Assembly: GCA_041670385.1 (NCBI GenBank)
Contig: JBAXZI010000003.1
Coordinates: 1,618-65,617 of the forward strand
DNA length: 64,000 nucleotides
Origin: Clostridia bacterium
GTDB taxonomy: Bacteria > Bacillota > Clostridia > Christensenellales > DTU072
Direction: 5' to 3'
Part shown: positions 1 through 64,000 of the stretch, piece after piece
How the letters are laid out: the number at the start of each line of letters is the position of its first letter
Numbering within the stretch: the first letter of the stretch is position 1
The notes under the pieces: generated by a model
Databases searched by the model: none
What the model was told of the DNA's origin: nothing
Seen by the model: only the letters and a program-made list of their open reading frames with translations
Program-made: the position numbers and the translations under genes

Positions 1-937
1 TAGAAAGTGATAAGCCAAGTCCAGCCAATTTCTCGATAACTTCATCTAGAGATTTACGACCAAGGTTACGTACCTTCAACATATCATCTTCGCTTCTCTT
101 AACAAGTTCTTCAAGTGTATCTATTCCTGCTCTTTTTAAGCAGTTAAGTGGGCGAACTGACAAATCAAGTTCTTCAATACTTTTTTGCAAACTTTTTTCC
201 ATCTTGTCTTCATCTTTACTAACTAGAATATCCAAATCATTCATATCATCAATTATAAACAATTTCAAATGATCACTCATTACTTTAGCGGCCAAACTTA
301 GTACTTCTTTTGGTGAAGTAGTAGCATTGGTTTCTACAGTAATAGTAAGTTTATCATAATCAATAGATTGCTCTACTCTAGTTGCTTCAACTGTATAATT
401 TGCAGAAATAACTGGTGAGAATAATGAATCAATTGATATATAACCTATTGGAGCAGATAATGGCTTATTGTTAACGCTATTTACATAACCTCTGCCAATA
501 CCTATAGTTAATTCTATTTCCAATTCATAACCATCTTCTAATGTACAAATGAAAGCATTAGGATTCTTGATTTCAATTTCTGAAGTTAGTGCAATATCCG
601 AAGCTGTTACTACACCGCCCTCTTTTTTAGTAAGTTTTACAACTTGCTTAAAATCAAGGTCATCTGTATTATATGCTTTTACTGCTACATCTTTAAGATT
701 AAGGATAATCTCTGCAACATCTTCTTTTACACCAGGTATTGTACTAAATTCATGTTTTACACCATCAATTCTGATACCTACAATTGCAGCACCAGGAAGT
801 GCGGTACACAAAACTCTACGTAAGCTGTTGCCGATAGTAGTTCCGTATCCTCTTTCTAGCGGTTCGATGACAAAACTGGCTTTCGCCTCATTTGCACCCT
901 CTATTTCTGTAATTTTTGGTTTTACTATTTCTATCAT
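1..937 (-). CDS. rpoA: DNA-directed RNA polymerase subunit alpha (C-terminal end lies beyond window edge)
   Basis: Minus-strand frame is open from position 2 to the ATG at 937-935, with AGGAGG 10 nt upstream. Translation starts MIEIVKPKITEIEG and reaches ...LGRKSLDEVIEKLAGLGLSLS at the edge (alpha CTD). Absent from the ORF track because there is no stop inside the window. It sits after rpsD as in the alpha operon. Confidence 0.95.
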   Translation of the reverse strand, partial: MIEIVKPKITEIEGANEAKASFVIEPLERGYGTTIGNSLRRVLCTALPGAAIVGIRIDGVKHEFSTIPGVKEDVAEIILNLKDVAVKAYNTDDLDFKQVVKLTKKEGGVVTASDIALTSEIEIKNPNAFICTLEDGYELEIELTIGIGRGYVNSVNNKPLSAPIGYISIDSLFSPVISANYTVEATRVEQSIDYDKLTITVETNATTSPKEVLSLAAKVMSDHLKLFIIDDMNDLDILVSKDEDKMEKSLQKSIEELDLSVRPLNCLKRAGIDTLEELVKRSEDDMLKVRNLGRKSLDEVIEKLAGLGLSLS

Positions 938-967
938 TTTAGGCAATCCTCCTATTTGGCTGTTGTA

Positions 968-1099
968 TTATTTAGAATACAACTCAATGATCATATGCTC
1001 TGCGATAGACATATCAACGTCTTCACGTGTTGGCATAGTTAGTACTGTTCCTTTTAGTTCTTCGGGATTGAATTCCAACCATTTAAAACGGTTGTTAAT
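968..1099 (-). other. rpsD: In-frame continuation of rpsD after the internal TAG: 43 sense codons plus TAA encoding the conserved S4 C-terminus
   Basis: Hand translation in the same frame as 1100..1591 gives INNRFKWLEFNPEELKGTVLTMPTREDVDMSIAEHMIIELYSK then TAA (970-968). This matches the canonical S4 C-terminal segment (...EYL.FD.EKLEGT..R.P.R.E....INE.LIVE.YS.). Confidence 0.85.
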
Positions 1100-1591
1100 C
1101 TATGCACCCTTTAATTCTTTAAAGAATGGAAGATCTTTCTTGTTGTCCTTAACAGCAACAACATCACCTGCTTTGATTAAATAAGAAGGGATATCCACTT
1201 TATTACCATTAATGGTAATATGACCGTGATTTACTAATTGTCTAGCTTGTGCACGGCTGATACCGATACCCATTCTATAAATTACATTGTCCAATCTTCT
1301 TTCTAATAGAATCAACATATTTTCACCGACAATACCACGTAATTTTTCTGCCATTAGATAATATCTGTGGAATTGCTTTTCAGTCAAACCATAAATTCTC
1401 TTTGCCTTTTGTTTTTCACGTAATTGCTGACAATAAGCTGATTGTTTTTTTCTTGAAACACCATGTTCACCAGGTGCTACTGGTCTTTTGTTCATTACAC
1501 ATTTCTCAGAATAACATTTGTCACCCTTCAAAAATAGTTTACATCCCTCTCTTCTGCAGAGACGGCAATCTGGTCCTGTATATTTAGCCAT
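1100..1591 (-). CDS. rpsD: 30S ribosomal protein S4, first 163 codons, terminated by an in-frame TAG at 1102-1100
   Basis: [26 protein letters not shown]... has the S4 N-terminal zinc-type motif and S4 RNA-binding domain ([31 protein letters not shown]). At 163 aa it is about 45 aa short of normal S4. Confidence 0.93.
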
Positions 1592-1610
1592 ATTTACTTA
1601 CTCCTCCTAA

Positions 1611-2000
1611 TTACAATCTTCTGCGCTTTGGTGGACGACATCCATTATGTGGAATTGGGCTTACATCCTTAATTAATGTGATATCAACATCACAAGCTTG
1701 GATTGCTCTGATACTTGGTTCTCTACCTTGACCGGTACCTTTCACATAAACTTCAACTTTTCTTACGCCGTGTGTTTTCGCCTCATTAACAGCTTTTTCA
1801 GTTGCTTGAGTTGCTGCGAAAGCAGTTTCTTTTCTTGCACCTTTTAGTCCTAATACTCCTGCGGAAGCCCAACTAATTGTGTTTCCTTGCAAATCGGTAA
1901 CAGTAACTATTGTGTTATTATGAGTGGTATGTACATGTACTTGACCTTTCTCAACATGTTTTAAATCTTTTCTTTTCTTAATAGATTTTTTTACAGCCAT
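1611..2000 (-). CDS. rpsK: 30S ribosomal protein S11
   Basis: 129 aa ending ...PHNGCRPPKRRRL. Position between rpsM and rpsD. Confidence 0.97.
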   Translation of the reverse strand: MAVKKSIKKRKDLKHVEKGQVHVHTTHNNTIVTVTDLQGNTISWASAGVLGLKGARKETAFAATQATEKAVNEAKTHGVRKVEVYVKGTGQGREPSIRAIQACDVDITLIKDVSPIPHNGCRPPKRRRL

Positions 2001-2010
2001 TTGTTACCTC

Positions 2011-2379
2011 CTATTTTTTTGAACGACTAACGGTACGTTTTGGTCCTTTACGTGTACGAGCATTTTGTTTGGTACTTTGTCCTCTTACAGGCAAACCCTT
2101 TCTATGTCTTACACCTCTGTATGAACCAATTTCCATTAGTCTCTTAATATCTAACATTACATTTCTTCTCAAGTCACCTTCAACTGTTAAGTTGTTTTCG
2201 ATGTATTCACGAATAGATGCAACTTGACTTTCGGTAAGATCCTTAACTCTAATATCTGAATTGACATTTGTAGCTGCAAGTATTTTGTTACTTGTAACTA
2301 AGCCAATACCATAGATATAGGTTAATCCAATCTCTACTCTTTTTTCACGGGGTAAATCTACACCTGCTATACGAGCCAT
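2011..2379 (-). CDS. rpsM: 30S ribosomal protein S13
   Basis: [14 protein letters not shown]... Start moved to the second Met (ATG 2379-2377) because GGAGG lies 5 nt upstream. The track's upstream ATG lies inside that SD. Confidence 0.95.
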
Positions 2380-2550
2380 TAAAACCTCCAAATTTTTTAT
2401 TATCTTTAATATATCTTAATCAATGAAGTAAACTATCGCTTATTTTTTCACCTTTTGGTCATAAAATTAGGATAATTCAGCCGCCTCCATATTTGAATTC
2501 TATATTTACATTAGTTTAGCTAAAATATCTAACTAATCACTAGCTAAAAT

Positions 2551-2579
2551 ATTATAGCACAAACTTGTTTTGTTTGCAA
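2551..2579 (-). promoter_or_regulatory. Sigma-70-type promoter for rpsM-rpsK-rpsD-rpoA (TTGCAA-17 nt-TATAAT)
   Basis: Minus strand reads TTGCAA ACAAAACAAGTTTGTGC TATAAT, inside an unusually long (about 190 nt) rpmJ-rpsM spacer. Confidence 0.6.
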
Positions 2580-2584
2580 TTATT

Positions 2585-2701
2585 TTAGCCTTGTCTTTGT
2601 TTATGTTTAGCATATTTTGAACAAATTACCATAACTTTGCCATTTCTTTTGATAACTTTACACTTGTCACACATTGGCTTAACTGATGGTCTTACTTTCA
2701 T
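2585..2701 (-). CDS. rpmJ: 50S ribosomal protein L36
   Basis: Hand-found 38-aa [41 protein letters not shown], below the ORF-track cutoff. Canonical L36 sequence and position after infA. Confidence 0.95.
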
Positions 2702-2743
2702 TTTCTTATTCCTCCATAAGTTTTTTATATTTATTTATATAAT

Positions 2744-2965
2744 CTAACCTCTATTACGATAGGTTATTCTTCCCTTATTAAGATCATAAGGACTCATTTC
2801 TACTTTTACTTTGTCGCCTACGCATACTCTTACAGTATGTTGGCGCATTTTCCCACATAAATATGCTGTAATCATATGATCATTGGTCAACTTTACTCGG
2901 AAATTTGTTCCTGGTAAAACTTCTTCAATTACACCCTCTACTTCAATTACATCTTGCTTAGACAT
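2744..2965 (-). CDS. infA: Translation initiation factor IF-1
   Basis: 73 aa, [26 protein letters not shown]..., S1-like fold signature. Confidence 0.96.
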
Positions 2966-3255
2966 TAAAGACCTCCATTTTGAGAATCGTACTTGCGCAA
3001 GGCACTGTACACTTCTGCGTCATAGATTAATTTAGAATTAATCATCTTTTCTGCTAAATTTACAATCACATCGCCATTATATTGCAAATGTTTAACATTT
3101 TTAGTTTTGGGTTTAATTAATTTATGCAAATCTCCATCTACTATTTTTACAAATTTAGTGCCAACCAATTCTACTACTAGAAAATAATTGGTTTGATCTC
3201 TACCTGCATCGCTTAATACCACAGAACCGATTTGTAATGGTTTCATAATATTCAT
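2965..3255 (-). CDS. KOW-domain RNA-binding protein (small protein found between map and infA in Clostridia-type operons)
   Basis: 96 aa. [20 protein letters not shown] resembles a KOW motif. Conserved operon position. Assignment from memory of the family. Confidence 0.7.
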
Positions 3256-3260
3256 TTTTA

Positions 3261-4007
3261 TTATAAAGTTATTATTTCCGCCCTGTCAGATAATATGATA
3301 ACTGTGTTTTCATAATGCGCTGACGGACTTTTGTCGATAGTTGCTATTGTCCAACCATCATTATACTGCTCTATTTCATAATTACCTAATGTAATCATAG
3401 GCTCTATAGCTATTGTCATATTCTTCCACAATCGACTGCCTCTTCCCTTTATACCATAATTAGGCACATTAGGATCTTCGTGGACTGTTTCACCAATTCC
3501 GTGACCAACCAAATCTCTTACTACTCCAAAACCAAAACTTTCTACATATTTTTGGATAGTAAATCCAAGATCGCCTAGTCTAGTCCCTTCTTTAAGAACC
3601 TTAACACCCTCAAAGAAACTTTGTTTACACACGTCCATCAATTGCTTTTTTTCTTTACTAACATTGCCTATAGCAACGGTTCTTGCTGCATCGGTGTGAA
3701 CTCCTTCAAGTCCTGCACCACAATCAATTTTTAATAGCATACCTTCTTCCAAAATTATTTTCTTACTAGGAATTCCGTGTACAACTTGCTCATCTATTGA
3801 CGCACAAATTGTGGCTGGGAAACCATCATAATTAAGAAAACTAGGTACGGCTCCTTGACTAGTGATATACTCATAAGCTAATTTATCTAGCTCCCAAGTA
3901 TTTACACCTATTTTTGCATTTTCTTCAATAAGTTTGAGTGTATCACCCAAAATCTTACCTGCTTTACGCATAGAATCTAATTGCTTATTATTTTTTATTG
4001 TAACCAT
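3261..4007 (-). CDS. map: Type I methionine aminopeptidase
   Basis: 248 aa. Has the MRKAGKI, HGIP, D..ID and HGIGE...H.P metal-ligand pattern. Confidence 0.95.
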   Translation of the reverse strand: MVTIKNNKQLDSMRKAGKILGDTLKLIEENAKIGVNTWELDKLAYEYITSQGAVPSFLNYDGFPATICASIDEQVVHGIPSKKIILEEGMLLKIDCGAGLEGVHTDAARTVAIGNVSKEKKQLMDVCKQSFFEGVKVLKEGTRLGDLGFTIQKYVESFGFGVVRDLVGHGIGETVHEDPNVPNYGIKGRGSRLWKNMTIAIEPMITLGNYEIEQYNDGWTIATIDKSPSAHYENTVIILSDRAEIITL

Positions 4008-4617
4008 TTAATATAACCTTCACTTGTTCAAATGTATCATCAATGGATTTATTGCCATCGACATCTACTAGTTTTCCCAAATTGCGGTAATAATCTATCA
4101 ATGGTGCTGTTTGATCTTTATAAACTTCCAATCTCTTAACCACCGTTTCTTCATTATCATCAGCTCTTTGATATAATTTTGCTCCGCATTTTGAACAAGT
4201 ATCTTTTTTATATGTACTTGTATGATAGCTTTCGCCACAAGGACACATTCTTCTTCCACTAATTCTACCTGCAATAACATCAAAATCAACTACAATATTA
4301 ATAACATAGTCAATATCTGTTAATTTGCCAAGAGCATCGGCTTGTGCAACTGTACGAGGAAAGCCATCTAGCAATATGCCATTAACACAATCATCTTGTT
4401 TGATGCGATCAGCAACAATGCCGACAACTACATCATCAGGGACAAGTTGACCTTTGTCAATAAACGCTTTTGCAAACTTTCCTAGTTCTGTTCCATTTTT
4501 TATGTTACTACGCAAAGCATCACCGGTAGAAATATGGACAAAGCCATATTCCTTTGCGAGTTTAGTCGCTTGTGATCCTTTACCTGCACCGGGTGCTCCC
4601 AACAATATTATTTTCAT
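3988..4617 (-). CDS. adk: Adenylate kinase (zinc-lid type)
   Basis: MKIILLGAPGAGKGSQA P-loop. Lid has CPCG...CSKCG. Confidence 0.96.
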   Translation of the reverse strand: MKIILLGAPGAGKGSQATKLAKEYGFVHISTGDALRSNIKNGTELGKFAKAFIDKGQLVPDDVVVGIVADRIKQDDCVNGILLDGFPRTVAQADALGKLTDIDYVINIVVDFDVIAGRISGRRMCPCGESYHTSTYKKDTCSKCGAKLYQRADDNEETVVKRLEVYKDQTAPLIDYYRNLGKLVDVDGNKSIDDTFEQVKVILNGYNKK

Positions 4618-4618
4618 T

Positions 4619-5962
4619 TTACTTCAAAAATCCTTTATTTGTCTTTACTAATATTTGTGATTCTAATTGCTTTTCAAATTCTAATGCTACGCTTACAAGG
4701 ATTATTAATCCTGTCGCACTAAATGCACTACTAAACCCTAATGCCTCAAAACCTTTTATACTTGTAAGAATAACAGTTGGTATCAATGATACAAGTGCTA
4801 AGAACAATGCACCAAATAAAGTGATACGATTGTTGATTTTACGCAAATGATCACTAGTTGATTTACCTGGTCTAATACCTGGGATAAATCCACCATTTTG
4901 TTGTACCATTTTTGATACATCATCTGGATTGAATTGTATTTGTGAATAAAAGTAAGCAAAGAATATGATTAATATAAACATAAACAATGGATACATATAT
5001 CCGCCTACACCCATCCATTTATACCAGAATGTTGTAAAGCCATTTGTCTTACCTACAAATTCCATTATCATTTGTGGGAACATAATCAAACTACTAGCAA
5101 AAATGATTGGCATAACACCGCCCGAATTTACTTTTAAAGGAATATAAGTAGTCTGTCCACCATACATCTTGTTACCTTTGATTCTCTTTGCATATTGAAC
5201 AGTAATTCTTCTTTCACTTAGGTCAACAAATACAATTAGGAAGAACAACAATACAACTAGAATTATAAATCCAAATAAATACCAAATACCGGTTAGGTCA
5301 CCTGATTTTACTTGTTGTGGAATGACATTAAATAAAGCTAGCCAAATTTTGTTACCCAAACTTGATAGAATACCGATAAAGATAATAAGTGAGGTACCAT
5401 TACCAACACCAAATTCGGTTATTCTTTCACCTAGCCACATTACCAATGCACTACCACCAGTAAGTATAACAACTATACTAATCATTGTAAATATTGTATT
5501 TACACTCGTCGTTGAACTTGCTCCTGCTGATCCAAATACACCAGTGATACTGCCTTTCCAACTCAACATAACTCCGACTGCTTGTATAACTGCTAATAAT
5601 ATAGCAACATAACGGATATATTGATTTATTTTCTTTCTACCTTCTTCGCCATCTTTACTCAATTTTTCAAGTTTTGGAATTACAAGAGTTAGTAATTGCA
5701 TAATAATGAAACTGTTGATGAACGGTATAATACCTAAAGCGAACAAAGTACCATTCTGTAGAGAACCACCAGTTATCATACTCATCATTGCCATGATGTC
5801 ATAATTACTACCGGAAGTACTCTGTCCGAATGTCGTTACTAAGTTTAAACCAGGAATTGGCACAAAACAACCAATTCTATATATCAAAATGATAAATAGA
5901 GTGTAGAATATTTTTCTGCGAATATCTGGCGCCTTAAAGGCGTTTCTGAATGTTTTAAACAT
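4619..5962 (-). CDS. secY: Preprotein translocase subunit SecY
   Basis: 447 aa polytopic membrane protein in the spc operon position. Confidence 0.96.
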   Translation of the reverse strand: MFKTFRNAFKAPDIRRKIFYTLFIILIYRIGCFVPIPGLNLVTTFGQSTSGSNYDIMAMMSMITGGSLQNGTLFALGIIPFINSFIIMQLLTLVIPKLEKLSKDGEEGRKKINQYIRYVAILLAVIQAVGVMLSWKGSITGVFGSAGASSTTSVNTIFTMISIVVILTGGSALVMWLGERITEFGVGNGTSLIIFIGILSSLGNKIWLALFNVIPQQVKSGDLTGIWYLFGFIILVVLLFFLIVFVDLSERRITVQYAKRIKGNKMYGGQTTYIPLKVNSGGVMPIIFASSLIMFPQMIMEFVGKTNGFTTFWYKWMGVGGYMYPLFMFILIIFFAYFYSQIQFNPDDVSKMVQQNGGFIPGIRPGKSTSDHLRKINNRITLFGALFLALVSLIPTVILTSIKGFEALGFSSAFSATGLIILVSVALEFEKQLESQILVKTNKGFLK

Positions 5963-6417
5963 TATAGAACCTCTACTTTACCGCCTGCCTTTTCAATTTT
6001 CTCTTGAGCGGATTTTGTGATTTTATTAGTTTTAATAGTTAGCTTTTTGGTTATTTCGCCATCTCCCAAAACTTTTAGACCATACTCTTCAATCTTACTT
6101 AAGATTCCACTCATAAGTAATAGTTCTGCTGTAACAACTGTGTCGTTCTCAAAAACTTCTAAAGAGCTAACATTTACTGTAGAATATACTTTCTTAAATT
6201 GAGCGTTTTTAAACCCTCTTTTTGGTAATCTACGGGTTAATGGCATTTGACCACCTTCAAAACCGATTCTAACTCCACCGCCACTACGAGCATTTTGCCC
6301 TTTATGACCTTTACCTGAAGTTTTTCCAGTTCCTGATCCAATACCTCTACCTAATCTTTTTTCTTTTTTAGTAGCACCTTCTGCTGGTGCAATAGTATGT
6401 AATTTCATATCTGACAT
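5962..6417 (-). CDS. rplO: 50S ribosomal protein L15
   Basis: ...[38 protein letters not shown]. Start uncertain (ATG at 6426, 6417 or 6408). 6417 has the best SD spacing. Confidence 0.93.
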
Positions 6418-6434
6418 CTTTAACATACCTCCAA

Positions 6435-6614
6435 TTATACTTCTTCTGTTTTTACAAGATGAGACACCTTGAAAACCATACCACGAGTAACAGCATCATC
6501 TTCTCTTACAACACTTTGTCCAATCTTTCTTAGTCCAAGTGCTTGAATATTTGCTTTTTGGTTCTTTAAGCGACCAATTGTGGATTTCATTAATGTTATC
6601 TTAATTTTAGCCAT
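6435..6614 (-). CDS. rpmD: 50S ribosomal protein L30
   Basis: Hand-found 59-aa [62 protein letters not shown], one residue below the track cutoff. Confidence 0.95.
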
Positions 6615-6627
6615 TTATATAATCCTC

Positions 6628-7140
6628 CTAGTCAACCAAATTTGATACTGGTATACCACGCATTTTAGCAATTTCTTCTGCCGTGCGCATTTGTTTTAAT
6701 CCTTCAACCGTTGCTTTTACGCAATTTATAGGATTATTGCTTCCAATACTTTTTGTACGAACATCTTTAATTCCAGTTGTTTCCAATACAGCTCTTACAG
6801 CACCGCCTGCAATAACTCCGGTACCTTGTTCAGCTGGCATAATAATTACTTCGCCTCTGCCATACACACCTTTAACAGCGTGTGGAACAGTATTGTCTTT
6901 GATTGAAAAAGTTATCATACTTTTCTTTGCTTCTTTTGTTGCTTTCTCGATAGCTTCAGGTACTTCTTTAGCTTTCCCTAAACCGTATCCAACTTGATTA
7001 GCACCGTCACCAACAACTACTAAAGCAGCAAAACGCATTGTTCTACCACCCTTAACAACTTTGGTTACACGGTTGATAGATACTGTCTTTTTGATTAAGT
7101 TATCTTTTGGCTCTCTGCTATATTTATCGTTTCTTGCCAT
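6628..7140 (-). CDS. rpsE: 30S ribosomal protein S5
   Basis: 170 aa, ...[24 protein letters not shown]... Confidence 0.97.
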
Positions 7141-7149
7141 TTTGCCCTC

Positions 7150-7518
7150 CTAAAATTCCAAACCAGCTTCTCTAGCAGCTTCTGCAAGTGCTTGTATACG
7201 ACCAGTGTAATGATAACCACCTCTATCGAATACGACTTCTTTAACACCAGCTTTGATTGCTCTTTCAGCTACTAGTTGACCAACTACTTTACTTGAATCC
7301 ACTTTGTTCATATTTGCAATTTTTGCAATTACGTCTTTCTCCATAGTGTTGGCACTTGCTATAGTAGTTCCGTTTGTATCATCTATTACTTGCGCATAGA
7401 TGTTGGAAAGTGACCTATAAACATTTAGACGGGGAGTTTGTAAAGTTCCGCTAATCTTAAAACGCATACGATAGTGTCTTTTACTTCTTACTTTATTTTT
7501 ATCTAATTTATTAATCAT
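7150..7518 (-). CDS. rplR: 50S ribosomal protein L18
   Basis: 122 aa ending ...[13 protein letters not shown]. Confidence 0.97.
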
Positions 7519-7529
7519 ACTACGCTCCT

Positions 7530-8072
7530 TTATTTACCTGCTTTCTTTCCTTCTTTTCGAACGATGACTTCATCTTTATAATGAATACCATAGCCATGGT
7601 ATGGTTCGGGTTTACGTATTGCTCTTATGTTTGCAGCAGTTTGCCCAACCAACTCTTTGCTAATACCTTTTACAGTAATTTCAGTAAGTGAAGGAGTTGC
7701 AAATTTTATACCTTCTGGGGCTATCACGTCTACCTTATGTGAAAAACCTACATTAAGTACAAGATTCTGTCCTTCTAATAATACTTTATAACCTACACCG
7801 GCAATAACTAATTCTTTTTGAAAACCATCAGTTACACCCTTTACCATATTAGCTATTAATACACGATATAAACCATGAGCTGCTTTATTAACTTTTTGTT
7901 CATTATCTCTAGTAACTAATACTTGTTTATCAACAATTTCTACTTTTATGTTTTTATTTTCAATAACTTGTGATAATGTTCCTAACTTACCATTGACAGT
8001 CACTAAATTGTCATTAATAGTAACAGTAACACCATCAATAATATCTATTGGTAATCTTCCTATTCTTGACAT
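7530..8072 (-). CDS. rplF: 50S ribosomal protein L6
   Basis: 180 aa, [11 protein letters not shown]... Confidence 0.97.
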
Positions 8073-8081
8073 TGTTACCTC

Positions 8082-8486
8082 CTACCAAATATAAGCGAGA
8101 ACTTCGCCACCAGCTCCGGTTAAACGGGCTGTTCTGTCGGTCATTACACCCTTAGAAGTTGAGATAATAGCGATACCTAAACCATTAAGAACTTTTGGTA
8201 ATTCATCGCTCTTAGCATATACTCTAAGACCTGGTTTAGATATTCTCTTAATACCAGTAATAACCTTGCTATAATTTGCACCATATTTCAATTCAACTAA
8301 AATAGTATCTTGGACACCATTTTCGTCTTCAATTCTTTTAGCGCTCTTTATATATCCTTCCTCAACCAAAATATCAGCAATTGCCATTTTTATTTTAGAT
8401 GCAGGAATTTTTACTAATTCATGTTTTGCAGTTAAAGCGTTCCTGATACGAGTTAGCATATCTGCAATTGGATCTGTCATAGCCAT
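8082..8486 (-). CDS. rpsH: 30S ribosomal protein S8
   Basis: 134 aa, [17 protein letters not shown]... ending AYIW. Confidence 0.97.
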
Positions 8487-8501
8487 TTTAATTCCTCCTG
8501 T

Positions 8502-8687
8502 TTACCAGCTCGCTTTCTTTACGCCAGGTATTTGACCTTTATAGGCCAATTCTCTGAAACATATTCTGCAAATACCGTATTTTTTTAGAACTGCATGGGG
8601 TCTTCCACATATAGCACATCTTGTATAACCTCTTGTGGAATACTTAGGAGTTCTTTGTTGCTTATTAATCATTGCTTTCTTTGCCAT
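8502..8687 (-). CDS. rpsZ: 30S ribosomal protein S14, type Z (zinc-binding)
   Basis: 61 aa with CAICGRP...CRICFRE. Confidence 0.96.
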
Positions 8688-8702
8688 AGTTCGGTTTACC
8701 TC

Positions 8703-9257
8703 CTATTTAGCAAAAGGCATTCCGAGTTGCACGAACAATTCTTTTGCCTCTTCGTCTGTTTTTGCGGTTGTGATTAATGCTATATCAAAACCTCTTACTT
8801 TTTCTATCTCATCATAACTAATTTCTGGGAACATTAGTTGTTCTTTGATACCTAATGAATAATTACCTCTGCCATCAAAAGCATTTGCATTTACACCTTT
8901 AAAGTCACGTATACGAGGTATTGCAATAGTAACTAATTTGTCATAGAAGTTCCACATTCTTTCGCCTCTAAGTGTTATTTTTGCACCTACTACCATACCT
9001 TCTCTTACTTTAAAATTAGCTACTGATTTTTTAGCTTTTGTAAGAACAGCTTTTTGTCCAGCAATTAATTCAAGTTCATGAACGGAAGTTTGGATACTCT
9101 TTGCATTATCCTTAACATCACCCAATCGCATATTTAATACGATTTTATCCATTTTAGGAACTTGCATAACGTTTTTATATCCAAATGTTTTTGATAGAGC
9201 TGGTATTACCTCTGTTTTATAACGTTCTTTTAGTCTGTTTGAATAACTTTCAGCCAT
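8703..9257 (-). CDS. rplE: 50S ribosomal protein L5
   Basis: 184 aa, ...[14 protein letters not shown]... Confidence 0.97.
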
Positions 9258-9271
9258 TTTATAATACCTCC

Positions 9272-9928
9272 CTATTCTTTAACTTCATTTTCAGAAGTTG
9301 CCTTCTTTGTTGTTGCTGTTGTTGTTTTTTTAGCAACAGGCTTTTTTACTGTAGAAGTTGTTTTGCTTGCTGTAGCTGGCTTTTTTGCTGTAGCCGTAGC
9401 TGGTTTTTTAGCGGTTGTTGTTTTCTTAACTTCTGCTTTTACTTCTGCTACTGGTGCTGCCACTACTTCTGCTTTTGCATCTGCTACTGGTGCTGCCACT
9501 ATTTCTACATTTTCTTCTACATTAGCTTCAATTGGAGCTTCAGTAGTTTCTGTCTTTTTTCTTCTAACAGTAGTTGACTTTTTCTTTTCTTCTTTAGTTG
9601 CAACTTTCTTAGTTTCCAAAATTGCACCACATTCGCACATACGAACTTTTTTGCCATCTACTATAGAGTGTTTAATTCTTGTGGTTTTTCCACAAGTTGC
9701 ACAAACTGGCATAACGTTACTTACTGCAACACTTTTTGGTATATCAATAATTCCGCTTGCATCGCTTGCTTTTTTAGCTTTAATAGATTTCTTAACTACT
9801 GCAATGTTTTTGCCTTCAAGGTAAACTCTATTTTTATCAATGTCTACTTTAATAACTTTAGCCATTTTACCTTTATCTTGACCTGCAATAATTTTTACAA
9901 AATCACCTTTTACTACATTCATTTTCAT
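9272..9928 (-). CDS. rplX: 50S ribosomal protein L24 with about 110-aa Lys/Ala/Thr-rich C-terminal extension
   Basis: N-terminal KOW ([16 protein letters not shown]) and Cys4 ribbon (CATCG...CECG) form a normal L24 of about 105 aa. A low-complexity repeat tail follows (218 aa total). Confidence 0.93.
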
Positions 9929-9940
9929 ATTAATAACCTC

Positions 9941-10309
9941 CTAAAGAACTTCTGGAGCCAAAGATATAATTTTCATATAATCTCTTTCTCTCAATTCTCT
10001 TGCGATAGGCCCAAAAATACGAGTTCCACGAGGTAATTTTTGGTTATCTATAATAACAGCAGCATTGTCATCAAATCTAATGTGACTACCGTCAGTTCTC
10101 ATAATACCTTTTCTGGTTCTTACGATAACTGCTCTAATTACATCACCTTTCTTAACGGAGCCGCCGCTAGTAGCAGATTTTACTGATGCAACAATTACAT
10201 CACCAATATTTCCGCTTCTTACATATGAACCACCCATAACTCTGATGCACATAATTTCTTTTGCTCCAGAATTGTCGGCTACTTTCAATCTTGTTTGTGG
10301 TTGTACCAT
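9941..10309 (-). CDS. rplN: 50S ribosomal protein L14
   Basis: 122 aa, [18 protein letters not shown]... Confidence 0.97.
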
Positions 10310-10324
10310 TTTATCCGATTCCTC

Positions 10325-10582
10325 CTATTTAGCTTCTCTAATTACGGCACTCAATCTCCAGCACTTATCCTTAGATATAGGTCTGGTCTCGATAATTTCT
10401 ACCATATCACCAATTTTACATTGGTTTAGTTCATCGTGAGCTTTGAATTTTTTTGTTCTAGTAATATACTTTTTATATAAAGGATGTTTTACTTTACTAA
10501 CAACAGCTACCACAATGGTCTTATCCATTTTATCGCTGGTTACTAAGCCAACTCTGGTCTTCCTCAAATTTCTTTCTGCCAT
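10325..10582 (-). CDS. rpsQ: 30S ribosomal protein S17
   Basis: 85 aa, ...[18 protein letters not shown]... Confidence 0.97.
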
Positions 10583-10595
10583 CTTTTATATTCTC

Positions 10596-10844
10596 CTATT
10601 TCTTTACAGCACTAGTTTTAGTGCTTTTTTTAGTCTTAGCAGGTTCAAAACTAATTCCAAGTTCACGTTGACGAAGAATGGTTTTTACTTTTGCGATATC
10701 TTTCTTGCATACTACAATAACATTGGCATTAGGAAGTTGATTTGTAGAATGTTTAAAACGTAGATTAAATAATTCTGCCTTTAACTCATTTAATTTTGCA
10801 TTGAGTTCTTGGGTATTTAATTCAAAATATGTTGTCTTTTTCAT
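10596..10844 (-). CDS. rpmC: 50S ribosomal protein L29 (about 15-20 aa basic C-terminal extension)
   Basis: 82 aa, ...ELNAKLNELKAELFNLRFKHSTNQL... Confidence 0.94.
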   Translation of the reverse strand: MKKTTYFELNTQELNAKLNELKAELFNLRFKHSTNQLPNANVIVVCKKDIAKVKTILRQRELGISFEPAKTKKSTKTSAVKK

Positions 10845-11281
10845 TATTTATCACTACCCTCCTTTGTTATCATATCTTCTTTTTTTACAAATTTACACTT
10901 AATTGGCAATTTATGAGCTGCCAAACGCAAAGCTTCTCTTGCATCTTCTTCACTTACACCAGCCATTTCAAATAAAACTCTATTAGGTTTTACTACTGCT
11001 ACCCAATATTCTGGTGAACCTTTACCACTACCCATTCTAGTTTCTGCAGGTTTTTTGGTAATTGGTTTGTGTGGGAAAATATCAATCCATACTTTACCGC
11101 CACGCTTAATATATCTAGTCATCGCAACACGGGCTGCTTCAATTTGATTAGCTGTAATCCAACTTGGTTCTGTAGCTACTAACGCGAATTCACCGTAAGC
11201 AATTACATTTCCTTTGTTGGCTTTGCCTTTCATTCTACCTCTATGTTGTTTTCTTCTTTTTACTCTTTTAGGCATTAACAT
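10844..11281 (-). CDS. rplP: 50S ribosomal protein L16
   Basis: [19 protein letters not shown]... Confidence 0.97.
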
Positions 11282-11283
11282 AA

Positions 11284-11943
11284 TTAGTCATTACCTCCAT
11301 TTACTTGCTTGATGAAAACTTCGCCTTTATAAATCCAAACTTTTACACCAATTATTCCATAAGTAGTTTTTGCTTCAGCAAAACCATAATCAATATCCGC
11401 TCTCAAAGTATGAAGTGGAATACTACCTTCATTGTAATGTTCACTTCTTGCTATTTCAGCTCCGTCCAAACGTCCAGAAACCATAGTTTTGATTCCCTTT
11501 GCTCCGCCTTTCATAGCTCTTGTAATACCTTGACGCATAGCTCTTCTAAATTGAATTCTCTTTTCTAAAGATTGTGCAATAGATTCTGCTACTAATTGTG
11601 CTTCAGTATCAACTTTTTTAACTTCCATTATATTAAGATTCACTACTTTGTTAACAGCTATCTTTTGAATGTCTTTTGTGATATTAGCAATATTATTTGC
11701 ATCTTTACCACCAATAGCAACACCAGGTCTACCGCAAAACATATTAACTGTTACAGTATTGGCTGCTCTTTCAATAACAATTTTAGAAATTGCTGCATTG
11801 TTATATTTACTTTTAAGACTTTCACGGATTTTGTAGTCCTCAGATATTAACTTTCCAAAATTCTTTTTTTCAGCATACCATTGACTATCCCAGCCCTTAA
11901 TAACTCCTACTCTTAAACCATGTGGATTAACTTTTTGACCCAT
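11284..11943 (-). CDS. rpsC: 30S ribosomal protein S3
   Basis: [20 protein letters not shown]... Confidence 0.97.
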
Positions 11944-11952
11944 TTTATCCTC

Positions 11953-12345
11953 CTACTTCTTAGCTACTGAATCTAGTATTACAGTGATGTGACTTGTACG
12001 TTTTAACAAACCACCTGCTCTACCGTGTGCCTTAGGAATAAATCTCTTTAATGTGGCACCTTGGTCTGCAAAACATTCTGCAACAAACAATTCATCAATG
12101 TTCATTCCAAGATTTGTTTCTGCATTTGCTCCAGCACTCTTAACTACTTTCAAAATAGGAAGTGAGCTTGACTTGTTTAAATTTTCTAATATATAAACTG
12201 CTTCTTTATAGCCCTTTCCACGAATTACATCTAATACTGCTCTTACTTTATAAGGAGAAATACGAATGTACTTTGCCTTAGCTCTTGGACGCCTATCAGC
12301 GTTTTCAGCTCTTTTAACAGCCTTTGCATAAATATTCTTAGCCAT
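11953..12345 (-). CDS. rplV: 50S ribosomal protein L22
   Basis: 130 aa, ...AKYIRISPYKVRAVLDVIRGK... Confidence 0.96.
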   Translation of the reverse strand: MAKNIYAKAVKRAENADRRPRAKAKYIRISPYKVRAVLDVIRGKGYKEAVYILENLNKSSSLPILKVVKSAGANAETNLGMNIDELFVAECFADQGATLKRFIPKAHGRAGGLLKRTSHITVILDSVAKK

Positions 12346-12359
12346 TACTTTACCTCCTA

Positions 12360-12635
12360 TTATTTTGAAGTGGTTTTGCTACCAGCGTGTCCCCTAAAGG
12401 TTCTGGTAGGTGCAAACTCACCTAATTTAAATCCAACCATATCCTCAGTAACATATACTGGTACATGTTTTCTACCATCGTGAACTGCAATTGTATGTCC
12501 TACAAATTCAGGATAAATAGTGGATGCTCTTGACCAAGTCTTAATTGGTCTTTTCTCACCTGACTCATTCATAGCAAGAACTTTCTTCTTTAAGCTCTCA
12601 TGTATATAAGGGCCTTTCTTTATAGATCTACTCAT
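12360..12635 (-). CDS. rpsS: 30S ribosomal protein S19
   Basis: [15 protein letters not shown]... Confidence 0.97.
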
Positions 12636-12649
12636 TTAGTTATGTCCTC

Positions 12650-13477
12650 CTAATTAATACGCTTAATGATAAACTTGCTAGAAGTCTTTTTCTTCTTACG
12701 AGTCTTATAACCAAGTGTAGGTTTACCCCAAGGTGTAACTGGTCCTGGCATTCCGATAGGACTCTTACCTTCACCACCACCATGTGGGTGATCACAAGGA
12801 TTCATAGCTACGCCTCTAACTGTTGGTCTAACGCCCATATGTCTTTTTCTTCCGGCTTTGCCTAAACTAACGATTTCGTGGTCAACATTGCCCACTTGAC
12901 CGATAGTAGCTTTGCAAGCTAATGGTACATATCTCATTTCACCACTTGGCATACGAAGAGTGGCTTTACCATTCTCTTTAGCCATTAATTGTGCACTTGT
13001 TCCAGCACTTCTAGCGATTTGACCACCATGTTTAGGTTGTAACTCAATATTATGGATTACTGTACCTACTGGAATATCGATAAGCTTCAAGCAGTTACCT
13101 GCTTTGATATCACATTCAGCTCCACTTAATACTTTGTCGCCAACTGTTAATCCCAAAGGTGCTAAGATATATCTCTTTTCGCCATCAGCATATATCAAAA
13201 GAGCAATATTTGCTGAACGATTAGGGTCATATTCTATAGAATCAACTCTTGCAGGGATATCGTCCTTATTACGCTTAAAATCGATAATACGATATTTTTG
13301 TCTATTTCCACCACCAATATGTCTTACTGTAATTCTACCTTTCGCATTTCTACCACCACTATGATTCTTACTTTCTAGTAAGCTTCTTTCTGGAGTAGTG
13401 CGAGTAACTTCTGAAAAGTCAGAAACTGTATAGAACCTACGAGCAGGACTGGTTGGTTTACTTCTCTTTATACCCAT
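12650..13477 (-). CDS. rplB: 50S ribosomal protein L2
   Basis: 275 aa, ...[19 protein letters not shown]... Confidence 0.97.
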
Positions 13478-13491
13478 TGTGACCTCCTAAA

Positions 13492-13782
13492 TTATGACAA
13501 GCTTTCGAAAAATTCGATTGCTTTACTATCTTGTGTTAGTGTTACATAAGCTTTCTTATAAGAAGCCCTTCTACCAGAAGTTTTTCCCATTTTCTTAATT
13601 TTTCCACTATAATTAACAACATTTACTTTAGAAACAGTTACTTCGAATATCTTTTCTACTGCTGCCTTAATTTGAGTTTTTGTAGCATTCTTAACAACCA
13701 TAAAAGTATATTTTTTATCACCAATACCACTGTAACTTTTTTCACTCAAGACTGGCTTGATTATCACATCATAATTATTCAT
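13492..13782 (-). CDS. rplW: 50S ribosomal protein L23
   Basis: 96 aa. Operon position and ...YDVIIKPVLSEKS... Confidence 0.96.
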   Translation of the reverse strand: MNNYDVIIKPVLSEKSYSGIGDKKYTFMVVKNATKTQIKAAVEKIFEVTVSKVNVVNYSGKIKKMGKTSGRRASYKKAYVTLTQDSKAIEFFESLS

Positions 13783-14402
13783 TATTCTGCTACCTCCTCT
13801 AAGCTAGTTATAGCATCTTTAGTAATAAATACTTTACCTGCTCTAACAAGTTGGTATACGCTTACTAAGTTAATTGTCTCAACTTCAGCTTCTGCCAAAT
13901 TCTTAGTACATCTAACTACTACTTCATCATAAGCGTCAAGTACAAACAAAGCTTTCTTACCAGCGTTTAGGTTGGTACAAATTCTTGCCATTTCTTTAGT
14001 CTTAACTTCTTTGATTGCTACGCTATCCAAAACAACTAATTCATCTTGTCTAATCTTTTGGCTTAATGCACTATAGAAAGCATTAAGTTTCATTCTCTTG
14101 TTGATTTTCTTAGAGAAATCCCTAGGTTTTGGTGCGAATACAACTCCACCATGACGCCATTGTGGACTACGAGTACTACCTTGACGAGCACGGCCAGTAC
14201 CTTTTTGTCTCCAAGGTTTTATTCCACCACCACTTACTTCTGTACGAGTAAGAGCGCTTTTTGTACCTTGTCTCTTGTTTGCTAATTGAGCAGTTATTAC
14301 TTGATGAATAAGCGCTTCATTATAAGCAACCTCAAATATTTCAGGCTTTAAAGCAATTTTTCCAACTTCTTTACCTTCTATATTGTAAACTTTCAAATCC
14401 AT
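13782..14402 (-). CDS. rplD: 50S ribosomal protein L4
   Basis: 206 aa, ...SGGGIKPWRQKGTGRARQGS... Confidence 0.97.
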   Translation of the reverse strand: MDLKVYNIEGKEVGKIALKPEIFEVAYNEALIHQVITAQLANKRQGTKSALTRTEVSGGGIKPWRQKGTGRARQGSTRSPQWRHGGVVFAPKPRDFSKKINKRMKLNAFYSALSQKIRQDELVVLDSVAIKEVKTKEMARICTNLNAGKKALFVLDAYDEVVVRCTKNLAEAEVETINLVSVYQLVRAGKVFITKDAITSLEEVAE

Positions 14403-14417
14403 TTAAATATATCCTCC

Positions 14418-15035
14418 CTATGCCTTCACTTCAACTAGGCAACCTTTAGGACCAGGAATTCCGCCTTTGATTAGCAACAAGTTGCGTGCTTCGTCAACTC
14501 TGACAACTTCTAAGTTCTTAACAGTTACTCTTTCGTTACCATAATGACCTGACATATGTTTATTTTTGAAAACTCTACTTGGATCAGAAGATGAACCCAT
14601 ACTACCTACACCACGATGATAGCCACTACCATGTGCTTTAGGTCCAATATGTTGATTCCATCTATATATTGCTCCAGTAAATCCTCTACCTCTTGTTTTT
14701 CCAGCTACTACTACCATGTCACCAACTGCAAAATCTTTAACTGTTATTTTTGAACCAAGTTCAAATTTTGAACAGTCATCGAAACGGAATTCTCTCAAAA
14801 ATCTTTGAGGAACTGCATCTGCTTTTTTATAATGACTAGCAATAGGTTTGGTTACGTTCTTTATTTTAATATCGCCAAACGAAATTTGCACTGAATCATA
14901 ACCTTCTTTAGCAACTGTCTTTTTCTGAATAACGGTACAAGGACCAGCTTCAACAACAGTTACAGAAATCATATGACCATCTGCAGTAAATATTTGGCTC
15001 ATACCTAATTTTTTGCCTAAAATAGCTTTATTCAT
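14418..15035 (-). CDS. rplC: 50S ribosomal protein L3
   Basis: 205 aa, MNKAILGKKLGMSQIF... Confidence 0.97.
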   Translation of the reverse strand: MNKAILGKKLGMSQIFTADGHMISVTVVEAGPCTVIQKKTVAKEGYDSVQISFGDIKIKNVTKPIASHYKKADAVPQRFLREFRFDDCSKFELGSKITVKDFAVGDMVVVAGKTRGRGFTGAIYRWNQHIGPKAHGSGYHRGVGSMGSSSDPSRVFKNKHMSGHYGNERVTVKNLEVVRVDEARNLLLIKGGIPGPKGCLVEVKA

Positions 15036-15051
15036 TTATATCAGCCTCCTA

Positions 15052-15360
15052 TTATAATTTTATTTGGATATCTACACCGGCCGGTAAGTCTAGCTTCATT
15101 AAAGCGTCAACTGTCTTGCTTGTAGAATTGTAAATGTCAATGAGTCTCTTATGAGTCCTCAATTCGAATTGTTCTCTAGAATCTTTGTACTTATGTGGAG
15201 CACGTAAGATTGTAACAATTTCCTTCTCTGTTGGTAATGGTATTGGACCAGATATACTAGCACCAGTACGTGTTACCGCGTCAACGATTTTCATTGATGA
15301 ATTATCAATTAGTGTATGGTCATAAGCTTTTAACTTAATCCTAATCTTTTGACCTGCCAT
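15052..15360 (-). CDS. rpsJ: 30S ribosomal protein S10
   Basis: 102 aa, [15 protein letters not shown]... Confidence 0.97.
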
Positions 15361-15546
15361 TTTTTTATACCTCCTGTTTATTTAGCTAACTCGTTCACAC
15401 TCATCCGAGTGTGTCCTGCTGTCTTTTAATAAAAGGTGTGGCCAACACCTTAAATTTCAGTTAGTCGCATCGGTCATTGCCTTTGCGTAAGTCCATGGAA
15501 ACTATCCGTAATAACGGGAACCTTCCATATCTACCCTAATAACAGC
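15361..15546 (-). promoter_or_regulatory. Structured 5' leader of the S10 operon (candidate r-protein autoregulatory leader)
   Basis: About 185 nt between the predicted promoter and rpsJ. It is locally GC-rich in an AT-rich genome. Three clear hairpins: 15396-15413 (CACACUC-GGAU-GAGUGUG), 15433-15451 (AAGGUGU..ACACCUU), 15495-15528 (AUGGAA...UUCCAU with an inner CCGU/ACGG stem). Confidence 0.5.
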
Positions 15547-15552
15547 CTTTTT

Positions 15553-15581
15553 ATGTTATCACAACAATTAGATGATGTCAA
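15553..15581 (-). promoter_or_regulatory. Sigma-70-type promoter of the S10 operon (TTGACA-17 nt-TAACAT with TGn extended -10)
   Basis: Minus strand reads TTGACA TCATCTAATTGTTGTGA TAACAT. Confidence 0.6.
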
Positions 15582-15650
15582 TTAATTTTAATGGGTTTTT
15601 AAAGAAAATTAATAAAAAAGGGAAAATATTATTTTTGTATACTTTTTATA

Positions 15651-18600
15651 CTATTTTGTTATAAATGTATAAATTATATCACCATATCTTAATTTATAAG
15701 AATATGGGTCAGCTACTAATATATTTGTTTCTTTGTCAAAAACATTATTTCCTACAAAATTTACTAAGCCATTATCTCTTACTATTATTACATTGTCAAG
15801 CAAATTACATTCATAAAACGCATAATTATTTATGTCGCTAATTGTAATAGGTAAAATTATACTTTGCAAACTATCACAACTATTAAATGCGTATTCGCCT
15901 ATTGTCGTAGTATTATACAAATTTACACTAGTAAGGCTATCGCAATCCTGCAACACTTTATTAGGCAAAATACTAATACCTAATGATATAGTAGTAAGGC
16001 TGTCACAATTGCTAAATGCACCCACACCTAAAGAGGTTATGGCATCGGGTAAAGTAAATATTAATAGCTTAGAATTAGCAAATGCGTATTCGCCAATAGT
16101 AGTAACCGATGAAGGCAATGCTATATGTGTAAATCCCGCATACCTAAATGCGTTGTCAACAACATTTATCAAACTAGAATTATCCGCAAATAAAATAGTT
16201 CCGCTAAATTCTTGAAAAGCATATTCGCCTATAGAATTTACTGCACTTGGCAAAGTCAAATTCGTTATTTTATCTGCTTTACAAAATGCGTAAGGCTCTA
16301 TTATACAAGTTCCACTAGGCAAAACCAAAGTGCTTCCTTGGTAGTTATAAAACATATTTCTAGTTATCGTAGTAAAATTATCATTTAATAAAATGTCGGC
16401 TACTACTCCATCAAAACATTTCTCGCCAATACTGATTAAGGTCGTCGGCAAAGTTAATGAAGTCATATTACTCATACCCGCAAACATATTATTAGGCAAG
16501 GTAGTCCAACTACCATACAAAGTAAAAGAGTTTAATTTATAATTATTATAAGAATTGTCGCCTACATTAGTACCTATTAAATAACTCATTGTTTGTTTTG
16601 CACTACTTGCATTCGAACCGACAAAGGGTAAACTTAATGACAATAGTTCATAGCAATAATGGAAAGCTGTAGTTCCTAAATCTGTTATACTTTCACCAAA
16701 ATTTATAGTTTTCACATTTAGACAACCACTAAAAGCATTGTCCCCAATCGAGGATACACTATTAGTATAATTTATGCTTTCTAGATATTGACACCCGTTA
16801 TAGGCATTATTACTTATATTTGTTTCGTTTGTTACTACAATATTTTTTAAACTAATTGGTAATTCATTATTATTTTTACCAAAAATAGCTCCTAATGGTT
16901 CATAAGCGCCTAATACCGTCCCTAAATACGGAATTGTTACCTTATTTAATTTAGGTAAAGTATCAATATCTATAGCACCGTTTGATATACTTATCAATGT
17001 AGATGGCAAAATTAATCCTTCTAATCCCGCTTTATTCTTAATAGCGTTATTATATATTGAGGTAGTTCCCTCCATAATTTCTTCATACGGAGAACTACTT
17101 AAATAGTCTATTAATTGCGTTGAATTAATTGCATAATTAAATTTTGCGGTGTTATATATATATAAGGATATACTCTTAGGTTCTGGAGCACTATCTACCC
17201 AACTAAAATTATTACTATCCGCTAATGCAAATAAAGCAGTAACATTATGATTACCAATAGCTGAAAGAGCTTCCCCTTCTTGCGTACTAAAAGTAAGAAT
17301 ATTGTTTACATTTGTATCGCCATCAATACTAAATACAGGCTTTACTGTATTGCCCGTAAATGGCAAAAATTGGTCTTGAATTTCTATATTTGCTTTATCA
17401 ATTTCTAATGGAGTAATCGCAAGTGCTAAATCTAAATAATGATTATAATAATTGGTTGGATACGCATTATAATAACAATTATAACTAGCAATAGTAACAG
17501 TAGGAATAGTATTAGGTAAAGTCCAATAAAAGTTATTGCTTATACTGTCGTCACTTAATAAAATATAATAATTAGACAATTTCTTATTGGGTGAATATTG
17601 TCCGCCTGCGGTATGAACAGTTGGTATCTGTCCTGGTAAATAATTTATCTTTTTTATTATAAGAAAGGCTGTAAGTTGATTATTTTGCAAATTATTGTTA
17701 TTTACAAAACAATAATTACTATTAGCTATTGCAACGCCTGACATTTTATAGCTTAAAGTAGCAACAATACTATAAGTACCTGCATTTATTTGACTGTTAT
17801 TATTGGAATAAACAACTGTTACGCCCTCTGGTAAGGTGCTGGTAATTGCCATACTATGGCTACTATTAGGGTCATAATCAACACTAGTACTTTCAAATAT
17901 CACTCCACTTAAATCTACTTCTTTAGGCGTTATATTTATTTCAAAATTTCTAGTCGGAATAATATTATAATTATCACTACTATTTGTGGCACTATATGAA
18001 AATGCTGCTTTGCATGCATAAAAACCTACATCTTTAATTGTGCAAGGAATTTCACTTGGGTCGGTATAACCCATACCATCTTTGTTATAACTATAAAATA
18101 TTTTTACATCAGTAGCAAAATTAGGATATTGTTCATCAAAATTATTAAAAATAATATTATTATTTATATCTTTAATAGGATATTTCGATTCATCTTTTGC
18201 AAAAGTAATAGCATTATTATCAAATTCTACACTTTTATTATTATAAACAATCGGTAATGTTTCCCCACTAGCAAGATTAAAATAATTAGATTTACTAATA
18301 TTTATTGTATAAACTCTATCTTCAATGTCATTATAATTGCTATCGGGTTTATCTATATAGAATTTAGCTACAATAATATATTTGCCTGCATTTATAAAAG
18401 TTTTGTTTGTATTATCAATAATTCTATCTGTTGTGCCATCTCTAAAATAATATTCTATGCTAATATCTTCACTATGTTCGCCATTTACACCTGTAGGATT
18501 ATTATCTCCATCTAGATATAAATATTGAATATTATCGGTATTATTACTATTCTTTTCTACTACGATACTTTTACTTGCGTTATAAGTTAAATTGGATAAT

Positions 18601-19721
18601 TGTGTCCAATTCATATTATTAATATAATCAACTTTTTTGATTTCTAAGGTAGCAATTTGCTCGTTGTCATAGGTATAATTATTATTTACATCGTTTTCTT
18701 TTACAAGCGTAGCCCTAATTTTATAATTACCGACATTTATAAATCTTTGTTTAAGATTTTCAATAGCAATATAGTCATTTTGTGCATCGTCCCAAATAGA
18801 ATATTCTATTTTAAAGCCCTCTAATTGGTCATTAAATGCTATATATTGATAATTGCCATTATAAAAAACTGATTTATTGGCAAACCCTAAAGTTGAATAC
18901 TCGATTCTTTGTTTTTCTATAATAAGCTGTGCCGACCTGCTTGTTGGCACATAATACAAATTAGTATCAACCGAAAAAATAGCTGATGCTTTATAAGTGC
19001 CGGTGTTAGTGGCAAAATTATTTGTATAGCTTACTTGCACTTGTTGTGGCAACTCGCCCTTAACTTCCAAAACCTTTTTTGTGCCGTCATAAATAAATCT
19101 AGTTGTTTTAAATTCTATATTACCAATATCAATAATGCCCTTGTCAATAATTAGTGTTGCTTTATTATTTATATAATTTACTTTATAACCATTTGGTGCA
19201 ATTACCTCAACCGTAATTTCATAAGTACCGGGATTTACAAATCCGTCTACTTTATTATCATCACAATAGTAATTAATTTTAGTCCCGTCAGGAATTTGAG
19301 AAAGTTCTACATCAATATTTTTTAGTGTAGTATCATAATTAGTCGATATATTGCTTACCTTAATATCAATAGCACTTTTATCGACAACGATAACATTAAA
19401 ACTTACTGTTTCATCTTCGCTACTAACGACTACCTTGCCTGTCCCTCTACCTATAGCACTAACAACGTTATCGGAAATAGTAAGCACATCAAGATTTTCT
19501 ACAGCATAATTAAGTTTGCCTTTGCTTTCGCCCTCATAAGATATATAGTTATCAATTATTAATTTGCCACCTAATGGCAATTCTACCGCTTCAAACTTAA
19601 CTGTCAAATTGCGAATATTATTATCTTTACACGCAAAAAGCATACTGCAACTAAGCAATACCAAAACAATTAAGATAAATAATTTTACTATCCTATTCTT
19701 TTTCACGTATATATTATACAC
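15651..19721 (-). CDS. Large surface lipoprotein: Ig-like (Big_2-like) domain, repeated MBG/YDG-type modules, C-terminal BspA-type leucine-rich repeats
   Basis: Signal peptide plus lipobox (LFAC). Repeated ...YDGT.K... and GTYK/GNYKI modules. C-terminal repeats of the I(G/S)(E/D).AF..C..L.SI.LP type. Confidence 0.8.
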   Translation of the reverse strand: MYNIYVKKNRIVKLFILIVLVLLSCSMLFACKDNNIRNLTVKFEAVELPLGGKLIIDNYISYEGESKGKLNYAVENLDVLTISDNVVSAIGRGTGKVVVSSEDETVSFNVIVVDKSAIDIKVSNISTNYDTTLKNIDVELSQIPDGTKINYYCDDNKVDGFVNPGTYEITVEVIAPNGYKVNYINNKATLIIDKGIIDIGNIEFKTTRFIYDGTKKVLEVKGELPQQVQVSYTNNFATNTGTYKASAIFSVDTNLYYVPTSRSAQLIIEKQRIEYSTLGFANKSVFYNGNYQYIAFNDQLEGFKIEYSIWDDAQNDYIAIENLKQRFINVGNYKIRATLVKENDVNNNYTYDNEQIATLEIKKVDYINNMNWTQLSNLTYNASKSIVVEKNSNNTDNIQYLYLDGDNNPTGVNGEHSEDISIEYYFRDGTTDRIIDNTNKTFINAGKYIIVAKFYIDKPDSNYNDIEDRVYTINISKSNYFNLASGETLPIVYNNKSVEFDNNAITFAKDESKYPIKDINNNIIFNNFDEQYPNFATDVKIFYSYNKDGMGYTDPSEIPCTIKDVGFYACKAAFSYSATNSSDNYNIIPTRNFEINITPKEVDLSGVIFESTSVDYDPNSSHSMAITSTLPEGVTVVYSNNNSQINAGTYSIVATLSYKMSGVAIANSNYCFVNNNNLQNNQLTAFLIIKKINYLPGQIPTVHTAGGQYSPNKKLSNYYILLSDDSISNNFYWTLPNTIPTVTIASYNCYYNAYPTNYYNHYLDLALAITPLEIDKANIEIQDQFLPFTGNTVKPVFSIDGDTNVNNILTFSTQEGEALSAIGNHNVTALFALADSNNFSWVDSAPEPKSISLYIYNTAKFNYAINSTQLIDYLSSSPYEEIMEGTTSIYNNAIKNKAGLEGLILPSTLISISNGAIDIDTLPKLNKVTIPYLGTVLGAYEPLGAIFGKNNNELPISLKNIVVTNETNISNNAYNGCQYLESINYTNSVSSIGDNAFSGCLNVKTINFGESITDLGTTAFHYCYELLSLSLPFVGSNASSAKQTMSYLIGTNVGDNSYNNYKLNSFTLYGSWTTLPNNMFAGMSNMTSLTLPTTLISIGEKCFDGVVADILLNDNFTTITRNMFYNYQGSTLVLPSGTCIIEPYAFCKADKITNLTLPSAVNSIGEYAFQEFSGTILFADNSSLINVVDNAFRYAGFTHIALPSSVTTIGEYAFANSKLLIFTLPDAITSLGVGAFSNCDSLTTISLGISILPNKVLQDCDSLTSVNLYNTTTIGEYAFNSCDSLQSIILPITISDINNYAFYECNLLDNVIIVRDNGLVNFVGNNVFDKETNILVADPYSYKLRYGDIIYTFITK

Positions 19722-19738
19722 CCATTTTCTTTTATAGA

Positions 19739-21262
19739 CTAGTTGTTAATTTTTGACAAAACTAAATTTACATATTTATCAAAAGCATTTTGCCCGGTCG
19801 TGGTATTTTTGAACACTGCTGTACATTCTAAAATTGCAAAACAAGTTTTTTCTATCCTACTAGAAACTGCTTTTTTTGCGGTTTCTTCATCTACACCGTT
19901 TTTATTAAGAGTTTCATATATAGACTTTAACATATCGATGTGTTTATTTATGCTTTCATCATTAGCTAATTTATCGAAATCAATATTGCCTTTTTGCAAA
20001 AGTTCTATCAAAGTAGCTGTTTCTTTTTTTAATCTACCCGGCAAAATAAATAATCCCATTGCTTCAATTAGTCCAATACCCTCTTTCTTTATATTATGCA
20101 TATCAACAGTAGGATGAAAAATTCCAAATGGATGATTTTCATCAGTCCTATTATTACGCAAAATTAAATCCAAAACATATTCTTTCCCTTCTTTGTGAGA
20201 AATAGGCGTAATTGTATTGTGACATTCACCGTTACTCGTTGCTAAAATACCTACGCTTTCATCGGTATATTCACGCCAAGTATTCAAAAATTCTGTAGCT
20301 ACCGCAATAACTTTATTCTTGTCAATTCCGTGTACACTAACAACACTGTTGTACCAATCCTTAATGTCAACACTAACTTCTTTACTTTCCAAATAAGATT
20401 TTCTAATTGGTCGAGATAGCATCGGCAAAACCTTTTTACCGCCTTGATAATGGTCGTGTGCTAAAATAGAACCTCCAACAATTGGTAAATCCGCATTGCT
20501 ACCCATAAAATATTGTGGAATTATATCAACAAAATCACACAATCTCACAAATGTAAGTGGGGTTATTTTCATAGGTCTATGTTCATCACAAAATGCTATA
20601 CAATGTTGGTCATAATACACATAAGGTGAATATTGCAAATGCCAATTTTCATTATTAAGTTTGATAGGAATAATACGCAAAGTTTGTCTAGCAGGATGAC
20701 GCAAATTTCCTTGAAATCCTATATTTTCTAAACACAACATACATTTAGGATACTTATTGCCCTTAAAATTCTTTTCCGCTAATACTTGCTTCGGGTCTTT
20801 TTCGGGTTTACTCAAATTTATAGTAATTCCCACTTGACCATTTACGCCCTCAGAATACCAACAAATATTTTTGTTTACATCGCACATTCTTATATAATTA
20901 CTGTTTACACTAATTTTATAAAAATATTCCAATGCCTTATCAAGTCCATTTTTTTCTTTTATTTGATTAAAAATATTAACAACTAATCCCGCTGATGGAC
21001 AAACAAGTCCCATAATTTTTGTTTCTAAAAGCACAGGTGAAGCACTATCGCCTAAGCCCATTTCTAAGCCAAAATTTACTAATTTATCTAGAATCTCAGT
21101 TTGGAAATTTTTATCAATTCCCTGCCTTTCACTAGGATTAGTAATACTATAAAGCTCTAATAATTGGTTGCGTGCAACTACTGCATCTTCTGTACATAAA
21201 TCTAAATTTTTTCTTGCATATAAGACTAAATCTTCAATCAAACCTGCAATTTGTTTATCCAT
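19739..21262 (-). CDS. galT: UDP-glucose--hexose-1-phosphate uridylyltransferase (type 2 GalT)
   Basis: GGSILAHDHYQGG motif and about 500 aa length typical of the Firmicutes type. Start set at MDKQIAG (ATG 21262) behind GAGGA. Confidence 0.88.
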   Translation of the reverse strand: MDKQIAGLIEDLVLYARKNLDLCTEDAVVARNQLLELYSITNPSERQGIDKNFQTEILDKLVNFGLEMGLGDSASPVLLETKIMGLVCPSAGLVVNIFNQIKEKNGLDKALEYFYKISVNSNYIRMCDVNKNICWYSEGVNGQVGITINLSKPEKDPKQVLAEKNFKGNKYPKCMLCLENIGFQGNLRHPARQTLRIIPIKLNNENWHLQYSPYVYYDQHCIAFCDEHRPMKITPLTFVRLCDFVDIIPQYFMGSNADLPIVGGSILAHDHYQGGKKVLPMLSRPIRKSYLESKEVSVDIKDWYNSVVSVHGIDKNKVIAVATEFLNTWREYTDESVGILATSNGECHNTITPISHKEGKEYVLDLILRNNRTDENHPFGIFHPTVDMHNIKKEGIGLIEAMGLFILPGRLKKETATLIELLQKGNIDFDKLANDESINKHIDMLKSIYETLNKNGVDEETAKKAVSSRIEKTCFAILECTAVFKNTTTGQNAFDKYVNLVLSKINN

Positions 21263-21342
21263 TTCAAATCCTCTCAATATCTTGCTATTTTTTTTTATGT
21301 ATGATATAATCTTTACAAATATTATACACTACGGAGTTTATT

Positions 21343-22593
21343 ATGGCAAGAGCTTTAACTCAACATTCATTATTAAACAATGAAAAATTCATAGCTAGTA
21401 TAAACCAACTTTATACAGCGAATACCAAAGAAATTTGTGAAAGATATTCTTCTCTAACCGAAGGTCTATGTGGAGATATTTATTTTTTTTCATCACCCGG
21501 AAGAGCAGAATTAGTCGGCAATCATACCGACCACAATCACGGTTTCGTAATTGCATCTAGTATAGATTTAGATGTAGTTGGTGCAGTCACAACAACTCAA
21601 AATAATATAATTACTATTAATAGCTTTGGTTATCCTGCTTTTAGTATTAATATTGATGAATTAGAAATTCAAGAAAAAATGTATAGCACTTCAGACTCTT
21701 TAGTTAAAGGAGTTGTGAAGGGCTTCCTAAATAAAGGATATAAAGTAGGCGGATTTACCGCAAATACACATAGCAATATTTTCAAAGGTGCCGGAGTTAG
21801 TAGCAGTGCGGCTTTTGAATTACTTGTTTGTGAAATTTTAAATGTACTTTACAATGATTCAAAACTTGATTATATAGAAAAAGCACTTATAAGCCAATAT
21901 GCAGAAAATGTATATTTTGGCAAACCAAGCGGACTTATGGACCAACTTACAATTAGTCGTGGTGGCGTTAGTTTTATGGATTTTTACAATCCTAATTTAC
22001 CTATTTCATCTACTGTTGATTGGAAATTTGAAGATACCAGTTTGGTTATTATAAATTGTGGCGGAGACCATTGCTCTCTTACTGGTCAATATGCACAAAT
22101 AAGAGAAGAAATGCATTCAATAGCCGAATATTTTGGCAAGAGCGTACTTAGAGAAGTAAGTAAAAACGAGTTTATGTCCGCACTAAATGTGTTGTGTCTT
22201 AAATATTCAGGTAGAGCTATTTTGCGTGCGTTACACTTTTTTAACGAAAATGAAAGAGTATTTGTTGCAAAAAAAGCAATAGAAACAGGCGATAAACAGA
22301 AATTCTTTGACACAATAAATGCAAGCGGACAAAGTAGTTATACTCTTTTACAAAATTGCTATCCAAATGGCGATAAGGTACAGAAAGTACCACTCGCACT
22401 AGGAATTGTATCTGAATATGATAAAGTAAAAGCGTATAGAGTACACGGTGGTGGCTTTGCAGGGACAATTCTTGCTTTCATAGATAGTAAAGATGCTCCT
22501 ACATTTTGCAATTATCTAAATAATATTTTTGGCGATGAGAACGTGTTCAATATTAAAATTAGACATTTGGGCGCTGTCAAAGTAGCATACTAA
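21343..22593 (+). CDS. galK: Galactokinase (GHMP kinase)
   Basis: GRAELVGNHTDHNHGFV and GAGVSSSAAFE motifs. Divergent from galT. Confidence 0.88.
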   Translation: MARALTQHSLLNNEKFIASINQLYTANTKEICERYSSLTEGLCGDIYFFSSPGRAELVGNHTDHNHGFVIASSIDLDVVGAVTTTQNNIITINSFGYPAFSINIDELEIQEKMYSTSDSLVKGVVKGFLNKGYKVGGFTANTHSNIFKGAGVSSSAAFELLVCEILNVLYNDSKLDYIEKALISQYAENVYFGKPSGLMDQLTISRGGVSFMDFYNPNLPISSTVDWKFEDTSLVIINCGGDHCSLTGQYAQIREEMHSIAEYFGKSVLREVSKNEFMSALNVLCLKYSGRAILRALHFFNENERVFVAKKAIETGDKQKFFDTINASGQSSYTLLQNCYPNGDKVQKVPLALGIVSEYDKVKAYRVHGGGFAGTILAFIDSKDAPTFCNYLNNIFGDENVFNIKIRHLGAVKVAY

Positions 22594-22665
22594 TCATAAA
22601 AAATATAGGTTTATCAAAATAATAAATTTTTAATATATAAATAAACCTAATTTCAAGGAGAAAAA

Positions 22666-24096
22666 ATGCGTAACCTAACTTTACTTACAGACCTTTATCA
22701 ACTTACAATGATGAACGCCTATTTAGAAACCGACAAAGCTGACACAATGGCTAATTTTGATATCTTTTTTAGATATAAAGAACATTTAGATTTTGCCCAA
22801 TGTGCAGGACTAGAACAAGTCATTGAATATATCAACAATCTTCATTTTGATGAAGATGATATAGATTATCTAAAAAGTCTTAATCTTTTTGGAGATAGAT
22901 TTTTTGATGCTATCAAAAATTTCAAATTTACTGGTTCTATCAGAGCGATAAAAGAAGGAGAAATTATTTTCCCGGGAGAACCTATTTTATCCGTATGTGC
23001 TCCGCTTTTTCAAGCACAATTGGTAGAAACAGCATTACTTAATATTATTAATCATCAAACCTTAATAGCTACTAAGGCATTCAAAATTTGTAGAGAAGCC
23101 CAAGCTGGCGTTATGGAATTTGGTTTGCGTAGAGCTCAAGGCCCTGACGCAGGAATATATGGAGCAAGAGCCGCAATAATTGGTGGTTGTTCTTCTACTA
23201 GCAATGTTCTTACCTCAAAAATGTATGGTATTGCTTGTGCAGGTACTCACGCTCATAGTTGGGTAATGAGTTTTGATTCCGAATTGGAAGCATTTAGAGC
23301 ATATGTAAAAATTTATCCTAAAAATGGTTTGTTACTTGTTGACACATACGATACACTAAAATCAGGTTTGCCAAATGCCATAAAGGTATTTGATGAAATG
23401 AAAGCTGCAGGGCTAAAACCCGTAGGTATAAGACTAGATAGCGGTGACCTTGCATATCTAAGTAAAAAAGCAAGAAAAATTCTTGATGACGCAGGACATA
23501 ACGATTGCATCATTTGTGCTAGTGGTGACATAGATGAATATATACTAAGTTCCTTGCACCAACAAGGAGCTAAAATAGATGTTTATGGAATAGGTACCAA
23601 ACTAATCACTTCTTCTGAAGTACCCGCTCTTGGCGGAGTTTACAAAATGTCTTGTCTTCAAGAAAATGGAGTTTGGATTCCTAAAATGAAGTTTTCGGAT
23701 ACCGTAGAAAAGATAACCATTCCTGGTATAAAAACAACATATCGTATTTATGACAATGAAAATAAAGCTTTAGCTGACATTATTTGCTTGGTTGATGAGG
23801 AATTTGACATAACTAAACCTCTTACTATTTTCCATCCACAACAAACCTGGAAAAAAACCATTCTTAATAATTATACAATGCGTAATTTAATGGTAGATAT
23901 TTTTGTCGATGGCAAACAAGCATATACTTCACCTAAACTTATGGATATTGCACAATACGCAAAAGAAAAAAGCGAAGACTTTTATACTGAATACTTAAGA
24001 TTAGTAAATCCACATACCTTCAAGGTGGATTTAAGTCAAAAATTATATGACTTAAAAAATGACCTAACAATAAATAATGAAAATAAAAAAAAATAA
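22666..24096 (+). CDS. pncB: Nicotinate phosphoribosyltransferase
   Basis: 476 aa, LLTDLYQLTMMNAY N-terminus and ...GTHAHSWVM... motif. Confidence 0.88.
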   Translation: MRNLTLLTDLYQLTMMNAYLETDKADTMANFDIFFRYKEHLDFAQCAGLEQVIEYINNLHFDEDDIDYLKSLNLFGDRFFDAIKNFKFTGSIRAIKEGEIIFPGEPILSVCAPLFQAQLVETALLNIINHQTLIATKAFKICREAQAGVMEFGLRRAQGPDAGIYGARAAIIGGCSSTSNVLTSKMYGIACAGTHAHSWVMSFDSELEAFRAYVKIYPKNGLLLVDTYDTLKSGLPNAIKVFDEMKAAGLKPVGIRLDSGDLAYLSKKARKILDDAGHNDCIICASGDIDEYILSSLHQQGAKIDVYGIGTKLITSSEVPALGGVYKMSCLQENGVWIPKMKFSDTVEKITIPGIKTTYRIYDNENKALADIICLVDEEFDITKPLTIFHPQQTWKKTILNNYTMRNLMVDIFVDGKQAYTSPKLMDIAQYAKEKSEDFYTEYLRLVNPHTFKVDLSQKLYDLKNDLTINNENKKK

Positions 24097-24143
24097 ATAT
24101 AATTATAGTTAAACAAAAAAATAGTAAAATAAATTATTAATTA

Positions 24144-24177
24144 AAAAAACACACTTAATATTTAAGTGTGTTTTTTG
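24144..24177. terminator. Bidirectional rho-independent terminator between pncB and the convergent membrane-protein gene
   Basis: AAAAACACACTTAA-tat-TTAAGTGTGTTTTT flanked by A and T runs. Confidence 0.75.
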
Positions 24178-24204
24178 ATTCTTTTTTATTTGTTTATATG
24201 TTTT

Positions 24205-24960
24205 TTATACAAACTTTAATACTAAAGCTACCAAAAAAACACCGAGAACAACCAATGCTAAAAAGGAAGCAATAAGTAATACTTTAATAATTGGGTTCTT
24301 CTTATCCCCTTTTTTCGTAGAATATGGACTAATTGACATTGAAGCAATAAGTTCTTTTTCCATTTCTTCCGTGCATTCAACAAAATTTTCTGGCAATTTA
24401 TCTTCCGGATAAAGCAAATAAAATGCGGGTGCGGAACTATGGTCAAGTATCTTAGTATCTTTGTCTTCTTTCATAAGACTAAAAAACATTATAATATCGC
24501 CAGCACCACCGCTAACCATAAAGCAAAATAGTAATACCATAAATATGTTACCAAAAATAGTGCAAATTATAAGTGGTATAATTCCCGTTATAACAACAGG
24601 TAATAAAAGCACAAAACGGTATTGTGACACCTTCATTGCTTTGCTTAAATGGCAATAGAATAAGCCTTGCTTCAAATTCATACCAAACTTTATATCCTTA
24701 GTGCTTAATTTGCCAGCAATTATTCCACCTAAAGCGTGTAACAATTCGTGCAAAACAACACCAAATACCAAACCAACAAGCACAATAAGTATATCCCAAT
24801 ATACTTTACCGGTTAGTAGCAATTTATTATTAAGTGCAAAAATATTTATACTTCCGCAAATTATCAATGGCACAATAAACATAACAAGTGACATTGTCGC
24901 AAATAGATTAATATTAAATTTTTTTAATTCTTTTTTGTAATTCATATAGTTATTGTACAA
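24205..24960 (-). CDS. Polytopic membrane protein with HExxH motif (DUF3267-like putative zinc peptidase)
   Basis: 251 aa with several TM segments and HELLHALGG. Confidence 0.6.
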   Translation of the reverse strand: MYNNYMNYKKELKKFNINLFATMSLVMFIVPLIICGSINIFALNNKLLLTGKVYWDILIVLVGLVFGVVLHELLHALGGIIAGKLSTKDIKFGMNLKQGLFYCHLSKAMKVSQYRFVLLLPVVITGIIPLIICTIFGNIFMVLLFCFMVSGGAGDIIMFFSLMKEDKDTKILDHSSAPAFYLLYPEDKLPENFVECTEEMEKELIASMSISPYSTKKGDKKNPIIKVLLIASFLALVVLGVFLVALVLKFV

Positions 24961-24995
24961 GTACCAATGAAATTTGTCAAATGCTATTGCCCTTT

Positions 24996-26918
24996 CTATT
25001 CAAGTTCAAAAGCACCGGTATATAATTGGTAATATGTTCCTTTTTGTTCTAATAATTGTTCGTGATTGCCTTTTTCAATAATTTTACCATGGTCAAGTAC
25101 AATAATTGCATCACTATTTCTTACTGTGGATAGCCTATGTGCAATTACAAAGACCGTTCTTCCCTTCATTAATTTATCCATACCATCTTGCACTAAAGCT
25201 TCCGTATGGGTATCGATAGAAGAAGTGGCTTCATCTAATATCATTGCAGGAGCGTTTGCCACTGCTGCCCTTGCTATAGATAATAACTGTCTTTGCCCCT
25301 GTGATAAATTCGAACCATTGTTATCTAAAAGTGAATTGTATCCATCTGGTAAGCGTGTAATAAAATCATCTGCATTTGCCAATTTTGCAGCTTCAATACA
25401 TTCTTCATCTGTAGCATCTAATTTACCATATCTTATATTCTCAAGTACAGTGCCTGTAAAAAGATTTACATCTTGAAGTACAATAGCAAGAGAACGACGC
25501 AAATCAGGTTTTCTTATTTTATTAATATTTATACCGTCATAACGAATTTTTCCATCTTCAATATCGTAAAATCTGTTTATTAGGTTTGTTATTGTAGTTT
25601 TACCTGCCCCCGTAGCACCTACAAATGCTATTTTTTGACCCGGATTTGCATATAAAGTAACATTATGCAGAACCATTTTTTCAGGTTCATAGCAAAAGTC
25701 AACATCAAACATACGAATATCCCCTTTTAACTGCTCATATGTGATAGAATTATCTATTTTATGTGGGTGTTTCCAAGCCCACAAGCCTGTATACTCGGCA
25801 CTTTCTGTTATATTTCCCTCATTGTCAATATTGGCCTTTACCAATGTTACATAACCATTATCTTTTTCTGGTTCTTCATCTAATAATTCAAAAACTCTGC
25901 TAGCGCCCGCAAAGCCCATAGCTATCATAGGAAGTTGCATTGATGTTTGACCGATTGTTTGAGATAATTGTCTAGACATTGTTAAAAATGATACAATAAC
26001 ACCGATAGAAATAATATTTATGCCCGTCAAACTTACATTCATAATATCAAAAAATACCCAAAATCCCCCGACAATAGCAATTAAAACATACAAAATATTA
26101 CCTATGTTCATAACTATTGGCATTAAGATATTGCCATATTTATTTGCCTTTTGTCCATCTTCAAATAACTGTTCGTTTAATTCCGCAAAATCTTTATTGC
26201 TTTCTTTTTGATGGCAAAATGCTTTTATAACTTTTTGTCCATTCATCATTTCCTCGACAAACCCTTCTTCTTTTGCAAGTGATTTTTGTTGTCTTACCAT
26301 ATACTTAGAACTTTTAGCCGATATTTTCTTTATTATAACAAACAAAATTATACAAGCTATAACTACTAATAATGTCAACCATAGACTGTAAAAAATCATC
26401 ATAAACATAGTTGCCGTAATTGTTATTATTGCTTGAATAAGTGTAGGCAAACTCTGCCCTATAAATTGTCTTATAGCATCAGTATCATTTGTATAAGTAC
26501 TCATTATGTCGCCATGTTTATGAGTATCAAAATATTTTATTGGGAAAGATTCCATTTTGCTGAACATATTTTCACGCAAATTATTTAATGTCCCCTGTGT
26601 AACTACAGCCATAATTCTTGTATAAATAAAAGAGGCTATTACACCTAAAACAAATATGCCACCCATTAATAAAATATAAGTAATCAATTGCTTCCAAACG
26701 GAAGCTAATCCAGCATTTACACCTGGAATAATACAATTATCTATTAATTTTTGTAAGAATATTACAGCAACTATTGATGAAATAGAACTAATTATTATAG
26801 AAAAACCAACAACAATCACTTCTTTTTTATAGTACATAATAATAAATTTTAATAACCGACCAAAGGTTTTTTTATAATTTAAGGAAGGATCTTTTTCTTT
26901 CAAATTTTTAGTTTGCAT
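24996..26918 (-). CDS. ABC exporter, fused permease/ATPase (heterodimer partner B)
   Basis: Six-TM N-terminal half. Walker A GATGAGKTT, signature LSQGQRQ, Walker B ILDEATS. Confidence 0.9.
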   Translation of the reverse strand: MQTKNLKEKDPSLNYKKTFGRLLKFIIMYYKKEVIVVGFSIIISSISSIVAVIFLQKLIDNCIIPGVNAGLASVWKQLITYILLMGGIFVLGVIASFIYTRIMAVVTQGTLNNLRENMFSKMESFPIKYFDTHKHGDIMSTYTNDTDAIRQFIGQSLPTLIQAIITITATMFMMIFYSLWLTLLVVIACIILFVIIKKISAKSSKYMVRQQKSLAKEEGFVEEMMNGQKVIKAFCHQKESNKDFAELNEQLFEDGQKANKYGNILMPIVMNIGNILYVLIAIVGGFWVFFDIMNVSLTGINIISIGVIVSFLTMSRQLSQTIGQTSMQLPMIAMGFAGASRVFELLDEEPEKDNGYVTLVKANIDNEGNITESAEYTGLWAWKHPHKIDNSITYEQLKGDIRMFDVDFCYEPEKMVLHNVTLYANPGQKIAFVGATGAGKTTITNLINRFYDIEDGKIRYDGININKIRKPDLRRSLAIVLQDVNLFTGTVLENIRYGKLDATDEECIEAAKLANADDFITRLPDGYNSLLDNNGSNLSQGQRQLLSIARAAVANAPAMILDEATSSIDTHTEALVQDGMDKLMKGRTVFVIAHRLSTVRNSDAIIVLDHGKIIEKGNHEQLLEQKGTYYQLYTGAFELE

Positions 26919-28656
26919 TTTTTGCCTCCTTTCCTCTCGTTTGAGATAAGTATATTTCTTTATAGAAGCCGTTTTTGCTTAATAATTCTTTATGCGTACC
27001 ATTTTCTATTATTTTACCACCTTCCATAACAATGATTTTATCAGCTTTTTCTATGGAAGCTACCCTTTGTGCAATAATTATTTTAGTCGCATTAGGCAAT
27101 TCATTATTAAGGCATTTCTTAATTAAAGAATCCGTTTTTGTATCAACTGCCGAAGTAGAATCATCAAATATTAGAATTTTTGGATTTTTCAAAAGTGCCC
27201 TGGCGATACAAAGTCGCTGTTTTTGTCCACCCGACAAATTAGACCCGCCTTGTTCTACATAAGTATCATACCTTTCAGGAAACTGCTCGATAAACTCATC
27301 AGATTGCGTCATTTTGCAAACATTTATTAATTCTTCATCAGTTGCACCTTTATTGCCCCAACGCAAATTTTCTTTAATCGTACCAGCAAATAATAAATTC
27401 TTTTGCAACACAATTACCGCTTGATTTCTAAGTGCTTCTATATCATATTCAGTAACATTTTTACCACCGACAAAGACTTCTCCTTTGGTAGTATCATATA
27501 ATCGTGGTATTAATTGTATTAATGTTGTTTTTGCTGACCCCGTACCACCCAGAATACCTATAGTTTCACCAGAATTAATAATCAAATTTATATCACTTAA
27601 CGCATATTTATTAGCCCTTTCGGAATATTTGAAATATACATTTTTAAATTCAATACTACCATTAGGAATTTCTGTGCTTACATTTTCACTATTAGCTAAT
27701 GAAGGTTCTTGATTAATAATTTCAACAATACGTTTTGATGATTCTGCGGAAATAGAAATCATAACAAAAACAAAGGAAAGCATCATCATAGAAATCAATA
27801 TTTGTACACCATAGTTTATAAGCGAAGCCAATTCCCCCGCTGTTAGTTCGGTTTGTACAGAATTAATTATCATTTTTGCGCCAAAAAAGCTTATGATAAG
27901 AATAATTAAATATATAAAAAACATCATAAATGGACTACTCAATGCAATAATTTTTTCTGCTTTAGTAAAATCATTATTTACTTCATCAGACGTTTTATTG
28001 AATTTACCTATTTCATAATTCTCTCGTGCATAGGATTTTACCACTCTAATTCCGTTAATATTTTCTTGCACATTATTGTTCATTTTATCATATTTTTTGA
28101 AGATTCTATTAAAATAAGGCATTACTTTTTTTAATATTACGGCTAGTATTATTCCTACAATAGGTACAGTTGATAAAAATATTAATGCGATTTTCCAATT
28201 TATAGAAAAACTCATCGCCATCGAAAATATCAACATAAGCGGGACTCTTACAGCAATTCTTATTACCATTTGATAAGCATTTTGCACATTTGTTACATCG
28301 GTAGTTAGACGAGTTACTAAAGAAGCCGTAGAAAACTTATCAATATCTTGGAAAGCAAATTTTTGTACCTTGAAAAACAAATCTTCTCTCAAATTTTTTG
28401 CAAATCCACAAGATGCAGTTGCGCCAATATTACCACTCAAAAATCCTGCTATGAATGAAAATATCGAAAGAGCCACTAAAATAATAGAATATTTTATGAT
28501 AGGTACTACTGTAGCACCACTCATATTATCAATCATTTTAGCCATAATAAATGGAATTATTGATTCCATAATTACCTCAATTGATACGAATAAAGGAGTA
28601 AGTATCGATTGCTTTTTATACTGTCTTATACTATTTGCTAATGTTTTTACTATCAT
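26908..28656 (-). CDS. ABC exporter, fused permease/ATPase (heterodimer partner A)
   Basis: GGTGSAKTT, LSGGQKQR, IFDDSTS. Overlaps the downstream partner by 11 nt. Confidence 0.9.
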   Translation of the reverse strand: MIVKTLANSIRQYKKQSILTPLFVSIEVIMESIIPFIMAKMIDNMSGATVVPIIKYSIILVALSIFSFIAGFLSGNIGATASCGFAKNLREDLFFKVQKFAFQDIDKFSTASLVTRLTTDVTNVQNAYQMVIRIAVRVPLMLIFSMAMSFSINWKIALIFLSTVPIVGIILAVILKKVMPYFNRIFKKYDKMNNNVQENINGIRVVKSYARENYEIGKFNKTSDEVNNDFTKAEKIIALSSPFMMFFIYLIILIISFFGAKMIINSVQTELTAGELASLINYGVQILISMMMLSFVFVMISISAESSKRIVEIINQEPSLANSENVSTEIPNGSIEFKNVYFKYSERANKYALSDINLIINSGETIGILGGTGSAKTTLIQLIPRLYDTTKGEVFVGGKNVTEYDIEALRNQAVIVLQKNLLFAGTIKENLRWGNKGATDEELINVCKMTQSDEFIEQFPERYDTYVEQGGSNLSGGQKQRLCIARALLKNPKILIFDDSTSAVDTKTDSLIKKCLNNELPNATKIIIAQRVASIEKADKIIVMEGGKIIENGTHKELLSKNGFYKEIYLSQTRGKEAKNAN

Positions 28657-28736
28657 AAATCTCCTTATTAAAACTTCAAAATAAGTTTATTCCTAATGCA
28701 ATATACCATTTACTTTTTTCATAATACGGGTAAAAT

Positions 28737-28946
28737 CTATTGCATCTTTTCCCCTAAATATTCTAGTATTTTTGTAATATCATTTACAAAAATTTCCCTG
28801 CAATTTATTTCAAATTCTTCCCCAGCTTTCGTAATTGATACATAGACCTTTCTACTATCTTTATTGTCCTTAGTCCGAATTATATAACCATTTTTTTCCA
28901 AATTTTTTAATGCAATTATATCTTTTACTAAAAGAAATACTACCAT
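28737..28946 (-). pseudogene. MarR-family regulator remnant (C-terminal half only)
   Basis: 69 aa covering only the wing and C-terminal helices (LEKNGYIIRTKDNKDSRKVYVSITKAGEEF). Stops occur within 4 codons upstream in frame. Full MarR proteins are about 140-150 aa. Confidence 0.6.
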
Positions 28947-29073
28947 TATAACATTTTAATGTCAAACATATTATATTTATAAATCATTTTAATAAATCAA
29001 AAATGTATATTACTTGCATAGTTTCTTAAAAAGTAGTAATATTAATTACATTACAACAAATGGAGGCGATATA

Positions 29074-29577
29074 ATGCAATTAATACCTAGTTTTCAAGTA
29101 GACCATTTACGTTTGAAATCAGGTTTGTATATATCTAGAAAAGATTGGTTTGGCAGAGAATGCATAACAACCTTTGATATACGAATGAAAAAACCTTATG
29201 ATGAAGAAGTTTTAGGAACAGCTTCGGCTCACGCAATCGAACATATTGGAGCTACTTTTTTACGCAATGATGATTTGTGGAAAGATAAAGTAGTGTATTT
29301 TGGACCAATGGGTTGTAGAACAGGATTTTACCTTATTGTATCCGGAGACATTGATGTAGATACCATCTATCCGCTTGTAGAACGTACATTTGATTATATT
29401 GCCGAGTTTAAAGGCGATATACCCGGAGCTACACCAAAAGAATGTGGATTTTGTGTAGATATGGATTTACCAATGGCAAAGCGTGATGCAGCCTTATACT
29501 ATAATGTACTTATAAATGCTAATAAGCTTAATTTCAATTATCCAAAACCAAGGAAAAAAAGAGAAACTAAGAAATAA
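29074..29577 (+). CDS. luxS: S-ribosylhomocysteine lyase
   Basis: HAIEH metal motif and GPMGCRTGFYL. Start set at MQLIPSFQVDH behind GGAGG (the track ORF starts 20 codons earlier). Confidence 0.88.
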   Translation: MQLIPSFQVDHLRLKSGLYISRKDWFGRECITTFDIRMKKPYDEEVLGTASAHAIEHIGATFLRNDDLWKDKVVYFGPMGCRTGFYLIVSGDIDVDTIYPLVERTFDYIAEFKGDIPGATPKECGFCVDMDLPMAKRDAALYYNVLINANKLNFNYPKPRKKRETKK

Positions 29578-29613
29578 CCAATTAATTAGTCACATAATCC
29601 AAATAAATAATTT

Positions 29614-29642
29614 AGCCAAGGTGTAAATCTTGGCTTTTTTTA
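29614..29642 (+). terminator. Rho-independent terminator after luxS
   Basis: AGCCAAG-gtgtaaat-CTTGGCT followed by T7. Confidence 0.8.
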
Positions 29643-29689
29643 TGTAACAAATTAATTAAATACATCATATACTAAAGCGAGGTGAAATT

Positions 29690-30103
29690 ATGGCTGACAA
29701 TATCAAACAAATGGCTAAAGAATACAAAGAAATTTTATCGAACGCAACAGAAATAAATTATAATAATTATGACCAAATAATAAATTTAGAAGAAAAGCAA
29801 CTTGATATGCTTAATGCTCTAAATTTTTATAATAATCAAAAACCACAACAAAAAAAAGTAATAAACTATTGCATTAATCGTATTTATCAAGCATTAGATA
29901 TCTTGTCAAAAATTTATAATAAGCAAGCATATTCTCCTAATTTCCGAAATCCCTACATACCTAATACTTTCCAGTTACTACCTATGATTGTTAATGCACA
30001 AATAGATATCTTTATATTAATAGATAAAATTAATGATATGGATACTACTGCATTAAAAATTGTTGAAAATACTAAATTAGGATTATTAAGTTTATTAAAA
30101 TAG
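29690..30103 (+). CDS. Hypothetical protein (helical, N/Q/Y-rich), no family recognised
   Basis: 137-aa ORF behind GAGGTG. No motif I can place. Confidence 0.5.
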   Translation: MADNIKQMAKEYKEILSNATEINYNNYDQIINLEEKQLDMLNALNFYNNQKPQQKKVINYCINRIYQALDILSKIYNKQAYSPNFRNPYIPNTFQLLPMIVNAQIDIFILIDKINDMDTTALKIVENTKLGLLSLLK

Positions 30104-30164
30104 AATAGAATATATACATTTATACATACTACCTTTATCTAAAATTATAAAGGGAGGAATATAA

Positions 30165-30410
30165 ATGGATAATTCTAATCAAAGTCTATCAAGAGTTAAG
30201 GCAGATTTAAGTAATTATATACTATTAACATTGAATTTAATAGCTACAGTACTTGCATTGTCCGTAGGACTAGCATTCTATTTATTAGTTGGTACAAAAG
30301 CAGCTATGACAGTAGGAATAATAATGTTTATAGTAGCTGGATTTATGCTTGCTTGTGGCTTATTGCTATATATGGCAAAAATGGCAAAGATAAAGCAACT
30401 TAGTGAATAA
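30165..30410 (+). CDS. Small membrane protein (2 predicted TM helices)
   Basis: 81 aa, RBS AGGGAGGA, two hydrophobic stretches. Confidence 0.55.
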   Translation: MDNSNQSLSRVKADLSNYILLTLNLIATVLALSVGLAFYLLVGTKAAMTVGIIMFIVAGFMLACGLLLYMAKMAKIKQLSE

Positions 30411-30431
30411 CAATTTATATATATCCAAAAT

Positions 30432-30463
30432 AAAAACCATCTAAAATTAGATGGTTTTTTGTT
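30432..30463. terminator. Bidirectional rho-independent terminator
   Basis: AAAAACCATCT-aaaatt-AGATGGTTTTT between convergent genes. Confidence 0.8.
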
Positions 30464-30482
30464 TTTCTTATGATTAGTTTTT

Positions 30483-31007
30483 TTATTTATTCTGCAAATA
30501 AAATGCTACTGCATTTACGCAATCAAGAACTGCATTTGAAGTAATTGTTGCACCACTTACTACTACTATATCATTATCACTTGATGGCACTCCACCACTA
30601 ACTAATAATTTTTTTGTCAAGTCAATATTTTTATATTGATTCAAATAGCTATCCTTAAATACTCTGTCTGCGTGGTCTTCACTTTCTTGATGACTTATTA
30701 CGGCTATATTAATAACCATATTATTTTCTATCAAAATTGCCATTTCTACATTGCCGTTTCTACCATTTTTTGACACCACATCAAAAACTTGTTTACCACT
30801 AGTAGTATTTTCATAAATAACAATAATTGACGCATCAGCAAAAGCTGTTTTTTCTTTTGTGGTTACATCAATACTTTTATATCCACTTGAATCACTGTCT
30901 ACTTTACTAACTATATTTTCCAAATTACTATTACTACAAGAACATAACATAAATAAACTAACAATGATAATTGCATAAGTTATTAACCTTCTATTTATTT
31001 TACTCAT
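30483..31007 (-). CDS. Extracytoplasmic FMN-binding-domain lipoprotein
   Basis: MSKINRRLITYAIIIVSLFMLCSCS (lipobox) and a C-terminal D..VVSGATITSNAV flavinylation-type motif. The track ORF extends to an upstream GTG at 31073, so the start is chosen by signal-peptide logic. Confidence 0.75.
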   Translation of the reverse strand: MSKINRRLITYAIIIVSLFMLCSCSNSNLENIVSKVDSDSSGYKSIDVTTKEKTAFADASIIVIYENTTSGKQVFDVVSKNGRNGNVEMAILIENNMVINIAVISHQESEDHADRVFKDSYLNQYKNIDLTKKLLVSGGVPSSDNDIVVVSGATITSNAVLDCVNAVAFYLQNK

Positions 31008-31029
31008 TTTATCCCCTTTTTTAATACTA

Positions 31030-31866
31030 TTATTGTAAGTCTTTTTTATTATAAATAAACCAACTACCAACACTTAAAGCGATAGTAAGCGAAATAAAGA
31101 TGATGAAAGCCACAATTGGATATTTCCCTACTCCGATACCCCAAGTAGACATAATCACATCATTTACTGACAATGAATGGATTGGACTTAACCATTTAAT
31201 AAATTGTAATTTATCTCCGCCTAATTCACCTAAATAACCCATAATATAGGTAAATAACATACCGCCTACTGCTATTCCGGTTGTATTTTTATTCTTCTTT
31301 ACCAAACTAGCTATCAAAAATCCAGCCGATGCAAAAAATAAAATAGCTACAAGTGATACCAAATAACCCATAAATATTGCATTTGCATTAATAGTATCAC
31401 TAGCTACTATTGCACCACTAATAAGTGACGCTATAAGTGCACACAAACTTATTGCTAATAATCTTGTAAATACAACGGCTACCTTTGCTATATATATATC
31501 TAATCTAGATATGTTGTTTGCATACAAAAATTCAATAGTGCCGCTTGTTTCTTCGTTATGAAAAGTACTTGCACCTAAAGCTATTGCATAACCGCAAAGA
31601 ACGGTTACTACAAGTTGATAAATCATAGCAAAATATAAATTATAATTCGTCATATCCATCATACCTTCCATACCAAACATTGCAAGCAATCCTTCAGGCA
31701 TCGCCGACATTTTGTCCATAGCAAGGTCTTTTACTACTGGAAAAAGTAACATATAAAGTAGTATTATTGCCGTAATTGCTCCACACCAAGTTAAAATAGT
31801 CCGTAATTTGGTTTTTAATTCTGTAGTATAGATAGTTAATACCTTTTTTATATTGATTTTATTCAT
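31030..31866 (-). CDS. ABC-2 type transporter permease
   Basis: 278 aa, about 6 TM, overlaps the upstream ATPase gene by 4 nt. Confidence 0.8.
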   Translation of the reverse strand: MNKINIKKVLTIYTTELKTKLRTILTWCGAITAIILLYMLLFPVVKDLAMDKMSAMPEGLLAMFGMEGMMDMTNYNLYFAMIYQLVVTVLCGYAIALGASTFHNEETSGTIEFLYANNISRLDIYIAKVAVVFTRLLAISLCALIASLISGAIVASDTINANAIFMGYLVSLVAILFFASAGFLIASLVKKNKNTTGIAVGGMLFTYIMGYLGELGGDKLQFIKWLSPIHSLSVNDVIMSTWGIGVGKYPIVAFIIFISLTIALSVGSWFIYNKKDLQ

Positions 31867-32696
31867 TTTTTATCACCAGTCCCATAATACTCCATAAATT
31901 TTTCTTCCAAGGAGGTGTGCTTTATTTCAAGTGAAGTAAGGTGTTTTGCCTGCAATTGTTTTACTAATAAATTAATATCACCATCATAAACATATTCTTT
32001 TGTTTCATCTTTAGTTGTATATTTCACAGTCAAACTTCGCTCTTTATTAATAGTAGCCATATCATTTTCTAAAACTATTTTGCCATCTTTAATAATACAA
32101 ACTCTATCGCAATATTTTTCTACCTCACTAAGATTATGACTTGATAAAAATATACAAACGCCTTTTTTCTTTTCTTCTAGTAGTAATTCAAATAATTTCT
32201 CTTGCATAAGAGGGTCAAGCCCGCTAGTTGGTTCATCTAAAATTATTACCTTAGCATCTCTAATAAGTGCTTGCACAATACTAACTTTTTTACGGTTGCC
32301 AAAACTTAATTCTTTTATTAATCTCTTAGTGTCAAGTTCAAAGTATTTGCATAATTCATCTGCTTTTTCTTTGCTTGCTTTAGGGTTTAACTTAATTGAA
32401 TAATCGAGCAAATCTTTTACTTTCATTTCTGAATAGTAAAAAACTTCACTAGGCACATAACAGCAATTTTCTTTAATTTTTTTACTATCTTTACCACAAT
32501 CATAACCTAAAATTTTGCAACTTCCACTAGTAGGATAATTAAAATTTAGCAAAACTCGAATTGTAGTAGATTTACCTGCACCATTTTTGCCAATAAAACC
32601 ATAGATTTCGCCTCTATTAACTTTCAAACTTATATCGCTAACTCCACAATTTGGGCCATAAAATTTTGTAAGATTACTAATTTCTATTACTGCCAT
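31863..32696 (-). CDS. ABC transporter ATP-binding protein
   Basis: GKNGAGKST, LSFGNRKK, IILDEPTSGLD. Confidence 0.9.
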   Translation of the reverse strand: MAVIEISNLTKFYGPNCGVSDISLKVNRGEIYGFIGKNGAGKSTTIRVLLNFNYPTSGSCKILGYDCGKDSKKIKENCCYVPSEVFYYSEMKVKDLLDYSIKLNPKASKEKADELCKYFELDTKRLIKELSFGNRKKVSIVQALIRDAKVIILDEPTSGLDPLMQEKLFELLLEEKKKGVCIFLSSHNLSEVEKYCDRVCIIKDGKIVLENDMATINKERSLTVKYTTKDETKEYVYDGDINLLVKQLQAKHLTSLEIKHTSLEEKFMEYYGTGDKK

Positions 32697-32857
32697 AAAA
32701 ATATACTCCTATTTTTAATAATTATTGATATAATTATAACACTAATAATATATTTATACAATACTTGCAAATTTAGTAAAATTCAAATATTATAGATTGT
32801 TTTATTAAAATATTTATGTTAGTATAATATAAAATATATACAATAAGGAGAAAATCA

Positions 32858-33340
32858 ATGAAAAAGAAAAATCAAAATATTCCAAATTATGTTATTGAAG
32901 CCTTTTTTATTATAATTATAGGCATATTATTTATTGCCTTTAGAAGTTCATTGTTAAACGTCCTAATAACAATAATTGGCGTTTTATTTATAATTTATGG
33001 CGTATATAATATTTTTAATAAAAAAAGTAATATAGGTATTTTTCAATTGCTAGCAGGTATATTAATAATAGTATTTGGTTGGACAATTTTTGAATATGCA
33101 CTAATTGTTTTAGGTGTTATATTAATAGTTTATGGATTATATATCTTAGCATTAGAACTTAAAAAGTCAAACAAGAAAAAAGGAAAATTATCAGCTATTT
33201 TATATCCATTTTTATTAATAATAGTAGGAATTTTGCTAATCGTTTCCAACTTTGTATTAGTTGATACACTATTTATTGTACTAGGTGCTTTACTAATTAT
33301 AGATGGATTACTCGTACTACTAGGGAAAAAGAGAATCTAA
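32858..33340 (+). CDS. HdeD/DUF308-like membrane protein
   Basis: 160 aa with repeated G(V/I)L.I(I/V).G... TM hairpins. Confidence 0.6.
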   Translation: MKKKNQNIPNYVIEAFFIIIIGILFIAFRSSLLNVLITIIGVLFIIYGVYNIFNKKSNIGIFQLLAGILIIVFGWTIFEYALIVLGVILIVYGLYILALELKKSNKKKGKLSAILYPFLLIIVGILLIVSNFVLVDTLFIVLGALLIIDGLLVLLGKKRI

Positions 33341-34332
33341 TCAAGTTCGGCAAACAAAGTAATAATATCATTAAAGATGGTAATTTCATTATCATCTTTT
33401 TTTGTTATCATATTTATTGCATTTGCTATATCAAATTTTGTAAAAACGACTTTATTTAGTGCAAGTTCGAGCTTATCTATAAAATGTGTATTTAGAGAAT
33501 CTGTATAAACTTTTGCACTTGTAATAACGCCATCATTGATTTTTATACCAATACTAACTTCACCCCAATTGTACCTATTGCTAAATTCAGCATCAAAATT
33601 TGGGCTATCCCCATATATCCATTGCCAAGAAGAATATTTATCGTTCATTTTAGCAAATTTTTCGCATTCAGCATAAGAATTTTCATCTATAATTTTAGTA
33701 TTTTCTACTTTACCATATAGATTTTCAAAACTAATTTTTAGATTTTCTATTATTTTATCGATAGTTATTTCATCATTTAATGTTTTTAAATTAATAACTC
33801 TAGACCTAACAGAAGTTATGCCTTTGCTCATAATTTTTTGCTTAGAAGGTGTCAAAAATGTCGCTAATCTAGATAATTTTGCATCAACAAGCAAAGTACC
33901 GTGATGATAATAATTATTACCCGTATAATAAAAAGCATTACCCGAAAACTTTTTATCATTAATAGTAATGTCATTACGCCCGCTTACTACGGCTATAAGT
34001 CCAAACTCTAACAATGCGTTACTAATTACTTTAAGTTGTTTTTCTACACTATAATTATTGCGTTTAGTCAAAAAAGTAAAATTTAGATTGCCCATATCGT
34101 GAAAAACAGCACCACCGCCAGACAATCTACGAGCTAATTTCACATTTTCACTATTAATTTTTGCTATATCGCATTCTTTCCAAGGATTTTGATTATTCCC
34201 AATAACCACCGTATTATCATTTTGCCACAAATACATAATTGTTTGATTTTCGGCTATATTATCAAGCATATACTCTTCTAACGCCAAATTAAAATACGGA
34301 TTAATACTTTTTGATAATATGATATTGTTCAT
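33337..34332 (-). CDS. lplA: Lipoate--protein ligase A
   Basis: 331 aa. NPWKECD...KLARRLSGGGAVFHDMGNLNFTF closely parallels E. coli LplA (from memory). Own extended -10 promoter at 34375-34402. Confidence 0.88.
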   Translation of the reverse strand: MNNIILSKSINPYFNLALEEYMLDNIAENQTIMYLWQNDNTVVIGNNQNPWKECDIAKINSENVKLARRLSGGGAVFHDMGNLNFTFLTKRNNYSVEKQLKVISNALLEFGLIAVVSGRNDITINDKKFSGNAFYYTGNNYYHHGTLLVDAKLSRLATFLTPSKQKIMSKGITSVRSRVINLKTLNDEITIDKIIENLKISFENLYGKVENTKIIDENSYAECEKFAKMNDKYSSWQWIYGDSPNFDAEFSNRYNWGEVSIGIKINDGVITSAKVYTDSLNTHFIDKLELALNKVVFTKFDIANAINMITKKDDNEITIFNDIITLFAELD

Positions 34333-34374
34333 AAATTCTCCTCATTTCTACCTTTAATATAGTAATTTAGAATT

Positions 34375-34402
34375 ATTATATCATAAATTTAGCTGTCTTC
34401 AA
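34375..34402 (-). promoter_or_regulatory. Promoter of lplA (TTGAAG-16 nt-TGATATAAT)
   Basis: Read on the minus strand, downstream of the terminator of the preceding operon. Confidence 0.55.
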
Positions 34403-34433
34403 ACAAATTGACTTATAAAATTTCGTGATTAAT

Positions 34434-34466
34434 AAAAAAAGACACCTTAAGTTATAAGGTGTCTTT
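34434..34466 (-). terminator. Rho-independent terminator ending the nuoE/F-like operon
   Basis: Minus strand reads AAAGACACCTTA-taact-TAAGGTGTCTTT followed by T7. Confidence 0.8.
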
Positions 34467-34487
34467 ATAGTTATATAGTTTGTATTA

Positions 34488-35693
34488 TTAGTTACCTGGA
34501 TGGAAATCTTCTTTTTTGAAATCTTTACCGCTAAAGTGAATATATTTTTCACTTAAAGCACCGGTAGGACATACATTTGTACACGCCATACAAGTAGCAC
34601 AATCACTTTGATTCATTTTTGTATTAAGACCAGCTGCTATCATAGTTTTAGAGCCACGATTAACAAACCCGATGTTACACATTCCCGCAACTTCTTCACA
34701 AGCTCGTACACAACGCCCGCAAAGAATACACTTATTCGGGTCAATCCTAATTACTGGACTAGAATCATCAATGTCATAAACAACATCATTTTTTTCATAA
34801 CGAGAACTATCCACATTCAAATCTTCAAACATTTGTAGATATTCGTTAGTACCGAAAGGAATAGTCGTTGGATAAGTATCATAATTCCTAGAAGACTTGA
34901 TTAATTCTAAAATAACTTTTCTATTATGGTCAAGTTCTTCATCTTTACTAACTATTTCCATACCCTCTTCTACACGAGTACAACAAGCAGGACTTAGGTC
35001 TCTTCTACCTTTTATCTTTACTAGACACAAACGGCAAGCACCAAATTCTGACAAATCTTTGTGATAACATATATGAGGTATTTCAATTCCATTTTCTTCG
35101 CAAACATCTAATAGATTGCGTCCTTTTTTAGCTACTACTTCATTACCATCAACAGTAAATTTTACCATATCGTTTTCTGAAATTTTAGCATCATTTTTAT
35201 CAAAGAAAGAATCATAAAGGTTTAATTTTTCAGCTAATTCATAAATATCATAACCTTCATCATTTTTTGCCAATTTAGTATTTTCAAAAGGGTGTGTAAG
35301 CACTACACCTCTATCCATAGTAAGATTTCCTATTCCAACTGTTTTTGTAATTTGGATAACTTTTTTATCTTCAAAAACCATTTGCATAGCTTCTAAACCA
35401 TCTTCACAAATCAAAGGGATAATAACTGTTGCTTCATCATAATAATCTTTCTTTTTTATATCATTTTTATGTTCTTTTAATAATTTTACATTACAACCAA
35501 TACTAATAAGGTCCTTTCCTATTACATTATAGCCATCAGACTCAAGCATATCAGCAAGTAAATTTATATTTGCTTTGCCACCTACTCCACAAGCCTTAAT
35601 ACAAGTATCACAACTATTAATAACGATTTTATCTTCTTTAGTTAGTTGGTTTTTTAATTCTTCATAGTTTATTGAACGAAGTGATATTATCAT
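34488..35693 (-). CDS. Fe-S protein: N-terminal unassigned Cys-bearing domain (paralogous to the upstream 161-aa protein) + NuoG/HydA-N-type [2Fe-2S] + 2x[4Fe-4S] ferredoxin domain, with no H-cluster or molybdopterin catalytic domain
   Basis: FTVDGNEVVAKKGRNLLDVCEENGIEIPHICYH...GACRLCLVKIKG...PACCT ([2Fe-2S]). CILCGRCVRACEE and CATCMACTNVCPTGAL (two 4Fe-4S). Residues 1 to about 185 align with ORF 35690..36175. Confidence 0.75.
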   Translation of the reverse strand: MIISLRSINYEELKNQLTKEDKIVINSCDTCIKACGVGGKANINLLADMLESDGYNVIGKDLISIGCNVKLLKEHKNDIKKKDYYDEATVIIPLICEDGLEAMQMVFEDKKVIQITKTVGIGNLTMDRGVVLTHPFENTKLAKNDEGYDIYELAEKLNLYDSFFDKNDAKISENDMVKFTVDGNEVVAKKGRNLLDVCEENGIEIPHICYHKDLSEFGACRLCLVKIKGRRDLSPACCTRVEEGMEIVSKDEELDHNRKVILELIKSSRNYDTYPTTIPFGTNEYLQMFEDLNVDSSRYEKNDVVYDIDDSSPVIRIDPNKCILCGRCVRACEEVAGMCNIGFVNRGSKTMIAAGLNTKMNQSDCATCMACTNVCPTGALSEKYIHFSGKDFKKEDFHPGN

Positions 35694-36175
35694 TTGTCCA
35701 CCTCCATATTTGTAAGTGTATCGTTTGTATCTCTTTTCGCACCTGTATAAAAATCATATTCGTTATTAACTTCGTTTTTATAATCAGCGTAAGGCATACT
35801 AACTTTTATTATTTCTTTTTTGCTATCAGTTACCATAAGACCAATATCATCAATGGATTCAACTAATTTGCAAGTAGGAAAATATCTCTTCATATTTGAA
35901 GAACCAGCACTACAAGCAAGTGAAACGATTGTATTTACTTTACTATCCACATCAGCAAAATAAGTTTTTGGTGTACAAGTAGATGGAATCATAAAACCTT
36001 CAACTACATTGTATCCGTCTTTTTTTAGCTGTTTTGCAAGCGAAACTAATTTAGCCTCTCCGCCACTACCAGCTGTTCTAACACAAGTTTCACAACCAAT
36101 TATAGCAATTGCATCATTATCTTTATCAAGTTTAGAAGTTATATCTTCATATTTTTTTGATTTAGTAAATATCAT
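35690..36175 (-). CDS. Unassigned Cys-bearing Rossmann-like protein (CxxC...C...C), paralogous to the N-terminus of the downstream gene
   Basis: 161 aa, AIAIIGCETCVRTAGSGGEAKLVSLAKQLKKDGYNVV. Translationally coupled on both sides (1-nt and 4-nt overlaps). Confidence 0.6.
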   Translation of the reverse strand: MIFTKSKKYEDITSKLDKDNDAIAIIGCETCVRTAGSGGEAKLVSLAKQLKKDGYNVVEGFMIPSTCTPKTYFADVDSKVNTIVSLACSAGSSNMKRYFPTCKLVESIDDIGLMVTDSKKEIIKVSMPYADYKNEVNNEYDFYTGAKRDTNDTLTNMEVDK

Positions 36176-37896
36176 TATTTCACCTCACTATTTTTAGCAA
36201 CAGCTTCTTCATATTCATTTCTAAAATATCTTAATGTAGAAAGAACAGGATTTGGTGAAGTTTTGCATAATGCACAAAGTGCTGTTTGTTGAACTACTTT
36301 TGCAAGTTCTTCAAGTTTTGCAATATCATCTAATGTACCGTCACCGTTATTAATTTTATTTAGCATATTAAGCATTTGACGAGTACCTTCTCTACCAGGA
36401 ATACATTTGCCACAAGCTTCTTCCTTACAAAATTCCATAAAAAATCTAGCAATATCAACAGCTGACTTTTCATCACACATAACAATAAGTCCACCACTAC
36501 CCATAATTGCACCGTATTCTTGCAAGGTTTGATAATCTATTTTTACATCAAGATGTTGTGCAGGAATACAACCACCCGAAGGCCCACCTAATTGAGCTGC
36601 CTTAAATTTTTTACCTTTTGTAATTCCGCCACCAACATCATAAATTATTGTTTCTAATTTAGTACCCATAGCGATTTCTACACAACCTACATTTACGATA
36701 TCGCCTGTTATACTAAATACTTTTGTTCCACCACTAGCCTCTGTCCCGATATTAGCGAACCATTCTGCACCTTTTAATAAAATAGGAGCAACATTAGCTA
36801 AAGTTTCTACATTATTAAGAGTTGTTGGTTTTTCCCATAATCCTTGATGAGCAGGGAATGGAGGTCTAGGACGAGGATTTCCTCTTTTACCTTCTAAGCT
36901 ACGCATTAATGCAGTTTCTTCACCGCAAACAAACGCACCCGCACCTTGATATACTTCTACATCAAAATCAAATCCAGTCCCTAATATATCGACACCTAAT
37001 ATACCATATTTTCTAGCTGCCTTAATTGCTTTGTTTAATGTTTCTACAGCTAGTGGATATTCTGCTCTACAATATATATATCCACTATGAGCACCAATAG
37101 CCTTAGCTGCAACAATAAGTCCTTCCAATATACTATGAGGGTCACTTTCCAAAACACTTCTATCCATATAAGCACCTGGATCGCCTTCATCCGCATTGCA
37201 AAGTACATATTTAGTTTCGTTTGCTTCTTTAGATGCAAATTTCCATTTTAGACCAGTTGGGAAACCAGCACCACCACGACCACGAAGTTTACTATCCAAC
37301 ATTACTTGAATAATATCTTCACTTGACATTTCATTCAATGCTTTATAAGCGGCTTGATAACCACCTCTTGAAATATAGTCATCAATTTTATTAGGATCTA
37401 TTAGCCCTCTATTTCTCATTACTATTTGAGTTTGCAAACTAAAGTAAGGAATTTCTTCAATCCCTCGTACCTTTGTATCCAAAGTTTTTTGACCAGCTAC
37501 TTTACCGCCGTTTGCCTTTCTTTCTGCCAATTGATATTCCATACCTCTTGCAAAAGCATATTCGCTTACCATATTTTTGCCTACAATATGTTTATCAAAA
37601 ATCTCTTTAGTTTTACTTTCATCTACCTTACAATACATTACTGGTTCTTGTCCAGCAAGTTTTACTGTTACTAACGGTTCTTCCGAACAAATACCAGCAC
37701 AACCAGTAGTTACTATTTTGATATCTCTCATCATATTAGCTTCTTTAATTAATGCTTTTAATTTTAACAAAACCTCATTCGCACCAGAAGCAATACCACA
37801 AGTTCCCATATGGACATATATGATATTTTGATTGTTTATATCTGCACCATTTATTTTTTCAGAAATAGCGTTTATATCTTCTATACTTTTAATCAT
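36175..37896 (-). CDS. NuoF/HydB-like NADH-binding FMN Fe-S flavoprotein
   Basis: N-terminal thioredoxin-like [2Fe-2S] (GTCGIASGA...GCAGICSEEP), GRGGAGFPTGLKW FMN/NADH motif, CGKCIPGREG N3-type cluster. No C-terminal 2x[4Fe-4S] ferredoxin extension. Confidence 0.88.
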   Translation of the reverse strand: MIKSIEDINAISEKINGADINNQNIIYVHMGTCGIASGANEVLLKLKALIKEANMMRDIKIVTTGCAGICSEEPLVTVKLAGQEPVMYCKVDESKTKEIFDKHIVGKNMVSEYAFARGMEYQLAERKANGGKVAGQKTLDTKVRGIEEIPYFSLQTQIVMRNRGLIDPNKIDDYISRGGYQAAYKALNEMSSEDIIQVMLDSKLRGRGGAGFPTGLKWKFASKEANETKYVLCNADEGDPGAYMDRSVLESDPHSILEGLIVAAKAIGAHSGYIYCRAEYPLAVETLNKAIKAARKYGILGVDILGTGFDFDVEVYQGAGAFVCGEETALMRSLEGKRGNPRPRPPFPAHQGLWEKPTTLNNVETLANVAPILLKGAEWFANIGTEASGGTKVFSITGDIVNVGCVEIAMGTKLETIIYDVGGGITKGKKFKAAQLGGPSGGCIPAQHLDVKIDYQTLQEYGAIMGSGGLIVMCDEKSAVDIARFFMEFCKEEACGKCIPGREGTRQMLNMLNKINNGDGTLDDIAKLEELAKVVQQTALCALCKTSPNPVLSTLRYFRNEYEEAVAKNSEVK

Positions 37897-37914
37897 TTAA
37901 TAACCTCCAAAAAT

Positions 37915-38397
37915 TTACTTGTATTGAACTAGTATATCTTCAATACTATCCACTGTAACTTTGCCATAAACTTTGCCATCAATAATAACAACGGGGGCAA
38001 GTCCACAAGCACCAAAGCAACGTGCATTTTCGTAAGTATATCTTTTATCAGGAGTGCTTTCACCTTTCTTGATATTTAATAAACTCTCAACTTTTTCCGC
38101 AATATCTTTGCCACCTTTTACATAGCAAGCAGTGCCCATACATACTTGGACTCTATGTCTTGCTTTTTGTTCCATAGAAAAGAACGAATAAAAAGTAATT
38201 ACACCATAAATTTTATTAGGTGCTATTCCTGTTTTCAGTGAAATCCTATATTGTACACTAAGCGGCAAATAGCCAAGTAAAATTTGTGCCTCTTCAAGTA
38301 AAGGTATAAGTCCACCAGGTTTTTTACCAAACTCATCGATAATCTTGTCTAATTCCAAAATTTGAGTTTCGTTAAATTGTTTTTGAATATCTTCCAC
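37915..38397 (-). CDS. NuoE/HydC-like thioredoxin-fold [2Fe-2S] protein
   Basis: CMGTACYVKGG...CFGACGLAPVV. Start set at GTG 38397 behind AAGGAG, giving 160 aa (the track ORF starts 21 codons upstream). Confidence 0.85.
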   Translation of the reverse strand: MEDIQKQFNETQILELDKIIDEFGKKPGGLIPLLEEAQILLGYLPLSVQYRISLKTGIAPNKIYGVITFYSFFSMEQKARHRVQVCMGTACYVKGGKDIAEKVESLLNIKKGESTPDKRYTYENARCFGACGLAPVVIIDGKVYGKVTVDSIEDILVQYK

Positions 38398-38478
38398 GTT
38401 TGTACTCCTTATATTAATTAGTTTTTTACGCGTTATATTATAACACATTAAATATAACAATTGACCATTAATTGATTT

Positions 38479-38522
38479 ATTTACTATAAATTTACTATAA
38501 ATTTACTATAAATTTATCATTA
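38479..38522. repeat. Three perfect plus one degenerate 11-bp direct repeats (ATTTACTATAA) in the divergent intergenic region
   Basis: Units at 38479-38489, 38490-38500 and 38501-38511 are identical. 38512-38522 reads ATTTATCATTA. Confidence 0.9.
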
Positions 38523-38595
38523 GGGGTTGTAGAAACAATTTTATGTGTTAAACTATAGGTATAATAAAATAAATACCATTGAGGAGGTTATTTTT

Positions 38596-38949
38596 ATGGA
38601 AAATCCAAGAGATATGCTTAACGCTTTTGTAGGCGGACTAGGAGAAATCGGACAAGAAAAAGAGGCTGAAGTTGGCGCTTTTATGAACTTGTTAGGAACA
38701 AATTACCAACCAGCAGCTATTGACACAAAAACTAAAGAATTAATTAGTGTTGGTATTGCTTGTTACAACAGATGTGTATATTGTATCGTTTATCATTGCT
38801 ACAAAGCACTTGAAGCAGGTTGCACAAGAGAAGAAATTTTAGATGCAGCTATGGTTAGTGTAGCTTTCGGCGGTGGTCCATCTATGGCTTATTCAGTAAC
38901 TTACTTAAAAGCTAGTTTAAATGAATTTGCAGACGATTTCAAAAAATAA
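38596..38949 (+). CDS. AhpD-like / carboxymuconolactone decarboxylase-family protein with CxxC..H motif
   Basis: 117 aa. TKTKELISVGIACYNRCVYCIVYH (C-x2-C-x3-H) and ...GCTREEILDAAMVSVAFGGG. Start at MENPRD behind GAGGAGG. Confidence 0.8.
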   Translation: MENPRDMLNAFVGGLGEIGQEKEAEVGAFMNLLGTNYQPAAIDTKTKELISVGIACYNRCVYCIVYHCYKALEAGCTREEILDAAMVSVAFGGGPSMAYSVTYLKASLNEFADDFKK

Positions 38950-38965
38950 TTTAATATAAAAAGCA

Positions 38966-38999
38966 AAGAGATACTTATCATAAGTATCTCTTTTTTTTG
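38966..38999 (+). terminator. Rho-independent terminator after the AhpD-like gene
   Basis: AGAGATACTTAT-c-ATAAGTATCTCT followed by T6. Confidence 0.8.
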
Positions 39000-39026
39000 A
39001 ATTAACAATTAATAAGGAGTACAATA

Positions 39027-39251
39027 ATGGCAGAAATTAAAATAGAAAAAATAGCTGGAGGCGCAGCTAAAGTAGGTAAAGTTTTCGCAAAGAAAGGCGA
39101 CGCAATAAATGTTGGTGACAAATTATTTCTTCTTGAAGCTGGCAAAATTAATACACCTTTCAAATCAACTGTAGCAGGCACTGTAAGTGAAATTAAAGTT
39201 GCTACTGGCGACAAAGTTAAGGTAGGCGACATCGTAGCCGTTGTTGACTAA
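39027..39251 (+). CDS. Free-standing biotinyl/lipoyl-carrier domain protein (74 aa)
   Basis: Single hybrid-barrel domain pattern V..GD.LF.LEAGK.....S...G.V.EI.V..GD.V..GD....V. Candidate modified Lys in EAGK. RBS AAGGAG. Confidence 0.8.
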   Translation: MAEIKIEKIAGGAAKVGKVFAKKGDAINVGDKLFLLEAGKINTPFKSTVAGTVSEIKVATGDKVKVGDIVAVVD

Positions 39252-39448
39252 ATTAATAAAATTTTAAGGATATAATTTATATTTTGTAACTTATTTGAAA
39301 GACAATATAATTCAAAAAAGTTTACAAAAATTATTTATCATAAATATATGAAAATATTAAAAATACTGCCTAATTTTAGACAGTATTTTTTTTATGTTAT
39401 AACATTATTTTATTTACTTTTTATTTATTATTATATTTATTATTATAT

Positions 39449-39997
39449 TTATTCTTCTATTGTATAATCGTATTGTTCTGTATATAGACCGTCTTCATTT
39501 TTCCTTATTACAAAAGTTCCTACTTCCTTTGCGGTATAAGTACCATCACCATTGTCAATTAGAAGATTTGTTTCGTAATCAACGATACTCGCACTGGTTG
39601 GTTTGGTAATTACATCATTAATAGCAACTATTCTCTTATAATTCCTTGGAGCAATAATAACTGCATAATCTTCAGTTTTATCGCCTTGTGTTGCCTTAAC
39701 CGCAAACACGCCAGCGCCATAGGACATTATTATTCCGTCTTCATCAATAGACGCTATTTGTCTGTCCGAATTTTCACAGGAATTCAAATTGCTAGTAACT
39801 TCAAATATTATAGGATTTTCATCAGTAGCAATCATATCTTTTGGAGTAAATTTTATTGTACCGCCAACAATTATAGTGTGTTCTTCTAGGGTATCTTTTA
39901 AGCTTTGAATTTGAGCTTCCGTACAACCCGTAAAACAAACACTTACTAATGCTATTATGACAATTGCCAATATCAATATTTTGTAATTCTTTTTCAT
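39449..39997 (-). CDS. Small lipoprotein with Ig-like (Big_2-like) domain
   Basis: Lipobox FTGC. ...IASIDEDGIIMSYGAGVFAVKATQGDK... Confidence 0.65.
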   Translation of the reverse strand: MKKNYKILILAIVIIALVSVCFTGCTEAQIQSLKDTLEEHTIIVGGTIKFTPKDMIATDENPIIFEVTSNLNSCENSDRQIASIDEDGIIMSYGAGVFAVKATQGDKTEDYAVIIAPRNYKRIVAINDVITKPTSASIVDYETNLLIDNGDGTYTAKEVGTFVIRKNEDGLYTEQYDYTIEE

Positions 39998-40112
39998 TTT
40001 TTACTCCTTGATATATACATTCTAGCCATTATAGCATAATAGTATAATTATGTCAAAATAATTATTAAATCTACAAATTATTACTATTTTATTTTCTTAT
40101 TTTCTTATTTTC

Positions 40113-40955
40113 TTATTTTTTTTCGAAATAATAACTTAAATAGCCATTTTCATAACTTTTTTCTAAAGTATAATTATCATCTATATTAGTATTACCAAAA
40201 TATGTACTTGCATTAATATTGAACATTACACCTAAACCATAGTAGCTACTTTCTATATATAACTGCAAACAATAATGATCTTCCGTTAATGTCAATGTAT
40301 TTAGGTATCCAAAAACATTATTAAGTTCTTCATTGCTTTCAATATATAAATCTCCACTATGTAGTGTCCCATCATCATAACTTAACACTTCATTTTTATA
40401 ATAATACAAATCCGAAGAAACAGCATTTTCATATTTATCGTAAGTAAGTGCTACACTGCTTCTAGTGCTTTGATAAGTTGCATCTTCTGTATGTCCATTG
40501 CTTGTTGCTTCAGCATCAGAAATTAAGAAATTATTGTATCTTAATATTTCATAATTGCTATCTTTTGTTGCATCGTCCCAGGTTATATCTACAATATACC
40601 ACTTCTTTATATAATCGTTATCCGTTTTATCTATGTCAAGAAGAACCTTAGACCAGGCGTGGCCTCCACCGCTAGCCGTTCCCGTAGCAACAATGGTTTT
40701 TATGCCCTCTATCCCACAAAGCAAAGTAAATGCTCTAGATAGCCCAGAACAAACCGCAAAACCATCATTAAAAACACCCTCTAGATAAAAAGCATCATAA
40801 GCTGTAGATTCTTCTGTGGTCAAACCGGCTTCCACTATATTATGGTCGTAAGTCGCATTTAATACTATATAATCGTGTATTGCAAGAACTTTTTCATAAT
40901 CTGACATATTATCTGTCAATATTTGCTTAGCTATCAATTTAGCACTCTCATACAT
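40113..40955 (-). CDS. Transglutaminase-like cysteine-protease-fold domain protein. The reading frame is continuous with the upstream 1113-aa ORF except for one TAA.
   Basis: Cys (FAVCSGLSRAF), His (GGHAWSKV) and Asp (DITWDD) core triad. No signal peptide of its own. The 36 codons upstream (40956-41063) are open and in frame with the stop at 41064-41066. Confidence 0.75.
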   Translation of the reverse strand: MYESAKLIAKQILTDNMSDYEKVLAIHDYIVLNATYDHNIVEAGLTTEESTAYDAFYLEGVFNDGFAVCSGLSRAFTLLCGIEGIKTIVATGTASGGGHAWSKVLLDIDKTDNDYIKKWYIVDITWDDATKDSNYEILRYNNFLISDAEATSNGHTEDATYQSTRSSVALTYDKYENAVSSDLYYYKNEVLSYDDGTLHSGDLYIESNEELNNVFGYLNTLTLTEDHYCLQLYIESSYYGLGVMFNINASTYFGNTNIDDNYTLEKSYENGYLSYYFEKK

Positions 40956-41063
40956 ATTCGATAAAGCTACTCCATTTGCATCACTTGAAAATGTAGGTTT
41001 ATAACCCCACGAAATAACTTTATAAAGTATTTCAGAAGATAGGACATTATCAGGGTAAACTGG

Positions 41064-44000
41064 TTATGAATCAATAAATAAATCTCTTGTACTTGCTACA
41101 TTTATTACATAATGTTGAAGAAAAGTACTATACTGCGTTTTTACAGCTTGAACAATATATGGTCCAGTTGGTGATAAATTTCTAGTAACATTACTTTTAA
41201 CTAAGATTACTCTTTCATCATTAAAATTGCTCCAAATATTGGGCACATAACCATTCAAACCAGCTTCATCAAACGATTCTAATCCCGCAAATAAAGCATC
41301 ACCAATTATACTATCATCTATCCCCGTACAACTATCTACATATATAGGCATATAATCCATTCTATTAGCTAGTACATAACAAATAAAATCATTGATTTCT
41401 CTTTGACTTGTTAGCCACAAATTTTGTTTAATTCCTTTCCAAATAAAAGTACTACTAAGCATATCCACATCACTCGCATTATTATATCCTTCTGTATTAG
41501 CATTAGTATTCAAAAAAGTATTATCCGTAAGTTTGTTATACAAATCATTATCTACACAAATCAAAGTTTCTACATCAGAACGGATATTATCCACTATAGC
41601 ATAAACTCGTGTTTCACTATTTATTGTTGGAGAATATGTATAAGTATTCGTAGTACCGCTAGTTACACATACATCATTAATGTACCAATCTATAACTTGA
41701 TATGTATTACAATTAGGCAACAAATTAGCTGTAAAAGTAACATTAGTCGTTGTCCCATCTATTTGTAAAACACTATTATCGGGCACAATTTCTACATTTT
41801 CTATAGATGCAGACAAAATCCAAGTCGCTGTAAATGTTACATTTTTAGTAATTATATAACTATCACCTTCAGCATATAAAGTTGTTCCATCAGACCAACC
41901 GCCAAAATTATGATATTCATATGTAAATGAATTATTTATTAAAATGTAATTTGCATTCTCATATTGGTAGGCTATTATAGGGTCATCACCTACTCCGCCA
42001 CCATTGTTGTATGTTATTGTGAATTTTATATCTTCTTCCCAAATTGCCGTAAACACTACATTATCGCCAATTGTAAACACATCATCTACATTATAAATAG
42101 TTACACCATCGGTCCATCCTACAAATTTATGATTTTCATAAATAAAAGGGTTTTCAATCAATGTAATTAGAGAATCTTCAAATTGATTAGGGATAATAGG
42201 TGCAGTGCCGTCACCTTCTCCGCTAATATATGATACTGTATATTTATCTGCCTCTTGTCTAGAATTAAGCATTATTTTTAATGCAGGGGCCATACCACCT
42301 TCACAACTGTCAATTACTAAACTTCCCTTATTGCCATTTACCATAATATAATCAACTGTTTTACTTCCGCTATAATCAGGCGAACGCAAATACCACCAAC
42401 CCTTTTTATAATAGTCGGAGTCTGTATCGTTGTTCATAAACCCGCCCTTAATATATCCATAATCGCTAATTTGCTTTTGTCTAAGTATATCATTATAATT
42501 AACAACGCTTGAAAAACCATAATCACTATTTATAATATCATCTTTATCTAGCAAATAAATATTATCACTTACATCAGTTTCTGTTTGATTTGTTACTATC
42601 AAGCGACTTTGCATATTATTAAATGCTAAATTATAGAAATCATCGTTCAAATATTCCCTATAATCGCTATACTTCCAATTATTCGCAAAGTTGTTTTCAT
42701 CTTCATCATCTTTTGTCGTAAAATATTCATTACTATTTGCCAATTCATCATTATTGATGTCTATCCATTCATAATTTGTTTTATTAACAAAAGCACCATT
42801 GTCAATAATGTTTTCACATAAAATTAATGCTTCGCCATCATCAATTGAAAGGATTCTCCATTTTATTGGTTCTACCTTAAAATAATAGATATTTCCATTT
42901 ACTATTTCATTTCCGTCAAAATCAATTGTGGATTTTGCATTTACCAAATATAAATTCGCAACAATTTTTACATATTCGCAATCGTCGGAACCTACATAAT
43001 AGCCATTAGCATTTACTTCATTTGTCGATATGCTAACTTCACTTGCTTTCAATGACTGAGGATAAGTACCAAAATACAAATAATCGCCATCTTCACTTAC
43101 ATTATTATTGTTATCAACTCTAACATATTGGTCGGCAATATTGCCAAGTAAAGTAGGTTCTTCCCATTTAGCAAATATTAATATATTACTAATTGTACCA
43201 GAATCTATTGTCGCAATTGGTTTTGTAAAAGAACTATCTTCATACCACCCCTCAAAATTGCCGGGATTATAAATTTTGTTATCTTTCAAAATAATACCGT
43301 TAGTAGGATTTTTTAATTCAATATTATCTGCTACAGTAAATATTGTTGGATTATTTTCACTATTTGTTCCGCCATTTAGACAATAAGTAATATTATAAGC
43401 TATTAAATTTCCGCCCAAATATAAATCTAAATTTCCTGTTTTACCACTATCAATTTTTGTAATTATTTCTGTCTTTTTTACATCGCCATACCATTGATAA
43501 ATATTATCAGAAAAACCGTCTAACACCTCACCTGTAGGTATTATGAATACATATTCTTCATCTTCTATTGTATAATTTGTCTTTAGTATGTTTGGATTTT
43601 CGGTTTCTTCCATTCCATATACTAAATGATAATTTATATCATACTCAACAACTTCCCACTTTGCATATAACTCTAAATTGCCAATATCTCCCGATATTAT
43701 ATTCAATACTTCATTTTCAAAGCCAGCCTCACTGAACCAACCTAAAAATGCGTATCCACTTTTTTCAGGTACAGCAAATGTTATATTATCTTCAATAGTA
43801 TAAATATTAGGATTTTTAGTGTTTTCAATACCATCCATATTATTATAAACTATCGAATATTCAATAGGCGTCCCTCCTAAATAAATATCCAACTCTCCGA
43901 AAGTACCTTTCGTTATCTCAGTAATTTCTTCTTTTTCGCCATCAGTGAATACAAACCATTTATAATTATTATCCTGATAACCTTCTATTGCCTCAACAGA

Positions 44001-44405
44001 TGTCGGGGCTATCAATTTGTAAGTATCATCTTCAATAGTATAATAAGATTTAGCTAAATTGGGATTTGTAATACCACTAAATATATGATAATTTATTATG
44101 TAAGAATTAACTGCCCAATTAACAGTTATAGTCATATTTTCATCGGGCATTACTTGAGGAATAGTTTTATCCCAACCATTAAATGTATATCCAGCTTTTG
44201 TTGGATTAGTTGGCATCGTTATTGTTTCTCCACTTTTTAGTACAATAGGTGAAATTTCCGTACCGCCTTTTGTATCAAAAGTTATTGTTATATTTTCAGT
44301 ATTATTTGAATTATTATTCGGTTCTACTTCAAAACAAGCTGTTAGTGTAATCATTAATACACTAATGGCTAATAAAATAAAAAATAAGCTTAATTTTCTT
44401 TTCAC
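41064..44405 (-). CDS. Giant surface lipoprotein with Listeria-Bacteroides (Flg_new-type) repeats and a KWRIL-type domain
   Basis: Lipobox LTAC. Repeats of the GY.F.GW......(L/I)YA.W type. The EPIKWRIL...W..S..R..LN..FY..AF domain is shared with ORF 44535..48128. Confidence 0.8.
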   Translation of the reverse strand: MKRKLSLFFILLAISVLMITLTACFEVEPNNNSNNTENITITFDTKGGTEISPIVLKSGETITMPTNPTKAGYTFNGWDKTIPQVMPDENMTITVNWAVNSYIINYHIFSGITNPNLAKSYYTIEDDTYKLIAPTSVEAIEGYQDNNYKWFVFTDGEKEEITEITKGTFGELDIYLGGTPIEYSIVYNNMDGIENTKNPNIYTIEDNITFAVPEKSGYAFLGWFSEAGFENEVLNIISGDIGNLELYAKWEVVEYDINYHLVYGMEETENPNILKTNYTIEDEEYVFIIPTGEVLDGFSDNIYQWYGDVKKTEIITKIDSGKTGNLDLYLGGNLIAYNITYCLNGGTNSENNPTIFTVADNIELKNPTNGIILKDNKIYNPGNFEGWYEDSSFTKPIATIDSGTISNILIFAKWEEPTLLGNIADQYVRVDNNNNVSEDGDYLYFGTYPQSLKASEVSISTNEVNANGYYVGSDDCEYVKIVANLYLVNAKSTIDFDGNEIVNGNIYYFKVEPIKWRILSIDDGEALILCENIIDNGAFVNKTNYEWIDINNDELANSNEYFTTKDDEDENNFANNWKYSDYREYLNDDFYNLAFNNMQSRLIVTNQTETDVSDNIYLLDKDDIINSDYGFSSVVNYNDILRQKQISDYGYIKGGFMNNDTDSDYYKKGWWYLRSPDYSGSKTVDYIMVNGNKGSLVIDSCEGGMAPALKIMLNSRQEADKYTVSYISGEGDGTAPIIPNQFEDSLITLIENPFIYENHKFVGWTDGVTIYNVDDVFTIGDNVVFTAIWEEDIKFTITYNNGGGVGDDPIIAYQYENANYILINNSFTYEYHNFGGWSDGTTLYAEGDSYIITKNVTFTATWILSASIENVEIVPDNSVLQIDGTTTNVTFTANLLPNCNTYQVIDWYINDVCVTSGTTNTYTYSPTINSETRVYAIVDNIRSDVETLICVDNDLYNKLTDNTFLNTNANTEGYNNASDVDMLSSTFIWKGIKQNLWLTSQREINDFICYVLANRMDYMPIYVDSCTGIDDSIIGDALFAGLESFDEAGLNGYVPNIWSNFNDERVILVKSNVTRNLSPTGPYIVQAVKTQYSTFLQHYVINVASTRDLFIDS

Positions 44406-44534
44406 AGTAAAAAACTCCTATATATACATATTATTATATGATTATATTATAATATAATATATATCAATAGAATAATTGTACTACTAATGTTGTTGTTTTG
44501 TCAATGCTGATTCTTATTCATATTTTTCGAATAA

Positions 44535-47500
44535 TTATAAGCTAATTTTTATTGCAGGGACAATTCCATAGGTACTATCATTTACACTTGTAAAACTCGT
44601 TAATATACCATTTTTAGCTACATAACTTACTTTTGTTGAGGTTACATTACTAGTAGATCTAAGGAACCATTTCGCATTGCCATATCTTGATAAATCTGTA
44701 TCCATATAAGCACCGATACTTCTTGCATAATCACTAACTTTTTTAGTTCTTTCCAAGCAAGAAGCGTCATCAGCTTCATCAAATCCATAATTAACGTTTA
44801 TTAAATCTTCATAACTTAATAAATAAATATTATCAGTTGTATTATTACTTATTTGTGCATATTGATTTGTTATTTTACCCGAAGCCGTGTTTTTATTATC
44901 TAATGATGATGTTTCAATAATATTTTTTTGCAAGTCACTAAATGCATTATCATAAAATTCATTGTTTAACCAACTTCTAATATCGCTATTTTCCCAATCA
45001 CTAGAATTTTCATCAAAGCTTTTATTAATAAGAATACTCTCACATAAAATTATTGCTTTACCATCGCTTTCTTCTAATATTCTCCACTTTATAGGCTCTA
45101 CTTTAAAATAATATATAGTAGATGTTATAATCAAACTATCATCACTGAATTTATACGAATTACTATTCGGCGAGCTAATTACTTTCGCATAAAAACTATT
45201 ATCCGAACCTAAAAAGTATCCTTTTTCGTTAGGCGTACTGCCTACTATTTCTACTTGACTATCCTTTAGTGTTTGTGGATATTCTCCATATAAAATATAT
45301 TGTCCAGTACTATTTTCAACATTATTTTCATCTACTCTCGTATAAGCTTTTTCCACTACGACTTCTTCCCATTGTGCTATGCATTCTAAATTGTTACTCG
45401 GCATTATATTAGGCACAATAGGCAACCAACCAATAAAATTATATCCCGCCTTAATAGGATTATTTGGTGCGATTATTGCTGAATTATAATTTTGCGATAT
45501 GTCGGCTACTAATTCGCCACCTGCACTATCAAAACTTATTGTATATTGGTCTATTTGCCAACACGCAAATAAATCCTTATTCCCGATATTCCCAATTTCG
45601 ATTTTATTTACCTTATTAACAAATGTATCTTCTAAAAACCAACCAATAAAAGTGTTTCCTTCTTTTGTCGGATTTTCAAAAATTATTTCATTTTCAACCG
45701 TATATTTAGATACATTATTATCACTATTCACGCCATTATCCAAATAATAATTTATGCAATAATCTATAGGGTTAATTAGTCCCAAAAATAAATCTAAATT
45801 TCCACAAGAACCGATAACTATTTCATTAATTTCATTCGTTTTTCCGATATCCGTATACCATTTATAATTATTATATCCTTTGCTTGCACTTGTAGGTAGA
45901 ATAGGCAAAATTAATTCATAGGTTGCATCATCTATCAAATAAAATTCTTTACTCGCATTAGGATTTTCTACGCCATCAATTAAATGGTAGGTAATAGTAT
46001 ATTGATTTGCTTCCCAAATTGCATTAATTGTCATATTATTACTTGGCATTGTTATTGGAATTGTTTTATCCCAACCAATAAATTTATCTCCTAATTTTAT
46101 AGGGCTATCAGGTGCCATAATTTCAGTACCAAAATTTTGAGTAATAGGTAAAATTTCATTGCCACCAACAGTATTAAAAGTAATTGTATAACTTTCTACT
46201 TGCCACTTTGCAAACAATTCTTTATTCCCGATACTTCCACTTTCTATTTTTGTTATTTCATCTATAAATGTATCTTGCAAATACCAACCCAAAAAAGCAT
46301 ACCCGTCTTTAGTAGGCGTACCTAAAATTATTTCATCTTCTATGGTATATTCATTTGAATTATTAATATTATTTGTACCTTGATTTAGTTCATAATTAAT
46401 AACAAATTTTTGAGCTAACCAATTAGCATCTAAATTTATTATTCCATTGTTTTGCGTACATAACATTCTTACTGTAGAGTTATCCTGATAAATATTTTCT
46501 CCACAACTCCAGTAATTAAAATCATAATAATCCCTAACAAATATATTTGTAGGTAATTTAATGCTTTCTGTAAAGCCAATATCGACCAAACTATCCATTT
46601 CACTTCGAACTTCAAAATTCGCATTAAAATTTATTGTATATTTATTTTCTTGCCATTTTGCCGACAAATTCAAATTACTTGATATCGTTTGATAATTCAC
46701 AAATTGTGCATCATTTACGCCGTTACCTGTAAACCAACCCAAAAATGTAAATCCATCTTTGTTAGGTAATGGCAAGCTATCAAAATTGCTACCACTAATT
46801 TTATTTATTTTATATAAATTGTTATCACTATCAAATATAAGTAATGGTTCATAATTTGCATCAATAATCCCACCTACCGCATCAAATTGTATTGCATAAT
46901 TCTCTTTTATCGCCATCGTTATTTCAAATAAAAATTTAGTATTATCCGAAAATAAGACTTCATAATTATCTATGCCGTTAACTGATGAAATTTTAGTAAT
47001 TGACACAATACTTTTTCCATCTTGTCCATCTACACCTTGTGCTTTTGCCTTTGTGTCCGTATCTCCTAAAAACCAATTTCCATTACTACCTATATGTGGC
47101 GTCAAACCATCTATTCCGTTAGTACCATCAATTCCGTTAGTGCCATTTAATCCATCTATGCCATTAGTACCATCTGTACCATTAGTACCATCTATACCAT
47201 TAGTACCATCTATACCATTAGTACCATCTTGTCCATTTTGACCTTCCGCATAAACACCAGTATCTATATCACCCAAATACCAATTGCCATTAGTCCCAAT
47301 ATGTGGTGAAATTCCATTATCACCCTTTTTCCCTTTAAGCAATTCCAAACTTATTAAATTAGTCCAATTATCCTCATCTTGGTATTTCCATTGTATATAT
47401 TCATTGTTAATATTTATACAAATTTCTCTACCATTTACGCCATCATTTCCTTGTAATCCAATACTTCCATCATTACCAACAATTACACCTAAATTTCTTA

Positions 47501-48128
47501 TTTCACCATTACTTAATGTTATAATTAATTCTTTATTCCCACTAATTTCAATATTTGTTATTGCTATACCAATTTCGCCTTTTAAGCTTAACAACCATTC
47601 ATTTTCAGAACCGACAAACCCTTTTTCTACAGCAATTTCATAGGCGTTTTTACCATTTGTAGCTATTGCGGTTTTTCCAGTGTCAATATCGCCTAAAAAC
47701 CAATTCCCATTTTCGCCAATGGCAGGGATAATTGCATTTTCGCCATTAATTCCTACAGCTCTAACTGCTGTATCTGCATCGCCTATGTACCAATTCCCAT
47801 TTTCGCCGATATGAGGTGTAATTCCATTTGTACCGCTTGCACCTTTTAAGCTCGCAAGCCATTCTTCAGCGGTACCCCTATATCCGTTTGTTTTAGCAAC
47901 ATTATAAGCACTATCGCCTTTGCAATCTTCAAGGAATTCTTCCAAAGTGCCTTCATAGCCTAATTCTTTTGCTGTTTCAAAAACTTTATTTATATCAGTA
48001 TTCTCATCATTTATTAAATTTTGCTCTAAATCAGACACAGAATTATCAGTCTTATTACAGGCAGATAATAAAAAAACAAATGATACGCAAGATAACATTA
48101 TACACGCTAAAATTAAGAATTTTCTCAT
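44535..48128 (-). CDS. Giant surface lipoprotein: tail-fibre-like G.NGNW(Y/F)(I/L)GD.DT repeats, collagen-like Gly-X-Y tract, Listeria-Bacteroides repeats, KWRIL-type C-terminal domain
   Basis: Lipobox LSAC. Four GxNGNW..GD.DTG motifs. GQNGQDGTNGIDGTNGIDGTNGTDGTNGIDGLNGTNGIDGTNGIDG. Confidence 0.8.
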   Translation of the reverse strand: MRKFLILACIMLSCVSFVFLLSACNKTDNSVSDLEQNLINDENTDINKVFETAKELGYEGTLEEFLEDCKGDSAYNVAKTNGYRGTAEEWLASLKGASGTNGITPHIGENGNWYIGDADTAVRAVGINGENAIIPAIGENGNWFLGDIDTGKTAIATNGKNAYEIAVEKGFVGSENEWLLSLKGEIGIAITNIEISGNKELIITLSNGEIRNLGVIVGNDGSIGLQGNDGVNGREICININNEYIQWKYQDEDNWTNLISLELLKGKKGDNGISPHIGTNGNWYLGDIDTGVYAEGQNGQDGTNGIDGTNGIDGTNGTDGTNGIDGLNGTNGIDGTNGIDGLTPHIGSNGNWFLGDTDTKAKAQGVDGQDGKSIVSITKISSVNGIDNYEVLFSDNTKFLFEITMAIKENYAIQFDAVGGIIDANYEPLLIFDSDNNLYKINKISGSNFDSLPLPNKDGFTFLGWFTGNGVNDAQFVNYQTISSNLNLSAKWQENKYTINFNANFEVRSEMDSLVDIGFTESIKLPTNIFVRDYYDFNYWSCGENIYQDNSTVRMLCTQNNGIINLDANWLAQKFVINYELNQGTNNINNSNEYTIEDEIILGTPTKDGYAFLGWYLQDTFIDEITKIESGSIGNKELFAKWQVESYTITFNTVGGNEILPITQNFGTEIMAPDSPIKLGDKFIGWDKTIPITMPSNNMTINAIWEANQYTITYHLIDGVENPNASKEFYLIDDATYELILPILPTSASKGYNNYKWYTDIGKTNEINEIVIGSCGNLDLFLGLINPIDYCINYYLDNGVNSDNNVSKYTVENEIIFENPTKEGNTFIGWFLEDTFVNKVNKIEIGNIGNKDLFACWQIDQYTISFDSAGGELVADISQNYNSAIIAPNNPIKAGYNFIGWLPIVPNIMPSNNLECIAQWEEVVVEKAYTRVDENNVENSTGQYILYGEYPQTLKDSQVEIVGSTPNEKGYFLGSDNSFYAKVISSPNSNSYKFSDDSLIITSTIYYFKVEPIKWRILEESDGKAIILCESILINKSFDENSSDWENSDIRSWLNNEFYDNAFSDLQKNIIETSSLDNKNTASGKITNQYAQISNNTTDNIYLLSYEDLINVNYGFDEADDASCLERTKKVSDYARSIGAYMDTDLSRYGNAKWFLRSTSNVTSTKVSYVAKNGILTSFTSVNDSTYGIVPAIKISL
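47106..47243 (-). repeat. Collagen-like Gly-X-Y coding repeat (9-bp periodic)
   Basis: About 46 residues of G(T/Q/L)(N/D)G(I/T/Q)DG. On the plus strand it appears as ccattagtaccatct... periodicity. Confidence 0.9.
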
Positions 48129-48302
48129 AAAATATTTTCCCCTTGAATTACTATTGTATCCTCATTATTAATACATAAAAATAGCAATTTCATTAATAAT
48201 ATACACTTTTTGACATTAAAAGTCAATAAATTACATAATATTATTTATAAATAGATAAAAAAAATGTTAAAAATTATTATGGGAATATATTAAAAGTAAA
48301 GA

Positions 48303-49595
48303 TTATAAACCTTTTCTAATATGAACCAATTTGCCATAATTATCAGTTATTGCATAAGTAAATAATGCGTCAATTACTTCATTTACATCTAACAATTCTC
48401 TAGTATTTATAGCAGTTTTGTGCAATTTTTCTATTAATGGAGTATTTATTTTTTCTGGAATTATTGCATTAAGATAAATATTTTGTTGTGCAAGTTTTTT
48501 CCCTTGACTTTCTACTATACTATTTAATGCGGCCTTAGCTGCCGAATAATTAGTCAAATTTATTCTACCCATAGTAGATGAAGATGAGCTCATTACAACA
48601 ATATTAACTCGCTTATTTAATGTTTTTGCATATTCAATTAATACCAAATTTGCACGCAAATTTACATCAAAAATTTTATCATAAGTCTCTAATAAACCTG
48701 CATCATCAGCAGCATATGTTGCTGCCGTATTAATAATAATATCAGGGACAAAAGGACAAACTTTTTTTATGCTTTCTACCGTTACATGACATAAATCAAG
48801 ATCGTTATGCGTCGGTGCATAAAATTCTGTATCCATAAGTTTTAATTCATTAATTATAGCTTGACCAACACCACCGCTTCCACCAATAATTAATACTTTA
48901 CCTAATTTATATTTAGGTTTTTTTTCATAACTTTTTGAAGAAAATGTATGCAAATAATTAATTCGCATAAGCTGTTCCGCCAAAAACAAATCCTCAGGAT
49001 AAGTTATTTTGAAATTAAAAGCGGTGCTTTTATAAAGCAGAATTTTTGATTTATCTTTTAATTGATTAATTATAGCGGTTTCTTTACTTGTAGCATCAAA
49101 ATCATTACAAATCGAATCAAACCTAAACGCTTCAGGCGTTTGAATCAAATTATAATCTGTTCTTTTTACAAAATCACCAGTAGTTGTTACCAAACTATCG
49201 CTAATTGCTGTTGTTAGTGCAACCGCTGTATTTTTATCTAAAAATTTAATAAACTCCACAAAAATTTCTTTTTTAATAAACGGCCTTGCACAATCGTGAA
49301 ATACGATTTTATCAGCCTTATAATTTTTCTTTACATAGTCTATAGCATTATATATTGATTTATTTCGAGTATCTCCACCTTCTATACATTTAATATTGTA
49401 TTTATTTGAAATATAATTCTCGTTAAATTCCTCTTTATCCGTAACTGCAATAATTTCATCGAAACAATTTGCTGCTCGCATTTCACATATTGTATAATAT
49501 ATTACTTCTTTGCCGTTTAGTTTAAGATATTGCTTATAAACCTTGCTTTTAAAACGCTCACTAGCACCTGCTGCCAAAATTATTCCTACATTCAT
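48303..49595 (-). CDS. Bifunctional IspD/TarI-like cytidylyltransferase + short-chain dehydrogenase (Bcs1/TarIJ-like CDP-ribitol synthase type)
   Basis: N-terminus MNVGIILAAGASERF. C-terminal SDR motifs IIGGSGGVGQAI and YSAAKAAL. Start set at Met28 of the track ORF behind AAGGAAA. Confidence 0.7.
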   Translation of the reverse strand: MNVGIILAAGASERFKSKVYKQYLKLNGKEVIYYTICEMRAANCFDEIIAVTDKEEFNENYISNKYNIKCIEGGDTRNKSIYNAIDYVKKNYKADKIVFHDCARPFIKKEIFVEFIKFLDKNTAVALTTAISDSLVTTTGDFVKRTDYNLIQTPEAFRFDSICNDFDATSKETAIINQLKDKSKILLYKSTAFNFKITYPEDLFLAEQLMRINYLHTFSSKSYEKKPKYKLGKVLIIGGSGGVGQAIINELKLMDTEFYAPTHNDLDLCHVTVESIKKVCPFVPDIIINTAATYAADDAGLLETYDKIFDVNLRANLVLIEYAKTLNKRVNIVVMSSSSSTMGRINLTNYSAAKAALNSIVESQGKKLAQQNIYLNAIIPEKINTPLIEKLHKTAINTRELLDVNEVIDALFTYAITDNYGKLVHIRKGL

Positions 49596-49756
49596 TTTAT
49601 GTTTCCTTACACAACCTTTTTTAGTATTATACAATTTACCACTAATTATGTCAACATATTGCACATTATATAACAATATAAGACATTAATAATATACTTG
49701 CTAATAATTTATTTATATTGTAAAATATAATAAATAATAAAATTTTGGAGTGCAAA

Positions 49757-50389
49757 ATGAATATTGGTGTAGTTTTAGCTGGTGGCAAAGGAAATAGATT
49801 TGGTTCGGATATACCAAAACAATATCTAAAAGTTAATGATAATGAAGTTATTTCATATTCTATTAATGCTTTCAAAAAAAGCAAAACCACTACTGCTATC
49901 ATTGTCGTAGCTAACCCCGAATATGTTTCTCATATAATTGATACATATAAAATTCCTTGTATTGAGGGAGGAAACACACGCAATATTACTATAAATAACG
50001 CACTTGAATTCATCAAAAACAATTATCATGATTGTGATAAAATAATTTTTGCAGACAGTGCAAGACCACTACTTACTCCACAATATATTGATACTGTAGA
50101 TGCTTTGCTTGATACTTTTGATGGTGTAATTACTATTGCAAAAATTACTGATAGCTTAGGTCAAAAAGGAATAGGATTTATTAATCGTGATAATTATTAT
50201 TTGATTCAAACCCCCGAAGCTTTCAGACTTGATGCTTTAAAAGATTTTAAAGCCGACAGCGATGCAACAGCAATTGTTCAACAAGTACCTAGTACAAATA
50301 TAAATTATTGCGACAAACTCGGATATAATTTTAAAATAACATATCCGAATGATTTAAAAATAGCTGAAGTTTTATTGGAAAATATTTAA
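49757..50389 (+). CDS. IspD/TarI-family nucleotidyl (cytidylyl) transferase
   Basis: MNIGVVLAGGKGNRFGSDIPKQYL... Start set behind GGAG. Confidence 0.75.
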   Translation: MNIGVVLAGGKGNRFGSDIPKQYLKVNDNEVISYSINAFKKSKTTTAIIVVANPEYVSHIIDTYKIPCIEGGNTRNITINNALEFIKNNYHDCDKIIFADSARPLLTPQYIDTVDALLDTFDGVITIAKITDSLGQKGIGFINRDNYYLIQTPEAFRLDALKDFKADSDATAIVQQVPSTNINYCDKLGYNFKITYPNDLKIAEVLLENI

Positions 50390-50564
50390 TTTTTCCATAA
50401 TTATTTTTATAATTCTTTGTATAATTGATTTTTCTACTACTTTTTTTGATTTTCCGTAATTTTTTAAAAAAAATTAATGCCTATATTTTCCAATTTACTT
50501 TACATTATATTAAAAATGGTGAATTATTTTCCATTTTTTTACTATCCTAATTTTATAAAAGGTA

Positions 50565-50593
50565 TTGCAATTAACATTAAAATGTACTATAAT
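50565..50593 (+). promoter_or_regulatory. Sigma-70-type promoter (TTGCAA-17 nt-TATAAT) of the reductase/dehydratase-like operon
   Basis: Exact hexamers at 50565-50570 and 50588-50593, 45 nt upstream of the ATG at 50639. Confidence 0.65.
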
Positions 50594-50638
50594 ATGCAAT
50601 AGATAAACTTTTATCGATAAAAATTAAAGGAGCTCAAT

Positions 50639-52918
50639 ATGAAAACAGATTCTGAAGTTCAACAATTAGTAGATAGCTATGGCAATTGGGTGCAAAATGA
50701 TAATTTAGAGAATACTGCCGGTGGTACTGGTAGAATGACTAAAGAATTATATCCCTATGATTCCGTTTTTTCTCCAATCCAAATAAATAGACTTACACTT
50801 AAAAATCGTGTTGTAATGGGACCTATGGGTAATTTGGATATGTGCGAAGAAAACGGACGTCCTAATGACAAAATGTTACAATATTTCTTTGCTCGTGCAA
50901 AGGGAGGTACAGGTTTGTTAACAACAGGATTAATCCCTGTAAGTCACGGAATTGATAGTTCCGTAACAGAACCAGGCGGTTTAAGTTATTTCCCAAGAAT
51001 AGACCGTTCTCGTACCAACTTGATGGGTTGGCGTGATTTATCTCAAGGTGTTCACGCTTACGGAAGTAAAATTTTTATACAACTTACACCTGGACTAGGT
51101 CGTGTTGGTAATCCTAATTGTTTATTAACAATGCACAAACTTCCAGTTTCTGCATCTTGGAATCCTAATTTTTATATAAGTGAGATACCTTGCAAAAGAC
51201 TTTCAGATCACGATTTAAAGAAAATTATCAAAAATTGTGGACAAGCTGCTGCTGATGCAAAAGAATGCGGATTAGATGGTGTATATTTACACGGGCACGA
51301 AGGTTATTTATTAGAACAAATGACAAATCCTGCTTTCAATAGAAGACAACTTGGTAAATATTCTGACCCACAAAAATTTGGTATCGATATTATTAAAGAA
51401 ATTCGTCGTCGTGCTGGCGCTAACTATCCTATTATGTATCGTATAGATTTAAGTTTAGCACTTAACGAAACTTATGGCGAAAAAGGTATGAAAGTTAAAC
51501 AACTTAAAAAGTTCACTAACGGTCGTACAATTCAAGACACACTAGAATATATGGCAAATTTAGTTAAAGCCGGCGTTGATATGTTTGACGTTGATTTAGG
51601 CTGTTATGATAACTGGTGGTTACCACATCCTCCAGCAGGTATGCCTGCAGGCTGTTTCTTGCCTATTAGCAAGATTGCAAAAGATTATTTCAAGAAAAAC
51701 AATATATTGTCTAATGCTGGTGTAGAAGTTCCTATAGTTGCTGTTGGTAAACTTGGTTATCCTGATATTGCTGAAAAAGCTATCCGTGATGGCGATTGTG
51801 ATATGGTAATGCTTGCAAGACCATTACTTGCTGACCCTGACTGGTGTAATAAAGCTTATAAAGGTGAAGTTTCTGACATTTGCCCTTGTATTGGTTGTCA
51901 AGAAGGTTGTATAAACGAATTTGTATTAGGCGGACACCCACAATGTGCGGTAAATCCTCGTACTGGATTTGAAGATATTATACCTCAAGAAATACCAAAA
52001 GCTACTGTTTCAAAGCGTATTGCTGTACTTGGTGCAGGACCTGCTGGTATTATATTTGCACTTAGCTCACTTAAGAGAGGTCACAAAGTAGACTTATACG
52101 AGAGAAATGCAGAAATTGGCGGTAAGGTTATTCCCGGTGGCAAACCTAAAGGTAAATTCGATTTTGAAAACTACTTGATTTATCTAAATAGTAAAATTGA
52201 AAAAGCAAAGAAAAATGCCAACTTCAAATTAATTCTTAATTCTACTGCTGATACAGAATCTCTTAAAAAAGAAGGTTATGACGCAGTCGTATTAGCATAC
52301 GGAATAGATAACAAAGTGCCTGGTTTCTTAAAAGGTATAAACGATGTAAAACACGCTTTTGCAACTGATATATTAGTAAAACCAGAATTGCTAGATGGCG
52401 CTAAAAAAGTTGTTATAGTCGGTGGTGGCGTAGTTGGTTGCGAAGCTGCTTACTTCCTAGCTTACGAACAAGGTATTGATGTAACCGTTGTAGAAATGCT
52501 ACCTCGTTTTATGGAAGGTTCTTGTACAGCTAATCGTGGACATTTACTACATTATATGGAAATAGCTGGAGTAAAACTTCATAATTGCACAAAAGTTACT
52601 TCATTTGAAAAAGGCAAAGTTAATGTTGAAAAGAATTATAATAAGAATGTTCCTAATCCTTATAATTGTTGGCAACCTATACTACCTACTAATATAGAAA
52701 ATCCATTGGCAAAGAAAATTGGTGATGATTTCAAACCTACTTCTTTCGAAACCGATATGGTTCTTCTTGCTATGGGTGGTCGTGCCGATGAAAAAATGTT
52801 CTTTGAAATGCAACAAGCTCACGTAGCACCAGAACTATATAATATTGGTGATAGTGCTAAAGCTGGTAGAGTATTAGAAGCTAGTAGAGCTGCTTATAAT
52901 CTTGCTCTAAAAGTTTAG
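50639..52918 (+). CDS. OYE-family FMN/[4Fe-4S]/FAD oxidoreductase (2-enoate reductase / 2,4-dienoyl-CoA reductase type), long form
   Basis: LKNRVVMGPMGN, HGHEGYLLEQM, CPCIGCQEGC cluster motif, AVLGAGPAGI and VIVGGGVVGCEAA dinucleotide folds. 759 aa with an N-terminal extension of about 45 aa. Confidence 0.85.
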   Translation: MKTDSEVQQLVDSYGNWVQNDNLENTAGGTGRMTKELYPYDSVFSPIQINRLTLKNRVVMGPMGNLDMCEENGRPNDKMLQYFFARAKGGTGLLTTGLIPVSHGIDSSVTEPGGLSYFPRIDRSRTNLMGWRDLSQGVHAYGSKIFIQLTPGLGRVGNPNCLLTMHKLPVSASWNPNFYISEIPCKRLSDHDLKKIIKNCGQAAADAKECGLDGVYLHGHEGYLLEQMTNPAFNRRQLGKYSDPQKFGIDIIKEIRRRAGANYPIMYRIDLSLALNETYGEKGMKVKQLKKFTNGRTIQDTLEYMANLVKAGVDMFDVDLGCYDNWWLPHPPAGMPAGCFLPISKIAKDYFKKNNILSNAGVEVPIVAVGKLGYPDIAEKAIRDGDCDMVMLARPLLADPDWCNKAYKGEVSDICPCIGCQEGCINEFVLGGHPQCAVNPRTGFEDIIPQEIPKATVSKRIAVLGAGPAGIIFALSSLKRGHKVDLYERNAEIGGKVIPGGKPKGKFDFENYLIYLNSKIEKAKKNANFKLILNSTADTESLKKEGYDAVVLAYGIDNKVPGFLKGINDVKHAFATDILVKPELLDGAKKVVIVGGGVVGCEAAYFLAYEQGIDVTVVEMLPRFMEGSCTANRGHLLHYMEIAGVKLHNCTKVTSFEKGKVNVEKNYNKNVPNPYNCWQPILPTNIENPLAKKIGDDFKPTSFETDMVLLAMGGRADEKMFFEMQQAHVAPELYNIGDSAKAGRVLEASRAAYNLALKV

Positions 52919-52926
52919 GAGAATTT

Positions 52927-53697
52927 ATGTTACAAAAAGATACAAAAATAATTGCACTTACGGGGAAAGGGGGGGTCGGTAAGACTTCCCTTTCTGCGGC
53001 AATCATAAAAATACTTGCTGCTAACTATCCTGATAAAAAAATATTGGCAATAGATGCTGACCCTGCTGTCGGCCTTGCTACTGCTCTTGGGATAGAACCT
53101 AAACAAACTGTTAATGACATAAGACAATCAATTATCAGTTCTGTTGAAGAAGGCAAAACTAGTCAAGCACTTGACTTAGTAAGTGAATCACGGTTCCAAA
53201 TTTATGAAACCATTGTAGAAACTGAAGGGTATGCTTTTCTTGCTATTGGTCGTCCGGAATCATCAGGTTGCTATTGCAAAGTTAATGCTTATCTAAAAGA
53301 TGTAATATCTATGCTCGCTAAAGACTTTGATTATGTAGTAATTGATGGCGAAGCTGGTATAGAACAAGTAAATAGGCGTGTTATGGAAAAAGTTACACAC
53401 TTACTTCTTATTTCCGATGCAAGTAAAAAGGGAACACAAGTAATCCAAACTATAAAAAAAGTTGCGGATAAAATGGTAATGTATGACGAAATAGGCTGTA
53501 TTATAAACCGCTTACCCGACGAATCTGTTAAGGAATTTATTGATACAGGCGATATTCCTATACTTGCTTATATCCCTAATGATACAACTCTTGCCACCTT
53601 TGATATTCAAGGCAAGAACATAACCAAACTTCCCGAACAATCTGAAGTGATTGTTGGAGTTACTGAGGCTCTTAGGAAGTTTAAATTAATAAAATAA
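52927..53697 (+). CDS. CooC/AcsF-family P-loop ATPase with CxC metal motif
   Basis: IIALTGKGGVGKTS, AIDADP, SSGCYCKVNAYL, VIDGEAGIEQ. Matches R. rubrum CooC motif by motif (from memory). Confidence 0.8.
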   Translation: MLQKDTKIIALTGKGGVGKTSLSAAIIKILAANYPDKKILAIDADPAVGLATALGIEPKQTVNDIRQSIISSVEEGKTSQALDLVSESRFQIYETIVETEGYAFLAIGRPESSGCYCKVNAYLKDVISMLAKDFDYVVIDGEAGIEQVNRRVMEKVTHLLLISDASKKGTQVIQTIKKVADKMVMYDEIGCIINRLPDESVKEFIDTGDIPILAYIPNDTTLATFDIQGKNITKLPEQSEVIVGVTEALRKFKLIK

Positions 53698-53721
53698 ATA
53701 TTACTATTGAAGGAGAACTCC

Positions 53722-54936
53722 ATGAAAGATCTAAAACATATGATTTATTTCGAAAATCTTCTTGACAGTGCCTATAATGAATTGGTACGACAAGCGAAAG
53801 AAGATGGAAAAAAGGTAATCGGTTACACTTGTTTTCACGTACCTGAAGTTTTATTGAATGTCGATAATTGCTTTTCTGTACGTTTAAGAGCACCAAAATC
53901 TGGTTCTTTCGATATGGCAACATACTATATGACCACAGGTACTTGTGAGTTTGCTAGAGCTATATTAGAAAGGTCAATTGAAGGCGGTTACAACTTTATT
54001 GATGCCCTAGCGGGTGTAGACACTTGTGAAGGTATGAATCGTTGCTTAGAAAACATAGAAGTACAAAATTTAATTACTGGCAAAACTTTCTTTTTATCAC
54101 ACGCTGATATTCCTTTTTGCTATGATGATGATGCGGTTATTCATTATACTGAACAAATTAAACTTAAAATTATGGATAAATTAAAGGAAAATTTGGGTAC
54201 TGATATTTCTGATGCGGCTATCAAAAAAGCTGTAGAAGAACAAAATGAAGTATCCGCAATAATTACTGAAATTGGTAATTATCGTAAAGAATTGAATCCA
54301 TTAATAACTGGCCACGAATTTCACATTCTTAATTTAGTTAGCTATACTTGTCCTAAAAAATTAATTGTTGACAAATTAAGAGAAACTCTAGAAGAAATCA
54401 AAACTAGAGAAGCTGACGCAAAAAATAAATATAGAGCTAGAGTTGTTGTTGTCGGTAGTGAAATTGATGACCCTGATTTAATTACCCTAATGGAAGAATC
54501 TGGTGCACTAGTTGTTGCTGATAGATTCTGTTATGGTTCTTTCCCAGGAAGACAAGTTATCGAACTTGATGAATCCGAAGGTCACGAAGACTTCCTAACT
54601 CAAGTATGTCGTAGATACCTAAAAGATAGTTTGTGTCCACGATTCATGAGTCAAGAAAAAGTTAAATTTAGAGAAGATTTTGCTGAACAATTAGTAAAAG
54701 ATTATAATGCTGACGGAATAATTTATGAACAAATAAAATTCTGTACCTATTGGGGATATGAAAGAACAATAGCAAGCTATATAATGAATAATGAGCGTAA
54801 TATTCCTACACTATCAATTGACAGACCTTATATGTCAAGAACTAGCGGTCAATTGCGTACTCGTGTACAGGCTTTTGTTGAAAGCCTTGAAATAAAGAAG
54901 ATAAAAGCTGCTAGAAAAGCTAAAGAGAGAGGTTAA
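53722..54936 (+). CDS. 2-hydroxyacyl-CoA dehydratase / benzoyl-CoA reductase (HgdB/BcrB-like) family subunit
   Basis: 404 aa. ...KVIGYTCFHVPEVLL... with Cys distributed as in D-component subunits. Start set behind GAAGGAG. Confidence 0.7.
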   Translation: MKDLKHMIYFENLLDSAYNELVRQAKEDGKKVIGYTCFHVPEVLLNVDNCFSVRLRAPKSGSFDMATYYMTTGTCEFARAILERSIEGGYNFIDALAGVDTCEGMNRCLENIEVQNLITGKTFFLSHADIPFCYDDDAVIHYTEQIKLKIMDKLKENLGTDISDAAIKKAVEEQNEVSAIITEIGNYRKELNPLITGHEFHILNLVSYTCPKKLIVDKLRETLEEIKTREADAKNKYRARVVVVGSEIDDPDLITLMEESGALVVADRFCYGSFPGRQVIELDESEGHEDFLTQVCRRYLKDSLCPRFMSQEKVKFREDFAEQLVKDYNADGIIYEQIKFCTYWGYERTIASYIMNNERNIPTLSIDRPYMSRTSGQLRTRVQAFVESLEIKKIKAARKAKERG

Positions 54937-54938
54937 TT

Positions 54939-56507
54939 ATGGCAGAGACAAAAAACACTACGAAAGTAAAAGGTTTAGGAGATCTTTTTAATGGCAAAAT
55001 AGCAACAACTCGCCGTGAGTGGAAAGGCTTTAAGGACACTATGTACGATTTTGGTAGATGGCTAAAATGCTGGAAACTAATAATTATCGGACTTACCTTT
55101 AAAGCACCCATACAAACGGTTAAGAGTTTATTTAGATATAGATGGATGGCATCATATCTTTCTACCCCTGCTTTTGTTGATAGACATACTCTTGGGCTAA
55201 AAGGCTACGAATTAAGATACGCCCATAACCAATTTTTTACTGTTTTAGAACATTCAGTAAATATGCTAGCTACTATGTTAAAAGCAGATAAACACCTTAA
55301 TGGTAATAGTAAAAAAGCGGCAGCACTTCGCAAAAAAATAGTTATATTTGATGAAATGATGCCTTGTCAAATAGGTGGTTTCTTCCCTAATTTGATTTTT
55401 ATACCTATTCAAATGATTCCAGTATTTGAAGCTGGTGAAGTTGACCAATCAGCCAATTTACCTTATATTGATGCAATAGAAAATTTTGGTTTACCCGCTG
55501 ATTCTTGTCCACTACCAGCAGCCGAAAGTGGTTGTGCAGCACTTGATGATTATCCTTTATGCGGTGATTATTTTATTGGTTCTTCAATGCCTTGTGACGG
55601 TTCTGTTAGTGCAACGGTTTTTATGGATAGATATTTCAAATTACCATCATACCAAATAGCACCTCCAGTTCGTTTTAATGAACCGGAAATTCAAGCCTAT
55701 GCAGTTAAGAACATTCAAGGCTGTATTAAATGGTTAGAAGAACAAACTGGCGAAAAATGCGATTGGGACCATTATTTCGAAGTTGCAAAAAGATATAATA
55801 CAGAAACTCAATATATGCTAGATAAATGGGAAATAAATAGAACTCCATATCCACAAGTTTGTGGCGCAAGTTTGGCACTTCATAGAGAATATGCCTTTCA
55901 AGTTGCGGGTAATTTAGATCCTAAATTCGTAAAAAATGATATAAAAGTTCACGATTTAATGATGAAAGGCTACGAACAAGATAAAAAACTTGACAATCAA
56001 GCAAAATACCGTGCAATTGTTTGGGGTTGCCCTGCTCATTATTATAGTAACTTTACTTTTTGGGCACAAAACTGTTGGGGCATTAAGACCCTAGTTGATA
56101 TGGAATGTATGCTAAGTCATCACTTCTTTAATACAGAAGATAAATATAAATCATTAGTTGATTTAGCTACCGCATACGAGCGTATGACAATGCGTAGCCA
56201 TACAAACGGCGGATTTGTAAATGTACTTGATGAATGTTGGAAAATGTGCGAATACTTTAATTGTAATATAGTAATTATGTACTATCACGTTTCTTGCAAA
56301 TCAATGAATGGACTTCAAGGTTTATTTGAAGAACAAGCTCGAGAAAGAGGTATTCACCTTATTTGGGTAGAACACGACCTTTGCGACAGGCGTACAGTAA
56401 GTAGAAAATCAATGCGTGGAAAAGTTAACAACTATATGGAAACTGTTTTCAAAGCAAAACCACTAGACCCAACTCTAGTAGAATATAATGATGATTTAAC
56501 TTGGTAG
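54939..56507 (+). CDS. 2-hydroxyacyl-CoA dehydratase / benzoyl-CoA reductase (HgdA/BcrC-like) family subunit, with about 90-aa N-terminal extension
   Basis: 522 aa, Cys-rich (…ADSCPLPAAESGC…MPCDG…). 2-nt gap to the previous gene. Confidence 0.65.
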   Translation: MAETKNTTKVKGLGDLFNGKIATTRREWKGFKDTMYDFGRWLKCWKLIIIGLTFKAPIQTVKSLFRYRWMASYLSTPAFVDRHTLGLKGYELRYAHNQFFTVLEHSVNMLATMLKADKHLNGNSKKAAALRKKIVIFDEMMPCQIGGFFPNLIFIPIQMIPVFEAGEVDQSANLPYIDAIENFGLPADSCPLPAAESGCAALDDYPLCGDYFIGSSMPCDGSVSATVFMDRYFKLPSYQIAPPVRFNEPEIQAYAVKNIQGCIKWLEEQTGEKCDWDHYFEVAKRYNTETQYMLDKWEINRTPYPQVCGASLALHREYAFQVAGNLDPKFVKNDIKVHDLMMKGYEQDKKLDNQAKYRAIVWGCPAHYYSNFTFWAQNCWGIKTLVDMECMLSHHFFNTEDKYKSLVDLATAYERMTMRSHTNGGFVNVLDECWKMCEYFNCNIVIMYYHVSCKSMNGLQGLFEEQARERGIHLIWVEHDLCDRRTVSRKSMRGKVNNYMETVFKAKPLDPTLVEYNDDLTW

Positions 56508-56521
56508 AAGGAGATAATAAA

Positions 56522-57331
56522 ATGAAATATTTTGGCGGATGTGATGTAGGTTCTACGTACACAAAAACAGTAATTGTTGATGAAAATGGCAAAATGGTGG
56601 CTAATGACACTATAAGAAGCAAAATAAATAGCAAAGATAGTGCTTTACTAGGACTTAATAATGTACTTGGTAAATTACCAGAACTTAAAAAAATTGAAGA
56701 CCTATCATACCTTATAGGTACTGGTTATGGTCGTAATAAAGTACCACAAGCACAAGAAAATATTAGTGAAATTAGTTGTCACGCAATGGGCGTGCATATA
56801 GCTAATCCTAATGTTAGAGCAATAATTGATATCGGTGGACAAGATGTTAAGGGTATTGCTATCGATGATGATGGTACTGTTAAAAACTTTGCAATGAATG
56901 ATAAATGTGCTGCCGGCACTGGTCGTTTCTTTGAAAGTATGGCACGTGCATTTGAATGTACACTAGATGAATTTAGTACATTATCACTAACAGCAAAAAA
57001 TGTAATTCCAATAACTTCACAATGTACAGTTTTTGCTGAATCTGAAGTAATTACTTTAGTAGGTGAAGGTCAACCTAAAGATGAAATCGCAGCTGGTATC
57101 CAATTAGCCGTTGCAAAACGTTGTTTTGTTATGGCAAAGAAAGCCGGAGCAATTGATAGCATAACACTTACAGGTGGTTGCGCTAAGAACAAAGGTTTGA
57201 CAAAAGCTATAGAAAAAGTACTAAAATTAAAAGTTATTGACCTAAATGAAAATGGATATGATCCACAACTAATGGGTGCACTTGGTGCAGCTGAATATGC
57301 AAGACAAAAAGGTTTAGATTTGGAGGTTTAA
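56522..57331 (+). CDS. ATP-dependent activase (HgdC/BcrAD/BadFG family, ASKHA fold)
   Basis: MKYFGGCDVGSTYTKTVIVD, IDIGGQDVKGI, NDKCAAGTGRF (bridging-cluster Cys region), LTGGCAKN. Confidence 0.85.
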   Translation: MKYFGGCDVGSTYTKTVIVDENGKMVANDTIRSKINSKDSALLGLNNVLGKLPELKKIEDLSYLIGTGYGRNKVPQAQENISEISCHAMGVHIANPNVRAIIDIGGQDVKGIAIDDDGTVKNFAMNDKCAAGTGRFFESMARAFECTLDEFSTLSLTAKNVIPITSQCTVFAESEVITLVGEGQPKDEIAAGIQLAVAKRCFVMAKKAGAIDSITLTGGCAKNKGLTKAIEKVLKLKVIDLNENGYDPQLMGALGAAEYARQKGLDLEV

Positions 57332-57333
57332 TA

Positions 57334-57453
57334 ATGATAACACTATTCATTATTTATATTACAAACGCTGATATGAAATTGGTATCTAAAATATATTCTA
57401 TGTTCAATAAATATCACGAAAGAAAAAATAAAAACAATACAAGTAAAATTTAA
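57334..57453 (+). CDS. Possible 39-aa small protein (hydrophobic N-terminus, basic C-terminus)
   Basis: MITLFIIYITNADMKLVSKIYSMFNKYHERKNKNNTSKI. GGAGG lies 7 nt upstream and is embedded in the last codons of the activase gene. Below the track cutoff. Confidence 0.3.
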   Translation: MITLFIIYITNADMKLVSKIYSMFNKYHERKNKNNTSKI

Positions 57454-57558
57454 TTATTTACTTTATAAACAAATAAGAAAGTACTATGCCATTTTATTTT
57501 GGTATAGTGCTTTCATTTATTAATTTTACACATACTAAAAAAAGGGTTATCAAAAACT

Positions 57559-58284
57559 ATGAAAATATACGATGGAATAATAAATGTAACAAACGAATTA
57601 CTAAGTAAGCAAAGTGCAAAAAACTTGCCAGTAACTTATAAAGAAAATTGGAAAACCTCAAAATCTAACGAGTTTATATTAAGCAGAGATGCTTCATACG
57701 AACTTGGAGTACGAGAGTTTCCCTCTGCTGCATTTTTATGCCCTACTTCTAATGAAAATCTAGTAAATAAAGATGAGTTGCTTTTATATGGACAAGACCT
57801 AACAGAAATAAAAGAAAATATAGCTTTTTCTAGAATTACTTATCTTAGGATAAAAGACCAACCCGATATGAGCCAAAATACAATTTATAAAAACATAAAA
57901 GCTCTTGAATTTGCTCATTATAGACTTAATCTAAATGGTTATATGCTAACAGCATCAAGTATGCTTAATAAAGAACAAGTTAGAATTAGTAAAGACGCTA
58001 TAAAAAATGGTATTAATTTTGAAACGATAGGCAATTACTATATAAATGCCTACAAGAAAAACCCTATGGTAAAAAATGTAAAAATAATGTTTATTACCGG
58101 CACTTTGCCAATATCTGATGAACTAATAACAGCAGGTGCTAGAGTAGCCGACATAACAAATTCTTTTGACCACGCACTTAAGAATGTAACCTTAGACTGC
58201 GACAGTTGCTCATTAAAGCCTATTTGCGATGAAGTCGAAGGAATGCGCCAAACTCACTTTGATTTGGTTAATAATAAGAATTAG
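57559..58284 (+). CDS. Orphan protein resembling the central domain of acetyl-CoA synthase (CdhC/AcsB family) with C-terminal CxxCx5C
   Basis: 241 aa. VRISKDAIKNGINFETIGNYYINAYKK...VKIMFITG parallels my memory of AcsB LRVSKDAVAKGFRFKNYGEILVAKMKE...VQVTIFTD. LDCDSCSLKPIC sits where AcsB has its first A-cluster Cys motif. Confidence 0.5.
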   Translation: MKIYDGIINVTNELLSKQSAKNLPVTYKENWKTSKSNEFILSRDASYELGVREFPSAAFLCPTSNENLVNKDELLLYGQDLTEIKENIAFSRITYLRIKDQPDMSQNTIYKNIKALEFAHYRLNLNGYMLTASSMLNKEQVRISKDAIKNGINFETIGNYYINAYKKNPMVKNVKIMFITGTLPISDELITAGARVADITNSFDHALKNVTLDCDSCSLKPICDEVEGMRQTHFDLVNNKN

Positions 58285-58291
58285 AGGGTTT

Positions 58292-59878
58292 TCAATTCTC
58301 TATGTTATCTATATCATCATCTAGATTCTTTATAACTTCTCTTAAGTTATTTGTGTTATCTGTAATAATACTTTCAACAAATTTTTCAACTTCCGTTTCG
58401 GAATCAATTCGATAAACTGAATGGTTTTCCAAATAATTCGACACTTCTATAGTTTTTTTCTTAGAAAGTGGATAAAATAACAGAACTATTATCATTAATA
58501 GCGCACTTACTGCGGATATAATACTAACCACATCAAACCATTGACAAGTAATTGCCCTTTGATGTAAAGTCAAAACAGCAGAATTTGCAAAATCCTTTGG
58601 TTCGAACCCAATTTTTCTTTGCCAAAACCAAGAACCCATCATAAATATTTGTGAACAAAGTAAAGGCACAGTTATTAGTAAATTTTGAAGATGTCCTTCT
58701 AATCTTTTACCTGATATAAATTGTTGATAATCGGCTATATCGCCTAACATAATAGGTACAATAACCGAAGCTATAGCCATAGCACTAATAAAATGAAAAA
58801 TAGTAACCACAATTAGAGAAGTCATACCTATAGGAATGTTTTCATAACCAATTATAGCAAGAACACTATTACCAATTAAAGCACACGATGTATAAATTAT
58901 CAGCACCACTTTTTTACTAAATTTCCTTGTTAGCACAGGCATTAGAAAAGCTGATACAGTAAATCCTAAAGACATAATCGACATAGGAATACCAGAAATT
59001 TTAATAGCATCATTTACATTTTCAGCAAATCTAAATTGTATAATAAGCCATCTAAATAAAGCGGAAAATTCTCTTAATGACCCAAGAATAAGTGCAAAAC
59101 ACAATATTTTAAGCGGTTTATTTTTGGAGAGCATTTTTAATGCTTCTATTACACTTACCTTGTTTACTTTTTGGGTATTTGCATCAATAGTTTGATGCAC
59201 TCTTTCTTTTACTCTAAGCAAGAAAAACACTAATAAAATACCAATTGAAACACTACCTATGCCGATAATTCTTATAGCTACAAATTCTTTACCTAATAAT
59301 CCAAAATGACTACGCAATGGACCAGCTATAAGTGCTATAAGCGAAGGAATTAGTCCGCCTATCAAGCTTACGGGAGTCATTACATCAGCCCTCTCTTGTT
59401 GATTTGGCGTAATTATTGTAGGCATTGTAAGTGCCATATTATTGGCAAATACATAACATAATAGTGCAGGAATACAAGTACAATATGCATAAATTATTCT
59501 CGAATTTTCACTTTCAAATTGTGGCACCCAAAGTACCAAAATTACCAAAATAACATATAAAGGCATCATACACAAAATATAAGGTTTATATTTACCAAAT
59601 TTTGTATTTGTCCTTTCCATAAGATTTCCCAAAAATGGTTGCACAATCATATTAAGCAAACTTCCTGATGCAACAATAATATATGCGTGTATTGTATCAA
59701 TTCTATAAAAATAAGGCAATAAAGCAACTGTCGCCACAAAAATTAACGAACCACCTATTGCCCCATTGCCCAATACATACAATGAATAATTCAGGAATTC
59801 TTTAATTGACAAATACCGCCCCTTTGCAGGCTTATTCCAAGTAATTTTGCTCTTTATATGTTTGTTATCTTTTGACAT
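58292..59878 (-). CDS. MFS transporter (glycoside-pentoside-hexuronide:cation symporter-like) with acidic C-terminal tail
   Basis: 528 aa, about 12 TM. Confidence 0.7.
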   Translation of the reverse strand: MSKDNKHIKSKITWNKPAKGRYLSIKEFLNYSLYVLGNGAIGGSLIFVATVALLPYFYRIDTIHAYIIVASGSLLNMIVQPFLGNLMERTNTKFGKYKPYILCMMPLYVILVILVLWVPQFESENSRIIYAYCTCIPALLCYVFANNMALTMPTIITPNQQERADVMTPVSLIGGLIPSLIALIAGPLRSHFGLLGKEFVAIRIIGIGSVSIGILLVFFLLRVKERVHQTIDANTQKVNKVSVIEALKMLSKNKPLKILCFALILGSLREFSALFRWLIIQFRFAENVNDAIKISGIPMSIMSLGFTVSAFLMPVLTRKFSKKVVLIIYTSCALIGNSVLAIIGYENIPIGMTSLIVVTIFHFISAMAIASVIVPIMLGDIADYQQFISGKRLEGHLQNLLITVPLLCSQIFMMGSWFWQRKIGFEPKDFANSAVLTLHQRAITCQWFDVVSIISAVSALLMIIVLLFYPLSKKKTIEVSNYLENHSVYRIDSETEVEKFVESIITDNTNNLREVIKNLDDDIDNIEN

Positions 59879-59900
59879 TCACAAAGCCCAAATTCCCTTT

Positions 59901-61148
59901 TTATTTATTTTCTTTTAACATTATAAACGGAAATATAATAAATAACAACCCAGCTAAACCATACATAATATATTGCAATCCAAAGTTATCTGCAACCGCA
60001 CCTAATATTGGCGCCAATATAATAACAAAAATAGATTTTACTTGTGATGCTACACTTAGCATCGTTGCTCTTTCGCATTTATTTATATTATTATCTATTT
60101 CATCTATAAAAATAGGTTTTCTCGTATTTTGAGCTAGGTAAATAATTAAGAATATAAAACAAATAATTAATGGATTTTTAATAAATATGCCTAATAACAA
60201 CATAGTTAAACATAAAATAATATGCATTATGTTAAGACTTGCTTTTGAATTAAATTTGTTTTTAATCAAATAAGATCTTCTTGAGGCAATTGACCCGAAT
60301 ACATTAAAGAAAGCATATAATACACCCAAAACTATATGCAAATTATCATCGGGCGACATTTTTTTCAATAATAAAATACCTGACCCAACAATAAGCATTT
60401 CCATAATAGGTTGTATATAGTCTTTTATTGATGATACAACCGCTTCAAATGACCCTTCTCCTACCAATATTTTTCGCAAATTTCTATTGTGAAAAATACT
60501 TTGTCCAAACATTTTGACCATTGCTTTAAAACTTATTTTATCTTGCAACGCAGACTTATCTAATGATTTTGGATATGTCATTATTAATATATAATCTAAA
60601 ATATATGGAATTATGGAAGCTAGGAAAATATATCCGACTTTAGGCACATTAAGAATAATTATTATTGCAAGAAGCGAACTAATTGCACTACCTATTAGAG
60701 ATGCCGAACGGGTTTTTCCATAAACATAAGTCTTGTTATCCTGCCAATTTTTTTCTTCCAAATAAGTGTATATCATTGCTTTATGCGTACCTGACCTAAA
60801 AGCTTCGCCTAATCCAAAAAACACCATAGCAACTGCCGCTATCCCAAAATTTTTGCTGAAAAAGAAAAACACAAATGATACCGCATAAAAGATAAAACAC
60901 ATACTTAATTCTTTTTTACGCCCGATATAGTCCGCAATAAACCCAGATGGAATTTCAAAAATATTAATTATAATTTCTCTAATACTTATCAAAATACCTA
61001 TTTGTAATAAATTTAGGTCATTACTCATTAAATAGACAAGCAAAAATGGCTCAAAAAATTTCAAATCCTTTAAGAATCCATATAAACAAAATTTTATTAT
61101 CTGCTTATCTCGAGATATTACTTTTTTTAGAGATTTATCCAATATCAA
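59901..61148 (-). CDS. MFS transporter
   Basis: 415 aa, about 12 TM. Start codon uncertain (TTG). Confidence 0.7.
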   Translation of the reverse strand: MILDKSLKKVISRDKQIIKFCLYGFLKDLKFFEPFLLVYLMSNDLNLLQIGILISIREIIINIFEIPSGFIADYIGRKKELSMCFIFYAVSFVFFFFSKNFGIAAVAMVFFGLGEAFRSGTHKAMIYTYLEEKNWQDNKTYVYGKTRSASLIGSAISSLLAIIIILNVPKVGYIFLASIIPYILDYILIMTYPKSLDKSALQDKISFKAMVKMFGQSIFHNRNLRKILVGEGSFEAVVSSIKDYIQPIMEMLIVGSGILLLKKMSPDDNLHIVLGVLYAFFNVFGSIASRRSYLIKNKFNSKASLNIMHIILCLTMLLLGIFIKNPLIICFIFLIIYLAQNTRKPIFIDEIDNNINKCERATMLSVASQVKSIFVIILAPILGAVADNFGLQYIMYGLAGLLFIIFPFIMLKENK

Positions 61149-61275
61149 ATACCTTCTATAATTATGTAGGTTAGCTATATACTAACACACCCTATGACTA
61201 TTATCAATTATTATTATTTACTTGCTAAAATCAATATTATAAACTATACTTACGATATATTGAGAGGATATTAAA

Positions 61276-63114
61276 ATGCCATTTTTGCCCACAACTAAAG
61301 AAGAATTAAATAATCAAGCACCTGACTTTATACTAATTTGTACAGATGCTTATGTTGACCATCCTTCTTTTGGACACGCCATTGTTTCTAGAATAATAGA
61401 ACATTACGGTTTTTCCATCGGAATAATTCCACAACCACAAAATGATGCTGATTATCAAAAATTAGGCACTCCAAATATTGGATTTTTCATTAGCGGTGGA
61501 GTCGTAGATAGTATGGTAAACAATTATACTGTAGCTAAATTAAGGCGTAGTCAAGATGTTTATAGTGAAGGCGGAATAGTTGGTAAAGTTCCTGACCGTG
61601 CACTAACATTTCACACTAAAAATGTACGCAAACTTTTCCCTGATAGCTATATTTGTATTGGCGGAATTGAGGCGAGTTTAAGAAGATTTGCCCACTACGA
61701 TTATTGGAATGATAAAGTTATGCCATCGATTCTTGTAGACGCACCTGCTGATCTACTTATTTATGGTATGGGTGAAAAACCGATAGCAGAATTGCTTACT
61801 ATGGTAAAACGGAATATTCCAATTAGTAATATTAAAGATATAAGAGGAACTTGTTATCTAACCGAAAGAGATAATTTACCAAAAAAAATATTAAAAGAGT
61901 TAGATGAAAATAAAATAAATAGAATTCCATCTTATGAAAAAATACAAAATAACAAAACAACATATATTAATGCATTTAATATAGAATATAAGTGTAATGA
62001 ATTTAACACCAAATATGCCCTTTTACAAAAGCAAAACGAAAAATATTTGGTAGTTAATCCACCACAATTTCCACTATCAACTGAAGAATTAGATGAAGTT
62101 TATACATATCCTTATATGCGTAATTACCACCCGATGTATAAAAAAGGTGTACCCGCAATAAGCGAAGTAAAGTTTAGTCTAACCTCAACTCGTGGCTGTT
62201 TTGGTGCTTGCAATTATTGTGCTATTAGTATGCATCAAGGTAGACAAATAACAAAAAGAAGTAAAGAAAGCTTAATCGAAGAAGCTATTTTAATGACTAA
62301 AGATAAAGATTTTAAGGGGTATATTCACGATGTAGGTGGCCCAACTGCCAATTTCAGGAACCCTTCTTGTGCAAAACAAGCAAAAGTCGGTAGTTGCCAA
62401 GACAAAACTTGTATCGGGTTTTCGCCTTGCCCAAATCTAGAAGTTGACCATTCTGAGTATATGGATATTTTGCGGACTTTACGCACATTACCTAAAGTTA
62501 AAAAAGTATTTGTAAGAAGTGGTATCCGTTTTGATTATTTGATGATGGATAGAAATTCAAAAGCTATACTAAAAGAATTAGTAGAATATCATATTTCCGG
62601 ACAACTTCGTGTAGCGCCAGAACATTGTGTAGATAAGGTTCTTCAAATCATGAACAAAACACCTAATAGCGTATTCGATGAATTCCGCTTGCTTTATGAT
62701 AAAGTTACTACAGAATTAGGCTTAAAACAATATATCGTACCTTATTTAATAAGTTCGCACCCCGGTTCAGACACTAAAGATGCTATAAAATTAGCTTGTT
62801 ATCTCAAATCTATTAATGTCAGACCCGAACAAGTACAGGATTTTTATCCTACACCTAGTACAAAATCTACAACTATGTACTATACGGGACTTGACCCCGA
62901 CACCCTAAAAGCTGTATATGTGCCGAACACAAAACAAGAAAAACAAATAAACCGTGCTTTACTTCAATATTATGAAGATAGCAATTATAATCAAATAAAA
63001 GAAATTCTAATAGCAAATAATCGTAGCGATTTAATAGGGTTTGGTGCAAAATGTTTGATACAACCGACACAACCAATACCCAAAAATAGCCATACTAGCT
63101 ATCCTAAAAAATAA
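61276..63114 (+). CDS. ygiQ: YgiQ-family radical SAM protein
   Basis: MPFLPTTKEE...DAYVDHPSFG N-terminus and CFGACNYCAISMHQG radical-SAM motif. 612 aa. Confidence 0.85.
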   Translation: MPFLPTTKEELNNQAPDFILICTDAYVDHPSFGHAIVSRIIEHYGFSIGIIPQPQNDADYQKLGTPNIGFFISGGVVDSMVNNYTVAKLRRSQDVYSEGGIVGKVPDRALTFHTKNVRKLFPDSYICIGGIEASLRRFAHYDYWNDKVMPSILVDAPADLLIYGMGEKPIAELLTMVKRNIPISNIKDIRGTCYLTERDNLPKKILKELDENKINRIPSYEKIQNNKTTYINAFNIEYKCNEFNTKYALLQKQNEKYLVVNPPQFPLSTEELDEVYTYPYMRNYHPMYKKGVPAISEVKFSLTSTRGCFGACNYCAISMHQGRQITKRSKESLIEEAILMTKDKDFKGYIHDVGGPTANFRNPSCAKQAKVGSCQDKTCIGFSPCPNLEVDHSEYMDILRTLRTLPKVKKVFVRSGIRFDYLMMDRNSKAILKELVEYHISGQLRVAPEHCVDKVLQIMNKTPNSVFDEFRLLYDKVTTELGLKQYIVPYLISSHPGSDTKDAIKLACYLKSINVRPEQVQDFYPTPSTKSTTMYYTGLDPDTLKAVYVPNTKQEKQINRALLQYYEDSNYNQIKEILIANNRSDLIGFGAKCLIQPTQPIPKNSHTSYPKK

Positions 63115-63130
63115 CCTATAAATTAGTAAA

Positions 63131-63158
63131 AAACGGAACAAATATGTTCCGTTTTTTT
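63131..63158 (+). terminator. Rho-independent terminator after ygiQ
   Basis: ACGGAACA-aata-TGTTCCGT followed by T6. Confidence 0.8.
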
Positions 63159-63220
63159 AGTTATTCATACGAATATAATATAAGTACAAGTGTATGCAAA
63201 CTATACATTTGTAGTATATC

Positions 63221-63249
63221 TTGACTAAAATTAGCTTATATGCTATAAT
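63221..63249 (+). promoter_or_regulatory. Sigma-70-type promoter (TTGACT-17 nt-TATAAT) of the TetR gene
   Basis: Hexamers at 63221-63226 and 63244-63249. Confidence 0.6.
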
Positions 63250-63314
63250 AAAACAAATCAAATGTATTTAAGCATACAAAATTGTCTATATGTATACTAA
63301 CTTAGGAGCGATTT

Positions 63315-63902
63315 ATGCCAAAACAAAAAGAAGACTTAAGAGTTTTACGCACAAGAAAATTGTTATATTCTACACTTATAACTTTATTACAAAAACAATC
63401 AATAGAGGATTTAAGTGTAGTTGGAATTTGCGATATGGCAATGGTTCACAGAACTACATTTTATGCATATTTTGAAGATAAATATCATCTACTTACTTGT
63501 TTAGTAGAAGAAATAAAACATAATGAGCTTGAAAAATTAGATAAGAATATGAATGAACTAAATCTTAAGGATTTTTGTAGAGCCGCTGCATTAACAATTC
63601 TAAATTATATAGCAGAACACGAAGATATAATTAGAAAAATCTTTGAAAACAATAATAATGAAAAAGTTATGAGTGTTATAAGAACTTCTCTTGAAAGAAG
63701 CATAAAAGATATGGTACACGCTGAAAATAAACAAATAGGCTACAAACTTCCCGTTTATATTATTAGCACATTCTTTACCGGTGGTATTTATAATGTATTT
63801 TATTTTTGGCTAAGCAATCCAGAAATTCATGTAACTCGTATAAAGTGGATGGAATATATCGATATAATTCTAAATGATGATTTATACACCCAAATTAATT
63901 AA
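63315..63902 (+). CDS. TetR/AcrR-family transcriptional regulator
   Basis: N-terminal HTH ...LSVVGICDMAMVHRTTFYAYFEDKY. Confidence 0.85.
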   Translation: MPKQKEDLRVLRTRKLLYSTLITLLQKQSIEDLSVVGICDMAMVHRTTFYAYFEDKYHLLTCLVEEIKHNELEKLDKNMNELNLKDFCRAAALTILNYIAEHEDIIRKIFENNNNEKVMSVIRTSLERSIKDMVHAENKQIGYKLPVYIISTFFTGGIYNVFYFWLSNPEIHVTRIKWMEYIDIILNDDLYTQIN

Positions 63903-63934
63903 TACAAAATCCAAACAATAAATTTTTTAATAAT

Positions 63935-63968
63935 AAAACCGCCTATAATAATTTATAGGCGGTTTTAT
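63935..63968 (+). terminator. Rho-independent terminator after the TetR gene
   Basis: AACCGCCTATAA-taat-TTATAGGCGGTT followed by a T-rich tail. Confidence 0.75.
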
Positions 63969-64000
63969 TATTTATTCTACTTCTGTCATTTTGCAAAATG

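Follow-up and report, generated by a model that had tools for sequence, protein, structure and literature searches.

The rpsD gene (ribosomal protein S4) of a Christensenellales-like metagenome-assembled genome (MAG) is interrupted in the deposited sequence by an in-frame TAG at codon 164, with the conserved C-terminus of S4 still encoded downstream in the same frame. We consider it probable, at roughly 55%, that the TAG is a consensus artefact or an unfixed variant and not the gene that is used by the living population. Nothing here supports a new genetic-code event.

The window, the whole stretch of DNA that was analysed, is 64,000 nucleotides in length and corresponds to C3:1618-65617 of a 2.04-Mb MAG (G000; 140 contigs, 30.4% GC) that is rated 93% complete and 2.4% contaminated. 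Placement in the Clostridia, Christensenellales, is based on the names attached to the nearest S4 homologues. Three sequencing runs were found, and the organism was present only in X1, a landfill metagenome from 2018, which was examined in the form of Logan contigs.

In the explanation that we favour, rpsD would be an ordinary, functional, single-copy gene of 207 codons, and one consensus base (plus-strand position 1102) would turn the AAG of Lys164 into TAG. Either the base would have been introduced by a technical or consensus error, or it would belong to a rare, deleterious variant that is not fixed and that comes from a low-abundance, strain-mixed population with very thin coverage. We infer that the base at 1102 is wrong or unrepresentative.

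The rpsD frame and its conserved tail

The whole rpsD frame occupies window positions 1591-968 of the minus strand, with an ATG start at 1591-1589. It lies in an alpha operon with the order rpsM-rpsK-rpsD-rpoA, which is the same in contig L021 of the nearest relative. The features of this region are:

1603..1608, minus strand: Shine-Dalgarno sequence of rpsD (AGGAGG), 11 nt ahead of the ATG, identified by inspection of the sequence
1103..1591, minus strand: rpsD codons 1-163, encoding a Zn-ribbon-type N-terminus, the S4 N-terminal domain and the S4 RNA-binding domain
1100..1102, minus strand: in-frame TAG at rpsD codon 164 (CTA on the plus strand)
971..1099, minus strand: rpsD tail of 43 in-frame codons, encoding the conserved S4 C-terminus (part of the S4-S5 interface)
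968..970, minus strand: canonical TAA, the stop codon of full-length rpsD
2..937, minus strand: rpoA, the next gene of the alpha operon, which runs off the window edge

With the TAG as a stop, a product of 163 instead of 207 residues is predicted, without the last 44. The 43 sense codons that follow the TAG translate as INNRFKWLEFNPEELKGTVLTMPTREDVDMSIAEHMIIELYSK, and a read-through product, in which the TAG is counted as a residue, is 207 amino acids in length. Ribosomal_S4 (PF00163) was matched at residues 3-97 (115.6 bits) and the S4 domain (PF01479) at residues 98-145 (73.9 bits), both above the curated Pfam cut-offs, and residues 1-207 of the product align to residues 1-209 of Thermus thermophilus S4 (1fjg_D) with an E value of 1.9e-67. 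The frame, the Pfam matches and the structure alignment confirm exactly what had been claimed in the sequence-only reading, namely an rpsD with an in-frame TAG, a conserved tail of 43 codons and a read-through product of 207 amino acids.

The gene resembles the bacterial uS4 of the alpha operon in its two Pfam domains, its end-to-end collinearity with solved structures, its gene order and a Cys-rich N-terminus, which is also found in the relatives. It differs in that the frame, uninterrupted in uS4, is broken in the deposited sequence by one TAG at the codon of the conserved Lys164. No second copy of rpsD was found in the MAG (93% complete). The downstream rpoA is preceded by a separate AGGAGG (953-948) and so does not require ribosomes that complete rpsD for its translation.

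Comparison of rpsD across sister genomes, which had been proposed as a check, found an internal stop in none of 38 relatives. Codon 164 specifies lysine in all 18 of the same-genus relatives that were aligned, with AAA and AAG about equally frequent. In the nearest relative found anywhere (P0001/L021; 88% amino-acid identity), the codon is AAG, so a single A>T change on the coding strand, at plus-strand position 1102, is enough to produce TAG. On the basis of this alignment, the TAG is shown to be a one-base difference from a conserved lysine codon. Codons 1-163 encode a protein segment with 70-88% identity to the S4 of the relatives.

A search of 5.8 billion proteins returned neither a stop nor a truncation of rpsD among the best 120 homologues, nearly all of which are about 207 amino acids in length (a few are 189-213). 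The only entry of 163 amino acids among them is the protein of the window itself, present on one contig. The same search found no S4 of the same species elsewhere, that is, nothing closer than 88% identity, and the locus did not turn up a second time in exact-pattern scans of metagenome and genome contig collections in which the variable base was set to N.

The tail is identical to that of the nearest relative at 41 of 43 positions. Between the window and L021, dN is 0.020 and dS 1.38 for the tail (codons 165-207), compared with 0.072 and 1.20 for the head (codons 1-163), and the tail is thus more constrained than the head. All aligned relatives finish ...ELYSK at the same place as the full-length rpsD of the window. 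Judged from the presence of all 19 of the 19 family-invariant tail residues, the tail is not a chance open frame and, as measured by these substitution rates, it is shown to be under intact purifying selection, with no decay. The dN and dS values and the retained invariant residues indicate that the tail has been translated for essentially the whole divergence, with no time spent as dead sequence. A stop ahead of an undecayed tail would have to be very recent, unreal or read through.

UAG as a terminator and other in-frame stops in the MAG

Among 1,090 long, high-scoring open reading frames (ORFs) in the MAG, 820 end in TAA (75%), 172 in TAG (16%) and 98 in TGA. TAG terminates 14 of the 29 complete genes of the ribosomal-protein cluster (window 2011-15035), in each case at a normal C-terminus, in agreement with the earlier claim that TAG is a genuine stop in the genes neighbouring rpsD. 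At ten of these 14 genes the sequence is TAGGAG, in which the stop forms the first three bases of the next Shine-Dalgarno sequence; the local excess of TAG is attributable to this fusion of the stop with the Shine-Dalgarno sequence of the following gene. Release factor 1 (RF1, prfA) is intact, with a score of 483 bits against a cut-off of 423. The sequence-only reading had judged a genome-wide reassignment of TAG to be unlikely, and the ORF stop counts, the cluster stops and RF1 support that judgement. We rejected reassignment and RF1 loss on the grounds that RF1 is intact, that TAG is a common terminator and that only two in-frame TAGs occur in the MAG compared with four in-frame TAAs.

Besides RF1, the MAG encodes two more release-factor-like ORFs (C51:4470-5438 and C29:12353-13348). 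The ORF on C29 is an open frame of 366 amino acids that scores 284 bits to the RF1 model; it is presumably RF2, apparently without the usual internal frameshift. A third, more distant release-factor paralogue has 342 amino acids and scores 144 bits.

A tRNA with a CUA anticodon, the presence of which had been suggested as a test of suppression, was not found among the 39 tRNAs of the MAG (Aragorn, default settings). At a threshold of 85%, Aragorn reported 165 'tRNAs', including one 'tRNA-Pyl(cta)' at C12:30210-30298. We regard this match as spurious owing to its 25.8% GC content, its poor stems and its position antisense inside an ORF of 1,566 codons. PylS is absent from the MAG, as the best match to TIGR02367 scores 25.6 bits against a cut-off of 178 and the sub-threshold matches are other class II synthetases. 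Pyrrolysine decoding of UAG therefore fails on both PylS and the CUA tRNA, and the MAG is without any TAG-decoding machinery. Like the systems that read UAG as sense by means of pyrrolysine or after RF1 loss, this genome has a conserved gene whose frame contains a TAG, in this case in place of a lysine codon; unlike them, it has neither pylS nor tRNA-CUA, it retains RF1, and TAG is an ordinary stop genome-wide. Programmed read-through is not supported either: the stop occurs in none of the 38 relatives and in none of the 120 best homologues, and no stimulatory RNA structure was found after the TAG (fold z -0.34).

We scanned the MAG for other interrupted genes using a six-frame dicodon score, and candidates were then checked by Pfam and against relatives. 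The scan gave 114 candidates, the majority of which turned out to be neighbouring genes that share a frame, and six real in-frame stops were left, including that of rpsD, the sole housekeeping gene affected. Four are TAA and two are TAG, which is the pattern of random nonsense in AT-rich DNA and is not specific to TAG. The other five are:

C7:27348-27350 (L033 about 1906-1908): TAG in the gene for a 191-aa protein with HTH, CxxC/CC zinc-ribbon and SOR-like domains
C7:1357-1359 and C7:4351-4353 (L028): two TAAs in one gene for an RCC1 / Listeria-Bacteroides-repeat surface protein
C74:7379-7381 (L029 980-982): TAA in the gene for a small NERD protein with a membrane anchor, at a position within the Pfam NERD domain
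Window 41064-41066, minus strand: TAA between a surface protein of 1,117 codons and 316 further codons

The scan for further conserved genes with an in-frame TAG, another check put forward earlier, thus yielded one gene, that at C7:27348, but this gene looks to be decaying, as conserved His residues have also been lost. Seven relatives are uninterrupted and have Pro, Asp or Glu at the stop position, and in G000 the conserved His residues are replaced (DHPM..HY to DC(stop)M..SY). The two TAAs on C7 split a very large surface protein gene into 452, 997 and 138 codons. These and the TAA on C74 are reproduced exactly in X1 contigs and are therefore real DNA; the three stops, all in accessory genes, are ordinary pseudogene lesions. 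Pfam matches a transglutaminase-like core (37 bits) in the 316 codons beyond the TAA at 41064-41066. This TAA is not covered by X1, in which a contig begins exactly at 41067, a possible sign that the sequence branches or varies at this base.

Sequencing evidence and the origin of the TAG

The organism is thinly represented in X1. The share of window words found in that run is 0.64 near rpsD and 0.40 over 10 kb, and the organism occurs there as fragments of 150-900 nt with a word depth of about 3-4. No X1 contig of the organism lies over window positions 683-1125, and the TAG is thus neither confirmed nor contradicted by X1; a run search that used the TAG site alone matched no run. Over the approximately 17 kb that is covered, about seven sites distinguish the X1 contigs from the MAG; three are synonymous, two conservative and one intergenic. 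They lie at:

Window 7129, 24703-24961, 26651 and 30988: sites that differ between X1 and the MAG, four of them clustered in one contig of 260 nt

These differences indicate that closely related strains coexist in the landfill sample and are collapsed into one consensus, and also that the MAG cannot be equated with the majority sequence of X1. We rejected the general description of the MAG as a low-quality, single-read assembly, for which raw error rates would predict dozens of nonsense codons over the thinly covered half; only about six were observed, three of which are verified.

The sequence-only reading had named three options, an error, a real nonsense allele, and suppression or programmed read-through, and had not decided among them. 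Our preference for an artefact or unfixed variant over a real allele rests on several observations. The gene is single-copy and essential, no truncated homologue was found and the tail is unrelaxed; moreover, the site is without solid-word support and belongs to a thinly covered, strain-mixed population. Weighing against an artefact, consensus substitution errors are uncommon in Illumina data, and the three stops verified in X1 indicate that a nonsense codon in this assembly often reflects the actual DNA.

It is possible, though less likely than an artefact or unfixed variant, that the nonsense allele is both real and predominant. S4 would then have 163 residues, and ribosomes would assemble but would be error-prone, as with ram-type rpsD truncations. 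The 44 residues lost belong to the part of domain 1 that contacts S5, and the mutation would have arisen very recently and may have been selected because it counterbalances a hyper-accurate S12. Classically, ram alleles arise as compensators of restrictive S12. The S12 gene, rpsL, is absent by both tblastn and PF00164 from the MAG, which does contain a complete S10-spc-alpha cluster; presumably, the str operon was left unassembled or unbinned. Truncated S4 is viable in E. coli rpsD12, whose frameshift shortens the C-terminus and abolishes contacts between S4 and S5 (PMC3964911), and in Streptococcus pneumoniae rpsD delta K201-L203, a three-residue C-terminal deletion with a strong ram phenotype (PMC3175624). 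If real, the allele described here would share with these two the loss of the C-terminal S4-S5 interface segment. However, those alleles were selected in the laboratory and are a frameshift and a three-residue deletion, whereas this is a nonsense codon in an environmental MAG, seen as sequence alone and with the S12 partner gene unassembled. Its loss of 44 residues would stand at the extreme of, or beyond, the truncations documented in the papers cited here.

The viability of S4 C-terminal truncations means that essentiality is no ground on which to dismiss a real allele and, together with the nonsense codons confirmed in independent X1 contigs, it keeps this reading alive. Polarity need not be lethal either, given that rpoA has its own Shine-Dalgarno sequence. 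Against a real allele stand the lack of a truncated rpsD in any relative or database homologue examined, the entirely unrelaxed tail and the position of the TAG outside the X1 contigs. We consider it unlikely that an uncultured landfill Christensenellales population with S4 truncated at residue 163 and constitutively error-prone ribosomes represents a natural, predominant allele of the ram type. If it did, the allele might compensate a restrictive or aminoglycoside-resistant S12, and the error-prone ribosomes might make the other nonsense lesions of the genome more tolerable. If it were confirmed to predominate, it would be one of the rare cases in nature of S4 truncation of the ram type, in which it could be asked whether bacteria in the wild ever give up translational accuracy in return for something else.

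Much less probable is a real TAG that is read through to give full-length S4, whether by a suppressor tRNA encoded in the missing 7% of the MAG, by a near-cognate tRNA (Gln, Lys or Tyr) or in a programmed manner. Read-through would explain the conserved in-frame tail, the MAG is only 93% complete, and a second in-frame TAG does occur in a conserved gene (C7:27348-27350), but that gene has also lost conserved His residues and is apparently decaying. The option of a suppressor tRNA or programmed read-through, left open by the sequence-only reading, fares poorly against the absence of a CUA tRNA and PylS, the intact RF1, the termination of 172 of 1,090 long ORFs and 14 genes of the ribosomal-protein cluster by TAG, the random-nonsense pattern of the in-frame stops in the MAG, a stop that is unconserved in relatives and the lack of structure behind it. 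On the numbers, the further suggestion that a truncated, ram-like S4 might promote read-through of its own stop carries little weight. The E. coli rpsD12 allele raises the misreading of UAA and UAG by tRNA-Tyr only to about 6e-4, and near-cognate read-through does not exceed about 1e-3 even when a ram allele is present (PMC3866648), which is far too low for a stoichiometric ribosomal protein.

We give almost no weight to a split S4, in which an N-terminal piece of 163 amino acids would assemble in trans with a separately initiated peptide of 43 amino acids or fewer, produced, for example, by re-initiation directly behind the TAG. Such an arrangement would fit the conserved tail, and a weak AAGGG lies upstream of the ATT that follows the TAG. 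However, the junction lacks a canonical start codon; an ATG, GTG or TTG is reached only eight codons into the tail and has no Shine-Dalgarno sequence, and the aligned relatives have no such arrangement. We know of no precedent for a split S4.

If the base at 1102 is an error or a stray variant, as we favour, the locus would illustrate that an essential gene can contain a lone nonsense codon in a MAG with low coverage and mixed strains, and that annotation pipelines then report a truncated S4.

Other features of the ribosomal-protein region

Apart from rpsD, the genes that the window shares with L021 have matching lengths, except for a longer L24 in the window. This rplX (window 9272-9928, minus strand) encodes 218 amino acids, about twice the usual length, compared with 181 in the nearest relative, and the extra part is a Lys/Glu-rich C-terminal extension. 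L29 (rpmC; 82 amino acids) also has a long basic tail. Between map and infA lies an ORF of 96 amino acids (window 2965-3255, minus strand) that has no Pfam match; its position and length (97 amino acids) are conserved in L021.

Follow-up and report, generated by a model that had tools for sequence, protein, structure and literature searches.

A candidate Lpd-independent NADH:lipoyl-protein reductase encoded beside an AhpD-like protein in a Clostridia bacterium

In a 64,000-nucleotide stretch of the genome of an anaerobic Clostridia bacterium (contig JBAXZI010000003.1; hereafter, the window) we found seven genes that, on balance, we think form one thiol-redox relay, a variant of the widespread cassette composed of an AhpD-like CMD-family protein (CMD), a lipoyl domain and the lipoate-protein ligase LplA. 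The initial annotation had suggested that this locus may provide a route from NADH to a lipoyl carrier that is independent of dihydrolipoyl dehydrogenase (Lpd). Sequence comparisons lend strong indirect support to such a putative NADH:lipoyl-protein reductase that would supply electrons to an AhpD-like thiol reductase: among related loci, 42 carry an Lpd fusion and 8 carry the complex described here, and none carries both. If true, this would be a new way of reducing protein-bound lipoate, and we did not find the system described in the literature searched.

Gene content and layout of the locus

All seven open reading frames called initially were recovered at the same positions and with the domains proposed for them (Pfam, NCBIfam), and two start codons, those of the NuoE-like protein and the CMD, were corrected. 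The features are:

33337-34332, minus strand: lplA, lipoate-protein ligase, 331 aa (TIGR00545; PF21948 and PF10437)
34438-34466, minus strand: terminator-like hairpin in the gap between the 401-aa gene and lplA, a 12-bp stem followed by a T-run (consensus match only)
34488-35693, minus strand: 401-aa subunit, MetV-N-like domain, [2Fe-2S] and 2x[4Fe-4S] (Pfam, NCBIfam)
35690-36175, minus strand: 161-aa subunit, stand-alone MetV-N-like domain (hhalign to MetV-type N-terminus)
36175-37896, minus strand: NuoF/BfuB-like NADH-binding FMN subunit, 573 aa (PF01512, PF10589)
37915-38397, minus strand: NuoE/HoxE/BfuC-like [2Fe-2S] subunit, 160 aa (PF01257; the frame extends to a TTG at 38460)
38398-38595, no strand: divergent intergenic region with a tandem repeat and a small palindrome
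38596-38949, plus strand: AhpD-like CMD-family protein, 117 aa (PF02627, TIGR00778; first read as 38545-38949)
38965-38993, plus strand: hairpin followed by a T-run in the gap from the CMD gene to the carrier gene, resembling a terminator or an attenuator (consensus match only)
39027-39251, plus strand: free lipoyl-type carrier, 74 aa (PF00364, Biotin_lipoyl)

The four minus-strand genes from nuoE to the 401-aa gene are indeed as tightly coupled as the operon claimed for them, with a 4-nt overlap between the 401-aa and 161-aa genes, 1 nt in common between the latter and nuoF, and an 18-nt gap between nuoF and nuoE. The adjoining position of lplA (354.6 bits to the TIGR00545 equivalog, cutoff 280) also stands, but the gene follows the terminator-like hairpin and has its own promoter-like site. 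The NuoE start is most likely a GTG at 38397 with the ribosome-binding site AAGGAG upstream, and that of the CMD an ATG at 38596 with a GGAGG site, which yields a product identical to P0188; the shared intergenic region thus spans 38398-38595. It carries the repeats ascribed to it, an 11-nt unit (ATTTACTATAA) present in about 3.5 tandem copies at 38479-38522, together with the palindrome GTTATA-T-TATAAC at 38432-38444, and presumably holds promoters and an operator; its motif is not common to the other loci, whose sequences we compared. As first reported, neither H-cluster, molybdopterin or GltD genes nor E1/E2/E3, GcvPT or carboxylase genes were found by Pfam among the 20 largest other open reading frames of the window and the Pfam hits of its downstream flank.

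Conservation of the neighbourhood and distribution of Lpd

When loci were collected with the 161-aa family as the only seed, the CMD, free lipoyl protein and LplA genes directly adjoined the four-gene operon in eight of the eleven informative ones. The linkage occurs in four different gene orders: divergent in the window, divergent in a second arrangement (L007), convergent (L005, L058), and co-directional (L010-L014, L049, L063, L067, L069, L075, L085, L086, L108). It spans several Bacillota lineages (a Clostridia MAG, Peptococcia, Tissierellales and Peptostreptococcaceae) and reaches another phylum in Sphaerochaeta (Spirochaetota), which has a complete co-directional seven-gene cluster. Because it is conserved elsewhere, the arrangement goes beyond chance. 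In Caproicibacter fermentans and a Spirochaetia genome, the complex forms a sister clade in the tree and the triad is absent within 8-10 kb, as it is around the operon in a Spirochaetales MAG (L016, outside the tree). No alternative conserved neighbour was seen in the loci examined, and no peroxiredoxin, Ohr or OsmC partner was found in any of them, so that a role in peroxide defence is proposed by analogy only.

The CMD orthogroup is far broader than the 161-aa family, with at least 773 clusters of orthologues (about 70% identical), compared with 38 clusters for the 161-aa family and a matching number, about 42, for the free carrier (E<=2e-20). Classified by gene content, 42 of 55 informative metagenome loci seeded on this orthogroup encode the CMD, a fusion of a lipoyl domain with Lpd (522 bits to TIGR01350, cutoff 408.8) and LplA, while 8 encode the CMD, a free lipoyl protein, LplA and the NuoE-NuoF-161-401 complex, and 5 the CMD alone. 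Both reductases together were found in none of the 55, and the Lpd half is absent from the carrier gene in all 8 Nuo-type loci; LplA is kept in both cluster types. A MarR gene precedes the CMD in 35 of 37 Lpd-type loci and is missing from the Nuo-type ones, whose CMDs form one clade separate from those of Lpd-type loci. Since the CMD comes with either the Lpd fusion or the NuoE/NuoF/161/401 genes and never with both, we interpret this distribution, at the level of gene content, as non-orthologous displacement of Lpd.

Domains of the carrier, the CMD and the four-subunit complex

The CMD matches PF02627 (71.1 bits) and TIGR00778 (46.8 bits, cutoff 27.8) and retains the AhpD motif C-x2-C-x3-H, invariant in orthologue alignments as C60-x2-C63-x3-H67. 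The 74-aa carrier matches PF00364 (E=5e-13) and is predicted by AF2 to adopt the lipoyl/biotinyl barrel fold (pLDDT 94). Its modifiable lysine, K40, lies in the motif E37-A-G-K40-I-N-T and is invariant in 23 of 23 sequences, which share E-[AS]-x-K-x-N-T and have no M-K-M. With E2p lipoyl domains as its top PDB sequence matches and homology to the Lpd-fused lipoyl domain of the other type of cluster, the carrier looks lipoyl-type rather than biotinyl-type, in line with its first assignment.

The NuoE-like protein matches PF01257 (E=1.7e-44), and the NuoF-like subunit combines an N-terminal thioredoxin-like [2Fe-2S] domain with an N3-type [4Fe-4S] site whose motif is altered. The closest solved relatives of the latter are all Bfu B subunits (7t2r_B, 7q4v_B, 9n5u_B, 8a6t_B, 7p5h_B). 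Their chains, of 597-630 residues, are aligned up to residue ~524-559, the query stopping 9 residues later, and all ten NuoF-like orthologues (567-592 aa) stop about 20 residues past the N3 motif. The solved BfuB chains end in a further 70-100 residues, a C-terminal extension that is absent here and that we take to house two [4Fe-4S] clusters, B3 and B4. Electron exchange with ferredoxin in Bfu runs via B3 and B4 (PMC9304861). Lacking this two-cluster domain of bifurcating Bfu, the complex appears more likely to depend simply on NADH than to bifurcate.

The initial description named two novel Cys domains, one forming the 161-aa protein and the other the N-terminus of the 401-aa protein. They are Cys domains, and paralogous (29% identity, E=5e-16), but not wholly novel: although the 161-aa protein has no Pfam, NCBIfam or PDB sequence match and residues 1-165 of the 401-aa protein no domain match in Pfam or NCBIfam, the 161-aa family aligns with the N-terminus of MetV-type proteins (hhalign 99.5%, E=5.9e-23), which identifies both, by profile similarity, as remote relatives of the MetV N-terminal domain. 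The 161-aa family is thus related to an electron-transfer subunit and is not a hydrogenase or formate dehydrogenase accessory protein, the alternative raised at the outset. Its family has four invariant cysteines (C28, C31, C67 and C88; alignment A1), and the 401-aa N-domain conserves C28, C31, C35, C67 and C96, the fifth giving C-x2-C-x3-C; it is likelier that these cysteines bind a metal than that they form free CxxC redox pairs. The AF2 model of the 161-aa protein has an alpha/beta fold (pLDDT 82.6, falling to 62-70 around the Cys loops) without a significant Foldseek match. Residues 175-384 of the 401-aa protein comprise Fer2_4 and Fer4_Nqo3/2x[4Fe-4S] domains (Pfam, NCBIfam), that is, a NuoG/HydA-type [2Fe-2S] site at 175-250 and 2x[4Fe-4S] at 313-384, and its PDB matches to the HydA/NuoG N-terminus are confined to residues 175-390. 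The window's protein lacks the His/Cys ligands of a third, His-ligated [4Fe-4S] cluster kept in all nine other orthologues examined.

Acetogen methylene-THF reductases contain MetV as an Fe-S subunit for electron transfer. Descriptions of MetV go no further than an Fe-S/Zn protein, and it links NADH-oxidising modules (RnfC2, HdrA-MvhD, NuoEFG homologues) to a terminal enzyme. In another subfamily the same pair of MetV-N-like domains is combined with polyferredoxin and MvhD in place of NuoEF, and its retention there marks the pair as the constant core. In vitro, lipoamide with DLDH gave no electrons to Clostridium ljungdahlii MetFV (PMC8515935), so the MetV fold is without demonstrated affinity for lipoyl groups.

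Alternative readings and the proposed relay

The complex might instead be a general NADH input module with another terminal partner, placed beside the triad by co-regulation or hitch-hiking. The C. fermentans, Spirochaetia and Spirochaetales operons without the triad fit this reading, as do the separate clade of the first two and the use of MetV-type domains as generic connectors for several input modules. We nevertheless consider it unlikely: without functional coupling it would be difficult to account for four independent gene orders and for a seven-gene cluster that recurs in another phylum, the carrier gene lacks its Lpd half exactly where the complex is present (8 of 8 informative CMD-seeded Nuo-type loci), and no other partner gene recurs in the loci examined. 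That the 74-aa protein is the biotin carboxyl carrier of a carboxylase or decarboxylase, with no tie to the redox genes, is scarcely credible. The PF00364 fold is common to biotinyl domains, many of which are also returned by NCBIfam and Foldseek, but the carrier has no M-K-M motif, its conserved adjoining gene is LplA and not BirA, its homologue is fused to Lpd, E2p lipoyl domains are its top PDB profile matches, with E-values better by 5-6 orders of magnitude, and Pfam finds no carboxylase genes among the 20 largest other open reading frames of the window or in its downstream flank.

Two further readings keep the system and alter its workings. A Bfu-type bifurcating or confurcating complex that also uses ferredoxin, or a flow from dihydrolipoyl carrier to NAD+, is distinctly unlikely: the closest solved counterparts of the NuoF-like subunit all belong to bifurcating Bfu enzymes, its BfuB-typical N-terminal [2Fe-2S] domain is kept and Lpd itself is reversible, but all ten orthologues lack the BfuB extension, and the lipoyl/dihydrolipoyl couple (lipoic acid is quoted at -325 mV; PMC8760232) is nearly isopotential with NAD+/NADH, which makes bifurcation unnecessary. 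We judge it clearly improbable that the MetV-N-like domains serve solely for structural Zn docking and that the lipoyl arm or the CMD is reduced elsewhere, for instance at the distal [4Fe-4S] of the 401-aa protein or at the flavin. MetV is annotated as Fe-S/Zn-containing, four cysteines over three strand ends could make a Zn site and the model is least certain at the Cys loops; yet the domain pair is the sole element kept upon the exchange for polyferredoxin and MvhD, which suits an output site better, and a fifth cysteine is conserved in the N-domain of the 401-aa protein.

In the relay that we favour, LplA would attach scavenged lipoate to K40 of the carrier, and a soluble complex of the NuoE-like, NuoF-like, 161-aa and 401-aa subunits would oxidise NADH, using the FMN carried by the NuoF-like subunit. 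Electrons would then pass along a complex-I-type Fe-S chain (N3-type [4Fe-4S], [2Fe-2S] clusters and the 2x[4Fe-4S] of the 401-aa protein) to a putative output site, the MetV-N-like Cys-metal domain pair of the 161-aa protein and the 401-aa N-terminus, where the lipoyl disulfide of the carrier may be reduced in two one-electron steps. The dihydrolipoyl carrier would in turn reduce the AhpD-like protein at its C-x2-C disulfide, and this protein may then reduce either a peroxide or a target whose thiols are oxidised. A relay from NADH through Lpd and a lipoyl protein to AhpD is established chemistry (reviewed in PMC8945050); in the variant proposed here, the role held in most relatives by a lipoyl-domain-Lpd flavoprotein would be filled, in place of the usual lipoamide dehydrogenase, by an iron-sulfur flavoprotein complex unrelated to that enzyme and similar to complex I. 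The putative output-site chemistry of this complex may be likened to that of the Fe-S disulfide reductases, ferredoxin:thioredoxin reductase and Hdr.

A divergent seven-gene locus

The locus consists of five genes on the minus strand and two, divergent from them, on the plus strand (coordinates are window positions):

33337-34332, minus strand: lplA (TIGR00545, 354.6 bits against a cutoff of 280; PF21948 and PF10437)
34488-35693, minus strand: gene of a 401-aa protein, with NuoG/HydA-type [2Fe-2S] and 2x[4Fe-4S] regions restricted to residues 175-384 (Pfam, NCBIfam)
35690-36175, minus strand: gene of a 161-aa protein, to which Pfam and NCBIfam assign nothing
36175-37896, minus strand: gene of a NuoF-like protein of 573 aa (PF01512 and PF10589)
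37915-38397, minus strand: gene of a NuoE-like protein of 160 aa (PF01257), with a GTG start and an AAGGAG ribosome-binding site
ATG start at 38596, plus strand: gene of the AhpD-like protein CMD, 117 aa (PF02627; TIGR00778 above cutoff), with a GGAGG site
39027-39251, plus strand: gene of a 74-aa carrier (PF00364, Biotin_lipoyl)

The initial annotation had proposed this layout and these domains, and the ORF list, Pfam and NCBIfam agree with it except at two starts, those of the NuoE-like and CMD genes, which we moved using the sequence, gene predictions for an identical public contig and a public protein identical to CMD (P0188). The window belongs to a Clostridia MAG, as shown by an identical public protein (P0001, tag WCR54_01000). 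The 161-aa protein is paralogous to residues 1-165 of the 401-aa protein (29% identity, E=5e-16), a segment that likewise has no Pfam or NCBIfam match. The divergent intergenic region between the CMD and NuoE-like genes measures 198 bp and contains about 3.5 copies of an 11-nt tandem repeat, ATTTACTATAA, at 38479-38522, as well as a perfect 6-1-6 palindrome, GTTATA-T-TATAAC, in the promoter region at 38432-38444; neither element was found upstream of CMD at other loci. Terminator-like hairpins are found between the operon and lplA and between the CMD and carrier genes.

The absence of catalytic, carboxylase and lipoyl-enzyme genes from the surroundings, also claimed at the outset, was borne out as far as Pfam searches of the 20 largest other ORFs and the annotated flank reach, in which no hydrogenase, FDH, GltD, E1/E2/E3, GcvPT or carboxylase gene was seen. 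The window locus and its flanks also contain no AhpC/Prx, no Pyr_redox dihydrolipoyl dehydrogenase and, by Pfam and annotation, no Hdr genes. Elsewhere in the window, five consecutive plus-strand genes at 50639-57331 resemble a radical dehydratase pathway by Pfam. Their products are an enoate or dienoyl-CoA reductase-like protein of 759 aa (Oxidored_FMN+Pyr_redox_2), an ATPase of the ParA/CbiA type, two HGD-D subunits of a 2-hydroxyacyl-CoA dehydratase and an activator ATPase of the BcrAD/BadFG type. The minus strand encodes, at 15651-19721, 41064-44405 and 44535-48128, three predicted surface proteins of very large size, in which BspA-type leucine-rich and Listeria-Bacteroides repeats, DUF6273 and a collagen-like segment occur.

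CMD matches PF02627 with 71.1 bits (cutoff 23) and TIGR00778 with 46.8 bits (cutoff 27.8), and it fails the full-length AhpD model TIGR00777, scoring 17.7 bits against a cutoff of 191.95. Its residues C60, C63 and H67, which form a C-x2-C-x3-H motif, are invariant in 19 CMD orthologues and in every cluster-linked copy. The carrier matches PF00364 with E=5e-13, its modifiable K40 is invariant, and its AlphaFold2 model (pLDDT 94) superposes on E2 lipoyl domains with TM scores of 0.88-0.92. The lysine lies in the motif E-[AS]-x-K-x-N-T and the biotin-type M-K-M is absent; the best PDB profile matches are E2p lipoyl domains (1e-18, versus 7e-13 for the best biotinyl domain), the match to PF01597 (GcvH) has E=0.006 and remains below cutoff, and LplA is adjacent to the carrier in every cluster. 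The biotin-carrier reading is rejected on the motif, the LplA ligase, the PDB profile matches and the homology of the carrier to an Lpd-fused lipoyl domain described below.

Conservation of the neighbourhood and its Lpd-type counterpart

Loci were collected through the 161-aa family alone and then searched with the seven window proteins, which gave a small set of 11 informative places that is unbiased by CMD. At 8 of these 11, CMD, the free lipoyl protein and LplA lie directly beside the NuoE-NuoF-161-401 operon, in four gene orders:

Order 1, window: lplA after the operon, CMD and carrier divergent
Order 2, Tissierellales (L007): CMD-lipoyl-LplA divergent
Order 3, Peptococcia (L005, L006, L009): convergent
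Order 4, five Peptostreptococcaceae MAGs (L010-L014): co-directional CMD-lipoyl-LplA-NuoE-NuoF-161-401

The co-directional string of seven genes recurs on a Sphaerochaeta contig (Spirochaetota), so that the expectation of a conserved neighbourhood holds at these 8 places and in a second phylum. At the other three places the operon is present but the triad of CMD, carrier and LplA was not found within 8-10 kb. These are a Spirochaetales MAG, Caproicibacter fermentans (L001, CP060286) and a Spirochaetia genome (L003, Ga0455828_0001); the 401-aa proteins of the latter two are 71% identical and form a separate clade.

Scans for Fur boxes, PerR boxes and palindromes upstream of CMD gave lineage-specific results and no common regulator site: Fur-like sites (13/14) occur in two Peptostreptococcaceae-type loci, L010 and L069, and none in the window. 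Upstream elements lie at about -155 to -175 from CMD in L010, L011 and L013 and just upstream of the CMD ribosome-binding site in L067, L085 and L108: Peptostreptococcaceae-type loci have inverted repeats in front of CMD whose arms measure 15-25 nt, and a different motif, TGTTAACGTAAC-yy-GTTAwGTAT, is common to L067, L085 and the Sphaerochaeta locus.

The CMD orthogroup (about 70% identity) comprises at least 773 clusters and far exceeds the 161-aa family in size. A string of MarR, CMD, a 570-aa protein and LplA is present in Vallitalea pronyensis and Mycoplasmatota WC44 (L026 6369-10075 and L027 6363-10122); the 570-aa protein is a fusion of a lipoyl domain with a dihydrolipoyl dehydrogenase, Lpd (TIGR01350, 522 bits against a cutoff of 408.8). 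This cassette, MarR-CMD-[lipoyl+Lpd fusion]-LplA, has a wide distribution among anaerobic Bacillota and their relatives. A scan of metagenome contigs with the CMD alignment returned 80 loci, classified by tblastn, of which 55 have at least 1.5 kb downstream of CMD. In this survey, which is biased towards CMD-containing loci, 42 of the 55 are of the Lpd type (e.g., L035, L043, L057, L077), 8 are of the Nuo type, with CMD, free lipoyl protein, LplA, NuoE, NuoF, 161 and 401, and 5 have CMD alone; none of the 55 has both reductases. Two short contigs stop after CMD, free lipoyl protein and LplA. MarR lies upstream at 35 of 37 Lpd-type loci versus 0 of 6 Nuo-type loci.

The free carrier and the Lpd-fused lipoyl domain are homologous over their full length and have an E-[AS]-G-K-G lysine motif in common. 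At E<=2e-20 the free-carrier orthogroup counts about 42 clusters, similar in size to the 161-aa family, followed by a clear gap to generic BCCP-like matches. Nuo-type CMDs form one clade separate from those of the Lpd type, with mean identities of 78% within the Nuo type, 75% within the Lpd type and 66% (range 58-73%) between the types. As read from gene content, this pattern is the signature of a putative non-orthologous displacement: precisely where the carrier gene has no Lpd half, the four-subunit complex is found. No paper describing either cassette was found in the full-text literature covered, outside which lies much subscription literature.

The MetV-like Cys domains and the NADH module

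The 161-aa family is rare. A set of 5.8 billion sequences, clustered at 90% identity, contains 38 clusters of it, and its profile matches 195 of 1.84 billion representative proteins. Residues C28, C31, C67 and C88 are invariant in the family, and the N-terminal domain of the 401-aa protein has the same four Cys plus C35, which extends the first pair to C-x2-C-x3-C. In the AlphaFold2 model of the 161-aa protein (pLDDT 82.6), the chain forms an alpha/beta sandwich and the Cys lie where strands end; a Foldseek search of the PDB gave it no specific relative, only alpha/beta sandwiches of a generic kind (best E=9e-3, TM about 0.4). A PDB sequence search with the protein gave no match, nor did Pfam and NCBIfam searches with 21 of its homologues. 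A UniRef label of "DUF1847" on one family member (L001 4211-4828) was rejected, the hhalign probability of a match to PF08901 being 0.2%; a genuine PF08901 protein, with no profile similarity to the family, is encoded 5 kb upstream of the mislabelled gene.

The remoter matches of the profile (hmmsearch E-values of 1e-8 to 1e-4 among the 1.84 billion representative proteins) are proteins of 200-230 aa that carry PF12225, the methylene-THF reductase C-terminal domain, in their C-terminal halves and bear the NGPCGG signature, a hallmark of MetV (PMC8515935). In hhalign, the alignment of the 161-aa family matches that of 21 such MetV-type proteins with 99.5% probability (E=5.9e-23, 107 columns), with all four Cys aligned. 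The N-termini agree too: the two window proteins start with MIFTK and MIISLR, the MetV-type proteins with MI(I/V)T, and Clostridium ljungdahlii MetV, as deduced from the metFV-F primer (PMC8515935), with MIISEKKS. Given the profile-profile match, the aligned Cys and the N-terminal agreement, the 161-aa protein and the 401-aa N-terminal domain are, judged by sequence, related to the N-terminal half of MetV, which is un-annotated, and do not form a wholly new fold family. The Cys domains, initially described as novel, are thus not wholly so. A sequence search found no solved MetV structure. PF12225 is absent from the 161-aa and 401-aa proteins and from 21 family members, and no MTHFR gene occurs at any examined locus.

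MetV is described as an Fe-S/Zn electron-transfer module that joins MetF to NADH-oxidising partners, namely RnfC2, HdrABC-MvhD or, in an unstudied "X type", NuoEFG homologues (PMC8760232, PMC8515935). A second subfamily encodes a 161-type protein of 156-160 aa followed by a 401-N-type protein of 166-170 aa that is 43% identical to the window 401-aa N-terminus, and this pair (L019 133-2630; L023 5287-7227) adjoins a polyferredoxin and MvhD/FlpD, which replace NuoEF, on contigs too short to reveal its partners. The MetV-N-like pair is thus a predicted constant core with an exchangeable electron-input module, and this exchangeability supports reading it as a MetV-like connector. A sigma-54 activator gene directly precedes the paired genes in L023, on the opposite strand. 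That the 161-aa family is a hydrogenase or FDH accessory subunit can be rejected, since no catalytic subunit occurs at any examined locus and the triad genes are conserved instead.

The nearest solved relatives of the NuoF-like protein are B subunits of bifurcating Bfu complexes (7t2r_B, E=3e-188; also 7q4v_B, 9n5u_B, 8a6t_B and 7p5h_B). The alignments end at about residue 524-559 of BfuB chains of 597-630 residues and the query stops 9 residues later; the solved chains extend 70-100 residues past the aligned core, an extension that is absent from the NuoF-like protein, and all ten of ten orthologues are 567-592 aa long. We take the missing extension to be the domain with the two [4Fe-4S] clusters B3 and B4. 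Ferredoxin has been proposed to exchange electrons via these two clusters (PMC9304861). With this B3/B4-type domain missing, simple NADH dependence is more likely than bifurcation.

Other features of Bfu are retained, including the FMN/NADH site, an N3-type cluster and a BfuC-type [2Fe-2S] subunit (PF01512, PF10589, PF01257). The N3-type motif reads C-x4-C-G-K-C-I-P-G in 9 of 10 NuoF-like orthologues, the third Cys of C-x2-C-x2-C being replaced by Gly and an extra Cys lying upstream (EF-C-x4-C-G-K-C-I-P-G-R-E-G), and the window protein has L-C-A-L-C in place of the L-C-G-L-G of Bfu; these differences fall at residues ~489-503 and 540-545. The 401-aa protein resembles HydA/NuoG over residues 175-390 only, and neither it nor the flanks contain a catalytic third-substrate domain (H-cluster, pterin, NiFe or GltD-like). 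The ligands of the His-ligated [4Fe-4S] cluster, H-N-C-L-T-C-S-K-G...C, are kept in 9 of 9 other 401-aa orthologues; at residues ~262-285, the window protein has N-Y-D-T-Y-P-T-T and a 4-residue deletion instead, and the cluster is apparently dispensable in this genome, to judge from the ligands.

A predicted route from NADH to the lipoyl carrier

We consider it quite likely that the seven genes constitute one system. By family membership, LplA would lipoylate K40 of the carrier. Homology to the solved complexes suggests that NADH would be oxidised at the FMN of the NuoF-like subunit and that electrons would pass via the N3-type [4Fe-4S] cluster, [2Fe-2S] clusters and the 2x[4Fe-4S] of the 401-aa subunit to the MetV-N-like pair, the putative output site, which may reduce the lipoyl disulfide one electron at a time, like the Fe-S disulfide reductases FTR and HdrB. 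The dihydrolipoyl carrier would then reduce the C-x2-C of the AhpD-like protein, and this protein a peroxide or an oxidised thiol target. Lipoylated proteins are known to reduce AhpD, Ohr and OsmC (PMC8945050). On balance, we lean towards the complex replacing Lpd as reductase of the carrier. The end use might be peroxide or oxidant defence, an assignment we make tentatively.

The same four subunits could instead be a generic NADH module with some other partner, as the sister clade that lacks the triad would suggest; against this stand the four gene orders, the recurrence of the cluster across phyla and its strict complementarity with Lpd. A complex dedicated to the carrier might also be ferredoxin-coupled, bifurcating or run in reverse; that the C-terminal domain of BfuB is missing and that the couples are nearly isopotential both tell against this. 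The MetV-like domains, for their part, could be structural Zn modules. As to the preferred reading, in which they reduce the lipoyl group, caution is due, since lipoamide with DLDH failed to feed C. ljungdahlii MetFV in vitro (PMC8515935) and the MetV fold is therefore without demonstrated lipoyl affinity.

To our knowledge, wherever NADH-driven maintenance of reduced, protein-bound lipoate has been characterised, it depends on an E3/Lpd-family flavoprotein disulfide reductase. The present cluster, which recurs across phyla, lacks Lpd and has an unrelated FMN/Fe-S complex in its place, and it may represent the first E3-independent NADH:lipoyl-protein oxidoreductase, leading from a complex-I-type module through a MetV-N-like Fe-S heterodimer to direct reduction of the lipoyl disulfide. 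If so, it would constitute a new enzyme class for lipoyl reduction and provide the first functional context for an orphan domain family with about 195 representatives among 1.84 billion proteins. It would also mean that the N-terminal half of MetV, un-annotated as it is, serves as a lipoyl- or dithiol-interacting Fe-S site, and reopen the question of which redox partner MetFV methylene-THF reductases use physiologically; in acetogens, the metFV genes adjoin lpdA and gcvH (PMC8760232, PMC8515935). The AhpD-type cassette, commoner in its Lpd-type form, would then emerge as a widespread, apparently uncharacterised, lipoate-dependent system of anaerobic Bacillota, and the present cluster would define a dedicated lipoate-based system of antioxidant defence or thiol repair in strict anaerobes without nearby 2-oxoacid dehydrogenases. 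With seven small genes, the hypothesis is directly testable.

Among known systems, MetV resembles the locus proteins in its N-terminal 110 residues, with four Cys and an MI(I/V/F)T start, and in connecting NADH-oxidising modules to a terminal enzyme (MetFV types II-IV and "X type"); in contrast to MetV, they lack the NGPCGG-bearing C-terminal Fe-S domain (PF12225), and the cluster has no MetF and two paralogous copies, one fused to a NuoG-N-type module. The Bfu enzymes (HydABC, NiFe-HydABCSL, NfnABC) include the closest relatives of the NuoE/NuoF-like subunits (E up to 3e-188), and their A subunit starts with the same NuoG/HydA-type [2Fe-2S] and 2x[4Fe-4S] module as the 401-aa protein, but the C-terminal two-cluster domain of BfuB, the H-cluster, pterin and GltD are absent here and the N3 motif differs; for linking this module to oxidant defence (H2O2 reduction) in anaerobes, Rub-Bfu offers a predicted precedent (PMC9304861). 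The sHdr-LbpA systems of sulfur oxidation likewise combine a free lipoate-binding protein and its own LplA-type ligase with an Fe-S/flavin complex and not E1/E2/E3 (PMC6067878), yet the carrier here is an E2/E3-type lipoyl domain and not GcvH-like, and the locus has an NADH module, an AhpD-like protein and no HdrABC, DsrE or TusA genes.

Nearest in function are the AhpC-AhpD-DlaT-Lpd relay of Mycobacterium tuberculosis and the lipoyl-dependent Ohr/OsmC systems. In the mycobacterial relay, too, a C-x2-C-x3-H protein is re-reduced by an NADH-maintained dihydrolipoyl group (PMC8945050), whereas the present carrier is not the E2 of a 2-oxoacid dehydrogenase but a dedicated 74-aa domain, free-standing and served by an LplA of its own, the locus has neither Lpd (E3) nor AhpC, and CMD is a 117-aa single-domain protein that fails TIGR00777. 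The Lpd-type cassette has an orthologous CMD, a homologous lipoyl domain and an orthologous LplA in the same order, and differs in the FAD/disulfide Lpd fused to its carrier, where the Nuo type has a free carrier and an FMN/Fe-S complex, and in MarR, which the Nuo type lacks. A lipoyl-dependent AhpD-type relay is of a known kind, and what appears to be new is the putative class of lipoyl-protein reductase that would serve it.
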